DNA of 64,000 nucleotides from Octopus sinensis (lineage: Eukaryota), in NCBI RefSeq assembly GCF_006345805.1, contig NC_042999.1:85684001-85748000 (forward strand), given 5' to 3'. How positions within the stretch are numbered: the first letter of the stretch is position 1; every line of letters starts with the position of its first letter. A program made the translations under genes and the position numbers. The notes beneath the pieces are model-generated. The model saw only the letters and a list, made by a program, of their open reading frames with translations. It made no database searches and was not told the origin of the DNA. This document shows, in pieces, positions 1 to 64,000 of the stretch.

Positions 1-1425
1 TTACAATATTAATCTATACAAAGAGTTGATGTGCCATAAACATCAAACAACTTTGGATAAGTTCTTCACCTCTTGAGAAGTTGTTGCTGATGCACTTTAA
101 TGACAGAAGATAGTGTCCCTTATCTTCCCAGTAACTCTCATTCCAACCCCTCACATGGTAGTCAACATCTTTTGTGGTAAGAATGTACACTATTATAATA
201 TGATTCTTATTTATTCCTTGATGTATTTCTTGTCAAATTTTTTTATGTATAAATATTGTACTGTGTATGTTTAAAAATTGTTTTTTCTATGCATAAAAGT
301 GGTTGTGTTGCTTGTTTAATTTTGTTTGTTTTAGTTCTTTTCTTTTTTTTTTCAAAAAAAAATTCCTTTGGAATGCATCTGACTATAACAAGAACAACAA
401 ATGGAAAATAATTTTGCACAACAGAATTTCGCATTATGGCAAGATTTTCAGGAACAGATTACTTCTGTAATATACACGATTATTGTATTTACTAACCTTA
501 AAAAGCACAAAGCAAATCTTCAAATTTCTTAGAAAATAAGTAGCATTCAAAAGCAACAGTCTAGTATCACTGAGTCAGCCGCTGATTAAGTTTCTAAAAT
601 GTGCAGCATGACTGTGTGGTTAAGAAGTTTACCTCCCAACCACATGGTTTCAAGATCTGTCCCACTGTTTGGCATCTTGTGCAAATGCCTTCTACTACTG
701 TTCTGGGCCAACCAAAGCCTAATTAGTAGATTTGGTTGATGGAAGCTAAAAGAAGCCATTCATAAATATGTGTGTGCATGTGCTTTCTTCTCTTAATATC
801 ATGTGGTAGTAAATAAGTGTCTCCATAATACAAATGATGTCATTTATTTCCAATCTTCTTGGGGAAATATTGCCATGCTTGGAAACTACTAAGAGCTGGC
901 TAGAGGAAGGGCATCTAGCCGCAGAAAATCTACCTCAGTGACTTCCTTCTAAGACTTGCAAGTATGGAAAAGACAATAATAAAATGATGATGACAGTGGT
1001 GATTTATCAAGTTTAGTTCATTTTAAGGGACTGGAAAATTCCTGAAGTGTGCCAATAATGTAAACTAAATAATCTGGATTTGGAAATGCTGCAATAGATT
1101 GATTTAGGTAACTTTGAGAATAGACTGTCTTTATAACATTATAGACACTTGGGTTATTCAAAAATGCTTTTCAATTAAAACTATTTTGAGATGCAACTAA
1201 TTGATTTACAAAGCAGCTCAAACTGGATGCAAAAATATCTCTATACCTGAGAGCTGAATAAGCAAACATTGAAAGCAATCCCTGTTAGTGACAGGAATAG
1301 CATGGGAAATAAAGATTTGAAACTCTAGAATCCCATTCCTGTAACTTTGTCTGTTTCAAAAACTTTGCAGTGGCAATATTAACAAGTATTTTCACTAACA
1401 TACACATATGTATCTTTGTTTCCAG

Positions 1426-1508
1426 TGACAAACTTTGTCAAGTCTAAATATAGTCTTAGTAACGAAACCAGTGCTGCAAGCTCTCAAAACAATCAAATAC
1501 AAGTGTAA
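1426..1508 (+). CDS. Possible terminal coding exon of an unidentified plus-strand gene (xTNFVKSKYSLSNETSAASSQNNQIQV*)
   Basis: CTAAC branch-point match at ~1395-1399, pyrimidine tract tatctttgtttccag, phase-1 frame open to TAA; the other two frames stop early. No homology recognised. Confidence 0.35.
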
Positions 1509-1802
1509 TATAAAGTATCTGTTACCAGTTGCATAGCAGCAAAAGTCTCACAGAAAATGTTCATTTTCCCATTCTTTGCTAGTTTTAAAAAATATTCATA
1601 TCCCTTGTTTCTTATTATTAATGTGTATTATAATTTGTAAATAATACTCTTTTTCTGTTGTCATGTTTAAAAACATTGATATTATTTTCTGTCTTGCTTA
1701 TTAAAGTACATATCTATTTATAAGTTATTCTTCAAGAGTCTTTTTAATGCCATTGACACTAATTGCTTAAACATGCTTCCTAAAATACTCTCCTTCCTTT
1801 TA

Positions 1803-2158
1803 ATTTCTCAGTGGTATTTTTGTTAAACAATAAACATCAAAATTTCTTTTTCCTGGAAAAAAGGCTTGTTTTTGTTATTTATTCATTTATTTTACTTTTT
1901 GAGTCACTTAATATAAATAAATTTCTCAGTGGTATTTTTGTTAGATAATAAACATCAAAACTTCTTTTTCCTGGAAAAAAGGCTTGTTTTTGTTATTTAT
2001 TCATTTATTTTACTTTTTGAGTCACTTAATATAAATAAATTTCTCAGTGGTATTTTTGTTAGATAATAAACATCAAAACTTCTTTTTCCTGGAAAAAAGG
2101 CTTGTTTTTGTTATTTATTCATTTATTTTACTTTTTGGGAGTCACTTAATATAAATAA
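1803..2158. repeat. Tandem triplication, 3 x 118 bp
   Basis: atttctcagtggtatttttg recurs at 1803, 1921 and 2039; the units are nearly identical. Confidence 0.95.
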
Positions 2159-2629
2159 AACATACATTCCTAAAACTGTCCCATTCAAATAATTCACGAT
2201 TTAATACTTGTCTAAACAGGCTTCTTTAAGAATGATTTCCAGAATTTCGTTCTATTTTGCCATAAAAATAAATAGATAAGAGTCTAGGTCAGACTCTTAT
2301 CTATTCACCCTAATGAATGAGGCTCTGGATTTTACCAATGTTTATTTGCTTCCATTACTGGCAGCAAATTTTTGATGAACTACATCTACAAGTATTACGA
2401 AATAACTCTGAGCCCTCAGAAACAGCCGTCAGACTTATAATACTTTCTCCCCTCTAATTCTTTGAGTCTATGTAATCTGAATAAGTTTGACTATTAAATG
2501 TATATATATATATATAAATATTTATACTTGATTGTTAATGATCTGAAAATTTTGAATCTACCTTCTCTTTTTACATGTATATATATTTTGTACATTAAAA
2601 CCCACGCTTGTATCTGTTTATTTGAATCA

Positions 2630-2630
2630 G

Positions 2631-2700
<70 letters not shown>

Positions 2701-2720
2701 ATATATATGATATATATATT
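2630..2720. repeat. Compound (TC)n(TA)n microsatellite
   Basis: Seen directly in the sequence. Confidence 0.95.
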
Positions 2721-2749
2721 TCTTTATTGATGATGATATATATATTTCT

Positions 2750-2985
2750 TTATTGCCCACAAGGGTCTAAACATAGAGGGGACAAACAAGGACAAACAAA
2801 GGGATTAAGTCGATTACATCAACCCCAGTGCGTAACTGGTACTCTGGTACTTATTTAATTGACCCTGAAAGGATGAAAGGCAAAGTCGACTTCAGCAGAG
2901 TTTGAACTCAGAATGTAACAGCAGACGAAATACCGCAAAGCATTTTGCCTGGCGTGCTAAGAATTCTGCCAACTCGTCACCCTCA
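2750..2985 (-). mobile_element. tRNA-derived SINE, family B (ggcggcgagctggcagaa head)
   Basis: Reverse-complement match to the copies at 4222, 3420 and 10345; B-box-like GAGTTCAAATTCC. Confidence 0.8.
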
Positions 2986-3417
2986 TATATATATACACCC
3001 ATGAGTGAGTGTGTGTGCATGCATACACATTTTTGTTTTTGTATTTGTCCCTTCTCTACTTGGTTTGCTTACTTTCCCATAACAGCAATAAGATACCGAT
3101 AGAATTAGTACTAGAGTCGATTTGCTTGACTAAATGATTAAAAGCAATGTTTCCACACAGCCTTTGCCCAATGACTGAAACAAATAAAAGAATAGAATAA
3201 TTACATGAATGTGTAATGAAGAAGTTGTCTTTGCAAGTACATGGTTTTAGGTTTGGTCCTCATGTGCAGCACAGCGAGAAAGTGTCTTCTAGCAGAGCAT
3301 CAAATCAATGAAAGCCTTGTGAGTGAAATTTGGCAAACAGAAACTACATAGATGTCTATCAGAGGGACTTTACTGCTTTTGAGTAGTATACTTAATGTAT
3401 CGTTGAGTTTAACTGTT

Positions 3418-3752
3418 TCTTTATTACCCACAGGGGGCTAAACATAGAGGGGACAAATAAGGACAGACAAATGGATTAAGTCGATTACATCGACCCCAGT
3501 GCATAACTGGTACTTAATTTATCGACCCTGAAAGGATGAAAGGCAAAGTCTACCTCGGCGGAATTTGAACTCAGAACGTAACGGCAGACAAAATACGGCT
3601 ACGCATTTCGCGCGGCATGATAACGATTCTGCCAGCTCACCGCCCTTGCTTAAAATCGACCTTGGCGGAATTTGAACTCAGAACGTAAAGATGGAGTAAA
3701 TGTCGCTAAGCATTTTGCCCTGCATGCTAACAATTCTACCAGCTCGCCGCCT
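3418..3752 (-). mobile_element. SINE family B copy plus an adjacent partial head copy
   Basis: Same body and head as the 4222 copy; the head segment is repeated at ~3655-3752. Confidence 0.8.
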
Positions 3753-4221
3753 TAGTATTGTTGAGGTTAACACACACTTCTGGTTCATGGATATATTTAA
3801 TGGAGTCAATACTGTTACAGATATTGATTGGATCAAGTCTCCTGCAGAGGATAGCTTTGTAGCAACTGCTGTTTACTCTTCTCGATAATCACACAAGTGG
3901 AACCTGTTGGTCAACTTAATTTGCTGTAAAGTTAGCTGGAGATACCATCACATAGTGTCAAGATGTTCCCCACTAAATGCTTTGTATCATGTATCTTGAA
4001 TAAATCAGTAGCCGACTGGACTTGGAATAGGAATGGCATTGTGAACAAACTCTCTTTGATGTTGAATGGATTATCACAACTCACACTATGGTCAGAACAA
4101 ACTTATTTTTCAGTCAATGTACACACTTATAAGGTGGTGGGCTGGCAGAAACATTAGCATGCCGGGAAAAAATGCTTAATGGTATTTTGTCTGTCTTAAT
4201 GCTTAATGATATTTCATTAGT

Positions 4222-4790
4222 GCGGCGAGCTGGCAGAATCGGTAGCATGCCGGGTGAAATGTCTAACGGTATTTTGTCTGCCGCTACATTCTGAGTTCAA
4301 ATTCCGCTGAGGTTGACTTCGCCTTTTGTCCTTTCGGGGTCGATAAATTAAGCACCAGTTATGCACTGGGGTCGATGTAATCGACTTAATCCATTTGTCT
4401 GTCCTTGTTTCTACCCCATCTGTGTTTAGCCCCTTGTGGGTAGTAAAGAAATAGGTATTTCATCTGCCGCTACGTTCTGAGTTCAAATTCCGCCAAGGTA
4501 GACTTTGCCTTTCATCCTTTCGGGGTCGATAAATTAAGTACCAGTTATGCACTGGGGTCGATATAATCAACTTAATCCGTTTGCCTGTCCTCTCTGTGTT
4601 TAGCCCCTTGTGGGTAGTAAAGAAATAGGTATTTCGTCTGCCGCTACATTTTGAGTTCAAATTCCGAGGTCAACTTTGCCTTTCATCTTTTCGGGGTTGA
4701 TAAATTAAGTACCAGTTGTGTACTGGGGTTGATTTAATCAATTGGCCCCTCCCTCAAAATTTCGGGCCTTGTGCCTAGAGAAGAAAAGAA
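4222..4790 (+). mobile_element. SINE family B with tandemly reiterated body (one head, three bodies)
   Basis: tctgccgctac...gagttcaaattccg restarts at ~4277, ~4462 and ~4637. Confidence 0.85.
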
Positions 4791-4924
4791 TGTACACACT
4801 TATAATTCTTTTTTAGTCTTACATGCAATATTTTGCTTAGTCATTGTGTCTGTACAATTTCTCTAGTGAACTACATTTTATAAATTTTTTTCCTAGCCAT
4901 TATTTCTGTTTTTATCTATTACTT

Positions 4925-5085
4925 GTTTCAGTCATTGGACTGTAATAATTGACCCCCATTACATATTTTTTAACTTTGATATTTATTCTATCAGTTTCTT
5001 TTGCCAAACCACTAAGTTACAAGGGCATAAACTAATCAACACTAAGTCAGGTGGTGGGAGGACAGACATAAACACAAAGACAAAC

Positions 5086-5118
<33 letters not shown>

Positions 5119-5270
5119 TGTATATAAATACAATGGCCTTCTTTCAGTTTCTGTCTACCAAATCTGCTCTCTCGGGTTTGGTTAGTGCAGAAATAAAGTA
5201 GACACTTGTCCAAAGTGCCGCACAGTGGGACTAAGTCCAAAACCATGTGGTTGGGAAGCAAACTTCTTAC
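4925..5270 (-). mobile_element. tRNA-derived SINE, family A
   Basis: Reverse complement of the family A consensus (ttcccaaccacatgg, gtagacagaaactgaaagaag) with an internal (TATG)n. Confidence 0.75.
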
Positions 5271-6125
5271 AGAATTAAATTGTTAGAACAAATATTCTTC
5301 TTTTTGCATCTTGCTATATAATATATATTGTCTGATGCAGGTATTTAGGCTTGACTAAACACACAGGCTTTTTTTACATTATCATAATGTAGTCGGTAAA
5401 ACTCCTATTTCTTGTCTCACATCATGTAGAGGAGTTCTATCTCCAATCCTCTTGCTTCCTCAGAAATTAGGTTGTAAAACCAACATTAATAACAAAGTCG
5501 TTTTTTGGCTTCCTGCCTTTCACTTACCAGTGTCAGAGACCCTGTAAAGCATCTTTAGTGTTGCTCTTCTTCTTCTGACTCAGCATAAAAAATATTCTTT
5601 GTCCAGAAACTTGCCAAGGAAGAAACTCTTAGATGCCTTTAAGCAGTTTATATACAATGTTAGTAAATTTGCTTGTATATATTCTTAAGGACTTCATATA
5701 GGACATTCCCATGCAAGTAAATAGACTGACCAGAAGACCAGTAAAAGTTACAAAATTACCAGTGGCTCTTTCAGTTCAGTAAAAGGCTACAACCATTGCA
5801 TTCACCTGATCTCAATAGTCTAATAGTTCATATACAAAGAAAATTTTCATGTTTATATTCTTCTCATTACATGTTACTAATATCTCACCAAATTTAGCTA
5901 GTATTCCTTCTCAGTTGCAAGTTTTACATAAAAAAAAAAAAAATGTTGGTTCTCCAGAGATTATTCATTAGGTGATTGTGATCTTGTATGCAAGTTTTTC
6001 TTTTTTTCCTATCAAATCTTCATATTCATTGAGCTTGCACATTTTATGGTTGAAAGTAAGTTATTTCATTTTTTGTGTGCAAATTGTTGCCTTTCTATTA
6101 TGACAAAAGTTAAATTTTTTTTTTA

Positions 6126-6227
6126 TTGCTGTCACTGAAACCTATAAAACCTTCATACAATTGCCGTCACTGGAACCTATAAAACCTTCGTACGGTTGCT
6201 GTAACTGGAACCTATAAAACCTACATA
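6126..6227. repeat. Minisatellite, 3 x 35 bp
   Basis: ttgcYgtMactgRaacctataaaacct at 6126, 6161 and 6196. Confidence 0.9.
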
Positions 6228-8186
6228 CACAATAGTAATATAGAAAAGATACAAACTGTTAACTGTTTGACAGTTCTCAATCATCTGTGATACTCAAACT
6301 TAGTAGAAACTGGCTTTTTATAATGCAGGTATAATGGCTTGATATATGAATGTGTCACTTTAATGAGTTTAACCTGTTGAGGTGGAATGGGATGACTTCA
6401 CCAATGTTGCAGATTCGCTGGTATGTTGTTATTGGTTTCTGTTTCAGCTGTGTGTTATTTCATAATGAACAGATGTGAATATAATTGAATATATTTATTG
6501 AACATATTTATATAAATTTCTGATGATTACTGGTAGACTATAATCAAGCTTCAGTGTAACAAATATACATAGTAATGATTAACAAGGTTTGAGATACAGC
6601 AAGGCACTGATCTGAGATTATGAAGAATTCCTTTCATTTCTAGCTCGATTCAGCAATGGAAAACTTGACATTGTTTGGCAATAGGGAAGGATATGTGTTC
6701 TCTGAAGCTCTCTCAGTTCAGTAAAAGGCTACATCTATTGCATTTACCTAATCTCAAAGATTTCAATATTCCAATAGTTCAAATACAAAGAAAATTTTCA
6801 AGTTTATATTCTTCTCATTACATGTTACTAATATCTCACCAAATTTAGCTAATATTCCTTTCTGCTGTTGTCCTTGGTAGGCTTTTGCCTTATTAGTAAG
6901 AAAAGCACAGGAAAAGGTCATGGAATATTTGATTAAGTTTATGCTATGGCATATTACTACTGCAAGCTGATTAGTTGATAATCAGGACAGATCACATGAC
7001 ATGCATGTTCTATGCATAGTACAGACCTGGCAACTGAAAAATATGAGTTTCAATTCTAGGTCTCACCACAAACCCTTCACACATTAACTTATGAATGGCT
7101 AGACTTACACTGAAAGGAATTCTAGTCATAAACATTCCATCTTAATTTCAGACATAGTGTATCTATGTCTACAAGATATATATCTTTCCTTTAAGATTCA
7201 AGTGAGATTTTGTTGAGTGTGTAACCATATAGAGGTTCTTTTATTGACTTGTGTGATAGCAAGTACACTGTTACTGTATAAAGTGTGATGTAATTAAACC
7301 TTGAGCGACTCAAATATTATAGTATGAATTGAACAGAGCTGTCATTGTAAGGCAGTATTACAGTCAGACAGCTAGCTTTCATTTCAAGAGATGAGAAATG
7401 AATGTAATATCAATAGAAAGTCAAAGGAGGAACAAGTTAGACATGATTGGAAACTTTGCTATCTTTACATTATTGCTATTACAATAAGTTAGCAAGTTTC
7501 TTGAAGATATGGCTCTATGAAAGCCATACTAATTGTCAGACTTCTCAGTTTCCTGTATGTCATCATTCTTAAGACATTTAGACTATATAACAAAAAATAT
7601 GGGGTTCCTGGGTATTCTCAAGAAATAAATTTTAATTTATAATTTAAAAATTTTTTTCTATGATTTAGAATTTTGAATATTAGAAAGCAAAAATGATTAA
7701 CAAAAATTTATTCTGTTAAAAAAAAAAATTAATGTAAAGTTGTTTAGAAAACTAACAATCTCCAGAAAAAGAAAGAAAATTTCTTTTTTAAATATTGAAA
7801 AAATAATTTCAATCATGTTGCAAATATAGTTTTAAATCCATGTGTTGCATGTTGTCATTTCAAAATGATTACATTTTTCTAACAAAGAGCCCTACCACAG
7901 ATAAGGCTCTTTCTGCTTTGATGGAATTTGAAAGAATATAACAAAGAGCAAAGTTCAACATCTAGTAATTTCAAAATATTTTTTGAATTAGATGACAGAA
8001 TGTACTACTGATTGCTTTCAAGAGATTTGTTAATGGAAATATTTAATCTCTGTTGATGGCATGGATGCCTCAGTTATGGGTTTGAATTTAGAACTGAAAA
8101 AAAAAATGGATTTTGATGACAAAAATAGAAATGAATAAAGAGCATCCAAAAATTAAAAATAGGATTATTTATATACATCATCTATT

Positions 8187-8785
8187 AGGTGTAGCTGTGT
8201 GGTAAGAAGTTTGCTTCCCAATCACATGATTCCAGGTTCAGTCCCATGGCATGGTACCTTGAACAAGGGTCTTCTACTATAACCCTGGGCTGACCAAAGC
8301 CTTGTGAGTGGATTTGGTAGAGCAGTGCTTTTCAAACTTATTGCTGGAGCGGAACCCCAAGGAAACATTCCACTGGCTTGAGGATCCCCTGTGCAATAAT
8401 TTAATAGTCTTATGCACACATATTTGCACAGGAGACTTAAAAATTACTGCCGATTTTAGCAGTTTTGTAACTTCTTGCGGAACCCCTGGACTGTGCTGGC
8501 GGAACCCTGGTTGAAAATCACTGTGGTAGAGAGAAATTGAATATATATATATTTATATATATATATATATAAGGTATTATGTTTGTTTGTGCCTGTCCCC
8601 CACTGCTGTGGGGCAACTGGCATTTGTTTATATCCTTGTAATTTAGTGGGTCAGTGTAAGAGAATAATAGAACTAATACTGGGTTTTAAAAAAAATAAGT
8701 ACTGGGCTCAATTTGTTCAAAGACCCTTTAATATAGTGCCCCAGTATGGCCACAATTCAATGACTGAAATAGATATATTGTTTTA
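8187..8785 (+). mobile_element. SINE family A interrupted by a hAT-type MITE
   Basis: Head gtagctgtgtggtaagaagtttgc; the body resumes after 8531. Confidence 0.8.
8323..8523. mobile_element. hAT-type MITE, 201 bp
   Basis: TIRs CAGTGCTTTTCAA / TTGAAAATCACTG (12/13). Perfect 8-bp TSD TGGTAGAG at 8315-8322 and 8524-8531. Confidence 0.92.
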
Positions 8786-9639
8786 CTCAAAAAGCAGATC
8801 TAATCCAAATACTTGCAAAAACAAACAAACAAACAAAACAACCGAGTCCACTAAGTGTATTGAAGGACCAGGTTGGGATGGGATGTTAAGTAAGCCATAG
8901 TAGTATTTGGACTCAGAATATTAAGAGCAAATACCATAATGCTCCTACCAGACTACCACCCCAGATTACTATTTTATTGATCCCTGAAAGATGAAAGCCC
9001 AAGTTGACATTGGTGGGATCTAAATTCAAAATTGAAGGAGATGAAAAATCTTACGTTGCTCTCTTAGACATTGTTGAATGTGATAGTATTTCTATTTTTT
9101 GAATAGTGTTTGAAGAGAAAAGATAAATAGAGAAAATATTTCAGTTCCAAAAAGTTGCTGACTTTCAAGTGAATAGTGCTCAATAGAACACTGCTTCCAC
9201 ATCTGGGACAGAGTTGTAGCTGCTGCACAATTTATCCAAAACTGATTAGCAAAGAGTCACTCATCAATGAACTAGGACCTGTTTTCTCACACTACCTTAT
9301 CAACTCCATCTCCATGCTACAATAGTTCAGCTTCTCTGAGCTGACTGGTTGGTGCTATCTCCACCCAATGCACTTTACTTCCCTTCACTTACCACTTATA
9401 CTTCCACTTCCACCCCCATCTGTCTGTCTGGTCTTGTACTAGCCTTCTACCAGAAGGTGTCAATCCTCTACAATTTCTTCTCAGATCATATTTTCTTCTC
9501 TTTTGCAGTTGTTGACTGGTAATTAATTTCAGTCTCAGAGAGACTGTGAAGGTCATGAATGCAACTCATTCCTCCTGACTAAACTATTAAAAGTATCCTA
9601 ATAACATCTTAGTTTTTTTTAACAATTTGCTTGCTCACT

Positions 9640-10005
9640 TTCATTTGTTTCAGTCATTTGACTGTGGCCATGCTGGAGCACTGCCTTTAGTCGAGCAAAT
9701 CGACCCCAGGACTTATTCTTTGTAAGCCTAGTACTTATTCTATTGGTCTCTTTTGCTGAACTGCTAAGTTACAGGGACGTACACACACCAGCATCGGTTG
9801 TCAGGCAATGTTGGGGGGACAAACACAGACACACACATATATATACATATATACGACGAGCTTCTTTCAGTTTCCATCTACCAAATCCACTCACAAAGCT
9901 TTGGTTGGCCCGAGTCTATAGTAGAAGACACTTACCCAAGGTGGCACGCAGTGGGACCGAACCTGGAACCATGTGGTTGGTAAGTAAGCTACTTATCACA
10001 CATCC
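9640..10005 (-). mobile_element. SINE family A, near full length
   Basis: Reverse complement of the 16530 and 32820 copies. Confidence 0.88.
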
Positions 10006-10344
10006 ACTCCTGAGCCATTCCCTGCTGATCAAAATAAATAAACAGAAAGAAAAACCCCTTTATTACAGGATCTAATTTCTCTGTATCAGTCTAAATTGTC
10101 TTGTATTAGATTAAAAAATTTATCCTTTCATAAAGTCTATTAGCTTTAATTTCTTTCATTACTTCTATATATAAGGTGCAGACATGGCTGTGTGGTAAGA
10201 AGTTTGCTTCCCAACCACATGGTACCTTATGCAAGTGTCTTCAAATAGAGCCTTGGACCATTCAAAGGCTTTGAGTGGATTTGGTGGATAGAAACTGAAA
10301 GAAGCCTGACGTGTTTCTATATCTGTGTGTGTGTGTGCATTCCT

Positions 10345-10554
10345 ATATCTTTACTACCCACAAGGGGCTAAATACAGAGGGGACAAACAAAGACAGACAA
10401 ACGAATTAATTTGATTATATCGAACCCCAGTGCGTAACTGGTACTTAATTTAAGTCTACCTCGGCGGAATTTGAACTCAGAACGTAACGGCAGACGAAAT
10501 ACGGCTACGCATTTCGCTCGGCGTGCTAACGTTTCTGCTAGCTCGCCGCCTTCA
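10345..10554 (-). mobile_element. SINE family B nested in a family A SINE (10174-10745)
   Basis: 17-bp TSD tgtgtgtgtgcattcct at 10328-10344 and 10555-10571. Confidence 0.88.
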
Positions 10555-11518
10555 TGTGTGTGTGCATTCCTGCTTGTCCTCCACCGCTGCTTGACAACTG
10601 GTGTTGGTGTGTTTACATTCTCATAATTTAGCTGTTCAGCAAAAACACAGATAAAAGTACTGGGCTTAAAAAGAAAGTAAGCAGTGGGGTCAATTCATTT
10701 GATTAAAATTATTCAAGGCCTAATGACTGAAACAAAAGATAAAAGATCATATTTGCTCCACTCCCAGCTGAAGGGCTTTTTGTCTTGCAAAGAGCACTGT
10801 GCTAGTGCCATGTAAAAAGCACCCGTGTTGGTTGGTGCCACATAAAAATTACCCATACTAGTACCATGTAAAAATTACCTGTGCTGGGCCATGTACAAAG
10901 CACATGGCACACTTTGTAAAGTGGTTGGCATTAGGAAGGGCATCCAGCCATAGTAACCATGCCAAATCATTCTGGAACCTAGTGCAGCTCTCCAGCTTTG
11001 GTCAAACTATTCAACCCATACCAGCATAGAAAACAGACATTAAATGAGGATGATGAAGTGATAATGTATAATAAAATCTATAATAAATGAATGATTTGGA
11101 TAATTAAATATCCCAATGAGATATTTTCTTCTTCACATTAATACTGCCTGCATCAATCTTAATCTCCTTATTCTAATTTTGTCCACTAATAGATACTGAT
11201 TGTTGAAGACACTGAAAGTAACTTTCCTTGTACCAAGGCAGCACTGGAAATAAAGTAATAACAATCTAATATGGAACAAAATAAAGCAGGTTTATTTTTA
11301 AATATTTGATTTCACTTTCAATAGATGACAGTATAAAAAGTTAGCAAAATGTTGGTATGAGTTTTCATACCTACAAAGAATATTAGCATAGCAGATAATC
11401 TGCATTAATTGAGGACATAATCACCACACTAGTTTCAATATTGGCGTTTTCATGGAAGGAAGATTTTGTCTATTCACAATGTTTGTTAGACAATTTTTTT
11501 CATAATTTTCTTTCTGTT

Positions 11519-11524
11519 TTTATT
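11519..11524 (-). promoter_or_regulatory. Candidate ADA polyadenylation signal AATAAA (a second candidate at 11291-11296)
   Basis: Hexamer ~150 nt downstream of the ADA stop. The context is AT-rich, so a chance occurrence is likely. Confidence 0.3.
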
Positions 11525-11672
11525 TTTAATTTTTAAATTTTTTTACAATTAATGAGAGTTCACCAGGATTAATATAATCACTTAAAATTTTAGTGTTTAC
11601 AACATTCAGTTTTCATTATAAATATCATTTAGTCAATTTGCTGCTTGTGATACAATTGAAGAAATATTTCAA

Positions 11673-11765
11673 TTAATAGTCTCCCGGATAAATTTTTTTA
11701 AGATGATTCAAAAGATCTTTCTGTTCAGCTTTTGGCAAAAAACTGGATCTTGCAGCATTAAAAAT
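11673..11765 (-). CDS. ADA: ADA terminal exon 9 (IFNAARSSFLPKAEQKDLLNHLKKIYPGDY*)
   Basis: ttttctag acceptor, 93 nt ending in TAA. NAARSSFLP motif typical of the ADA C-terminus. Confidence 0.94.
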   Translation of the reverse strand: MFNAARSSFLPKAEQKDLLNHLKKIYPGDY

Positions 11766-11861
11766 CTAGAAAATAAAAAATGGAAGTATTGTATTAATGA
11801 AACAGAACAAATCTGAATGGAATAACTGAAATGAAAAACTAATAATTCTGTTATTGGTTGT

Positions 11862-12840
11862 ATCATCATCATCACCATTGTTTAACGTCCGTTTTCCATG
11901 CTAGCATGGGTTGGAGTGTTTGACTGAGGTCTGGAGATGGTTTGACTGAGGTCTGCACCAGGCTCCAATCTCATCTGGCAATGTTTCTACAGCTGGATGC
12001 TCTTCTTAATGCCAACCACTTCGAGAGTATAGTGAGTGCTTTTTACATGTCACCAGCATAGGAGCCAGTCAGGTGGGCCTGGCATCAACCATGTTTGGAT
12101 AGTGCTTATTATGTGCCACCAGTACGGGAGCCAGTCAGGGGGTACTGGCATCGGGCATGTTTAGATGGTGCTTTTTATGTGCCACTGACATCGACCATGT
12201 TCGGATGATGCATTTTACATGCCACCAGAACGGGAGCCAGTCAGGAGGCACTGGCCACAGCTAAGATTTTGGTTTTATTTGACTCAACAGGTCTTCTCAA
12301 GCATATTATATCGCCCGACGCATCAAGGGTACTTTTAAATGGGCCAGACATGCAACACTGGCTGCAATCTCTCTTTAGTTGCCAGGTCTTCTCAATCACA
12401 GCATATCTCCAAAGGTCTCAGTCGTCTGTCATTGCCTCTGTGAGGCCCAATGTTCAAAGGTCATGCTTCACCTCATCCAATGTCTTCCTGGGTCTACCTC
12501 TTCCACAGGTTCCTTCCACAGTTAGGGTGTGGCACTTTCTCACACAGCTGTCCTCATCCATACATAACACATGACCATACCAGCTCAGTCATCTCTCTTG
12601 TACACCACATTTGATGCTTCTTATGTCCAACTTTACTTTCAGGGTGCTCACACACTGTTGTGTATGCACACCGACATTACACATCCAGGGGATTATACTA
12701 GCTTCATTTCTGTCAAGCCTACACATTGCTTCAGCAGTCGAGACCCATGTTTCACTGCTGTGTAGCTTGTCAGTTTGCACACATGCATCATACAGTCTAC
12801 CTTTCATCCTGTGTAAGAGGCCCTTAGTTGCCAGCAGAGG
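11862..12840 (-). mobile_element. Degenerate RTE LINE 3' fragment in the last ADA intron
   Basis: (GAT)n tail, acgttaaac terminus, and C-terminal ORF relic KGRLYDACV...SETW matching the RTE at 57214. Confidence 0.9.
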
Positions 12841-13396
12841 TAGAGAAAAAAATTGTTGATAAAAACTAGAATAATAATCATTCTACCCAAGCAATTAAAA
12901 TTTTGTTATTTCAGTAGATTAGCATTTAAACGAGTGTTATGGTCATACAAATAGTGTCATTTGTTTTCAATTTTCTGTGAAAACATTTCCGGTTACAGGG
13001 AAATATCACCTTACTTGGAGACAAGTGAAAATTTGTGATGGGAAGAGCATCTGGCTATAGAAAATTTGTCTCAATAAATTCTGTCTGACCCATAAAAGCT
13101 TGGAAAAGATGACGTTAAGACAATGATGATGAAATATTCTATCACCATAAAATGGTTAATTTGAACAAATTGTCAAAGCATGAATAGAACAGGAAAAAAA
13201 ATTGCTATATTAAAAAAAAAAAGGAGGTAATATTGCAAACTACAGAAATTATCATAATCAGTCTTTTAAATATAACAAAATTTAATTCATTTGAAAATAA
13301 TCCACCCGTTATATTTATTATTTTTCTCAAGTACTTAACTGTATATATAATAAGTATTGGGAAATATAAATAAAAGCAAAGACTAAGCATACTTAC

Positions 13397-13523
13397 AGTC
13401 TTTATAATCTGATCTTTGCTAAAACCAGCTTTTTCTGCCATGGCATAGTCATTGTGAAGACAGGTAGCAAAGACTGTGGGATCATCAGTGTTCAAAGAGA
13501 AATTAGCATCATCTTTTAAAAAC
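13397..13523 (-). CDS. ADA: ADA exon 8 (FLKDDANFSLNTDDP...QIIKT)
   Basis: ttttttaaag acceptor, gtaagt donor, 127 nt. SLNTDDP motif with the zinc-binding and substrate-binding aspartates. Confidence 0.97.
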
Positions 13524-13676
13524 CTTTAAAAAAGATAATTTTAATTTTGAGAATTCAAGAGATATTCTTGCAGAATACATTATGCTGGTTAAAAATAGGA
13601 TAAAAAGAAAAGGAAGTTAATAGCAACCAAAAGAGAAATTGTACATCAGTTTGAAGAAAAAGAGAAAACAGCTTAC

Positions 13677-13846
13677 GTAGTAACTGGATGATTTTGTATT
13701 TCTCCTAAGAATGCCTGTGTCCTGAAGCTTGAAACTAGGCAAGTCTCTAAGTGAATGTTATCATTCCTTATTTGTTTGTAAAGATGATCATCCTCAATAA
13801 CATGGTAACCATGGCCTACACGTTCAGCAAACATATCATCTACAGC
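13677..13846 (-). CDS. ADA: ADA exon 7 (AVDDMFAERVGHGYH...HLETCLVSS...NHPVT)
   Basis: ttttcttcctctag acceptor, gtaagc donor, 170 nt. ERVGHG motif. Confidence 0.95.
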
Positions 13847-13901
13847 CTAGAGGAAGAAAATGAAGTTTTAAAACTGATTAACCTTCATTTCAAATATAAG
13901 A

Positions 13902-14527
13902 AAGGAATTCAACGCCCATAAAGAAATATTACTGGATAAAGACCTCAATGTTACTAAATAATTTTTGTTACTTTTTAGGTAATAATTCTTCTTTATTTAA
14001 GCTTAAAATCAGCAATTTTGAGGGGAGGGGGAAAATTGGTTACATCAACCCCCAGCAACTGACTGATACTTTATTTTGTCAGCCCTAAAAGGATGAAAGA
14101 CAAAGCTGAACTCAGAATGTAAAGAGCCCAAAGAAATGCCACTCACAAATCTGTCAGCTTGTTACCTTACTTTTCAGGTAATAAGGTCTATTCTACAGCA
14201 ACGATATAAAATTGTACTAAATAGTTATTAACTTTGGTTTGTTGCAGTTGTGATACAACTTCCAGAGCCAATGCAAGCTAAAGCTTGGTTGTTTCTGATG
14301 TATTTTGGCATTCTATTATATCAGATTTAAAATGTGCATGATAGGGCTGACAAAATAAAGTATCAGTCAGTTGCTGGGGGTTGATGTAACCAATTTTTCC
14401 CCTCCCCTCAAAATTGCTGACTTTAAGCTTAAATAAAGAAGAATTATTACCTAAAAAGTAACAAAAATTATTTAGTAACATTGAGGTCTTTATCCAGTAA
14501 TATTTCTTTATGGGCGTTGAATTCCTT
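13902..14527. repeat. Inverted repeat: 186-bp arms (13902-14087 and 14342-14527), 254-bp spacer
   Basis: The arms are reverse complements with 2 mismatches by hand count. Confidence 0.95.
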
Positions 14528-15317
14528 GAATAGCTCCACAAAATCAATGCTTTCTTTGTCCTAGTTGTGTCATTATTTTTCTAATTATGAATGTAACAAT
14601 AGCTTTTATTTGTTTAAAAAGAAGAAAAAAAATCCTTTTTTGAGCCTAACACTTGCTTCTTTCCCAAATATTAAAAGAGAAAGCTGAAGATGAAGCATTT
14701 GGCAAAACAAGTTGGCAAACTAATTTAAATGATCATTTTCACTTCCTTATTTGAATTATATTATAAAACATGCATAGAGCATAATGAATTTGAAAATCAA
14801 AAGCATTTATTTTTTCAATGAGTTTGTTATCTTGTGTTTAAGTACCACAAAAATAAACTAAATAATTCTTATTTCAGCTATATACTTGTATTGAACCTCT
14901 TCTGATAAAGAGCAAACAATATTTATGGTGTGTCAGTGATGTGAACTTATGGATGAATTTGATCTACAGCCAAATTAATTTAATTGAACTCTCTATGAAT
15001 CAGAGGTTAGTATGCAGCTATATCAACAGGTGCACCAAATCGCAAACAGTTCTCATAGTGGCCATTACAACAACTAACACAGCTCAGTGGTGACACGTGT
15101 AACCCACATACTATGAAATAGTGGTTACAGACAGCCATCACATATAGATTAAAACAGTTTTTATCAATTTATTTAGAAAATATGAAAGTCAATGTAAAAT
15201 ATGCTAAGGGTCATAGTTTACTGAAAGGGTTCATAAAATATTGAGATAAATTAAAAATCAAAATTTTGAAGAAAAAAGAAAAAAAATTCTATTAAAATTT
15301 CAAAAGGAAAACTTTAC

Positions 15318-15389
15318 CTCTTTAACATTAGGAGGTCCTCCAATTTCTCCAGCATGTGCTGTACGATGAATTCCTAGCTTATGGGCTTC
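15318..15389 (-). CDS. ADA: ADA exon 6 (EAHKLGIHRTAHAGEIGGPPNVKE)
   Basis: ttttattcaag acceptor, gtaaag donor, 72 nt, phase 0-0. HAGE supplies a zinc His and the catalytic Glu. Confidence 0.97.
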
Positions 15390-15954
15390 CTTGAATAAAA
15401 AGTAAATAAGATCTTCATATATTGTGCCATATCTAGAAATGAAGTGCTTTTGTTTCAAAAGTATTTTATATTGCAGATTATGTTATTTTAATGAAATGAA
15501 ACTGTGCGTAGGTAAATAAAATACCTTTTAACTCAACTTAAATGAAATAGACATTCTCAATGCACAGTTGTCAATATTAAAATTAATCAACTTATTTGTT
15601 GTTTATTCAAAGCTTGTAAGATTTTATGTATAGTTCAGGATTGAGACAGATGCTATGCAATTTGATTTTCTTCAGGCAGACAAAGTTAAGCAAGAAATTT
15701 ACAGATTTTGCAAGTTATAAAACTGTAATGGCAGCCTGCTAAAAAGAGGATAAGTTCATGTGCTTTGAAGAGATATGAGGGAATTATGTTTTAGAAGATC
15801 ATCATTTAAAGAAAAAATGCAAAAAACAGATCAAGTATCAACTATTAATCTTATTTTCAATAGGATTAATAGACATGTATGCGTGTCTACAAATGACAAT
15901 AGAGAAATTTAATCCAGGATGAAAATATAAATAATATGAGAAATTATTACAAAC

Positions 15955-16073
15955 CTTGAAAACATCTCTAATTTCAGTTGGAGTGGGGAAGAACTCTGCA
16001 CCTGCCACATCTATTCCAACAACACCATCATTTTTAAACTCATTACACAGCTGAAGTACGTCTTTAGCAATTT
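15955..16073 (-). CDS. ADA: ADA exon 5 (IAKDVLQLC...GIDVAGAE...DVFK)
   Basis: ttgtag acceptor, gtttgt donor, 119 nt. Contains GVVGIDVAG (the DLAGDE motif region). Confidence 0.93.
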
Positions 16074-16529
16074 CTACAAATATTCCCATAGACACATGTA
16101 TGAGTGTGCATTCTTTGTATGTATGTGTATATATATATATATATGGATGTTCATGTACACACGGACACTTTATTAATATGATTGTTTTGAAACATTTCCC
16201 CACAAAGCTCTCTCAATAAAATCTCACTTATTTTGCAGTTCTTCAAGAGAGCACATTCAAAGCCAGTTCTGAACTTCCTTAAGATTTCCTCAAAGATATG
16301 TGTGACAGATAAATAAATGAATAAATAAAAAACCCAAAGAACATTAGTAAATTCTATCCCAGGGTCTCTTTCAAAATATTCTTTCAATTCTCTGGTGAAG
16401 TTATGGCTTCGAGTATGTTACACTGTTAGACTCCATTTACTCAACCAAATTACAAATATTAGTTTGAATATAGTTATGAAGCAGGCTTAGGTCATTTACA
16501 AAACTAATGCAAAAAACATCTGCTGACTT

Positions 16530-16916
16530 TGGCTGTGTGGTAAGTAGCTTGTTTACAAACCACATGGTTCCGCGTTCAGTCCCACTGCGTGGCACCATGG
16601 GCAAGTCTCTTCTACTATAGCCTTGGGCCGACCAAAGCCTTGTGGGTGGATTTGGTAGACAGAAACTGAAAGAAGCCTGTCGTATATATGTGCGTGTATA
16701 TATGTGTGTGTGTCTGTGCATGTTTGTGTATCTGTGTTTGTCCCCCCGACATTGCTTGACAACCGATGCTGGTGTGTTTGCGTCCCCGTAACTTGGCGGT
16801 TCGGCGGAGGAGACCGATAGAATAAGTACTAGGCATACAAGACTAAAAAATAAGACTAAAGGTGGTGCTCCAGCATGGCCAGTCAAATGACTGAAACAAG
16901 TAAAAGAGTAAAGAGA
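16530..16916 (+). mobile_element. SINE family A, full length
   Basis: A-box-like TGGCTGTGTGGTAAG, B-box-like GGTTCCGCGTTCAGTCCC, internal (TG)n, tail aagtaaaagagtaaaga. Confidence 0.9.
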
Positions 16917-17650
16917 AAGTATACTAAACAAAGAAATATACCTTAATTCAAAGGATAGTATACAATGAGGCTAGATTGGTAGCTTACAATCATAGACTAT
17001 ACAATCAAAGAGACATTATTGCTTTGTCCTACCAGTAAAGCTTTCATGTGCAAAAGAAACATTTCTATTGCTAGCTGAAACTCAGAGGAAGACAAGGGCA
17101 AAGTAGAAGTGAGAAATCGAGAGACAAACTACTACTTGGGTCATGTTTTCTAAAAAACCCTAGAATATATTCTAATAAATTAAACCAACATATTTCAGAT
17201 TAAAGCAGTAACAATAAGCATCTAATTGTCAATCAAACCACAAGCTTGATATGACCCTGAATTTACTTTATGTCATAGTGTAAATTGCACCTACAATTAA
17301 ATTGCCTAATTATTTTTTAGCATTAAAACCTAACCTTACTTAAATATCCAATAAAATTATTAGTAAACTCAAACAGTAAATCCTTTCTATTACTTATTTT
17401 GCCAAATCTTACAACCTGTACTGCAATATTCACAAATTCAAAATTAAACTCAAAACTTGCCAGTCTTCATGTATAAGTAACTCTTCATAAGTAACTCTAC
17501 AAACCTTAACTGAAACATTCAGATAATCTTATTAGCATCCTTACTACTTCTGCTAGCCTCCAAATCTTTCAGGTAAACTTTATAAAATAAACATTAAAAA
17601 AACCTATTATTTACATTAGATGGATATTTGTCCTCATCTTGTTTGTTGTT

Positions 17651-17696
17651 AACACAACGTTTTGGCTGATATACTCTCCAACCTTCTTCAGGTGTC
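17651..17696 (-). ncRNA. Type I minimal hammerhead ribozyme motif with G12A core change
   Basis: gacac-CUGAAGA-aggttg...cagcc-AAAA-cgtt-gtgtt: stem I GACAC/GUGUU, stem II, palindromic AACGUU stem III. The core GAAA reads AAAA. Confidence 0.7.
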
Positions 17697-17776
17697 TTGG
17701 GGAAATTTCGAACCTGGGTTCTCATTCCTAAGGTATTTTTCGATGTTATTAGTATTATTCCACCCACTTCACAGAA

Positions 17777-18960
17777 TTGATCAAGGATACTCCCACTGAA
17801 TCCAACCAGATGGTGAGTCTAGATGTGATAAGCCTGTTCACCGAAGTCCCAACTGGTGAAGCACTATCAATGATACAAGAAAAACTAGTGACAGACACCC
17901 ATCTAAAAGAACGCACTAGTATATCAATAAGAAACTTGATGGAAATGTTGACCTTCTGTGTAGAGACTACCTACATCAGTATGGACACTGATACATATTG
18001 ACAAGAGGAGGGTTTAGTTATGGGTTTGCCATTATCACCAGTAATAGCCAATATATACATGGAATACTTTGAGAATTTGGCTCTAGGATCAACACCGCTA
18101 AAACCAACACTATGGCTACGATATTTTGATGACACCTTTATACTCTGGCCCCACCAGGAAGATGTCCAAGTGCTGTTAGATCATGTGAACTCAATAAAGC
18201 CATCCATACAGTTCACAATGGAAAAGGAAAAAGACAATAACATGCACCAAGTATGGATTCAGGACATCTGGATACCGCAAGCCGAATTTACTGGAAGATA
18301 CCTCAACTTCAATTCCCACCATCCATACAGTGTAAAGAGAGGGATTGCTCAGTGCCTAAAACATCATACAAAGAATATAAGTAGCGATCATGATACACAC
18401 CACGAAGAAATGATGAAGCTCAATAATGACCTGTTATGCAACAACTAACCCAAAAGTATGCTATACACTCCAATTATGAAGAAGAGAAAGGATGAGGCCA
18501 ATAAACTGTCCACAGTCTGTCTACCCTATGTGAAAGGCTTCTCTGAAAAGATACAAAAGATATGCGGCCCATATGACATCAGGACAGTATTCAAGAGTAA
18601 TACAACACTTCGCAAATATCTCCTTCGAGTAAAACCACCAATAGAAGAGAATATGACCAAAGACTGTGTGTACTCCATCCCATGCAGCTGTGGTAGGTTA
18701 TACAAAGGCGAAACATGCCGCCTCCTCAAAATAAGGATAGAGGAACATCACAAAGCTGTGACACAAGGAGATATTGATAAATCAGGTATAGCTGATCATG
18801 TATGGAAAAATGGAGACCCCCACTGTGGGATGATGTTAAAATAATAGACAGAGAACATCACTGGAAAATATGAAAACTAAAAGAAGCAGCACATATGCTA
18901 GGACACAACAACCTCCTAAGCAGACCAAGTGCAGATATGAGCAGCATATGGGAACTCGTA
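17777..18960 (+). pseudogene. Disrupted PLE reverse transcriptase + GIY-YIG ORF
   Basis: Three consecutive ORF-track pieces (17777, 18020, 18458) broken by stops and frameshifts. Confidence 0.9.
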
Positions 18961-19023
18961 TTAAGGAAGGATAGAAAAATATTAGATTTATAAGCCCTAA
19001 AATTCACTCCATACTTGCCCACA

Positions 19024-19092
19024 GGCATATGGTGTAGTGGTTAAGAGTGTGGGCTACTAACCCCAAGATTCCGAGTTCGATTCCAAGCAGTG
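19024..19092 (+). mobile_element. tRNA-like head (A and B boxes) upstream of the hammerhead-bearing repeat
   Basis: TGGTGTAGTGGTTAAG and GAGTTCGATTCC with tRNA-like spacing. The stems are imperfect, so it is not a functional tRNA. Confidence 0.7.
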
Positions 19093-19166
19093 ACCTGAAC
19101 AATAACAATAATAATAACATCGAAAAATACCTTAGGAATGAGAACCCAGGTTTGAAATTTCCCCAA

Positions 19167-19209
19167 GACACCTGAAGAAGGCTGGAGAGTATATCAGCCA
19201 AAATGTGTT
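19167..19209 (+). ncRNA. Hammerhead ribozyme motif, degenerate (G12A and 3-nt stem III deletion)
   Basis: gacac-CTGAAGA-aggctg-gagagtatat-cagcc-AAAA-tgtgtt. Confidence 0.6.
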
Positions 19210-19558
19210 AACAAACAAGATGAGGACAAATATCCATCAAATGTAAATAATATACATAATTCCTCATCTCTTAAATATAGAACTGTATTAATAAACCTAT
19301 AATCTGGACCAAAAATACCATCTATGTATCTACAAATGCCACTTAGCTGCCTAAGTAAACATAACTTTTTTCCTTTTTCATAAATCACTAAAGAAACTGA
19401 ATTCATAAGATGTTAAGAATAAGTCAGCTAATAAAGAATTTCAACTGCTCCTATCACCTAAGAGTGCCTCTAATTTGCCTTAACATTTTACTCTCAAATG
19501 AAACGTATACATTAACTCATTGTAATTTATACAAGACATAAAGTTCTCTTATATTTAA

Positions 19559-19776
19559 CTTTTTAGCATTTAAACTGGCCATATCCAGCCTAAATATTTT
19601 ACCTGTTTTATCCTGAAACTGACCAAATGTGACCTCTTACACCTGCCCTACAATGTCATTCTAAAAATAAGTGATCACATCATCAAAATCTTGAAGCTAC
19701 AAGATAATACATGATTAATGTAAAACAATGTGAATAAATAAACAACATTTGATGAAGTAATCAGAATGCTAAAGGA
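19559..19776. mobile_element. piggyBac-type MITE, diverged copy
   Basis: TTAA on both sides; ends CTTTTTAGCATT / AATGCTAAAGGA. Confidence 0.8.
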
Positions 19777-21037
19777 TTAATTATATACATGCCATACACT
19801 AGATCTATTAGATGGTGACTCCATACACTAGATATATTCAAATATTCCCCTGCCTCAACCAGTTTTAAATCTAAATCAGTATATCATCAACTCCATTTAA
19901 TGTCCGATCGCCATGCTGGCATGGGTTGGACGGTTGGACATGGAGCTAGCTAGCAGGGAACAGACCAGACTCCAACTGTCTGTGGCAGCATAGTTTCCGT
20001 GGCTGGATGCTTTTCCTAATGCCAAGAATACAGTATAGAAAATCATTGGGTGAATTATCCTCACATGCCTATTTTTTTTTTCTTTTTCAAAATTTCCATT
20101 GCTCTTCAATAAACTAACTCTAGAACTTTGGCAAATAGCTGAAGGATATCTAACAAAAACTGCTCTAATCACACTAAACATTTCATTAACTAAAATCACT
20201 ATTTGTCTCTTCATACTTTACTTTGCTTTGCTCCAGATATTATAAATCTAGTTTTATGAGGTGTCTTGCGTAACTTAGGTTTCCAAAAATGTGTAAGAAT
20301 GCAATAATTCTTCTCCACAGTGACCAGTTAAAATTTATAAATCACACAATGATTTAGCAATTTAAATTTTAAATCTCAGCTATACAGCAAATTCATAAGT
20401 GACATTATACAAAATACATAACATGTGTGTATGTGTGATGGGTGCATGCATGTGTGATGGGTGCAGGAATTGCTGAGTAGTTAAGAAGTTCACTTGGTCT
20501 TATACTTGAGCCAAAAAAAGCTTTGTAAGGCAGAAACTGAAACAAAGTAACCTGTCATGCTTATGTGTGTTCATATATCTCCTTGTCATGAGATATTGCA
20601 TGATAGTTGTAAATGAGCATCACTGTCAAACAAGTGGTGCATTTGGTTTCAATCTTCTATTGAAACATGTCTGGCCACAGGGAAATATTACCTTACTTGG
20701 AAACAGGTGAGAGCTGGCAAATCAATTGTAGAAAATGTGCCTCAACAAATTCTGTCAAGCATGGAAAAGTTCACAATAAAATGATATAGGGCAGGCGTGG
20801 GGGGGGGGGGGACAAGTTAAAACTCAACTATTAAACTATCAAATGTTTATGTCATTGAGTGTCCCATTGTAAAGCTTATTCAGAGTAATCTTAATATTTT
20901 GTAGCTGAAAATTGAAATCTAAAGAAATACTTTAAGGTAAAAGGAACATCTTAGATATTCATAATGTAACAAGTAGTGAATATCATAAAAATGAAAGAAG
21001 CATTCAACACATTTGATAGGCATTTCATATATTATTA

Positions 21038-21560
21038 TTGGATTGTCTGGAAAGTTCATGCCGATTTTTAAAGGAAAGAAAAAGGTCAGTAAATACTTGC
21101 CATTACATTTTTAATCAACCATTTTGTTGCACAATGCATCTCCATCTTTCCTTTAACTTGAAAATACCCTCATCCCAGAATTGAGGTGGTTTCATGGCAA
21201 AGAATTCATCAAGGTATCTTTTTATGTCATCCAAGCAATTGAAATTTTTACCATTAAGACTATTCTGAAGAGACCTGAATAAGTGGAAATCCAAAGGAGC
21301 AATATCTGGTGAATATGGAGGGTGGGGTAACACATCCCAGCTGAGCCGCAGCAATTTTTGTCTGGTTCCCAAAGCATCAAGTGCTGAAAGTGAACTTTCT
21401 TATTAAAGGGTTACAGAATTAACACAGGTTATAGGAACATAAACCTTCTTCCATGAAAAGATAGGTGTAGTCAAATCCTATTTTATGGACTCAACCATGT
21501 TCTAAAATAAGTTAAAAGGTAAGCTACTATAAATCGGCACAAACTTTCCAGACAACCCAA
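21038..21560 (-). mobile_element. Mariner deletion derivative, 523 bp
   Basis: ~26-bp TIRs (ttggattgtctggaaagttcatgccg / cggcacaaactttccagacaacccaa), TA TSDs, and C-terminal transposase relic PHPPYSPDIAPLDFHLF. Confidence 0.92.
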
Positions 21561-21657
21561 TATTTATTAATAACAATCTTGATTCAGCTTCATGCAACCT
21601 AAAGTTTCATAGGTTCATCATCCAAACTCCAAAAAGAAATTTGTAAATTGTACTTAC

Positions 21658-21881
21658 TAGGTATGTTTCTCATACAACACAAGATAGCCTTAATTATTAT
21701 TTTATGTTCTGCACAGCTTGTTTTTAATGCATCTAAAACAATTTTCACAACATCTCTTGCAGATAAGTTTTCATCTGCAAGAATATGAGGGGCAAACCGT
21801 ACTTCTGCATAGTAAATATTTTGTTTAGCACTATCTTCACAAAAATCTTTTGCTATTTGTGCAATAGCTTGTTTGTCACCT
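21658..21881 (-). CDS. ADA: ADA exon 4 (GDKQAIAQIAKDFCED...EVRFAPH...ILCCMRNIP)
   Basis: ttttcag acceptor, gtaagt donor, 224 nt open frame. Motifs EVRFAPH (RYSPH-like) and ILCCMR. Confidence 0.95.
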
Positions 21882-22112
21882 CTGAAAAAGAAATAAAAAA
21901 TAGATGTTATGACAAAGCTTATTTAAAGTTCTGTAGCAAATCTTTATCGCTCTTTATTTCTGTTAACTGTTTCATGATGTTTCACAAATATTTTTCAATG
22001 AAAACATAATAAATCCACTGGTGCCTTATCCCTTTTTCATAAACATGGTACTCAAGTTAAAACAATCAGTGCAAAATTATTTAATAAATTATACCAAGAA
22101 ATATGTTCTTAC

Positions 22113-22235
22113 TTTATAATTGGCAGGAAGTAACCAAATATATCCAACATGGCTCCTAAACCTTCATTTTTACTCTCTGTAACCCTCTCTCTTAACTCTT
22201 CTACTGTTTTCTCTTTCAGTTCTATGTTCCTTCGC
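22113..22235 (-). CDS. ADA: ADA exon 3 (RRNIELKEKTVEEL...FGYFLPII/K)
   Basis: attag acceptor, gtaag donor, 123 nt, phase 2-2. Aligns by eye to the RRGIALPANTAEGL...FDYYMPAIA segment of ADA. Confidence 0.92.
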
Positions 22236-22720
22236 CTAATGAATAAAAGAAAAATATTATAAATTAAAATTTGTAATAATTTACAAAACATGGTATTTAT
22301 TTTTGTGACAACTAATTTTTTCAATTTTGTGATGTTAACAAGATTTTGAAAGTGTATTTCTATATTATAAAATTTTCTGGTCACTCAGTATGTTCGCTTT
22401 TAACATGTTAGTACTAATAGACCAGCATTTAGACTGATTTCAAAGAAACAAATTATCCTATTTCTTCTCTAATACTGTTGGTCATTGACACAGCTTCTCC
22501 TTAAACACAAAAATGGAATTTATCCCACTAGTATATCTATATACATATAGATGCAGGCATAGCTGTGTGGTTGAAAAGCTTTCTTCCCAACAGTGTCTCT
22601 CAGGTTCAGTGGGTTCTGTCCCAATGTGTAGCAATATAGGCAAGTGTCTTCTACAAAAGCCCTGGACAACCAAAGCCTTGCAAGTGAATTTAGTAGATGG
22701 AAACAAAGAAGCTTATTGTA

Positions 22721-22756
<36 letters not shown>

Positions 22757-23759
22757 CCTGTCTTGACATAATATGATGGTTGTCAATTACCATCACTGTC
22801 ATAAAGCAATGTTGTATATGTGTGTGTATCACTGTTGTACAAGCGATGTTGTTAATTTTCAATCTATGAAAAACACACCTGGCCACAGGGAAATATTACT
22901 TTGGTTGGCAATAGATGTGGGCTGGTGACAGGAAGGGCATCTGGCAGTAGAAAAATCTGCCTCAACAAATTCTGTCTGACCCATGCAATCATGGAAATGT
23001 GGATGCTAAATGATGATGATGTGCACTCACAGACACTGACCTCTCCTACTTTCAGCATTCAGATATTCCTGTGTGTATCACCTCCAAACATTACACGAAA
23101 CTCTTCATCCCCAAAACAGCAACACTCTGCAGTTCCCTCCCACCACGTTTTCTACACAAATATAAATCTACAGAAATTAAAACTGAACATCAACTATATC
23201 AACTTTACTAGCTCAGAAAAACCTGTGAACAGAATAATACTGTCCCATCTTTACACATATGGATATACTTAAAAATGCCTATCTTTGAAAAAAAGAAAAG
23301 AAAAACACATGCTTATAAGTAGGCAGGCCAATCAAAGCCTTGTGAGTGGATGGAAGCTGAAAAAAGGCCAATGTATAAATGCATATTTATGTGTGTGTGT
23401 CTTTGTGTTAGTGTTTCTCCCTACCACTACTTACTTGACAACTGGTGTTGATGTGTTTATGTCCCCATAACTTAGCAGTTTGGCAAAAGAGACTAATAGA
23501 ATAAGTATTAGGCTTAAGAAAAAGTATTGGGATCGATTCATTTGACCAAAATTCAAGGTGGTGCACCAGCATGGCCACAGTAACGACTGAAACAAGTAAA
23601 AAAAATGCTCACACCATTTCTTTCTAGCTTTTACACATCCTCTGTACTCATGCCCATGTCTCACACTTCATATCAAACATCATACAATCAACAATTTGCT
23701 TGAAGAGAAAATCTTTGTTACCAGCAGAGATGATAGCTCTGAATTTCTTCCACTTCATA

Positions 23760-25030
23760 CAAGGTGTTCAGGCTAAATTTGACAGTTTGCATAAAGGGAA
23801 GAGAAAACACAATATCCCACTCAAAAATCAATATCAACTAGATTATGGCTGGGGGATAATAGTTTACTCAAAGTAGCCACCCTTAAACTTCCACCATGAG
23901 CTCCTCAAGACGGTTCTGGAACCTGGCACATGCATTCCTCACAGAGTCCCTGAGAAGATCTTTGAACACCTCCTTTATCTTGGCCACCAGCTCAGCCTTG
24001 GTGCTGCAGGCAGAATAGTTGATGTCTTTTACAACCATGCTCCACACATTGTAATCCATGGGAGAAGTCATCATCATCATCGTTTAATATCCGCTTTTCT
24101 AGCCAACATGAGTTGGACGATTTGACTGAGGACTGGTGAACCAGATGGCTGCACCAGGCTCCAATCTGATCTTGCAGAGTTTCTACAGCTTGATGCCCTT
24201 CATAATGCCAACCAACCACTCCGAGAGTGTAGTGGGTGCTTTTATGTGCCACAGTCATGAGGGCCAGTCAGGCGGTACTGGTAACGGCCATGCTCAAATG
24301 GTGTTTTTTACATGCCACCTGCACAGGAGCCAGTCCAGCAGCACTGGCAATGACTTCACTTGAATGTTTTTTCATATGCCAGTAAGGCGATGCTAGTAAT
24401 GATCATGATCGAATGGTACTTTTTACATGCCACCGGCACGGAAGCCAGTTAGCTGCTCTGGCAACGATCACACTCGAATGGTGTTCTTAGCGCTCCACTA
24501 GCACAGATGCCAGTCATCGAATTTGATTTCAATTTCACTTGTCTCAACAGGTCTTCGCAAGCAGAGTTTAGTGTCCAATGAAGGAAAGTACGCATAAGTG
24601 GGCTGGCATAGGCCACAAGGTTATGGTCAGTCATAGAAAATTCTCTGATAATCAATTCTGACTATTTCCAGAGTTATGGTAAGGAGTCAAATCCTGCAGC
24701 CACACATGGCCTTCCAGTAACAACCCTCTCCAGCAGCTTCACAGCCACCTAAATAGAGCCCTATTTAAATACGTGGAGATGAATTCTGGCATACAGTGTC
24801 CCTTCCTGCTGGCCATGGCCTTGTAACCCTTATTGCAGCTGTCCATGTTTTATAGCCTTTACAGCATTCACAAAGCATTGAGCAGCAGTCACGATGTCAA
24901 CATAAATGATATTTTATGCTGGGTAATTCTTTTCCAATATTCAGACGGCTTCTAGTCCCCCATGTCAACGTTTTCTCAACTACAGCTTTAATTTTTATGC
25001 TCTCCAATGCTGTTAACTTTTAAATACGTG
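23760..25030 (-). mobile_element. Tc1/mariner (maT-like) relic interrupted by an RTE fragment
   Basis: Left TIR caaggtgttcaggctaaatttg after TA; peptide MDYNVW...ACARFQNRLE. Homologous to 42541-43408; right end uncertain. Confidence 0.75.
24072..24628 (-). mobile_element. RTE 3' fragment nested in the maT-like relic
   Basis: (CAT)n tail on the plus strand; agtcat repeated at 24066-24071 and 24629-24634 (candidate TSD). Confidence 0.85.
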
Positions 25031-25059
25031 TTCCTGAGAAAAGGAGACAAGAAAAAAAA

Positions 25060-25380
25060 TGTGAGGGTTAGAAAAAAATTCAGTTTCTTACCACTAACTA
25101 ACCCAATGAATATGTCACAAAGTGACTTTTCTCTGTGATCTAATAAACTTCTTGCACACTCAAAGTTTACAAGGGAACACTATATTAGTTCACACCTACT
25201 CCTTTTCAACATATTAAGTACAGCCATATTCCCAGTGGTAAAAGGGTCCTATCTTCTTTCCAGCTCCTTAAGACTTTAGTCTTTGCCAAGTTTACTTGAA
25301 GGTCTCACAATTCTAGGTTTTGTTGCATCTGTAATTTCTTTAAATCTTCTACAAATTTTGCTCTAAAGACTAGGTCATGG
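25060..25380 (-). mobile_element. Old RTE RT fragment including the zinc-finger region
   Basis: Decayed DDLV...LQVNLAKTKVL...KGVG segment matching the 57214 ORF. Confidence 0.6.
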
Positions 25381-25949
25381 GCAGATAAGAGTTCCTATAC
25401 ACAGCAAGTTTAAACTCCTTGGTTGTAGCCCAGAGAACTAAAATAGAAACAGACTGAGAATCAAGCTAGATCCAACCTCTCACACTTATCCTATAATGTC
25501 ATTCTAAAAATAAATAATCACATCATTGAAATCTCAAAGCTATGAGACAATGCATGGTTAATTTAAAACAATGTGAATAAATAAGCATTACATTAGATAC
25601 CTGTCTGCATATTGTATTCCTTATAAAACTCATTGCACAACTTTTACTTTGCTGACAGTGTCTCAGGGAATAGTTTGCACCACTCTCACAAGCCCTTCAT
25701 CTCTATCTAGGATTTTTTTAAAATATCACCTGAATACAGATATCAAAGGACTTCTCCAAGTCAGTGGATGCTAGTTTACTTAGCTAAAAACTTCTCTTGC
25801 AGTTGTCTCACAAGGAAAAAAAGAAGCATCAGTGGTACTATAACCTGGTTTAAATCTGAACTGCATCTGATTAAAGTTAACTTTTCCTCATCAGTCATTC
25901 TAATAAAAAGCTTGTAAATTTTCACAAACGATTTATATTAGAAGTTTAT

Positions 25950-26700
25950 TATATGAGGTAGCCTTGCATAATAGTGAATCACTTTTGCACTTGTTGCAAC
26001 CAGGTTGTCTACTAACTGGTTTTCAGTATAACGTCTTTAAAACATTACTTTTGTTGCTAGAATACTACAACTTAGCTGCCTCTGCAACTTGTCCTACTTC
26101 TGTGTATTTCCTTTTGACAAATAACAGGTGTATATTATGTCACCATCAAATGGGTATAAGTGTCATTTAGGCAGGTCACTCTTGTGATCAATGCTTTGTG
26201 TATCTTGAAATTCCTGAGCTATATCAAGTGTATAACCTTTATTTTGGAAACTGGCACCATATCTTTGATTGCCGAAGTAGATCTCTATTAGTTAGTTGCA
26301 AGTTTTCAAACCTACCAGAAAAGTAAGTGAGTTGGTAGGTAGGTACATATGTATGTATGTATGTAGGTAGGTAAGTAAGTGGATAAGTAGGTAGATAGTG
26401 AGGGGGAGAGAAAGAGAGGGCTGGAAGGGTGGAAGGATAAAATGGTAACTACTTTAAGATCTTTACTAGCATATAAGTCAGCTTCAGGAAACTTCTTTAC
26501 TAAAATTAGAGCTGTTATCAAAAACTTTGATAAAGGTTGGTAGTTTATCAAGGTGTTGGATGACTGTACTTCATAAATTTTTTCCTTGACTTCTGATTTC
26601 AACACATTCTTCCAGTGTTCCACTATTACTGATTTGATTGGTCTTTGGTTAAGGATGTACCATCTGCTGATTTGATTTGTGCTATAGAAGAGTTCCTGTG
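25950..26700 (-). mobile_element. Highly decayed LINE (RTE-like) fragment
   Basis: Relics QIKSADGTSLT...EHWKNVL and AQEFQD...KGN resemble the RTE linker and first RT motif. Confidence 0.4.
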
Positions 26701-27219
26701 TATTCTATCATAAAAACTGTACAGACACACGTCCATGTAAGCATCTGAATTTTGCAAGATTTTGCATTTCATATTTGAAAAATTGGAATTGTAAAGTCAA
26801 GTTTCTTTTGACCTTCTTCCTGCTCCCCAAGTTTTGAAAGAGATTTTTTTTTTTAATATAATGGGTGATAGTTCAAGGTTGTATTACATGCTTTGTGAAT
26901 ATTACTCAGGAGTATGGTGGCTGTGGTGGAGATCTCATTAAACCAGTTTTTACACGTTTTCTCTCTCTCTCTTGGTTTCAGGATATGATATCACACACAC
27001 ACACACAGAGGTTATTAATAAATTACCTTTACAATTTGAAGATTGAAAGTGTAGAAGTTGTAAACATAATTTATGGACATCCTATGCATTACAAGCTCAT
27101 CACATACACATGCAATTTTTTTATATACACGTGTGAGCATATATTTTTCTTTCAATAATTTTAATGAAACGACAAAATTTATAGAAGCAATTTTGCTGAA
27201 CTGATTTTGTGTTTTCAGT

Positions 27220-27440
27220 TTCATCATCATCGTTTAACGTCCGCTTTCCATGCTAGCATGGGTTGGATGATTTAACTGAGGACTGACGGACCAGATAGCT
27301 GCACCAGGCTCTGATCTGATCTGGCAGAGTTTCTACAGCTAGTTGCCCTTCCTAACGCTAACTACTCCGAGAGTGTAACAGGTGCTTTTACGTTCCACCG
27401 GCACGAGGGCCAGTCAGGTGGTACTAGCAACAGCCATGCA
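27220..27440 (-). mobile_element. RTE 3' end fragment
   Basis: catcatcatcgtttaacgtccgctttccatgctagcatggg terminus. Confidence 0.85.
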
Positions 27441-27590
27441 CAAGTTTACAAAATGAAATACAGAAAAAATATTGGACTTAAATTTTACATTTAATCTAAA
27501 TTATGTACGAATATTTTTTTTTTTTAAGTCACTGAATGCAGTTATATATGGTTATATTTGTATGCAAAAAATAACAAAAATATATCTTAC

Positions 27591-27652
27591 TTGGCTGTTT
27601 CAAATAATGTCTCTGGTCGAATTGCTCCATCCAAATGAACATGTAGTTCTAC
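27591..27652 (-). CDS. ADA: ADA exon 2 (VELHVHLDGAIRPETLFETA/K)
   Basis: ttgcag acceptor, gtaag donor, 62 nt. Contains the HxH zinc ligands and the HLDG motif of ADA1-type deaminases. Confidence 0.96.
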
Positions 27653-27948
27653 CTGCAAATTATAAGAATATCACTACATGTTACCAAATACCTAGAAAAA
27701 TGTTGGTTTGGTCAACCTCTTATTTAGGTCATCTCAAAAATACCATATCAACAATATTAAAAATGTTTTTATTTCTTCATTCATGAAGAAAGAGATAAAT
27801 GACTTATAAAATTTAATTTAATTTTTTTGCTGAAGTTCAAAAATTCAGCTGTCTGCATTCATAGAAATTACCATCATGGGTATACAAAACACTAATAACC
27901 AAAACATAAATACTTATTTCTTATTCTTTGATTTCTGAATGTGTTTAA

Positions 27949-28422
27949 CCCTTTAGCATTCAAATTGGCCATATCTGTCCCAAATATTCTGTTTTATATT
28001 CAAACCAGCTAGATCCAACCTCTCACACTTATCCTATAATGTCATTCTAAAAATAAATAATCACATCACTGAAATCTCAAAGCTATGAGACAATGCATGG
28101 TTAATTTAAAACAATATGAATAAATAAGCATTACATTTCATCATCATTGTTTAACGTCCACTTTCCATGCTAGCATGGGTTGGACGATTTGACTGGCGAA
28201 CTAGATGGCTGCACCAGGCTCCAATCTGATCTGGCAGAGTTTCTACAGCTGGATGCCCTTCCTAAAGCCAACCACTCCGAGAGTGTAGTGGGTGCTTGTA
28301 TGTGCCACTGGCACAAGGGCCAGTGAGGCAGTACTGGCAGTGGCCACGCTAAAATGGTGCTTTTTATGTGCCACCTGCAGAGGAGCCAGTCCAGCGGCAC
28401 TGGCAATGACAATGCTAAAGAG
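27949..28422. mobile_element. piggyBac-type MITE with a nested RTE 3' fragment (28138-28410)
   Basis: TTAA|CCCTTTAGCATT ... AATGCTAAAGAG|TTAA; the RTE tail interrupts the body. Confidence 0.85.
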
Positions 28423-29377
28423 TTAAACAGGACAGTGGTCTTTCCAAGTTGGCTGTGTTAGAATGACCTATTATGTTGGTATAGGCAGCCTAAAAATTGG
28501 AACTGACATGCAACTGATTCAGTATAGAGGCTTTGAAAGAAGCATCGTATAACACACTTGTGATGTATCCTCCAACAATAAAATGTATTACAAATGACTA
28601 ACAGAAAACATTCAGTACAATAGTTCATTCTATCACTGCAGCATGGAAAGAAAATCCACACCCACTTTCAAGATACATTAAAAAAACAGAAATCAAAGAA
28701 TGCAGAATAAGCACAAGCATCACAATTATAAAAAGATCTGAGCTCATCTTAACTTGTCACCATATAGGAAGGTTCCTGCTGATTAATTTTAAAGCAAAAC
28801 CTCCTTCTGGGATCTGAAGTAAAGAACACAACAGCATTGATAATAATCACATGATCGATGAGTTCAAATCTTACTAAAGTCAACTTTCCCCTTCCTTCTT
28901 CCAAGGTTGATATAAAAGTACCAATCCAGTGGGTGGATTACCAGAACTTTAAGAATCAGATACCTTGTATTTGCTTAAGTTATTTGTATTTTGAGTTCAA
29001 ATTGTGCCAAGGTTAGTTGGTTGGTTGGTGTGTGTACGCGCATAATAACTGAGGTGGAACAGAAGATATGAAAGGATGTGTGGGTAAAGGTAGTAAGAAT
29101 GTGAAAGGAGAGTGAGAAGTGGTTAGAGATAGGAGTGAATGGTGAACAAGGACAGAGGAGTGGTTAATAGTAAATGTGAATTGGAGGAAAATGATAGGAA
29201 TGATGAGTAGACGTCAATAGAAGTTGGTCAGGAGAGAGGAGGTAATGAGTGGCAGTACAGAAAGGGTGAAGAGCAACAGAATAATAATAATAATAATAAT
29301 ATAACTGAATAGAATAGGATGAAAGATAAACAGATGATGGATGGAGTGGGTGTTTAAGGTTGCAATAGTTTGAGAGA

Positions 29378-29662
29378 TGTTCCTTCTTGAGCCATGCCTG
29401 GCTCATAAGGGCTGGTTTCCCTGGCATATAGGTTCCCCACCTGGACGGGACACCAGTCTGTCATAGGTGAGCTGCAAGATGCAGGAGGAAAGAGTGAGAG
29501 AAAGTTGTGGCGAAAGAGTCAGCAGAAGTTTGCCATTACCTTCTGCTGGAGCCGCATGGAGCTTAGGTGTTTTCGCTCATAAACACACACACATAGCCCA
29601 GTCTGAGATTTGAACCTGTGATCCCTCGACCACAAGTCCGCTGCTCTAACCACTAGGCCATG
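29378..29662 (-). mobile_element. tRNA-derived SINE, family C
   Basis: Minus-strand head TGGCCTAGTGGTTAGAGCAGCGG...GGTTCAAATCTC followed by a non-tRNA body. Confidence 0.8.
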
Positions 29663-29667
29663 ATGTA

Positions 29668-29889
29668 CACTAATCCCTCGCCACATCGTGGTTCACCTAT
29701 CGCAGTTTATTATTTAAGTTTACGCTGATTCTTCTGTAGTGTTGTATTGCATTTATAATAAAATAAATATATACAAATTATAGAAATTATAAATAAATCA
29801 TACAGTACAGTACTGTTTCTACTTCAAGGATTTTCACCTATTGCGTGGGGTTTTGGAATGTAACACCTGTGATTGTTGAGGGATTACCA
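29668..29889. mobile_element. pogo/Tigger-type MITE
   Basis: TA TSDs, imperfect TIRs cactaatccctcg / tgagggattacca. Related copy at 37341-37558. Confidence 0.7.
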
Positions 29890-30865
29890 TATAGTGATAA
29901 AAGGTGATGGAGGTCACAGTGAATATAGAGGGTGCAAACAAAAGTGGAGGTGTGGGTCGATGGCAGATATGACATGGGGTGTTAACTATGAGGCATGGGA
30001 TGGATATAAGTTCAGGAGAGAGGAGGTTATGTAATGACACATGCTTTTCTCTGGACTATCTGCTCCTTCCTCCTTTTCCTTCTTGATGAACTTTTTCCTC
30101 TTCCTGACAAAGAACCATGCTCAAAACTTTGTTTCCACTCCTATTTTTTCATCTAAAGCTTTCACTGTTTTTCCTGTGTTTTTTAAAAAAAATTTTGACT
30201 TGCATATATCATCATTATCATCATCATTTAATGTCCATTTTCTATGCTGGCATGGGTTGGGCAGTTTGACAGGTGTTGGCCAGGTGAAGAGCTGCCCATG
30301 TTCCACGTCTGTTTCGGCATGGTTTCTACAGCTGGATACCCTTCCTAATGCCAACCACTTTACAGAGTGTACCGGGTACTTTTATGCAGCACTGGCATGG
30401 GTGCATTACACACACACACACACACACACCTGTGTATGTGCAAATATTTAAAACTTACACACACATAACAAGCCAGAGAACAGAGGCACTGGTATCACAT
30501 TTCTTGCTTGGTTACAGCAATTGACACCCTATGTGTCAAATAAATCATTTAACAAGTTGGAAAACAAGAATATCAGCAATGATTATGTAATATTGACTAT
30601 ACAATGTAAAACCCATAGTCATTTCATCAGGACGAAATGAATAAACTAAGGAGAAAAGCTTGGTGGGAGGGGTCATATTCTGGTACAAGGAGGTTCTACT
30701 TGACATGCAAATAAAAAGGTGTAAAGGTTTATCAACTGATAAGATCATATTTTAAGTTGGACTGTTGAGAAAGTTATCTGGTAAAAGAATTTTAAATCTG
30801 TGTATTGTAGAGTGCCATAAATCAACTGGGATGGGCATTTCTAGAGCAGCTGGAAGAAAACCTTA

Positions 30866-30869
30866 TCAG

Positions 30870-30938
<69 letters not shown>

Positions 30939-31028
30939 CCAAAAAAGCATGGACAAGAATACAGATGGAAAGAGGGTGTAAGAACAATTTAAAATGTATG
31001 CAGGCATTTATTGAGGATAAAACTATAC

Positions 31029-31086
<58 letters not shown>

Positions 31087-31321
31087 CAGAGAGAGAGAGA
31101 AAAGCAGAGGGAGAGAGAAAAGCAGAGGGAGAGAGAAAATCAGAGAGAGAGAGGCAGAGAGGGAGAGAGAGGCAGAGAGGGAGAGAGGCAGAGAGGGAGA
31201 GAGAGAGGNNNNNNNNNNNNNNNNNNNNNNNNNNNNNNNNNNNNNNNNNNNNNNNNNNNNNNNNNNNNNNNNNNNNNNNNNNNNNNNNNNNNNNNNNNNN
31301 NNNNNNNNGAGAGAGAGAAGC

Positions 31322-31356
<35 letters not shown>

Positions 31357-31425
31357 AGAATCAGAGAGAGGAGAGAGAAGAAGAGAGAGAGAGAGAGAGA
31401 GAGAGAAGCAGAGAGAGAGAGAGCT
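30866..31425. repeat. (GA)n-rich low-complexity tract
   Basis: Seen directly; it explains the ER/LS-repeat ORFs in the track. Confidence 0.95.
31209..31308. other. Assembly gap (100 N) within ADA intron 1
   Basis: Run of exactly 100 N, typical of an unsized gap. Confidence 0.99.
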
Positions 31426-32819
31426 AGGGAGCACACAAAGAAGCATTGACAATGATATTATATTGAATAATATTATCATCGTTTAATGTTCGCCTTCCCT
31501 GCTGGCATGGGTGGGATGGTTTGACAGGAGCTGGCCAGGCAAAAACCTGCACCAGACTTCTGTGACTGTTTTGGCAGGAATTTTACAGCTGGATGCCCTT
31601 CCTAACACCAACCACTCAGCAGAGAGGGTTCAGTGTTTTTTTTATGTGGCAGGATCAGTTTTACAAGGTTTTTACAGTTAGATGCCCTTCCAAATGCCAA
31701 CCACTTTACAGTGTGGACTGGGTACTTTTAAGTGGTACCTGCACTGACAGGGTCACCAAGTACTTGCAAGGGGTTAAAAAAAAAATGTTTTGAGAGGGAA
31801 GTGGAGTATTGGAGGAGGTAATCTTGTGTCAGATGATGAAAGGTTATAGCAAGACAGAAACAGGTATCTTGCTGTAGAGGAGGTACAAGGTTCCCCAGAT
31901 GGAGAGAGAGAGAGAAAAAAGAGAGAGAGAGAGAGAGAAAGGAATCACGAATGAAGATAGAAACAGGTGTACTGCCACAAAGAAGATGCGTGGTTACCTA
32001 ACCTAAGGGAAGTGCAGGAGAAAGAGAGAGAGACAGCAGAATAGAGATGGTGGCAAAGTGCTGGGTATACTCACAAGGGGCAGGGATCAGAATATAAATG
32101 ACATGATTGAGTAAAGGAAGAGAGTGGCAAGTGCCAAGGTATAGCTTTGAGGTTTGAATTTCATAATGTAAGTGGCAAGATATTGTGAAAGAAGCATGAT
32201 TACAGTGTGAAGGGGGTGGGGGTGAGTGGCAAAAACCTGAGTATATATAGTGGGGAGGCTACCAGATAGCAATGATACAAAGAAACAGGGCTGTGAGGAC
32301 AGGATTGGGGAGTGAGAGGCAGGCATAATGTATGAAGGAGGAAATGTGAGGAAGAGATGTAGATTGGTTTGTTGGGGTAGGGTGTGTGAAAGTTTTCTTG
32401 TTACATGTGGGTGGAACACAGGTCAGTGGGGGAGGTAGGAGATAGTAATGATACAGTGAGACAGGGCATGTGGGTGGAACACACAGGTCGAGCTAGAGGA
32501 AAGAAATAACTCAGTAAGACAGGACCAAGAGAACAGAATTAGGGAGTGGGAACCAAGCATAGTGCATGAAGTGCAAATGCAAGGAGAAGAGATGTAGTTT
32601 GGTTTGTTGTGGTAGGGTATGTGAGGAGTTTTCTTGTTAAGAGTGGGTGGGATACAGCATTTCTAGAACACACATACACACAAGGGGCGAAGGGTCTGTG
32701 TATGCAACACATGCGCTGCATACCTTACTATTTTTCCATGATAAATAATTTCTGTGTAATATATAATTGATTATTGATAATTTTCACTAAATTCATTGTA
32801 GTCATATTTACTTTTATTT

Positions 32820-33200
32820 GGTTGTGTGGTAAGTAGCTTGCTTACCAGCCACATGTTTCTGGGTTCAGTCCCACTGCGTGGCACCTTGGGCAAGTGTCTT
32901 CTACTATAGCCTTGGGTCAACCAAAGCCTTGTGAGTGGATTTGGTAGACGGAAACTGAAAGGAGCCCATCGTATATATGTGTGTGTGTGTGTGTGTGTGT
33001 TTGTGTATCTGTGTTTATCACCCCAACATCACTTGACAACTGATGCTAGTGTGTTTGTGTCCCTGTAACTTAGTGGTTCGGCAAAAGAGACTGATAGAAT
33101 AAGTACTAGGCTTACAAAGAATAAGTCCTGGGGTCAATTTGCTTGACTAAAGGTGGTGCTTCAACATAGCTGCAGTCAAATGACTGAAACAAGTAAAAGA
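32820..33200 (+). mobile_element. SINE family A, near full length
   Basis: Matches the 16530 and 62605 copies along its whole length. Confidence 0.9.
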
Positions 33201-34566
33201 GAGTATTCCTTCATTTCCTAGTATGAAGTGGTCAGCAGAAACCTAGGGAAAAGAAAGGAAGTATTTTACTGCTTGCTTTCAGTCATAGTAGGAGCAGTGA
33301 TGTTATTTTCTTTGAATTCTATTATTTTCAAAAAGTGAAACAAGAAACGAGTGAGTGGTTAAGAAAGAGAAAGCAGATATTTTACTGCTTGCCTTTCAGT
33401 TGTGTTAAGCCAGCAGACATGTTGTCAACATTTTTTCTCTCTTGAAGTGCTTATGATTTTACTGTCCTGTGCAGCAGAGATCAAGAACTTGTCTAGTCAG
33501 AGGATTCCTGAGCCTTTCCTCATAGACAGATTTAGATGAGAAATGCATTTTTAGTCAATTTACAAGTTTGTTTTATTGCTTTCTGATATATTTTGTATGA
33601 TTATCAGTACCAAAGAGTATACCCTTTATCTTTTATTCAATCAGTAGATTGTAGCCATGCGAGGGCATCACCTTAAATAATTTTTTTGTTTAATGAATCT
33701 ACCCCAGTACTTTTTTTAAAGCCTGATGCTTATTCTTTTAGTTTATTGTGCCAAACTGCTAAGTTATAGAAACGTAAACACACCAATGCTGGTTGTCAAA
33801 CGTTGGTGAAGGACAAACACAGACACAAACATGTATATATATATATATATATGATGTTTTTTTTTTTCAGTTTCCCTCTATCAAGTTCACTTACAAGGTT
33901 TTTTTGTCAGCCCAAGGATATAGTAGAAGATTGGGCTTGGAACCATGTGGTTGGGAAGCACACATCCATGCTTGCTTTCTAAAGAGATTTAACCAATGAA
34001 GAGTATTTTTGATCCCTTCTTAAGACCTGAATTCAGTCATGTGACCCCAGAATTTTCTTGACTATTTCACAGAGCAAAAAGAAGAAACCGGCAACTTGTG
34101 TGTGTGTGTGTGTTTAAAAAGTAAAGTTTTCCTCCATTCATTCGTGCCAATGCTTTAAAACTTAATTTTAGATATTTAAAGTTACTTAAGAAAGATTACA
34201 TAAAAAAGTAAACTAGTACCTAAATTATCTATTAGCATAGAGCTTCAATTCATTTAAAAAGATTAAACCCAGTAGCATTTCTCATGCTTCCAAATCACCC
34301 CCAGGATTGCAAAAGGGTCAATTCAGTTTTCTCTCTACTTTCCTCAACTTTGAAACAGATAAGAATATTATCATTCTCAGAAGAGATAACTCAAAGCTTA
34401 AACTGAAAATCAAAACCAAAGTGGGCAGCAAGGAATGTCGACGTTATTTTGATTGAGAGTATTACGAATAATCTGAGTGAATGATAAGATGACCCATTCT
34501 GAACTAATTTTGTCTGTTAGTTTGTCAGTATAAGAACACATTTTCTCAGCTTTGAAGTGATACTGA

Positions 34567-34860
34567 AAACGAGTATCACTTACAAGTGATATTCAAAACT
34601 AAAATCATTTAATTGTATAGCTATTACAAGTGAAGGTGTAATTAAGCCAATGATCGGAAAAAACAGCATTTGTTGTTGCTATGTTTGGTGAGACTACAAA
34701 CCTTTGAATGATATCTTAGCTGTCACACATTTTGCAATTTGTTGATGAGAAGGAAAGGCTTCAAGAAAGGTTTAGGGGATAAGTTGATGTCAGTAAGGAC
34801 AGAAAAGCTGTATCATTAACAGAAGTTGTACATTGTTATACACATTCACTTAATTTGGTA
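34567..34860 (+). pseudogene. hAT (ZMYM1-like) transposase relic
   Basis: One frame with stops: SLTSDIQN..., AMFGETTN (DETTD-like), LQERFRG, VHCYTHSLNLV (CxxH motif). The second-Asp region is deleted. Confidence 0.75.
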
Positions 34861-35195
34861 CACTCAACCAGCTTCAAGAGTTTGTGAAGGTCGAATTTTC
34901 TTCCCAACTTTAAAAAGAATTTCAACTTCTTTCTCAAAGTTGATGGCTTGAATAGCCCCTACTGGATGAAATCGTTTGAAGGTGATCTCCAAAGTTATAT
35001 GTACGTTTCTCATGTCTTACTATTTCAAAACGGTGTATTGTAGGGGGAAAACTATTTTCAGACTCTCCATATTTCAAAGTATATAATGTAGGATTTTGCA
35101 GTTATTTTCATACGTCTGAATGACCCGATTATCAAATTGTATGACAAAGTCATGAAAAAAATTAGCACCATGAATTAGCGCAAATTTGTTTTCCA

Positions 35196-36765
35196 ATCAT
35201 TCAATTTTGCACTTCAGTCAAATTAAAATGCCCATCGAGAGCATTCAAATTTGTCAGAATGTGAGGAAGTGTCTTTCTAAGCATTCAAATTTGCACATGA
35301 ACATTTGAGTTTGAAATAAGTTCATTCAATTTTTGCTCACATTCTAAGAAGTGAATGTCAGAAATGACAAATTTAAATGACATGTTTTGTCATGCAAATC
35401 TTATTATGTTGTCATAGCTACAAAGAAGAAATTGTGTGATTTTTCTGTCCACGAAAGTCTTTTTCATTGCTACATTCATAACCAGCTGGTATCAGCTGCA
35501 TTTTATATCCCTTTCTCTTACACCAACTTGTAATCATGGAGCCACATGTAAGATACATGTATATATTGGATGAAGATAGGGCAAGGCTGGTTGATACCTT
35601 CAAGGGGCATCAAACCAATCACCTGCAACAGGCAGACACACTTCACATTAAAAGGAGTACTGCCCGATCCATTGTAGTGACCTACCTATGGTCTGGGAGG
35701 TGCCACAAGTTGCCTAGAGGGAGTGCCCAACACCTTAAAGTTGATGAGGAAATGCGAGCCAGGCTTCAGGTGATTATTGATGCCAACACACTCGCAATCC
35801 TTCAACAGATGAAGAGGAACTTAAAGGCAGCATTGTCCAGAAAGCAGGCAGTTCCAGTGTCTGCAATCTCACAGGCTGTAGATAGGATGTTGATAACAAT
35901 GAAGTTGGCCAAAAACATCCAAGATGCAAGAATGAATATGTGCATTGGTTCATGGAAGAAGAAATCGTTGGCCATTACATATTCATTGATGAATGTAGAT
36001 ACAACATTTGGACCAGGCAGTCTTTTGAATGAGCTTCCCAGAGCATTCCTGTTCATCAAGTTGTCAACTGTCAGTGTGAAAAAAACTGTCACTTTTGCAG
36101 TGTTGGGAGAAATTGGCCTGCTTCAGCACTCCATTGCAAATGATACCATTGCACAAAGCTCTTTTGAGGAATTCTTGGTGGAAAGTTTTGAGCATGTGCC
36201 AACATGTTCCCAATGAATGAATCTGTCTACTTCATCTACGACAGTATGCAGCCACATATTTGTGCTGAGCTCCCAGCTGACGCCAACCTATGGATCAGTC
36301 TGAAGCTCCTGCCTCCCTACTTGTCGTTTCTTAATTGTATGGAAATGGCACATTATGCCTTAACCCTTTCATTACTGTATTTATTTTGAGATTCTCTGAT
36401 TTTCTCTCAATTATTTTAAATATAACAAAGAATTTAGTAAAATAACTTAGTTATCATTAAGTTAGTGTTAGGAACATTAATTGTGACTAAGGTTTGGTGA
36501 AAGATTTTAATTAAAAACTTATGAAAACAAGACATTTGTACTACAGAGCTAGGGCCGGTTTCAGCCGGGTTAGTAACGAAAGGGTTAAGGCAGCTGTCAA
36601 GCAGGAACTTGCTCAAGCTGAGTTGCAACAAAGGGTTGATGACTGGTTAGCTGTAGAAGAAGCTGGCATGATCATGGAAGAATGGCAAGCACATCATACA
36701 ACAGGGCATTTAATTTGAATGATGTATAAATTAAGGTCTTTGACCAAAGGGCGAAATTGAATGAT
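35196..36765 (+). mobile_element. IS630/Tc1-like DNA transposon relic
   Basis: HTH-like N-terminus (ORF 35536), IFIDECRYNIWTR and YD...LPPYLSFLNCME catalytic segments in shifted frames. 15-bp inverted repeat remnants at 35196-35210 and 36751-36765. Confidence 0.8.
36364..36584. mobile_element. piggyBac-type MITE nested in the Tc1-like transposase
   Basis: TTAA TSDs at 36360-36363 and 36585-36588; TIRs CCCTTTCATTACT / AGTAACGAAAGGG (12/13). Confidence 0.9.
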
Positions 36766-36914
36766 AAAAAAAAAAAAAAGAATTTGAAACAGGGGTGAGT
36801 GGAATACACAGAAATCCACACACCCCAACCTCAGTAGGTGGGGGGACTGCATGATCTAGATTCCTAGTCTACCTTTCACCACAGATGTATACACACACAC
36901 AAACTCAATATGTA

Positions 36915-37320
36915 TATATATTATCAACATTGTTTAATATCTGTTTTCCATGCTGTCATGGGTTGGACGGTTTGACTGAGGTCTGGAGAGCCAGCGGTTG
37001 CATCAGACTCCAATCTGATCTGGCAATGTTTCTATGGCTGGGTGCCCTTCCTAACACCAACCACTCCGAGAGTGTAGTAGGTGCTTTTTACATGCCACTG
37101 TCACATGAATCAGTCAAGGGACACTGGCCACAGCTACGATATTGGTTGTACTTGACTCGACAGGTCTTCTCAAGCATATCATATCGCCTGATGCATCAGG
37201 GGTACTCTTAACTGGACCAGACATGCATGGTTGCGACTCACTTTAGTTGCTGGGTCTTCTCAATCACAGCATATCTCCAAAGGTCTCAGTCTCTTGTCAT
37301 TACCTCTGTAAGGCCCAATG
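36915..37320 (-). mobile_element. RTE 3' fragment
   Basis: Matches the 11862 copy (ccatgctgtcatgggttggacgg...aaggtctcagtc). Confidence 0.8.
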
Positions 37321-37340
37321 TTTGAATACACACACACACA

Positions 37341-37558
37341 CAATATTCCCTCACCACATCGCGGTTCACCTACCGTGCACCCAGTACATCGCGGTTCACC
37401 TATTGCGCTCCCAGTACATCAAAGAGTTTTCTGGCTAATATATGTAAATTTATATCACGGGTTTCTGTGGCCAATAGGTATTTATATTTTTTTAGATTTT
37501 AATTATTTCTGTGCAAGGTTTTGGAATGTAACAACCACAATAGTTGAGGAATGCATTG
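37341..37558. mobile_element. pogo/Tigger-type MITE, second copy
   Basis: Shares catcgcggttcaccta and ggttttggaatgtaac with 29668-29889; ends at TA. Confidence 0.65.
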
Positions 37559-37574
37559 TAAATAAAAAAGAGAT

Positions 37575-37845
37575 AAAAAAAACATACATAACACACACAC
37601 ACTTCATGCATACACATACTATACATATATATAACATATATATATCACATACATACATAACATACATATATCACATACATACATAACATACATATATCAC
37701 ATACATATATACATAACATACATATATCACATACATACATAACATACATATATATACACACACATAACATACATATATATACACACACACACATATATAT
37801 AACATATACATATTTATAACATATAACATAACACATATATCTATA
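37575..37845. repeat. (CATA)/(CATATA)-type low-complexity repeat
   Basis: Seen directly in the sequence. Confidence 0.9.
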
Positions 37846-37852
37846 TATGTGT

Positions 37853-38350
37853 CCTCAGCCGCCTGGATTACTGCTCCCAGCTATGGTCACCCAGCAGTGT
37901 AAAATTAACAGCAGACCTTGAAGCAATTCAGAGAAGTTTCACAAAGAAGATCGTCTCTTTGCAACAGCTCAGTTACTGGGAAAAGCTGAAACAGCTAAGA
38001 CACTACTCCCTAGAGTGCAGGCAGGAGAGGTATGCAGTAATATACATCTGGAAGATCCTTGAAGGAATTGTGCCAAATTTACAGCAATGCCAGAACTGGT
38101 TGACACTGCATATTGCCAAAGATCCAAGCAATGCCATCGCACTTCAGTACCAGTTACTGCAACAACCTGGGTTTCAAGGGCCCACAGCTTTTTAATATTC
38201 TCCCAAAGAGCTTGAGGAATTTCCATAAAGTAGATGTAGGTGTTTTCAAATCATGGTTGGACCTCTTTCTGTTGAGAGTCCCAGATGATCCTACCTCACG
38301 GCAAGAGGTGCAAATGAGGGTAGCTACATCAAACTTCATTCTACACTAAA
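37853..38350 (+). mobile_element. CR1/L2-group LINE 3' fragment
   Basis: SRLDYCSQLWSP, LSYWEKLKQL..YSLE.R.ER, GPQLFNILP and FKSWLD motifs. Confidence 0.8.
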
Positions 38351-39000
38351 TGGCATATATTAAAGGAAGATCTCACTAATAAAAGCGTAGCAAAATGGCG
38401 GTGCTCCAGCATGGCTACAGCTATGAGCTGAAACTACAAATATATATATATGACATATGTATGCAGAAAATTGGTGACCCTAACAGGACACCTTACAGGA
38501 TAAATGGAGCAGTCAAAGCCCAAACCATGGTTAAGAGTAATTTCGAAGGGATGACAAATAAAATCATTTTCAATAGTGACCACTTGTGTCTTGGTTTCAA
38601 ACATTAATGAAGAAATAAAATAATTTGCTATCCATGTTCTTCATCAGCAAAGGCACTACAATTAACATATGTGTATGTCTATGAGACAAATAGACAGCAC
38701 ATGTCTCGTCTTTATACATTATAATTTTTCAAAACCACCTTGCAAGCACAATTAGTCAACAGCAAATAAAAATTTATATGCCGACTTTCTTTAAAATTCC
38801 TAAACTCATATTAAGAAAATATATAAGGGTAGAAAAATTAGAGAAATTTTCTACCAGTGGCCTGCATGCATAGAATATTTTTCATATAAAATTATTGTAC
38901 ATTTATACAGAAAAGGAGCAGTCAATGCCCAAACCACAGTTAAGAGTTATTTTGAAGAGGATAAAAAATAATATTAGCAAGTAATTTTTCTACCTTTATA

Positions 39001-39040
<40 letters not shown>

Positions 39041-42000
39041 CATATATATAAACCTACATACTACATACACTTGCAAGGGGGTAGCTGGGTTTTCTCAATG
39101 CATTAAGCCACTGCTCCCTTCCCACCTTTAAGTTCATTCATCCTCTGCTCTCACCCAATCCCTTCCAGCGTCTTTTTCTCTCATTGCTCGTTGCCTTCAC
39201 TGCTCTCCTTTTCTTTTACCATCCTCTCCTTACAATCTCTCTACCAACTCGACTCTCTAATTGCTTCTCCCCCACTCCACACAGACTCTCCATTACCTTC
39301 ACCATCTTCTATATTTCATGCCAACTTCGTGTATTCACCCTTGTAACATAAAACAGCACTTGATTTCCCCTACACAGCTCACCCCATCACCTTTTCACTC
39401 CGCCCCTTTCTCTCTCACTAAACCTTGACACTACCTTTCTTCTGTCCCTACCATACTTCTTGCTCTCAATAGTGTCTCCTATGTTAATCTAACCACTCCA
39501 TCACAACAAGAAACTCTCATCATCTTGCCAATGATCATCGCCCTCTTTCTCATTTGTGTGAATTCTTTAGCCTGTCAGTTCAAGGTAGCCTCACTAGTGC
39601 TGCACAAAATACATCCAGCATGCTGCAAAGTGGTTGTCATTAGGAAAGGCATCCAGTCACAAAAACCATGTCAAAACTGTGAGACTGGAATATGATGTCG
39701 GCTCCTAATTCACAGAAACTGCAACTGGCATTCAAGCAAGACAGATCATGGCTCTCCCTCCCCAAGCTTTGACAATTTGCAGACTTGCTTGTATCACAGT
39801 CTTTCACTTTTCCGGATAGCTAAGGGCTAAGCCAACACACTAAATCTATTCCTACACACTATTCTGATGGCAAGTGGACCTATATTTTATGCAGGGTAAT
39901 ATGCATAATTTTCTATCAATAAAATCTGTTATTGAATGTTTGCAAGTTTGCAAGTTTGCTTTTGTTGTATCCATGCAGCCAGCCTGATCTTACACTCAGA
40001 AAGAATACAGTATCAATCTTTCTCATGAACAATCATGCGACGATGGTCTACAGCAAACACATCAGCTCGTAACAAAGTAAAATTTCAATTTTTCTTATAT
40101 AAATGAAACACAATACTCTAGTGAAAGGTATTGAGTTATCCTTCAATTATTGTTTGACTAAGCATTAATGGATATATAAACTGTGTTTGTGTGTATCTGT
40201 GCTCTTGCTTTGACATTATGTAACAATTCGTAAGCGTCACCACCTGCGAAAAAATATCTAACCATAGAGAAGTATTACCGTTTGGAACTAGGTGGATGTT
40301 AGCAACAAGTGTTACAAGCTATAGAAAATCTACTTCCAATAAACTCTACCTGATGCATGCAAGTATACACAAGTGGACGCTAAAACGCTGCGTGCACGCA
40401 CGCGTACACACACACACACGCACAAATTCAGGTGTTAAATGCATGCATCAGTATGTAGATTGTAATTAATTTGTAATTAATTATATACTATGGAATATTT
40501 AATTATGTATTATTCTAATTATGTGCTTCTGAACGTTAAATAATGTATTTTGAAACAATGCGATTGTAGTAATGTATTTTGGACACATAATATTTAAGAA
40601 TATGTAATGTATTTTGAAATAATTTTATTATTGTTTTTGAATATGTATTTTATTTTGAAATGTTTTGATTGTAATAAAGTACTTGGGAATTAATAAACTT
40701 CAATTGTTATTTCCAACATATCTCCAAATTTTCATTTTGAAGGCCAGATTTTCCTAGTTAACTAAAAAAGTTTGAAACTTCGTATATTGGTAGAATGTGT
40801 CAAAAGAAAACATTATTGTAAACAAAATTGAAAACAAAATTGTAATTCGTAACTAAAACGTAGTTTAATTTTTACGAATTTTAACCAATGAAATCCCAAC
40901 ATCTTCGAATTTTAACCAATGAAATCCCAACATTGCTGCGTTATCGATATTGATAAAGAAATATAGCAGACGCACGACACACACACACATTTGCACAAGC
41001 ACATAGTAATTAATATATAAGCGTACACACACATACAAACGGACATATACATACACACATATACGCACACAAGCAAAAATACACGTTCTTGTTTTGCCAC
41101 TTGCCGCAACAAATTTGCACAGAAGGGGGTGTGGGGTCAATGTTTCATCGTTTCGGGGTCGATAAATTAAGTACCAATTACGCACTGGTGTCGAGGATTT
41201 TTTTCCCAATTTATATCACAGCTTCCGACAATTTTATGAAAAAATATTTCGCAAATTTTTACAATACTAGTCACACTCCACGCGCAAACTCGAGACCGAT
41301 TTAGGCATATTATTGTTTTGTTTTTGTTGTTTCTGGCCCTTCAAAACCATGGGAGAAGCCTTTTCGGTAAAAAAAAAATAAAGAAAATATTAAAAAAATA
41401 TCGTTAATATTTTTATTGGGCGACGAAATTCATCGATTTCAGAGATATAGCTGTTATTTCTAGCACATGTAGAAGACAGAAGAAGAGGTAAATAATTTGA
41501 GCTCGAATATGCAACAGCGATAGAATATGCAACAGACTTAAATACTGGCATCCCTGCATGGCAGCGAGCCAATGAATGAAACGAGTAAGGATTAAAAATT
41601 GAGACGAAAAGGACATAAAATTTATTGCAATGATAGTCGTTTTGGTTGCTTTACGTCTCATGAAAAAATATAACTGTCCCACAGACATCAAGTTTGTTTT
41701 AATCTTTTTTTATACTGACCAAATATTTGTTGTAATACATCAGTAATGTATTAATGGGTTTAAATTTTGAGAAGAAGGCGTGAGTCGATACCATCGAGAC
41801 CAATACATGACTGGAACTTTATTTCATCGACCTCAGAGAGATGAAAAGTAAAGTTGATCTCAGTGTAATTTCAGTACAAGACGCAGTAAGTCAGAAAACA
41901 TCCCGCAAAGCATTTTCCGCCTCTCTAACAATACTACCAGCTCGATGCCAAATACGAATTATATTTGATTAAAAAGAAAAAAAAAAAAAAAAATCCGCGC

Positions 42001-42540
42001 GACAAGCAAGATATTTGTAAAAACATTTGCAAGCAGAACTTTGTGAACAGATGTACTGCTATTTGAGAATTTTACTTGGAATCTGATATTTTCTTTTAGC
42101 ACAAAATATGTCACCCGTTTTGTAACAGAGGTCAAGGACGTTTGGGAAATGTATTGAGCAACACATTCTGTGTGAGCCTATATATATATACATACATATA
42201 GACGCATACGCACATACACACGCTCCCCCACGAGCATAAAAAAATAAAGCACAATAAAGTGCAACACGCAACCAAAAATCGGGCTCAGTCGTGGGTTCCA
42301 CACGCCACTAGTGTAGAACGGCGCGCAGCATTAACCTCGAGATAAGCTAGAGTGCAGAATACGAGCCAACTGAGAAAAATAAGCTGTAAACAAGTGTGAT
42401 ATTCAATGCTTTATAGCACATACACGCATTTCAGCAAAATGCCGAAATAATTACATAGTAGTAGAAACATTATGCAACCAAACACTTCATCAGTGACCCG
42501 CAATAAATACAGCAATGTATGATCAAGTTCCACATATATA

Positions 42541-43408
42541 CAGGGTGTTCAGGCTAAATTTAACACTTTGCATAAAAGGAAAAGAAAACATATCCAAAAC
42601 TAAAGTATTTCTTAAAAAATCGAAAAATATCAAACTAGATTATGGATAGGACATAAAAGTTTACTCAAAGTAGCCGCCATCAGCTTCCACCACCGCCTCA
42701 AGACGGCTCCTGAACCTAGCACATGCATTCTTCACTGAGTCCTTGTGAAAATCTTTGAACACCTCGATCTTGACTATCAGCTCGGCCTTAGTGTTACAGG
42801 CAGAGTTTGGTATATTTCTCAACCACGTCCCACAGTAATCCATGCGATTACAATCGGGGGAATGAGGAGGCTAGAAATTGGTTCTGATGAAGTCATAGAA
42901 ATTCTCCTACAACCACTGACTCTTTCCGAGGTATAGTAAGGAGTCAAATCCTGCTGTCACACATATGGCCTTCCAGCAGCAACCCTCTCCAGCTAGGGAT
43001 TGATCGCAGTGTTCTACAGCTTCACATAGCCACCTGAATTGAACCTAGGTCCCTGTTAAAATATATACAGTGGCAAATGTCACCCTCACTGGAGGCACAC
43101 TAAAAAACCACAATTTGGAGGAACTTAGTTTTAATTATGTCCGTGTCACGTCTTAGAACCTTTACAGAGTTCAAAGGACATTGAGCAGCAGCAGTCTTGA
43201 TATCGGTACTTTGATATCCGGCGCGAATTATCATAATATAGGTAACTCTTTACCAATATTCAGTTGGCTTCCAATCCTCCATATCAGCTAACTTTTTCTC
43301 AATTACAACTTTAATCTTTATGCTCTCCACTCTCCAGTCCAGTTGACTGTTCACCAATACATCAAGTTGTTCCTAAAAACAATCGTCAAATTTAGCCCGA
43401 GCGCCCTG
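42541..43408 (-). mobile_element. Tc1/mariner (maT-like) deletion derivative
   Basis: TIRs cagggtgttcaggctaaatttaac / gtcaaatttagcccgagcgccctg, left TA; peptide ACARFRSRLEAVVEADGGYFE. Confidence 0.85.
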
Positions 43409-43565
43409 AACATTTTTGCCCTGTTATGCAGATAATCAATAACCTCGCATATTACATAAAATAGCAGGGAATAGACAAAGCATCATACGAAAAAGTCCGA
43501 ACAATGCCGCTACTGTCAAAACCAAATATGTGCAACCAGAAGGAAAAAAACTGGAAAAAAAATCC

Positions 43566-43987
43566 GAATCTTTTCAGTTTGAACGGCAGTTTTTTTCTAG
43601 CGGTGTCATATGAAATTGTCACCCATAATTATGACCCTAGTATCGATCTATTGCATTTCAATCTGTTTTAGGGTTAGGGGTGGGGGGTAAAGGTATTTTT
43701 TTTTCTTCACAAATGTAAATAAACCCAATCTGTTTCTTAAACGAGGAACATATTCATACGGCACAGAATGTTTTTTTCTTTTTACCTCAATGGACGTCAT
43801 TGATTGGTTGAAATTGCAGAAATTGATGGGAAAAAAACAACAAATATCTTACAAACCATAGAATTTTCTCAATAAAGCCAAGAGAAAAAGATGTTTTATA
43901 AACACATTCTACCAGTATACGAAGTTTAAAAGTGTTTAGTTACGTGGAAATTATTTTAAAAAACTGCCGTTCAAACCGAAGAGATCC
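43566..43987. mobile_element. MITE with ~28-bp TIRs and 8-bp TSD (Merlin-type by inference)
   Basis: TIR core tttcRgtttgaacggcagtttttt. TSD AAAAATCC at 43558-43565 and 43988-43995; right end reads 5'-GGATC. Confidence 0.85.
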
Positions 43988-45060
43988 AAAAATCCATAAA
44001 AAAAGTAAAAGGGACGGAAGATACAAACCGAACTCATAGCAGATAAGTCTGCTAAGACTATCTGAAAGACAAAAATACACATCCAATACAAAAGACATAA
44101 AAACACATACATACAGGTAAGCACGCATATATGCATACACGCACTCAATACACGATAGTCTCTCGTAATCCGAGAAAGACGGTTCTGCAATTTCTTGCTG
44201 AACAACTCACAAATGACTTGTTTATAATCATCAGATGTTTGTGTTGTACATTAGCTCACGCTGTTCATCAAATTGACGTTGCCTGAACGGTGTACCGCGC
44301 GTCATCTGTCGAAGTGATCTAATAAACAACGTGAGATGAAGTGTTTTACTCAAGAACACAACACACCACGATCTCGCGAAGTACAACACTAACAAAGCCA
44401 CGCACCCTCAACACAGACAACCAGATACATAAATAGATATACATCCATGTAGTGATAAAACAAAACCAATAGACAGAGTACATATAAACGTACATGTATG
44501 AACACACGCACACATTTTATATATATATTTCTATATCCATATCTACACACAACAGGCACATACATTCATGCACACTATGGTATCTATGGTGCGGGGAAAG
44601 GTTTCCTCTTGTCTAGAAACAATTTCTAGAGACGTTAGTTTTGACATTCAAAGAGAAGTACGGGCCGTAACAAAGCATCTGGCTTCTCTTCCGCTTACCC
44701 CCGGAGTGGGCTATTTTGCCTATGGGGTGGAAGATGGGGGAAGGTCCTTGATTTACTACCCAAAGGGTTATGTTCTGGGTGTTAACTCGTACTGATGGAA
44801 GCGGGACTACGGTCCATTAACCCAATCTCTCCGCAATTAACAAGCCAGAGAATCCCGTGGGACCTGATGGGTCACGTTTTCGTCCCGCTAAAGATTTCAC
44901 TGTCAATGGTGAAGAGTCCGTATCCCCACCAACTGTTTGGGTTGGCAGCGGAGTTACCCGATCTGCGTTGGATAGACAAATGTTCCTTACAATCCCACTA
45001 CAAGTACTCTCGGTTCCTATACAATCTTTAAGGTCTAGTTCTGGACCTTAAAGATTGTAT

Positions 45061-45325
45061 TTCTGGGATAAACTTAATACTGTCTTTATCAACAGCTCCC
45101 ATGAGAGCCTCATAATACTCTGCATTATTGTAAAATATACGACCAAGGCTGAAAGGCTGGAGATTCTAACTGATATTTCTTACCAAGACATTGATGACGT
45201 ATCTAGGATAGCATGATTGCCTATGAACGTAATGGAGGCTCTCTTTATTATATAGAAAATAGTCCCGAATCCTAATCTAAAGTGATGTCAAGAAAGTTAA
45301 CCCTTCTACTGCAATTCAAAGCAGA
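45061..45325 (-). mobile_element. Penelope-like RT thumb relic
   Basis: RVNFLDITLD followed by a segment homologous to 46255-46530. Confidence 0.7.
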
Positions 45326-45688
45326 ATCATTATCTTCGAATGTTTCTACGTAAAATAAAAATATATATAAAAGAAAAAGATATAAAAAAAAAAACGGGGA
45401 AAAAAAAGGTAGGGCGGGAACTGAAATTTTGAATTGCTGATTTTTTGGCATAATCGGAACCTCCGTTGCAGACAACGTCGAATCTGAAAAAGAAAAGGGG
45501 GAAAATGCGAAAAGGAGTGAGGCGCATAACCTCCATAAATTCCAAAGATATAAACATGGAATTTCTTTGAATTTTTATCAAATTGACTTTTCTTTCTTGT
45601 TGCATCTGCATTTAATACAGGTGTAGTGGATCTTGCATGCATGAAGTGGATTCGATCCACCACTGCCAAATTTAAATTAACACTGCAA

Positions 45689-46098
45689 CAAAAAATTTCA
45701 CAGAATTTAAATGTTAAAATAAACTAATGAGTTACTTAAATTATATATAACTCAGTTAAGTTAGAAAACAAGTTTTAAAAACCTTTTTATGGGGGTACAG
45801 GTACCTATTACTGAGAAGAAATAGTATTTTACGTAAAAGTACAATGAGTTTCGTTAAGAAAAAGTATTGTCATATTTTTGTAACTTTCTGTGAAAAAAAA
45901 CCGGCTTCCAAAACGAAAGAAAAATAAATTATATTAATATATATGGCTCGTACGTGAAACAAGTCATCTGAAAGGAAAACAAAGACAAGACTTGTATTCG
46001 CGAAATTAAGTAATTAAAATTTAGCTTACTTTGGCAGGAAAATTATTACTATCCATGACACTGGATGCGACGGTTTAGAAATTTATTTGTTGACAAGT
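45689..46098. repeat. Direct duplication copy 1 (ADA exon 1 + first ~340 nt of intron 1 + short 5' flank)
   Basis: About 97% identical to 48232-48669 apart from indels (hand count). Confidence 0.95.
46030..46056 (-). CDS. ADA: Adenosine deaminase first coding exon, proximal copy (MDSNNFPAK)
   Basis: Minus strand reads gtgtc-ATG GAT AGT AAT AAT TTT CCT GCC AAA|gtaagc. Same peptide as the distal copy with one synonymous change; phase 0. Confidence 0.72.
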
Positions 46099-46103
46099 CA
46101 GGG

Positions 46104-46216
46104 GGAAAATCTGCGTGTGTGTGTGCGCGCGCACACACGCGCTCACACATACACGTACACACTCACTTACATGCACGCGCGCGTGCACACGCACGCACAC
46201 ACACACACACACACAC
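46104..46216. repeat. Alternating purine-pyrimidine (TG/CG/CA)n tract
   Basis: tgcgtgtgtgtgtgcgcgcgcacacacgcgc...; potential Z-DNA former. Confidence 0.85.
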
Positions 46217-46254
46217 TTACAAACATACGCGTACACAAGGCGTATCTTTCCTTG

Positions 46255-46530
46255 ACAAATGCAGTTAGAAGGGTTAACTTTCTCGACTTTACTTGAGATT
46301 TAGACTCAGGATTTGTATTTTCCGTACCCCAAAGTTTCCATTACCGTTCACAAGCAATCCTATCACCATAGATACGTCATCAATGGATTGGTTTGGAAAA
46401 TTTATAAGGATCTCCAATCATTCAGCCAATGAACATATATTCTACAATAATGCGGAATATTATAAGGAGGCTCTCAGAGGAGGAGATTATAGAGTCAGTA
46501 TTAAGTTTATCCCAGAAACCAAGCTAAATT
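46255..46530 (+). mobile_element. Penelope-like RT thumb relic
   Basis: RVNFLDFT and ISNHSANEHIFYNNAEYYKEAL..GDY, resembling the thumb region of PLE RTs. Confidence 0.7.
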
Positions 46531-48231
46531 TGGCCCTCAAAGATCATACAAACATTAAAGATCCTTGTGGTCCCGAGACGGGGGAGGAACCTTAAATCTA
46601 CACGACGTAGATTGTCAAAAAGAAAGGCTTCCCCCACATCGGAAAATGTGGGATACAAAAAATTTGGTAAAAAAACGGGTGACAGGGAACTGAAATTCTG
46701 ATAATGCTTTTTTATTTTCTTTTTACGTGACAAAATCGTAATCTCCCGTTGTTGATCGCAAGAAGGAAAGGGAGTAGTGTGAATGTTCAACACCTTAGAA
46801 ATTTGGCTGTTGTTTCTAGCATGTGGAGAGACCACGTCTATGAACTGGTTGGAAATGACTCATGGCATGATTGTGCACGAAATGGGGTGCAGTGGGGGCA
46901 ACTATTTTTTTTCCCATTAATATCGAAAGTTTGAAATGCTGATTTGGGGGGGGGGGGCATAATTGGAATATTCGTTACCGAAAACATCGGAATCTGAAGA
47001 AAATAAGAAAACTGAATGGGGAATTCAATAACTGAATTTGTGAAAATATTTTGATATACACTTATATATATCAACAGTTATATTCGAATAGTTTTACTTT
47101 AGGTGTCATGGGACTATACTTGTTAGAAGAGGGGAAGGAATACATGTAATTAATTTTATAAGCAGCCTATTGACCGAGTTTCGCTCGAGTGTGTGAAAAT
47201 TTTTAAAGAATTGAAGTTTTGTAGAATTTCTTTCTGTTTATCAGAATAACAAGCCCCAATATTTAGAACACAGAAGTAAAAACTTATAACCAGTTATTGT
47301 ATTCCAAAATAACGGAGAGTTGACAAAAGAAATGAAAAAATATCAAAGCATTTTTAACTCGTAAACCGTAACCATCTACGCTTTTAAAATCCGAAGAAAT
47401 GAAAAAAACATAAGTGTATCTCTCGGGTGGTGACATCCCTAATCTACACCAAATTTTCGTGAAAAAAATTTAAAAAATAAAGTGAGAAATGAAGTTACAG
47501 CTGATTGTGTTCTTCAATACGGAGGAGGTGGGAAACGAAACATGAAAAAAAGTTTAAATTTTGAGCTTTCCAAATTCTAAACACATAGAAATTCGATAAA
47601 TTATAATAAAGAAATCTTATGTAATATCTGTATATCTACGTGTGTGTGTGTGTGTGCTGAAAATGTTTAGAAGGTCCTTTGATTGTAAACCTGCAGTTGA
47701 AGAAATGGTAAAGTTGGGGTGAACTCGTAAAACTTTACCGAAATAGTTACCGATCACCAGATTCTTTACTTGTAACAATGGATAATTAAAGTATCAACAT
47801 ATCATTGTAATTAAATGATATACGAAGACTCTCGCATCATCTTGTCTTCTTTCACAGTTTCTTTTTAGCAAGTTCTGCGACTATTGAAAAGAAGCAGAAT
47901 ATGTAAACTTAAGTCTACAGCTCCGAATCTGCACGAATTGGCAGCGCGAGTCTTTTTACAACGTATATAACAAGATGGTTATCGTTTCACACACACTCAA
48001 ATTAAATATTTTATAGAAGTAACAGTGACATAAGGGCCAAGAGTTAAATGCATTGACACCTCAGGGAACTCTCGGTCCTTACGTCACTGTACTTCTGCCA
48101 AATATTAACGAAAGCACACAGACACAGGTGTATGTGTGTGTACGTATGTATGTTTAAGTCAAAAAGTTCAATAAACACGCCGCTTGTTAGCCTCCACAAA
48201 TATGCTCTATGTGATGTAACATTTCAACGAT

Positions 48232-48669
48232 CAAAAAATTTCACAGAATTTAAATGTTAAAATAAACTAATGAGTTACTTAAATTATATATAACTCAGTT
48301 AAGTTAGAAAACAAGTTTTAAAAACCTTTTTATGTGGTACGGGTACCTATTACTGAGAAGAAATAGTATTTTACGTAAAAGTACAATGAGTTTCGTTAAG
48401 AAAAAGTATTGTCATATTTTTGTAACTTTCTGTGAAAAAAAACCGGCTTCCATAACGAAAGAAAAATAAATTATATTAATATATATGGCTCGTACGTGAA
48501 ACAAGTCATCTGAAAGGAAAACAAAGACAAGGCTTGTTTTCACGAACTTAAGTAATAACAATTTAGCTTACTTTAGCAGGAAAATTATTACTATCCATGA
48601 TGTTGTGATGTCACTGGATGCGAATATCAGCAATTGCACTAGTGTTTAGAAATATATTTGTTGACAAGT
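48232..48669. repeat. Direct duplication copy 2
   Basis: As copy 1, plus two indels (~11 and ~18 bp) in the 5' UTR part. Confidence 0.95.
48572..48598 (-). CDS. ADA: Adenosine deaminase first coding exon, distal copy (MDSNNFPAK)
   Basis: Minus strand reads acatc-ATG GAT AGT AAT AAT TTT CCT GCT AAA|gtaagc. Strong donor, phase 0, joins in frame to VELHVHLDG, as the short first exon of vertebrate ADA does. Confidence 0.72.
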
Positions 48670-48690
48670 AGGCGGGAAAGTGGGTCATCT
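48599..48690 (-). promoter_or_regulatory. Candidate 5' UTR/promoter of the distal ADA first exon, with a GC-box/E2F-like TTTCCCGCC motif
   Basis: Immediately upstream of the ATG, within the CpG-rich domain; plus strand aggcgggaaa at ~48670-48679. Confidence 0.4.
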
Positions 48691-49329
48691 CATTATCTAT
48701 CTAATATTAAACTCTTTCATTTTCGTGCCGAGCAACATATCACGTTACCATAACATTCTATACAAGGTATGACACAAAATCTACCAAGCAAACTGGTGGT
48801 TGTCTATCTGCATCAACAAAAGTTAATTAATAAAAAAAAAGTTTGTGGATAAACATAAAATACAGTAGTTTGTTCAGCAAGCCTCTCTACTTTATTTTTA
48901 TCTACGAACTTTTATGGAAATAGCGGAATAAAAACAAATGACAACTTTACAGATAACTTTTCACAAGAACCACTTAATATATTGGGAACTTAAGCGTCAA
49001 ATGTTTAAGTTTGGGTTAATATACACTTAACAATCGTAAAAAAGTCACAGTAACATGTATTGAGAGAATGAAATTTAAAAAATACTTAGAAAATGAAAAT
49101 GAATTGACAGAAATCAGAAGCGATGACTCTGATTTAAGGGCTGTGTAGAACGTACATATATTTATTAAACATAAAAACCTTACATATATTTTATATGAGA
49201 TGGACGGGCAGAAGTCTTTCCGAAAACAATTGCATTCAGACAGAAACAACTCACTGATGCACAAATGAGATTCGTGAATAGCTTCTCTTGATCTCTAAAT
49301 TCGTTTCGCTACACATGCATATGAAGATA

Positions 49330-50050
49330 TGATGTAAACAAATCATTGTTGCCAAAACATTTTGGCGAGCATCTAATCACCCTTCTAAAGTCTGTGTATG
49401 AACGTTGTCACCGTCTGGATAAACGTAATTCATTGAATGAACAACTTCATGAATATAGGGAGTTGTCGAGACTCACAAATGAAGCCTTACCCATTGGATA
49501 TCAGACACGTTCCTGACAATATCCAATGCTTTACAATGGGCCAGTATTTCACGCATGTGATCGGAGACCTCAGTTACGCAGCATTTTTCCGTTTCCTTTT
49601 CTACTGCATCAAACACTCAGTGCCCTTCATGTCACTCTACTCGGTGACATTTCCGATGTATATATTTGGATTCATATTGTTCCACAGCAATTGGACATCC
49701 AATTCAGCGAGTTGTTGTGGGTGTGCGTGCAAGCGTAGCTCACAGACATCTCACTTGTCTGCTGTTCAAAATTCCCAATTATTTGCAGTTCAAAACACCA
49801 CTTTGTTCTGTGGATAGTCTCTTACCCATATATACATCAGCTGAATTTTGATGGGTGAAGTCATATGGCTCTTTTCGAAAGAGGCATTGATTCGTGAATT
49901 CACAGAAACATTGCCATCTCTTCTAGTCCCTTATTTCTCTACAGTTCAGGTCTATTACATCGCTAGCTTGTAACTGTGTTTTGATTATCAAATGTCGACC
50001 TGCAAGCCTTCGAATTGCCTTCTGAGTAGTGTTTGTTACTGGGTGTAGAA
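49330..50050 (-). pseudogene. Merlin (IS1016/ISXO2-like) transposase relic
   Basis: Frameshifted motifs KRWQCFC, SFEKSH..YIW, VEQYESKY.HRKCHR...EGH*VF, VKHWILSGT..ISN, H.VVHSMNYV...HTQTLEG. Confidence 0.75.
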
Positions 50051-50754
50051 TGTGAGCGGTATCCTTCAACAGCTAGTTGGGAAATACTTCCCACATCGCT
50101 AAAATTTACTATACATGCAGGTGTCTGTGGATGTGGAATAGAGAGGGTGTTGTTTTTATCCATGAACTTTTGAGATGTCATTCTCGTCACCTCTCTTTTT
50201 TAAAGGCATTTTACTTTCATTTCTTTACGGCGTTAAATTGCATGTTAACCTAAGTTTGAAACTAAACAGCAGTTGTTTTGTTATACAAGATGCCTGTCAA
50301 TGTTAACGGTGTTGCTCGCTTCTTACAATACATGCAACACAGCTTTAATCAATACTATTTTTTCCGCCTCTTCCCCACTAATGTTGGGATATATTAGTTG
50401 TAGTAAAACACAAAAAATGATGGAATCAGCGAAGGAACTTCTCAGCAATTATTCAAACTGTTAGAACTAGCAGCTGTCAAACCATATTCTGTCGTCTTCA
50501 GAAAAAGAGCACTGTGGATAAATTGATGCAATAAACCTGAGAGAAACGGAAAACGGGATAGTCATAATTGGAACACGTTTCATCGTAGCTCAGCTCGACT
50601 GGTTTTGACTTTGGGTTAAACAAGGACACACATACATATGCATCGGAAACTCTGGTTACAGACTTCTGCACTCAGAAATTGTAAAAGCATGACAACTAAT
50701 ATAGAGATGAAGCCTAAACTTAGGCCTTTACGGAAACTATTTGTTACAATTGTA

Positions 50755-51270
50755 GGAAAGACTTCCGTCCGTCCCCCGACCATTTCCTCCAAAATTTGTT
50801 TATTTAAATATTTTTTTGGCAAAAAATCCCCGTTTTCGGATACGGAGGTTCCGGGAAATCGTCAAAAATCGCCCCCCAACTTCTTCAACTTTGACTTTTT
50901 TCCGCAACACTAACCCGAAAACCCTAACCCTAAGTACAGAAATGTTTTGAAATTTTTGTCCGAATCCTGATGTCCGTATTTTTCCGCATATTTCGAAAAG
51001 AAAAAATTCTTTAAAAAAAATTTTACAAAGATTTTTGGAAATTTTTTTTCAGAATCATGATCTCTGTATTTTTCCGCATATTTTGAGAAAAAAAAATCTG
51101 AAAAAAGTTAAAAATGAAGGAAATGGGGGTGGAGGTGGTAATTTAGAAATGTCGATTTTTGCCAATTTTTTTGCAGATTCGTATTCCCCGTAGCCAAAAA
51201 GGTGGTGTTGTGTTGAAAAAAAAGTTTTAAAAAGGGTGGTTTTTGGTGGGGGATGGGCAGAAGTCTTGCC
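50755..51270. mobile_element. MITE-like element with GG...CC ends
   Basis: Imperfect TIRs ggaaagacttccgtccgtccccc / gggggatgggcagaagtcttgcc; flanks caattgta / caatttga (6/8); internal ccctaaccctaa. Confidence 0.55.
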
Positions 51271-51477
51271 CAATTTGAAAGACTTCCGCCCTGTAAAATT
51301 TAAAATTATACATATACATTTTTACCAATACTTGCACATTTCTTTCTTCCAAATTCTTGGTTCCTATGACTTGTAACAGCTACTCATTTCCTTTTGCTGC
51401 TCCAGCTTGTTTGTGCATATGCTAATTCAACTGACTTTTAATCATACAGCTCCCACCCCTTCATTTTCTCATTTCTA

Positions 51478-51626
51478 TTCTTGGCGTTAGAAAGGGCATC
51501 CAGCTGTAGAAACTCTGCCAGATGAAGATTGAAGCCTGGTGCAGCCATCAGGTTCGCCAGTCCTCAGTCATACGTCCAACCCACGCTAGCATGGAAAGTG
51601 GATGTTAAACGATGATGATGATGATG
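51478..51626 (+). mobile_element. RTE 3' terminus with (GAT)n tail
   Basis: ttggcgttagaaagggcatccagctgtagaaac...gttaaacgatgatgatg. Confidence 0.85.
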
Positions 51627-53597
51627 ATTCTTACATCAGAAATAATAAGACCATTACTTTTTGCAAATACAGGACATACCTGCTTTCGTTGGGTGTTCCT
51701 GCTTTACCATTTGGTGAGAATTTTCTTGTCTGTCATTGTCATTGCTGGATTCAACAATAAAAGTGTACTTTTACTCATATTAGCTAAGCACTGGTGAAAG
51801 AAGGAAGGATTGTGCTGGATTTTAAATTTGATGTTTTAGAAAAAGGGTAAAAAACTCAGTCATATTGCAAAAGCATTAAGATTTGCAATGTCTAAAGTGG
51901 GACAATACATGACAATAAATAAAGCCTTGTTATCTTTTAACTACTCAGACAACTGCTTTTTCAGAGATGTAATATTTAATGGTTTCTAAATGCATGTGAC
52001 AATCAGACTGGATATAATATGCTGATTAACATGAGATCATTTAAGTGAAAGCAAGATATTTGTTTGTAGAAAGAGGAAAGTGCAATTTCCAATGCAAACA
52101 TTCTCTGGCTTGTAAATGTGGGTTTGAAAGGTTTAGAAGCTCCTTAATTTGCACAACATTAGCATGACTAATGAAGATACCAATGTTGATATAAGTTATC
52201 CTGTGGAGCTGAAGAAAAGGATTGTAAAAGAGGGCTGCATGGTAAAACAAGGGAATAACATCAATGAGACTGAGCTGTCTTAAAAGTGTATGCCTGCTAA
52301 GATTCTTATTTCTTGTGAAGAAAATCAGCAGTAAGCTGTAAAGCTTCCAGAATTTGTCTGATACTTCTTGTGGGTGAAAATATGAAATTAAAGCCTAAAA
52401 ATTGGAAGGCTTTCAAGAACTATGTTACTTTTAATTTACCTTTGATTTAGCATTCAAATAAGACTGGCAAATATTTTTGCCCTGCGGTAAAAAAAAAAAC
52501 GAAAGATCAATGTCAGACAATATATCCAACTAAACATTGATCATTTAGACAATGTACCAAACTATTAAATGAGATCAAATTATCTTCTTTATAATGCAAG
52601 AGTAGAATATGTCCTAAAAAAATTTTTTTTGCTCCAGTCAAAGGATCAAGGTGCGATAGCTAACATCTGAAAAGAAATTTGAAGAAAAAACCCCTCAAAA
52701 ATAATTGATAGAGAGGATAAATTGTTGAAACCAATGGCTTCACCCCAAATATTGTTACTAGTTAATACTGATAACTCTTCAGAAGTGCATAACCTATTTA
52801 GTGCTGGAGGTACATGACTCTAGGTTGGTTTGATGGTGGCAAAAGGGTGAAATAAAATCTAGTGAAAAATATTTGAGGATTAAATTCAACTGTGCAACTA
52901 ATGTAAAAGAAAAAAAATATTAGTTTGTACTTCTAAACTGTGGACAGTGACAGTGTGCTCATGTAGAGTTTAAAATAATTGCCAAGTTAATGGTCAATGC
53001 AACACAGAGACCATGGCCTATAAAGCAGAAGTAGTACTGATCAAGACCAATGGAACAAAGCATATACTGAAATACATCTGGGCAGCAGAAGATCCCTTTA
53101 AGGCTAGGCTGAATATTCTCAAATCTTATTTTAGGATCCAGAAAGGCATAATGTCACAACTTTAGCTTGCCATATATGGCAATTAAAAGAGGATGCAATG
53201 ATATATAACATGGACTTGTAAGTAGGAAATGTGAATACTACATGAAGAGAATCATTCTAAAATACGTGTATGATTCACACACTTTCTTGAATTCAAATTG
53301 CAAAATTTTCAGATACTGCCTTCATGAGCACAAACTTGATTTTTCAACATGGTTATGTCTCTTTTTAAACTAGAGAATGTTACACATACAGCCTACATAC
53401 TTCACTCATGGATAATATCAATCCAGAGGAAATAATTTCTCTTTCTTCTCAAAAATATTTTTCACTAAATCCCATTTTATCCTTTTGATGCTACTAAACA
53501 AATGTAGAGTTTGTGTACCTCAAGTACTAAAGAGGCTATATACTTTAGCCAGAATGTCTGAAGAGTCATCGATATTGTGTAACATCTCCTTACTAGT

Positions 53598-53798
53598 CAC
53601 TGCAACAGAAAAACAGTTGTATATGAAGAAGGGGTAATGACAAAGGACACCAAAGAGCAGTCAAATGTAAGGAAGAATATAGGCATGATAGAAGTTGCTT
53701 TCAGAACCAGATTCAGCAACCATAAATCTGACGTTAATATTCAGGAGAGACACAGTGTCATATCTCTGGCTGAGTATATATGGTTGTTGAAAGAAAGC
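53598..53798 (+). pseudogene. GIY-YIG endonuclease relic of a Penelope-like element
   Basis: CNRKTVVYE...NIGMIEVAFRTRFSNHK...SLAEYIWLLK; cut off by a family A SINE at ~53805. Confidence 0.65.
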
Positions 53799-56225
53799 AC
53801 CATGGATTTGTGAGTGGATTTGGTAGATGGAAACTGAAAGAAGCTTGTTGTATATATATATATTTAAGTGTGTGTACCTTTGTGTTTGTCCCCCTCACCA
53901 TCACTTGACAACTGATGTTGGTGTGTTTATGTCCCCGTAACTAGTTCAGCAAAAGAGACTGAAAGATGGGATTGGTTTGTTTGACTAAAACCCTTTAAGG
54001 CGGTGCTCAAGCATGGCCACAGTCAAATAACTGAAACATGTAAAAGGATAATTGTATTGAACCACTCTTCAGTGTTTTAAAATGTTTCTTAATCTCCTGT
54101 GACGCATTGATGACTGTGGACATCTTAGCATCTGGAACTGTGACATCATAACCTCCTCTCTGACACTGAATGATCTCATGAAGTTTCATATTTTTCTTGT
54201 CACAAGTTCAAAACTTCAAATATATTTAACTTTTATGTATAACAAATGCAATGAATGACAATGCAATTATGCATATTGTAGCTAATAAAATATTTTGTAC
54301 AATATGAGCAAAATTAGGACACATTTATTCAACTTGTCTCTTGATAACTGAAATTATATAATGAATCAAGGACCATTGCCCCAGTTCAAATTATTATAAT
54401 GTATTCTTGTCACATGCTGGTATTATCTTTTGGAGTATAAACAAACATAGAAATGCTTCATGACTTTCTAGTGCAACCCAATCACCTCATGATATCTGTA
54501 TAGAATATCTAATCAACGAGAATTAGATGCCTGCCCGTCATATGTAACAAAGTAAGTTTAAGTTGCTTTTTCATTTTATTAGGAGGGGTTATATCGTGTT
54601 AAAGATTGCTGAGAGAAATTATCATAGATTTTTTTTTTTTCAGATGAAGAATGCCATGGAAAAAATAGTAAGGAAAAGAAACTAGTTAGGTGGGATAGAA
54701 AGATAAAAGAAGTTTCAAATTGAGGAAAAGAATTATCAGAAACCAGAGATTATATGTCTACTGAAAATTCTTAGTTGAGAAATCTTAAGATTTCATGACC
54801 TCCTTGAGGACATTCACAATGGTGAAAGGAATTGGTGTAACAGAGATGGAATTCTCTCAAGGCATGCTACCTACCTTCATGGAGATGGAGATGGTGTCCA
54901 GACTTGTAGAACTGCACTGGAAGTGGAATCCTTTAAGGACTTGCTAGCACCTTCATTTGGCCTAGGAGCTAGTGATAATACCTTGGCTGCTGCAGCTTCA
55001 CAGCCAGTAGAAGTAGAGCCTTCAGAAGATATGTCCATTTCAGAAGACTAAGAAGGACTATGTGTGATCAGTGACATATGTATGAAGTACTTAGCAGATC
55101 ATCTATCTTGTGGAACATGTATAACGTTAAATCTTGTACATCATCTTGTTGAGTTAGGTTCTTGTTCATATTGAGTTTTGCAAAAGATGAAGTTTAGTGC
55201 AGTTGTGTGCAAGAAACAAGCTAAAAGTGGGTGTGTTAATTTACAAAGAGCAAACATTAGATGAATATAATGATCCAAAACTGATTGCAAGACGTTTGTT
55301 AAGGACACAGAAAATTTTGAAAGATATGAAAAATTAAAATAAAATAAAAAAGAAAGAAAAATGAAACAGAGAAAGATCTTGCCCTTACTAACTTTCATTT
55401 GTACAACATCAGAACTGTTTTTTGTAGCATTAGAAATGGAAGAGCTAGAGAAACATATTACTATGGAAGTGGTTTTCTATTTGAGAAAACACGACGATCT
55501 CAAATATCCAGATTTAGTTATCCCAGATACAAATAAATGCAATTTTTTTTTAACTTAAAGTGTTTGCTCCATTGCTGGAGCAACATTTATTACCAAGAGA
55601 TCAAAATGCCACAACATATTTCAAACCTGACAAACAAAGTGATCTAATTCAGTTTCTTATCAGCCCAGATTCAATCACAGATAATAGCAGAAATTAAGTG
55701 GCTAAACACTTCCTATAATTACTGATAATAATATTGTTATTAGTCCAACAGTTCAGTTTTATTTATCAATCACAATTAAGCACTATCACTTAATTGTGAT
55801 TGGTACATATGGCTAATGTAAGATCAAAAAAGATTAGGATTGATAGCTAACACTTTGAAGACATCAGGCATACAGATGAAGTCCTTTCAGCTCTTGCCAA
55901 TGGAAACAAAATTTACATTAAAATGAAACTAAAAGTTTTATTAATTAAGTTTTAGGCAATAGGACCAGATTTGAATAGATATGAACATAAAATCTAATCA
56001 TGACACATTAGTTACTTCATTTATATATATAAATTCAAAAGTATTAACCAAATATATTATGTATACTTTTGAATTTATGCATAACTGGAAGGAAAAATCC
56101 TTATTCACCTTAGTAAGTATGTGTGAGTGTCCATACACACTGTTAGTGCAGAGGTATGCTATCCCCAACTCTACCTTGGTGCCTTTGTTATTAAAATACC
56201 TTGAGTTTATTGGATCCTGAAAAGT

Positions 56226-56269
<44 letters not shown>

Positions 56270-56644
56270 GTGAAATTTAACTTGTGACTAAGACCATTTT
56301 CTAAACTCGGTAAGTCCATGTAGATGTTTCAAGAGTTCAGAACGTCCCTGTATATGAATTAGCTTTGAGTGAGTAAAGTGTTACACACCACTGAACCCAC
56401 TTTTCAGTGCAATCAGCTATAACACCAGTGGCACAGTAGAGGTTGAGATGACCAGAAACAAACTGCACTTCATCATCATCATCATCATCATCGTTTAACG
56501 TCCGCTTTCCATGCTAGCATGGGTTGGACGGTTCAACTGGGGTCTGGGGAGCCCGAAGGCTGCACCAGGCCAGTCAGATCTGGCAGTGTTTCTACAGCTG
56601 GATGCCCTTCCTAACGCCAACCACTCCGAGAGTGTAGTGGGTGA

Positions 56645-56955
56645 TTTTATGTGCCACCGACACAGATGCCAGACAAGGCTGGCGAACGGCCACGCTCGGA
56701 TGGTGTTTTTATGTGCCACCGACACAGGTGCCAGACGAGGCTGGCAGACGGCCACGCTCGGATGGTGTTTTTATGTGCCACCGACACAGGTGCCAGACGA
56801 GGCTGGCAGACGGCCACGCTCGGATGGTGTTTTTATGTGCCACCGACACAGGTGCCAGACAAGGCTGGCAGACGGCCACGCTCGGATGGTGTTTTTATGT
56901 GCCACCGACACAGGTGCCAGACGAGGCTGGCAGACGGCCACGCTCGGACGGTGTT
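56645..56955. repeat. Tandem array, 5 x 62 bp, in the RTE 3' UTR
   Basis: atgtgccaccgacac recurs at 56649, 56711, 56773, 56835 and 56897. Confidence 0.95.
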
Positions 56956-57213
56956 TGTTACATGCCCACAGCACGGAGGCCAGTCGATGCGGTACTGGCT
57001 ACGGTCCCGTTAGGATGGTTTCCTTATGTGCCACCGGCACTGGTACCACAAGGATACAAATTCCATTGATGTTCATCTATTTTGATTTGGTTTGACTTGA
57101 TTCGATTTGACTTTGATTTGATTTGCCTCAACAGGTCTCAAGTGTCACAAGCAGGAAGGTATGCACAGGCGGACTGACTACGTCCCAGGTAGGGGCCACG
57201 GGTTATGGCTTCA

Positions 57214-60021
57214 CTAGTCTTGCCGGGTCTTCTCACGCACAGCATACTTCCATAGGTCTCGGTCTCTGGTCATTTCCATGGTGAGACCTAACGTTCGAAG
57301 GTTGTGCTTCACCACCTCGTCCCAGGTTTTCCTGGGTCTACCTCTTCCACGGGTTCCCTCAACTGCTAGGGATTGGCACTTTCTCACACACCTATCTTCA
57401 TCCATTCTCGCCACATGACCATACCATCGCAATCGTCTCTCTTGCACGCAACAACTGATGCTTCTTAGGTACAACATTTCTCTTAGGGAACTAACACTCT
57501 GTCGAGTAAGTACACTGACATTACACATCCATCGGAGCATACTGGCTTCATTCCTCATGAGCTTACGCATGTCCTCAGCAGTCACGGCCCATGTTTCACT
57601 GCCATGTAGCATGGCAGTTCGAACACATGCATCATACAGTCTGCCCTTTACTCTGAGCGAGAGGCCTTTAGTCACCAGCAGAGGTAAGAGCTCCCTAAAC
57701 TTTGCCCAGGCTATTCTTATTCTAGCAGTTACACTCTCAGCGCACCCACCCCCACTACTGACTTGGTCACCTAGATAACGGAAGCTATCAACTACTTCTA
57801 ATTTTTCCCCCTGGAAAGTGACGGAAGTTGTTTTCTGCAGATTTTCGGAGGTCAATGCTCCCGAGCATCTGCCACATATAAAGACTATCTTCCCAGTTAG
57901 CCTACCTTTGACATTGCTGCACCTCTTATGTGTCCATAGCTTACACTGGGTACATCTTATAGAGTTTCTACCTACACCTTTTCTACAGATCGAGCAGGGC
58001 CATCTTCCTGAGGACATTTGTGGATTGCCTACCTTTCTACTTATTAGTACTTTGGTTTTAGCTAGGTTGACTCTAAGGCCCCTCGATTCTAAACCCTCCT
58101 TCCACACCTGGAACTTCTCCTCCAGTTCTGATAGTGACTCAGCAATTAGAGCGAGGTCGTCAGCATAGAGGAGCTCCCAGGGGCAACCTGTCGTGAATTC
58201 CTCTGTTATTGCCTGGAGGACTATGATAAATAGGATGGGGCTGAGTACTGAACCCTGGTGGACCCCAACCTCTACTTTGAATTCTTCTGTGTACATGTTG
58301 CCAACCCTAACCTTGCTTACGGCATCTCTGTACATGGCTTGCACAGCCCTCACCAGCCATTCATCTATCCCTAGTTTCCTCATTGACCACCAGATGAGGG
58401 ATCGGGGGACCCTAACAAAGGCTTTCTCCATGTCAACGAAAGCCAGGTACAGGGGCTTATCTTTGGCTAGGTATTTCTCCTGCAGCTGCCTTACCAGGAA
58501 TATAGCATCAGTGGTGCTTTTCCCTGGCACAAACCCAAACTGCATCTCATCTAAACTAACTCTCTCTCTAATTAGTTGGGCTATGACCCTCTCCGTAACC
58601 TTCATTACCTGATCCAACAGCTTGATACCTCTGTAATTATTTGTATCTAGGGCATCACCTTTACCTTTGTAGCAGTTGACTAGTATGCTGCTACACCAGT
58701 CATTGGGTATGACTCCTTCGTGTATCACCTGGTTGACTATACGGGTGACTAGGTTGTAGCCGACACTGCCAGATATTTTGAGCATCTCTGCATTAATACC
58801 CGATGGGCCTGGGGCTTTCCCTGTCTTCATGCTTCTAATTGCCTTAGCTACCACGGAACTATCAACTTGGATAGCTGGTCCCTCTGTTGGGTCAACATTC
58901 GGCAGACTCTCTTTATCCCATTCATTTTCTTTATTCAGCAACCTTTCATAGTGGCATCTCCAAACCTCTCTCTTTGCATCCTCATTTAGCGCAAGTGAAC
59001 CATCATCCATGCGAACACACTTCTCTCCTACCACATCACGATTCTCTCTCACACACTGTCTTGCAACACGAAATACCTCAAGTCTTTCATCCTCACGGCG
59101 CAGAACATTGGCAAATTTTTTCTTATCCGCTTCCCCTCTGGCTAAATAAACCTGTCTCCTAGCTTCCCTTCTGGCTGTCTGATACAATTCCCTGCTACCA
59201 CCGTTCTTCCAGTCCTTCCAAGCCTGTCTCTTTTGTCTAATAGCCCTGTCAACCACAGTGTTCCACCACCATGTCACTCTGGGTTGAGATGGTACTTTGC
59301 TCCATCCACAGATCTGGTCAGTGGCTGTCAGCAGATTGTCCCGTAGAAATCTCCAGTTGTCTTCCACATTAAGTGAAGCTATATCCCCTTCTATTTCGTC
59401 AAAGGCTTCGAGTAGTATGTCTCTAAATTTCTGTCCATTTGCAGGATCTTTAAGCTTCCAGACCCTTCTCCTCCAAGCAGGTCTTCTTCTGGGCAACCAT
59501 TTAGCTCTGATCCTGAAGTCGCTAACTACTAATCTATGTTGAGGAGTGCATTCTTCGCCTGGAAAGGTTTTGGCATTTATAATCAGCCCTCTTTCCCTTT
59601 TTCTGGCAAGGATGTAGTCGATCTGGCTGGTGTGTCTGCCAGAACGGTAGGTGACTAGGTGAGAGGAAAGTTTCCTGAAGTTGGTATTGCAGACCATAAG
59701 GTCATTTGCATCGCAGAACTCCAGCAGCCTGGTTCCCTCCTCATTACGAGAGCCGAAACCGTAGCCTCCATGGATGCCATGGAAGCCCCCAACATGCCGT
59801 CCGACATGTCCATTGAAATCACCTGCCACGAAGAGAAGGTCACTGTCATTTGTCAACGAGGTAGTTCGCAATAGGGTGTCATAGAATTGGTCTTTTTGTC
59901 CTTCCGGTAGCCCTGGTTGAGGGGCATATGCCGAGATGATGGTAACTGTCCTGTGATGAAGAACTAATCTAATTTTAATTACTCTGTCACTTACTCTGAC
60001 TACCTCAATTACCTTACCTAC
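57214..60021 (-). CDS. RTE ORF: partial AP endonuclease + reverse transcriptase + PHD-type finger, N-terminally truncated
   Basis: The frame stays open upstream of the track's 59871 start (KVIEVVRVSDR...SAYAPQ). Motifs GDFNGH, SQIDY, QHRLV, NYRGIKLL, QFGF, FVDMEKAF, GVHQGSVLSP, YADD, FRYLG. Confidence 0.93.
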   Translation of the reverse strand, partial: VGKVIEVVRVSDRVIKIRLVLHHRTVTIISAYAPQPGLPEGQKDQFYDTLLRTTSLTNDSDLLFVAGDFNGHVGRHVGGFHGIHGGYGFGSRNEEGTRLLEFCDANDLMVCNTNFRKLSSHLVTYRSGRHTSQIDYILARKRERGLIINAKTFPGEECTPQHRLVVSDFRIRAKWLPRRRPAWRRRVWKLKDPANGQKFRDILLEAFDEIEGDIASLNVEDNWRFLRDNLLTATDQICGWSKVPSQPRVTWWWNTVVDRAIRQKRQAWKDWKNGGSRELYQTARREARRQVYLARGEADKKKFANVLRREDERLEVFRVARQCVRENRDVVGEKCVRMDDGSLALNEDAKREVWRCHYERLLNKENEWDKESLPNVDPTEGPAIQVDSSVVAKAIRSMKTGKAPGPSGINAEMLKISGSVGYNLVTRIVNQVIHEGVIPNDWCSSILVNCYKGKGDALDTNNYRGIKLLDQVMKVTERVIAQLIRERVSLDEMQFGFVPGKSTTDAIFLVRQLQEKYLAKDKPLYLAFVDMEKAFVRVPRSLIWWSMRKLGIDEWLVRAVQAMYRDAVSKVRVGNMYTEEFKVEVGVHQGSVLSPILFIIVLQAITEEFTTGCPWELLYADDLALIAESLSELEEKFQVWKEGLESRGLRVNLAKTKVLISRKVGNPQMSSGRWPCSICRKGVGRNSIRCTQCKLWTHKRCSNVKGRLTGKIVFICGRCSGALTSENLQKTTSVTFQGEKLEVVDSFRYLGDQVSSGGGCAESVTARIRIAWAKFRELLPLLVTKGLSLRVKGRLYDACVRTAMLHGSETWAVTAEDMRKLMRNEASMLRWMCNVSVLTRQSVSSLREMLYLRSISCCVQERRLRWYGHVARMDEDRCVRKCQSLAVEGTRGRGRPRKTWDEVVKHNLRTLGLTMEMTRDRDLWKYAVREKTRQD

Positions 60022-60240
60022 TTCAGGTTTGTTTATCCTTCTTCTTCAAAGAAGTTCAAAGAACTAGGGTTCCTTCATTCCCAGTAGTTCACATGCTAGT
60101 TAATCCATAGCTTGGATCCTACTCCATGTCAGAGTAGACCTGGAAACAAAAGTGGGTAAAAGGTGGTTCCACACTCCTCAAAACTCTGGAACTCATGAAC
60201 CAGAGCCCCAGCACCAGTTTAAAGTCATACCTAGGATATA

Positions 60241-60577
60241 TGCGCATGGCTCAGTGGTTAGAGCGTCGAGCTTATGATCGTGAGGTTGTGAGCTCGAATC
60301 CCGGACCGGGCTGCGTGTTGTGTTCTCGAGCAAGGCACTTTATTTCACGTTGCTCCAGTTCACTCAGCTGTAGAAATGAGTTGCGACGTCACTGGTGCCA
60401 AGCTGTATCGACCTTTGTCTTTCCCTTGGATAACACTGGTGGCGTGGAGAGGGGAGGCTGGTTTGCATGGGCGACTGCTGGCCTTCCATAAACAACCTTG
60501 CCCGGACTTGTGCCTGGGAGGGTAACTTTCTAGGTGCAATCCCATGGTCATTCATGACCGAAGGGGGTCTTTACCCC
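60241..60577 (+). mobile_element. tRNA-derived SINE, family D, with central conserved-domain-like segment
   Basis: TGGCTCAGTGGTTAGAGC A box, AGCTCGAATCCC B box, tgttctcgagcaaggcacttta core. Confidence 0.8.
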
Positions 60578-60929
60578 CTTTACATGCACACACAAACACC
60601 TATATATTTATCATCATAATCATCATCATTTAATATCGGCTTTCCATGCTGGCATGGATTGGATGGTTTGACAGGATCTGACCAGCCAGAAGGCTGAACC
60701 AAGGTCAAACTGTTTGCTTTGGCATGGTTTCTAAAGATGGATGTCCTTCCTAATGCCAACCACTTTACAGAGTGTACTGGGTGCATTTTACATGGCACAA
60801 GCACCACCAAGGTCACCAAGTACTTTGCAAGATAAGGTGATGACAGGTTAGAGTGTGAGTAGAGGGACATAAATAGATGTCTTGCATTAAAAGAGATACA
60901 TGGTTATGTTAGCTGGAAAAAGAGGACAG

Positions 60930-60932
<3 letters not shown>

Positions 60933-61028
<96 letters not shown>

Positions 61029-61029
61029 C

Positions 61030-61062
<33 letters not shown>
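60933..61062. repeat. (GA)n microsatellite
   Basis: Seen directly in the sequence. Confidence 0.97.
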
Positions 61063-61063
<1 letters not shown>

Positions 61064-62604
61064 AGATGAAGATGTGTCAGGGGCATAGACTCAAGTTACA
61101 GGGAAGTGTATATGAGTGAAGTGGAACAGAGGGTTAGATAGGTGGGTGGGCAGGTATCCAATCCTTTGTATGAAAGTGCAAAAGGAATGTGGTAGATAGA
61201 GGGAAGGAATATAGTGTGAAAACAGTGGAAATGTCTGTAGAAATTTGCCTCAGTAAATTCCATCTGACCCATGTGAGCATAGAAAAGTGAACATCTAAAA
61301 CAATGATAATGTTGACGATGATGATATGTTACAGAAAACAGTAGTGAAGTGGAATGATTTATACAATTCAGTGAATTACCATGGAGCAAAGGCTTAAAAC
61401 GTCTTCCAATATTCTTCCAGCAATCAAAAACTGAGGGTTGTCAGTAACGATGTGAATAAATTAGAACTTCTAATAGACTCATACTCTGACACCAACCATA
61501 GAACCATAGAAACCAAAATCATACAAGAGTTTCAAAATACTAAAATTCTTGGCCCAGAGGATTAAGAATTTCTAGAGGGCATTTACATTAGTGAAGGGAA
61601 TTGGCTTCTTGGTACATCTTTGTTGTTACTCCTGAAACTTCTTGCCAATGTCTTTCTTATTGGCATTAATCACACTGACTGCCCCAATCTAGAAGGACCT
61701 GCTGTGCAGTTATGGGTGTTGCCTCTCTTTCTATTAGATAATACAAAGATCTTAAAATTGTATTGAAATCTATTGGCAGCACAGCACAAATCTTTTCCAG
61801 TTTTCTAAATTGTTGAAGTAAATTTCTAAATTGTTGAAAGTCTTTTCTTGACACAACCAACATTTACTATGTTTTCTGACTTACTTTTGAATATGATTCT
61901 TTTTTCTAATTTATCTTAATGAGATACTACACATTAAAATATTGCACATACACTACCAGCACTCAAGTTAGAATCTTTGGATTTGCTCATGTTTCATTCC
62001 TGACAATTTGCTTTTCAGGCCTTTAATTTTATGGTATAAAAATAATGGGCTTTTCTTTGTAAATGCCAGAATCAAAATACAAAGAAGTCATGCATTTTAA
62101 CTGACCTGTCAAACACTATTCTATCTATAAATGAAACTCAGTATAGCTTTTAACTTTGTTCTTACAGTAGTTATTTAAAATAACCCCTAAAATCTCAAAT
62201 ACATCCTTGGACAAGATCATCTTGATGCCACTACACAGTGTATAACATAGAATCTAACACTACCAACATACAATCAATATCAGATGCAAATGCAACCCAA
62301 ATCTTATAAAACAAATACAAATGTGTATCACATCACAATCAACAATGTTAACATTCTACATGGTATCAAAGTTTTAAAATAAGGAAAGTATTAATTTCAT
62401 TTTCAAGTAGTATATCAAATCAACAGTGAATCCCATGAATCCTAAGTGGTGACCTCAATTTCTCTATCTTGGATGTTACACAAACAATGCTCTCTGTATA
62501 AGCTGCATATACACATAGCATCGAATGGTCATTTATGGAAAAAAAAATATCAAAGTACATAGGCGCAGGTCATTTATGGAAAAGAAAAAAAAAATCAAAG
62601 TACA

Positions 62605-63330
62605 TAGGCACAAGAGTGGCTTACTTACCAACCACATGGTTCTGGGTTCAGTCCCATTGCGTGACACCTTGGGCAAGTGTCTTCTACTATAGCCTCGGGC
62701 CGACCAAAGCCTTGTGAGTGGATTTGGTAGACAGAAACTGAAAGAAGCCCGTCGTATATAAGTATATGTATATATACATGTGTGTGTGTGTTTGTGTTTG
62801 TGCCCCCAACATCACTTGACAACCGATGCTGGTGTGTTTACATCCCTGTAACTTAGCGGTTTGACAAAAGAGACCGATAGAATAAGTATTAGGCTTACAA
62901 AGAATAAGTCCTGGGGTCAATTTGCTCAACTAAAGGCAATGCTCCAGCATGGCCGCAGTCAAATGACTGAAACAAGTAAAAGAGTAAAGAGAATAGGTGC
63001 AAGCATGGCTGTGTAGTAAGAAGCTTACTTCCCAACCACATGGTGCTGGGTTCAGTCCCACTGCATGGTACCTTGGGCAAGTGATTATTTTCTGTAGCCT
63101 TGGGCCAACCAAAGCTTTGTGAGTGGATTTGATAGACAGAAACTGAAAGAAGCTTTTCATATATATGTATATATATCTGTGTGTGTGTGTCTGTGTTTGT
63201 CCCCCCATCACTGTTTGACAACCAGTGTTGGTGTGTTTCCATCCCCGTAACTTAACAGTTCGGCAAAAAAAGTGCTGGGGTTGACACATTCAACTATAAA
63301 TTCTTCAAGGTGGTGCCCTGAAGCAAGTAA
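62605..63330 (+). mobile_element. Two head-to-tail family A SINEs (62605-62992 and 62995-63330)
   Basis: Each matches the 16530 and 32820 copies. Confidence 0.88.
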
Positions 63331-64000
63331 AAGATAGACTCAAAAAATACATAGACAAACAAGATAGAACAGATGTGTTCCCAAAGACAATATATCCAAT
63401 TACCAAGAAAATCTTAGACAAACCAAACAAATATCCTCTCTTAGATAATTCATATGTTCCAAACAAAATCAAGACATAGGCAAACTGTATTTTTCTTTCC
63501 ACACAAGTAAATTTTTGTAATGTAGTGAAGATAACCCCTTATCATATTTGCAGTTTGTAATTGCCAACAAACATTGGTTATATTTGTACCAAAACTGTTC
63601 AAGAAAGAATGAATTAAGTAGTTTCAAAAGTTCTTAAAGTTATTTACAACCCCTATCTATTTATTATTACCTACTTATAACAGTAGCAGTAGTTTCTTTC
63701 TATCAGTAATACCGGATATTGTAAAAATCCTTATCAGCAGTATAATATAGATTAGATAGAAAGGAAAACAATTTTTTAAAAAGGAGAATTAAGAGAAATT
63801 TGTTTTCACAGTTACATTGCTGGAGTTATCTTTGTGGGAGGTTTTATTGTAGGTTGAGAAGGAACTATATAAATGGTGATTTGTCATAGGCTGTGTTCAG
63901 CAAGACTTTTGTGTAGGGAGTTTAATTTATGAGAAGGTTAATAATTGAAGATTGTTTTTGTGTGGAGAATCAAAATCAAAGTGAAATTCGAGCTTGCAAA

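What the first reader, a model, noticed from the sequence alone, without database searches (positions are those of the whole stretch)
45689..48669. Duplicated first coding exon of ADA: two intact starts 2.5 kb apart
Seen: a ~410/440-bp duplication copies the ATG exon, its GTAAGC donor and ~340 nt of intron 1. Both copies encode MDSNNFPAK; the only exonic change is synonymous (GCC/GCT) and both donors are intact. The deep-intron part is ~99% identical, while substitutions and two indels cluster in and around the 5' UTR. Homology stops ~40-70 nt upstream of the ATG, so each copy has different upstream DNA: a GC-box/E2F-like motif for the distal copy and a (CG/CA)n tract for the proximal copy. 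Inference: a recent birth of alternative promoters or first exons giving the same enzyme under two regulatory inputs, with the synonymous SNP as a built-in tag.
Basis: partly seen in the sequence, partly recalled or inferred. Interest (0 to 1): 0.8.

Follow-up and report, generated by a model that had tools for sequence, protein, structure and literature searches.

The report
Old tandem copy of ADA's first exon
The octopus adenosine deaminase gene really has two intact copies of its start exon 2.5 kb apart, but they come from an old 2.4-kb tandem duplication patched by gene conversion, and whether the second copy is used as a start is still unproven.

Summary
On the minus strand, 45689-46109 and 48232-48680 are the only two copies of this segment in the 2.72-Gb genome (Octopus sinensis). 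Each has ATG, MDSNNFPAK and an AAA|gtaagc donor. Spliced to exon 2 at 27652, either gives exactly the 338-aa RefSeq ADA.

It is not an assembly artefact. The independent O. vulgaris assembly has both copies 2546 bp apart, with 10 copy-specific substitutions shared by the two species.

The interpretation needs four corrections.
- **Size:** the 440 bp is what remains of a ~2.4-kb tandem duplication, complete in O. vulgaris. Homology ends at 45689 because O. sinensis lost 3.1 kb there.
- **Age:** it is not recent. Unconverted parts differ by 7.8%, about the distance to O. bimaculoides (8-10%) and 15 times the sinensis-vulgaris distance (0.5%).
- **The 99% stretch:** this is a gene-conversion tract, at least 700 bp long in O. 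vulgaris.
- **The GCC/GCT tag:** it exists only in O. sinensis.

The distal copy keeps the ancestral 5' flank. The proximal copy keeps 53 nt of it and lost an upstream block conserved with Argonauta. The O. vulgaris annotation starts a coding sequence at each copy, but I found no transcript evidence. This is an ordinary kind of event, of modest interest.

The parts
48572..48598 (-). Distal first coding exon of ADA (ATG...GCT AAA, MDSNNFPAK), followed by donor gtaagc at 48571-48566
   Evidence: Spliced to 27652, it gives exactly P0122 (XP_029634326.1 / XP_029634327.1).
48599..48700 (-). Ancestral 5' flank of the distal exon. It holds blocks conserved in O. bimaculoides and Argonauta: ATGACCCA (48688-48681, outside the duplication), CTTGTCAACAA (48668-48658) and TCGCATCCAGTG. 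The E2F-like TTTCCCGC (48679-48672) is shared with O. bimaculoides only.
   Evidence: Six-sequence alignment. L009 is colinear with the distal copy and its upstream DNA at 88%.
48232..48680 (-). Distal copy of the duplicated segment as seen in O. sinensis: 82 nt of 5' flank, the exon, and 340 nt of intron
46257..48231 (-). Rest of duplication unit 1. This is intron-1-derived DNA, orthologous to O. bimaculoides intron 1. Its paralogue follows the proximal exon in O. vulgaris but is deleted in O. sinensis.
   Evidence: window 48679-47584 and 47024-46257 match L007:9949-11876 at 91-93%
46110..46256 (.). Duplication junction: about 150 bp of filler made mostly of a (CG/CA)n microsatellite, CpG observed/expected 1.3-1.4. 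It lies directly upstream of the proximal copy.
46030..46056 (-). Proximal first-exon copy (ATG...GCC AAA, MDSNNFPAK), followed by donor gtaagc at 46029-46024
   Evidence: The O. vulgaris annotation starts a coding sequence at the orthologous site, L007:10001.
46057..46109 (-). The 53 nt of ancestral 5' flank kept by the proximal copy. CTTGTCAACAA and GTCGCATCCAGTG are retained. The E2F-like motif is mutated. The copy is 18 nt and 11 nt shorter than the distal one.
45689..45989 (-). Gene-conversion tract in the proximal copy; its partner is distal 48232-48531. There are no copy-specific fixed differences here. In O. vulgaris the tract continues for at least 700 bp.
   Evidence: K between copies 0.002, against 0.057 to O. 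bimaculoides
45689..45702 (.). Scar of a 3139-bp deletion in O. sinensis relative to O. vulgaris (L007:10368-13506), with TG/TTG microhomology. This is what ends the repeat on the intron side.
   Evidence: The missing DNA has no close (about 99%) counterpart elsewhere in the O. sinensis assembly.
27591..27652 (-). ADA exon 2 (VELHVHLDGAIRPETLFETAK), the common acceptor for either first exon
11673..22235 (-). ADA coding exons 3-9: 22235-22113, 21881-21658, 16073-15955, 15389-15318, 13846-13677, 13523-13397, 11765-11673
   Evidence: Exact spliced model with GT-AG introns; Pfam PF00962 hits

Best explanation
**Shown.** A tandem segmental duplication of about 2.4 kb copied the 5' end of the octopus adenosine deaminase gene. 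The copied piece held roughly 55-80 nt of proximal promoter and 5' UTR, the 27-nt ATG exon, its donor and about 2 kb of intron 1. The new copy was placed 2.5 kb downstream, with a (CG/CA)n filler at the junction. The event predates the O. sinensis / O. vulgaris split and is about as old as the split from O. bimaculoides. Later, gene conversion made at least 700 bp of the intron part nearly identical in the two units. O. sinensis then deleted 3.1 kb right after the proximal copy. The distal copy keeps the ancestral upstream DNA.

**Inferred.** The distal exon is the main, ancestral start. The proximal copy still has two of the three conserved 5' blocks, an unchanged ATG (purine at -3) and an identical donor. 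It lies within reach of the same upstream elements. It therefore probably works as a second, minor transcription start whose first exon splices to the same exon 2 (27652). The resulting mRNA would encode the same enzyme with a 5' UTR about 29 nt shorter. The confidence given is for this functional claim; the structural history I hold at about 0.9.
For: **Structure**
- Only two copies exist in the genome.
- The independent ONT-based O. vulgaris assembly has both copies. Ten copy-specific substitutions are shared by the two species.
- In O. vulgaris the units align over L007:7374-9798 and 9949-11876.
- O. bimaculoides is colinear with the distal copy and its flank.
- Argonauta has a single exon 1.

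**Age and conversion**
- K between copies is 0.078 in the unconverted parts and 0.002 in the tract. K to O. bimaculoides is 0.08-0.10. K between sinensis and vulgaris orthologues is 0.005.

**Use of both starts**
- Either exon gives exactly the RefSeq protein.
- The O. vulgaris annotation has two coding-sequence starts 2546 bp apart. Its alternative forms were added by PASA from RNA-seq and Iso-Seq assemblies (PMC10700109).
- The O. sinensis protein carries two RefSeq accessions for one sequence.
- Conserved blocks are retained in the proximal flank.
Against: - I obtained no transcript or TSS data. No Logan fragment covers the N-terminus.
- The proximal copy lacks the ATGACCCA block conserved from Argonauta to Octopus. 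It also lacks the E2F-like motif shared with O. bimaculoides.
- In O. vulgaris the two exons plus 2 nt upstream are identical. Junction reads with a short overhang map equally well to both donors, so they could have created a spurious second isoform (my inference about the mappers).
- Intactness of a 27-nt exon says little. At about 5% divergence per lineage, a neutral copy would usually stay intact, and gene conversion from the distal copy can keep it so.
- In O. sinensis the exon block shows 3 differences in 65 sites, close to the background rate.
Confidence: 0.5

Rival explanations
1. The duplication is real and has the same history, but the proximal copy is a silent relic. It sits inside intron 1 of transcripts that all start at the distal promoter, has no working promoter, and is removed with the intron. 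Its intactness is due to its small size and to gene conversion from the functional distal copy. The second annotated isoform would then be a mapping or annotation artefact.
For: - The proximal copy lost the upstream conserved block and the E2F-like motif, and its 5' flank is truncated and shortened.
- There is no sign of selective constraint on the exon block in O. sinensis.
- The identical 29 nt in O. vulgaris make junction reads ambiguous.
- No transcript fragment was found.
Against: - Two independent annotations appear to model two transcripts that encode the same protein.
- Two conserved 5' blocks and the ATG context survive.
- CpG is not depleted in the DNA directly upstream.
Confidence: 0.42
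2. Assembly artefact: two haplotypes, or a collapsed or expanded repeat, were laid in tandem, so the animal has one first exon.
For: - The O. sinensis assembly is a 2019-20 PacBio/Hi-C draft with 13,516 scaffolds.
- The copies are partly 99% identical.
Against: - The same two-copy arrangement, with 10 shared copy-specific substitutions and the same indels, is in an independent ONT/10x/Omni-C assembly of another species.
- Each copy has different flanks and there is no gap between them; the only N run in the window is at 31209-31308.
- Divergence of 8-9% outside the converted tract is far above allelic levels.
Confidence: 0.02
3. A young duplication: it arose shortly before the sinensis/vulgaris split, the 99% intron identity reflects its true age, and the 5' part then evolved fast.
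For: - The 9-nt SNN insertion and a 6-nt intron deletion are shared by both copies and absent from O. bimaculoides.
- The 175-900 tract is nearly identical in the two copies.
Against: - In O. vulgaris the rest of the unit (477 clean sites) differs by 7.8% between copies. That equals the distance to O. bimaculoides and is 15 times the sinensis-vulgaris distance.
- The sharp mosaic of 0.2% against 8-9% is the signature of conversion, not of rate variation.
- The converted tract is not specially conserved against O. bimaculoides (5.7%).
- The proximal 5' UTR has Argonauta-like spacing, whereas the distal copy and O. bimaculoides share 18 extra nt.
Confidence: 0.06

Closest known systems
Clusters of tandem variable first exons, each with its own promoter, spliced to common downstream exons (UGT1, GCNT2, clustered protocadherins: PMC1885805, PMC3325998; chelicerate sDscam 5' cassettes: PMC4835542; abstracts seen)
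   Same: First exons arose by tandem duplication. Each carries its own donor and (part of) its own upstream DNA, and all join one common acceptor. Gene conversion between the repeated units is discussed for these clusters.
   Different: There are only two units here. The exon is 27 nt and encodes the same nine residues in both, so no protein diversity results. Promoter activity of the second unit is unproven.
Genes with several alternative first exons and promoters that yield one protein, such as the untranslated exon-1 variants of NR3C1, CYP19A1 and NOS1 (from my own knowledge, not checked here)
   Same: The only possible outcome is regulatory: one protein, with different 5' UTRs and promoters.
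   Different: In those genes the alternative first exons are non-coding, unrelated in sequence, and the ATG lies in the shared exon 2. Here the ATG itself is duplicated and the two exons are paralogues.
Animal ADA1-type adenosine deaminase genes (Pfam PF00962)
   Same: The gene is a clear orthologue: 338 aa, HVHLDG at the start of exon 2, and a short ATG exon ending in ...PAK before VELHVHLDG, as in other cephalopods.
   Different: Argonauta and, as assembled, O. bimaculoides have a single exon 1. The second copy is specific to the O. sinensis / O. vulgaris lineage, or was lost or left unassembled in O. bimaculoides.

Membership tests
Genuine tandem segmental duplication (not an artefact) | Two direct copies in one contig with no gap, unique in the genome | tested here: met
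   The only N run in the window is at 31209-31308.
Genuine tandem segmental duplication (not an artefact) | Present in an independently sequenced and assembled genome, with shared copy-specific differences | tested here: met
   O. vulgaris L007:7374-7822 and 9949-10367; 10 paralogue-fixed substitutions and the same 18-nt and 11-nt indels
Genuine tandem segmental duplication (not an artefact) | Single-copy state in an outgroup | tested here: inconclusive
   Argonauta hians has a single copy. O. bimaculoides has one exon 1, but it also has N gaps at L009:5092-7098 and 11905-13384 and a stray partial copy of the intron piece.
Alternative first exons with separate promoters (UGT1 / protocadherin type organisation) | Each first exon has its own 5' splice site and joins a common acceptor in frame | tested here: met
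   Both copies read AAA|gtaagc. Either one spliced to 27652 gives the exact 338-aa protein.
Alternative first exons with separate promoters (UGT1 / protocadherin type organisation) | Each first exon is preceded by its own functional promoter | tested here: inconclusive
   The proximal copy keeps CTTGTCAACAA and TCGCATCCAGTG but lacks ATGACCCA and the E2F-like motif. No promoter assay or TSS data.
Alternative first exons with separate promoters (UGT1 / protocadherin type organisation) | Transcripts from each first exon are observed | not testable with these tools
   Indirect evidence only: two coding-sequence starts in the PASA-updated O. vulgaris annotation, and two RefSeq accessions for one O. 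sinensis protein. No Logan fragments.
Alternative first exons with separate promoters (UGT1 / protocadherin type organisation) | The variable exons encode different protein segments | tested here: not met
   Both encode MDSNNFPAK. The locus therefore resembles these clusters in organisation only.
Gene conversion between duplicated units | Sharp mosaic of near-identity and high divergence between the copies | tested here: met
   K between copies is 0.092 (alignment columns 20-175), 0.002 (175-900) and 0.078 (900-2559).
Gene conversion between duplicated units | The near-identical tract is not explained by strong constraint (it has normal divergence to an outgroup) | tested here: met
   K to O. 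bimaculoides in the tract is 0.057-0.059, against 0.08-0.10 elsewhere. No Rfam family matches in the window.
Adenosine deaminase, PF00962 | Pfam A_deaminase match above the cut-off and orthology to annotated ADA | tested here: met
   Exon hits of 50.3 and 49 bits against a cut-off of 27. The best hits are octopus ADA proteins.

The most novel reading that the evidence does not exclude
Both starts are used and have been kept for about 30 million years: a housekeeping-type purine enzyme gene that split its regulation between two paralogous core promoters. Gene conversion would keep the nine-codon exon and its donor identical while the 5' UTRs and upstream DNA diverge. This would be regulatory subfunctionalisation inside a single gene, traceable across Octopus species.
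Probability: 0.2. Interest if true: 0.4.

Novelty: new member of a known kind. Interest (0 to 1): 0.25.

Why it matters
If both starts are used, this is a small, datable example of how a second promoter and first exon can arise by tandem duplication without changing the protein. It would also show how gene conversion keeps the coding part uniform. O. sinensis, O. vulgaris and O. bimaculoides offer three natural states to compare: a truncated second unit, a full second unit, and a single or rearranged copy.

In practice it is also a warning for annotation and RNA-seq quantification. The two exons are identical over 29 nt in O. vulgaris and differ at one base in O. sinensis, so junction reads can be assigned to the wrong one. 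Nothing here suggests a new mechanism or any change in ADA function.

Tried and rejected
- **Dispersed repeat or transposon as the source of the repeat:** rejected. Only two copies exist in 2.72 Gb.
- **Haplotype or assembly artefact:** rejected through the O. vulgaris assembly.
- **True exon 1 elsewhere:** rejected. Orthologues share the ...FPAK | VELHVHLDG junction, and the exact spliced model reproduces the RefSeq protein.
- **Transcript evidence from Logan assemblies:** a search with the N-terminal 124 aa gave nothing. The exact O. sinensis protein is not on record as a contig product.
- **The 3.1 kb missing in O. sinensis placed elsewhere, for example on an unplaced haplotig:** searches found only the unit-1 paralogue at 91-94% and dispersed repeats at 70-89%.
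- **Constraint or an embedded RNA gene as the cause of the 99% tract:** there are no Rfam hits, and divergence to O. bimaculoides is normal.
- **Relative-rate test to decide whether the duplication predates the O. bimaculoides split:** the asymmetry was 35 to 16 on raw columns. It fell to 23 to 13 (p = 0.13) after removing columns near gaps, so it is not decisive.
- **Pfam on the ORF in the spacer (46278-46592):** no hit.
- **Literature search for three terms together ('alternative first exons', 'tandem duplication', 'alternative promoters'):** no paper.
Full report
**What the window is.** The window is G000:C3:85684001-85748000 of a genome with 2,719,151,902 bases in 13,516 scaffolds. These figures match those given for the Octopus sinensis assembly GCA_006345805.1 in PMC10700109. 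The gene is adenosine deaminase on the minus strand. Pfam PF00962 hits two exons above the cut-off. A spliced model with GT-AG introns reproduces, residue for residue, the 338-aa O. sinensis protein held under XP_029634326.1 and XP_029634327.1. The coding exons are:
- exon 1: 46056-46030 or 48598-48572
- exon 2: 27652-27591
- exon 3: 22235-22113
- exon 4: 21881-21658
- exon 5: 16073-15955
- exon 6: 15389-15318
- exon 7: 13846-13677
- exon 8: 13523-13397
- exon 9: 11765-11673

**The observation.** It is correct.
- The segments 45689-46109 and 48232-48680 are direct repeats. They are the only two copies in the genome.
- Both read ATG GAT AGT AAT AAT TTT CCT GC(C/T) AAA followed by GTAAGC.
- They differ by 17 substitutions and by indels of 18, 11 and 1 nt. 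All but three substitutions and the 1-nt indel lie in the 5' flank, the exon and the first 45 nt of the intron.
- Homology begins 53 nt upstream of the proximal ATG and 82 nt upstream of the distal ATG.
- Upstream of the proximal copy lies a (CG/CA)n tract at 46110-46256.
- This is the true first exon. O. bimaculoides ADA starts MDFPAK, Argonauta hians starts MATFPAK, and two Logan-derived cephalopod sequences start ...DPFPAK. Each continues with VELHVHLDG.

**Not an artefact.** The O. vulgaris genome was assembled independently from ONT, 10x and Omni-C data of another species. It has both copies 2546 bp apart (L007:7455 and 10001). Ten substitutions and both large indels are copy-specific and shared by the two species. 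The duplication therefore existed before the two species split, which the paper puts at about 2.5 My.

**The real unit is larger.** In O. vulgaris the repeat does not stop after 440 bp. L007:7374-9798 aligns with L007:9949-11876 at 91-93% outside a ~560-bp indel. About 150 bp of filler, mostly (CG/CA)n, lies between the units.

O. sinensis is colinear with O. vulgaris at 99% through both exon copies. It then lacks L007:10368-13506 (3139 bp), and the two sides join with TG/TTG microhomology at 45689-45702. The missing DNA has no close (about 99%) counterpart elsewhere in the O. sinensis assembly.

**Which copy is ancestral.** O. bimaculoides (L009) is colinear with the distal copy, its upstream flank and the following intron DNA over 4.1 kb at 88%. 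The distal copy therefore sits behind the ancestral promoter. A six-way alignment with Argonauta shows three conserved 5' blocks: ATGACCCA, CTTGTCAACAA and TCGCATC(CAGTG). The proximal copy keeps the last two. It lacks the first, which lies outside the duplication, and it has TTTCCCCC where the distal copy and O. bimaculoides have the E2F-like TTTCCCGC.

**Age and gene conversion.** I aligned the two O. vulgaris units with O. bimaculoides and dropped columns near gaps.

| Alignment region | K between the two copies | K to O. bimaculoides |
|---|---|---|
| 5' flank, exon, start of intron (columns 20-175) | 0.092 | 0.092-0.115 |
| Next ~700 bp (columns 175-900) | 0.002 | 0.057-0.059 |
| Rest of the unit (columns 900-2559) | 0.078 | 0.080-0.101 |

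- O. sinensis and O. vulgaris orthologues differ by 0.005.
- The near-identical stretch is not unusually conserved against the outgroup. No Rfam family matches anywhere in the window. It is therefore a gene-conversion tract, made around the time of the sinensis/vulgaris split.
- The unconverted parts put the duplication at about 15 times the age of that split. That is about as old as the split from O. bimaculoides, given as ~34 My in PMC10700109.
- One rare change hints that the duplication is even older. The proximal 5' UTR has the same block spacing as Argonauta, while the distal copy and O. bimaculoides share 18 extra nt.
- Against that, both copies share a 9-nt insertion (the residues SNN) and a 6-nt deletion that O. 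bimaculoides lacks. Conversion can explain this.
- A relative-rate comparison was not decisive (23 against 13 sites, p = 0.13).
- The O. bimaculoides assembly has gaps exactly where a second unit would lie, and it holds a stray 5'-truncated copy of the intron piece upstream of its exon 1. I leave the order of the duplication and the speciation open.
- 'Recent' is wrong either way.

**The GCC/GCT 'tag'.** O. bimaculoides and both O. vulgaris copies have GCC, as does the O. sinensis proximal copy. Only the O. sinensis distal copy has GCT. It is a private change, useful as a marker in that species only.

**Is the proximal copy used?** This could not be tested directly.

For use:
- The O. vulgaris annotation starts a 338-aa coding sequence at each copy. 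The paper states that alternative forms were added by PASA from RNA-seq and Iso-Seq assemblies.
- The O. sinensis protein has two RefSeq accessions for one sequence. That is what two transcript variants with different first exons would give (inference).
- The copy keeps two conserved 5' blocks, a purine at -3 and an identical donor.
- The DNA just upstream is not CpG-depleted: observed/expected 1.3-1.4, against 0.39 for the window.

Against use:
- The upstream conserved block is missing.
- In O. vulgaris the two exons plus 2 nt upstream are identical, so short-overhang junction reads could create a false second isoform (inference).
- A neutral 27-nt exon would usually stay intact anyway.
- In O. 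sinensis the exon block has 3 differences in 65 sites, close to the background rate.
- No Logan transcript fragment was found.

I put 'both used' at about 0.5 and 'silent relic' at about 0.4.

**Comparison with known systems.** In organisation, this matches the multiple-variable-first-exon clusters: first exons duplicated in tandem, each with its own donor, all joined to a common acceptor. Examples are UGT1, GCNT2 and the protocadherins (PMC1885805, PMC3325998) and chelicerate sDscam (PMC4835542). It differs in having two units only and in encoding the same peptide. Any effect would be purely regulatory, as in genes with several untranslated first exons (my own knowledge). It is a new example of a known kind of event, and public annotations already contain both starts.

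**Verdict.** The finding is real and well observed, but the story is a different one. It is an old 2.4-kb tandem duplication, later shaped by gene conversion and a lineage-specific deletion, not a recent 440-bp birth of a promoter. The functional claim remains open. Interest is modest.

Noticed in passing
window 57217-60045 (-): An uninterrupted 943-aa ORF of a non-LTR (LINE-type) retrotransposon. It has endonuclease, reverse-transcriptase (RVT_1, E 2e-30) and weak PHD-like matches. It may be a young element, about 9 kb upstream of ADA.
   Followed up: partly
window 17753-18841 (+): Reverse-transcriptase fragments (RVT_1, E 2e-9) in three adjacent broken frames, inside the ADA intron between exons 4 and 5.
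   Followed up: partly
window 45060-45323 and 46257-46518: Inverted copies (about 75% identity) of an older repeat bracket the proximal exon copy. In O. vulgaris the same element sits at L007:9537-9798 and 11610-11883 (direct) and at 13884-14147 (inverted). One copy therefore belongs to each duplication unit and one to the downstream intron.
   Followed up: partly
L007:12942-13506 (O. vulgaris; absent from the window): A ~560-bp dispersed repeat with more than 35 copies at 79-89% identity in the O. sinensis genome. It ends exactly at the right-hand breakpoint of the 3.1-kb segment that O. sinensis lacks.
   Followed up: no
L009:4592-4769 and 7139-7181 (O. bimaculoides): A 5'-truncated second copy of the intron-1 piece, 93% identical to the main O. 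bimaculoides copy. It lies upstream of the single exon 1, is split by a 2007-N gap, and is followed by 126 nt that are 92% identical to L007:12058-12183. Unexplained.
   Followed up: partly
window 31209-31308: A 100-N assembly gap inside ADA intron 1. It sits within a long purine-rich (GA-type) simple repeat that translates as runs of RE and SL.
   Followed up: no
window 48598-48572 / L009 about 10001: O. sinensis and O. vulgaris ADA have three extra residues (SNN) after Met-Asp compared with O. bimaculoides (MDFPAK). The cause is a 9-nt insertion present in both exon copies.
   Followed up: yes
window 46057-46356: CpG observed/expected is 1.3-1.4 upstream of the proximal ATG, in a window that is otherwise CpG-depleted (0.39). 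The figure upstream of the distal ATG is 0.59.
   Followed up: no
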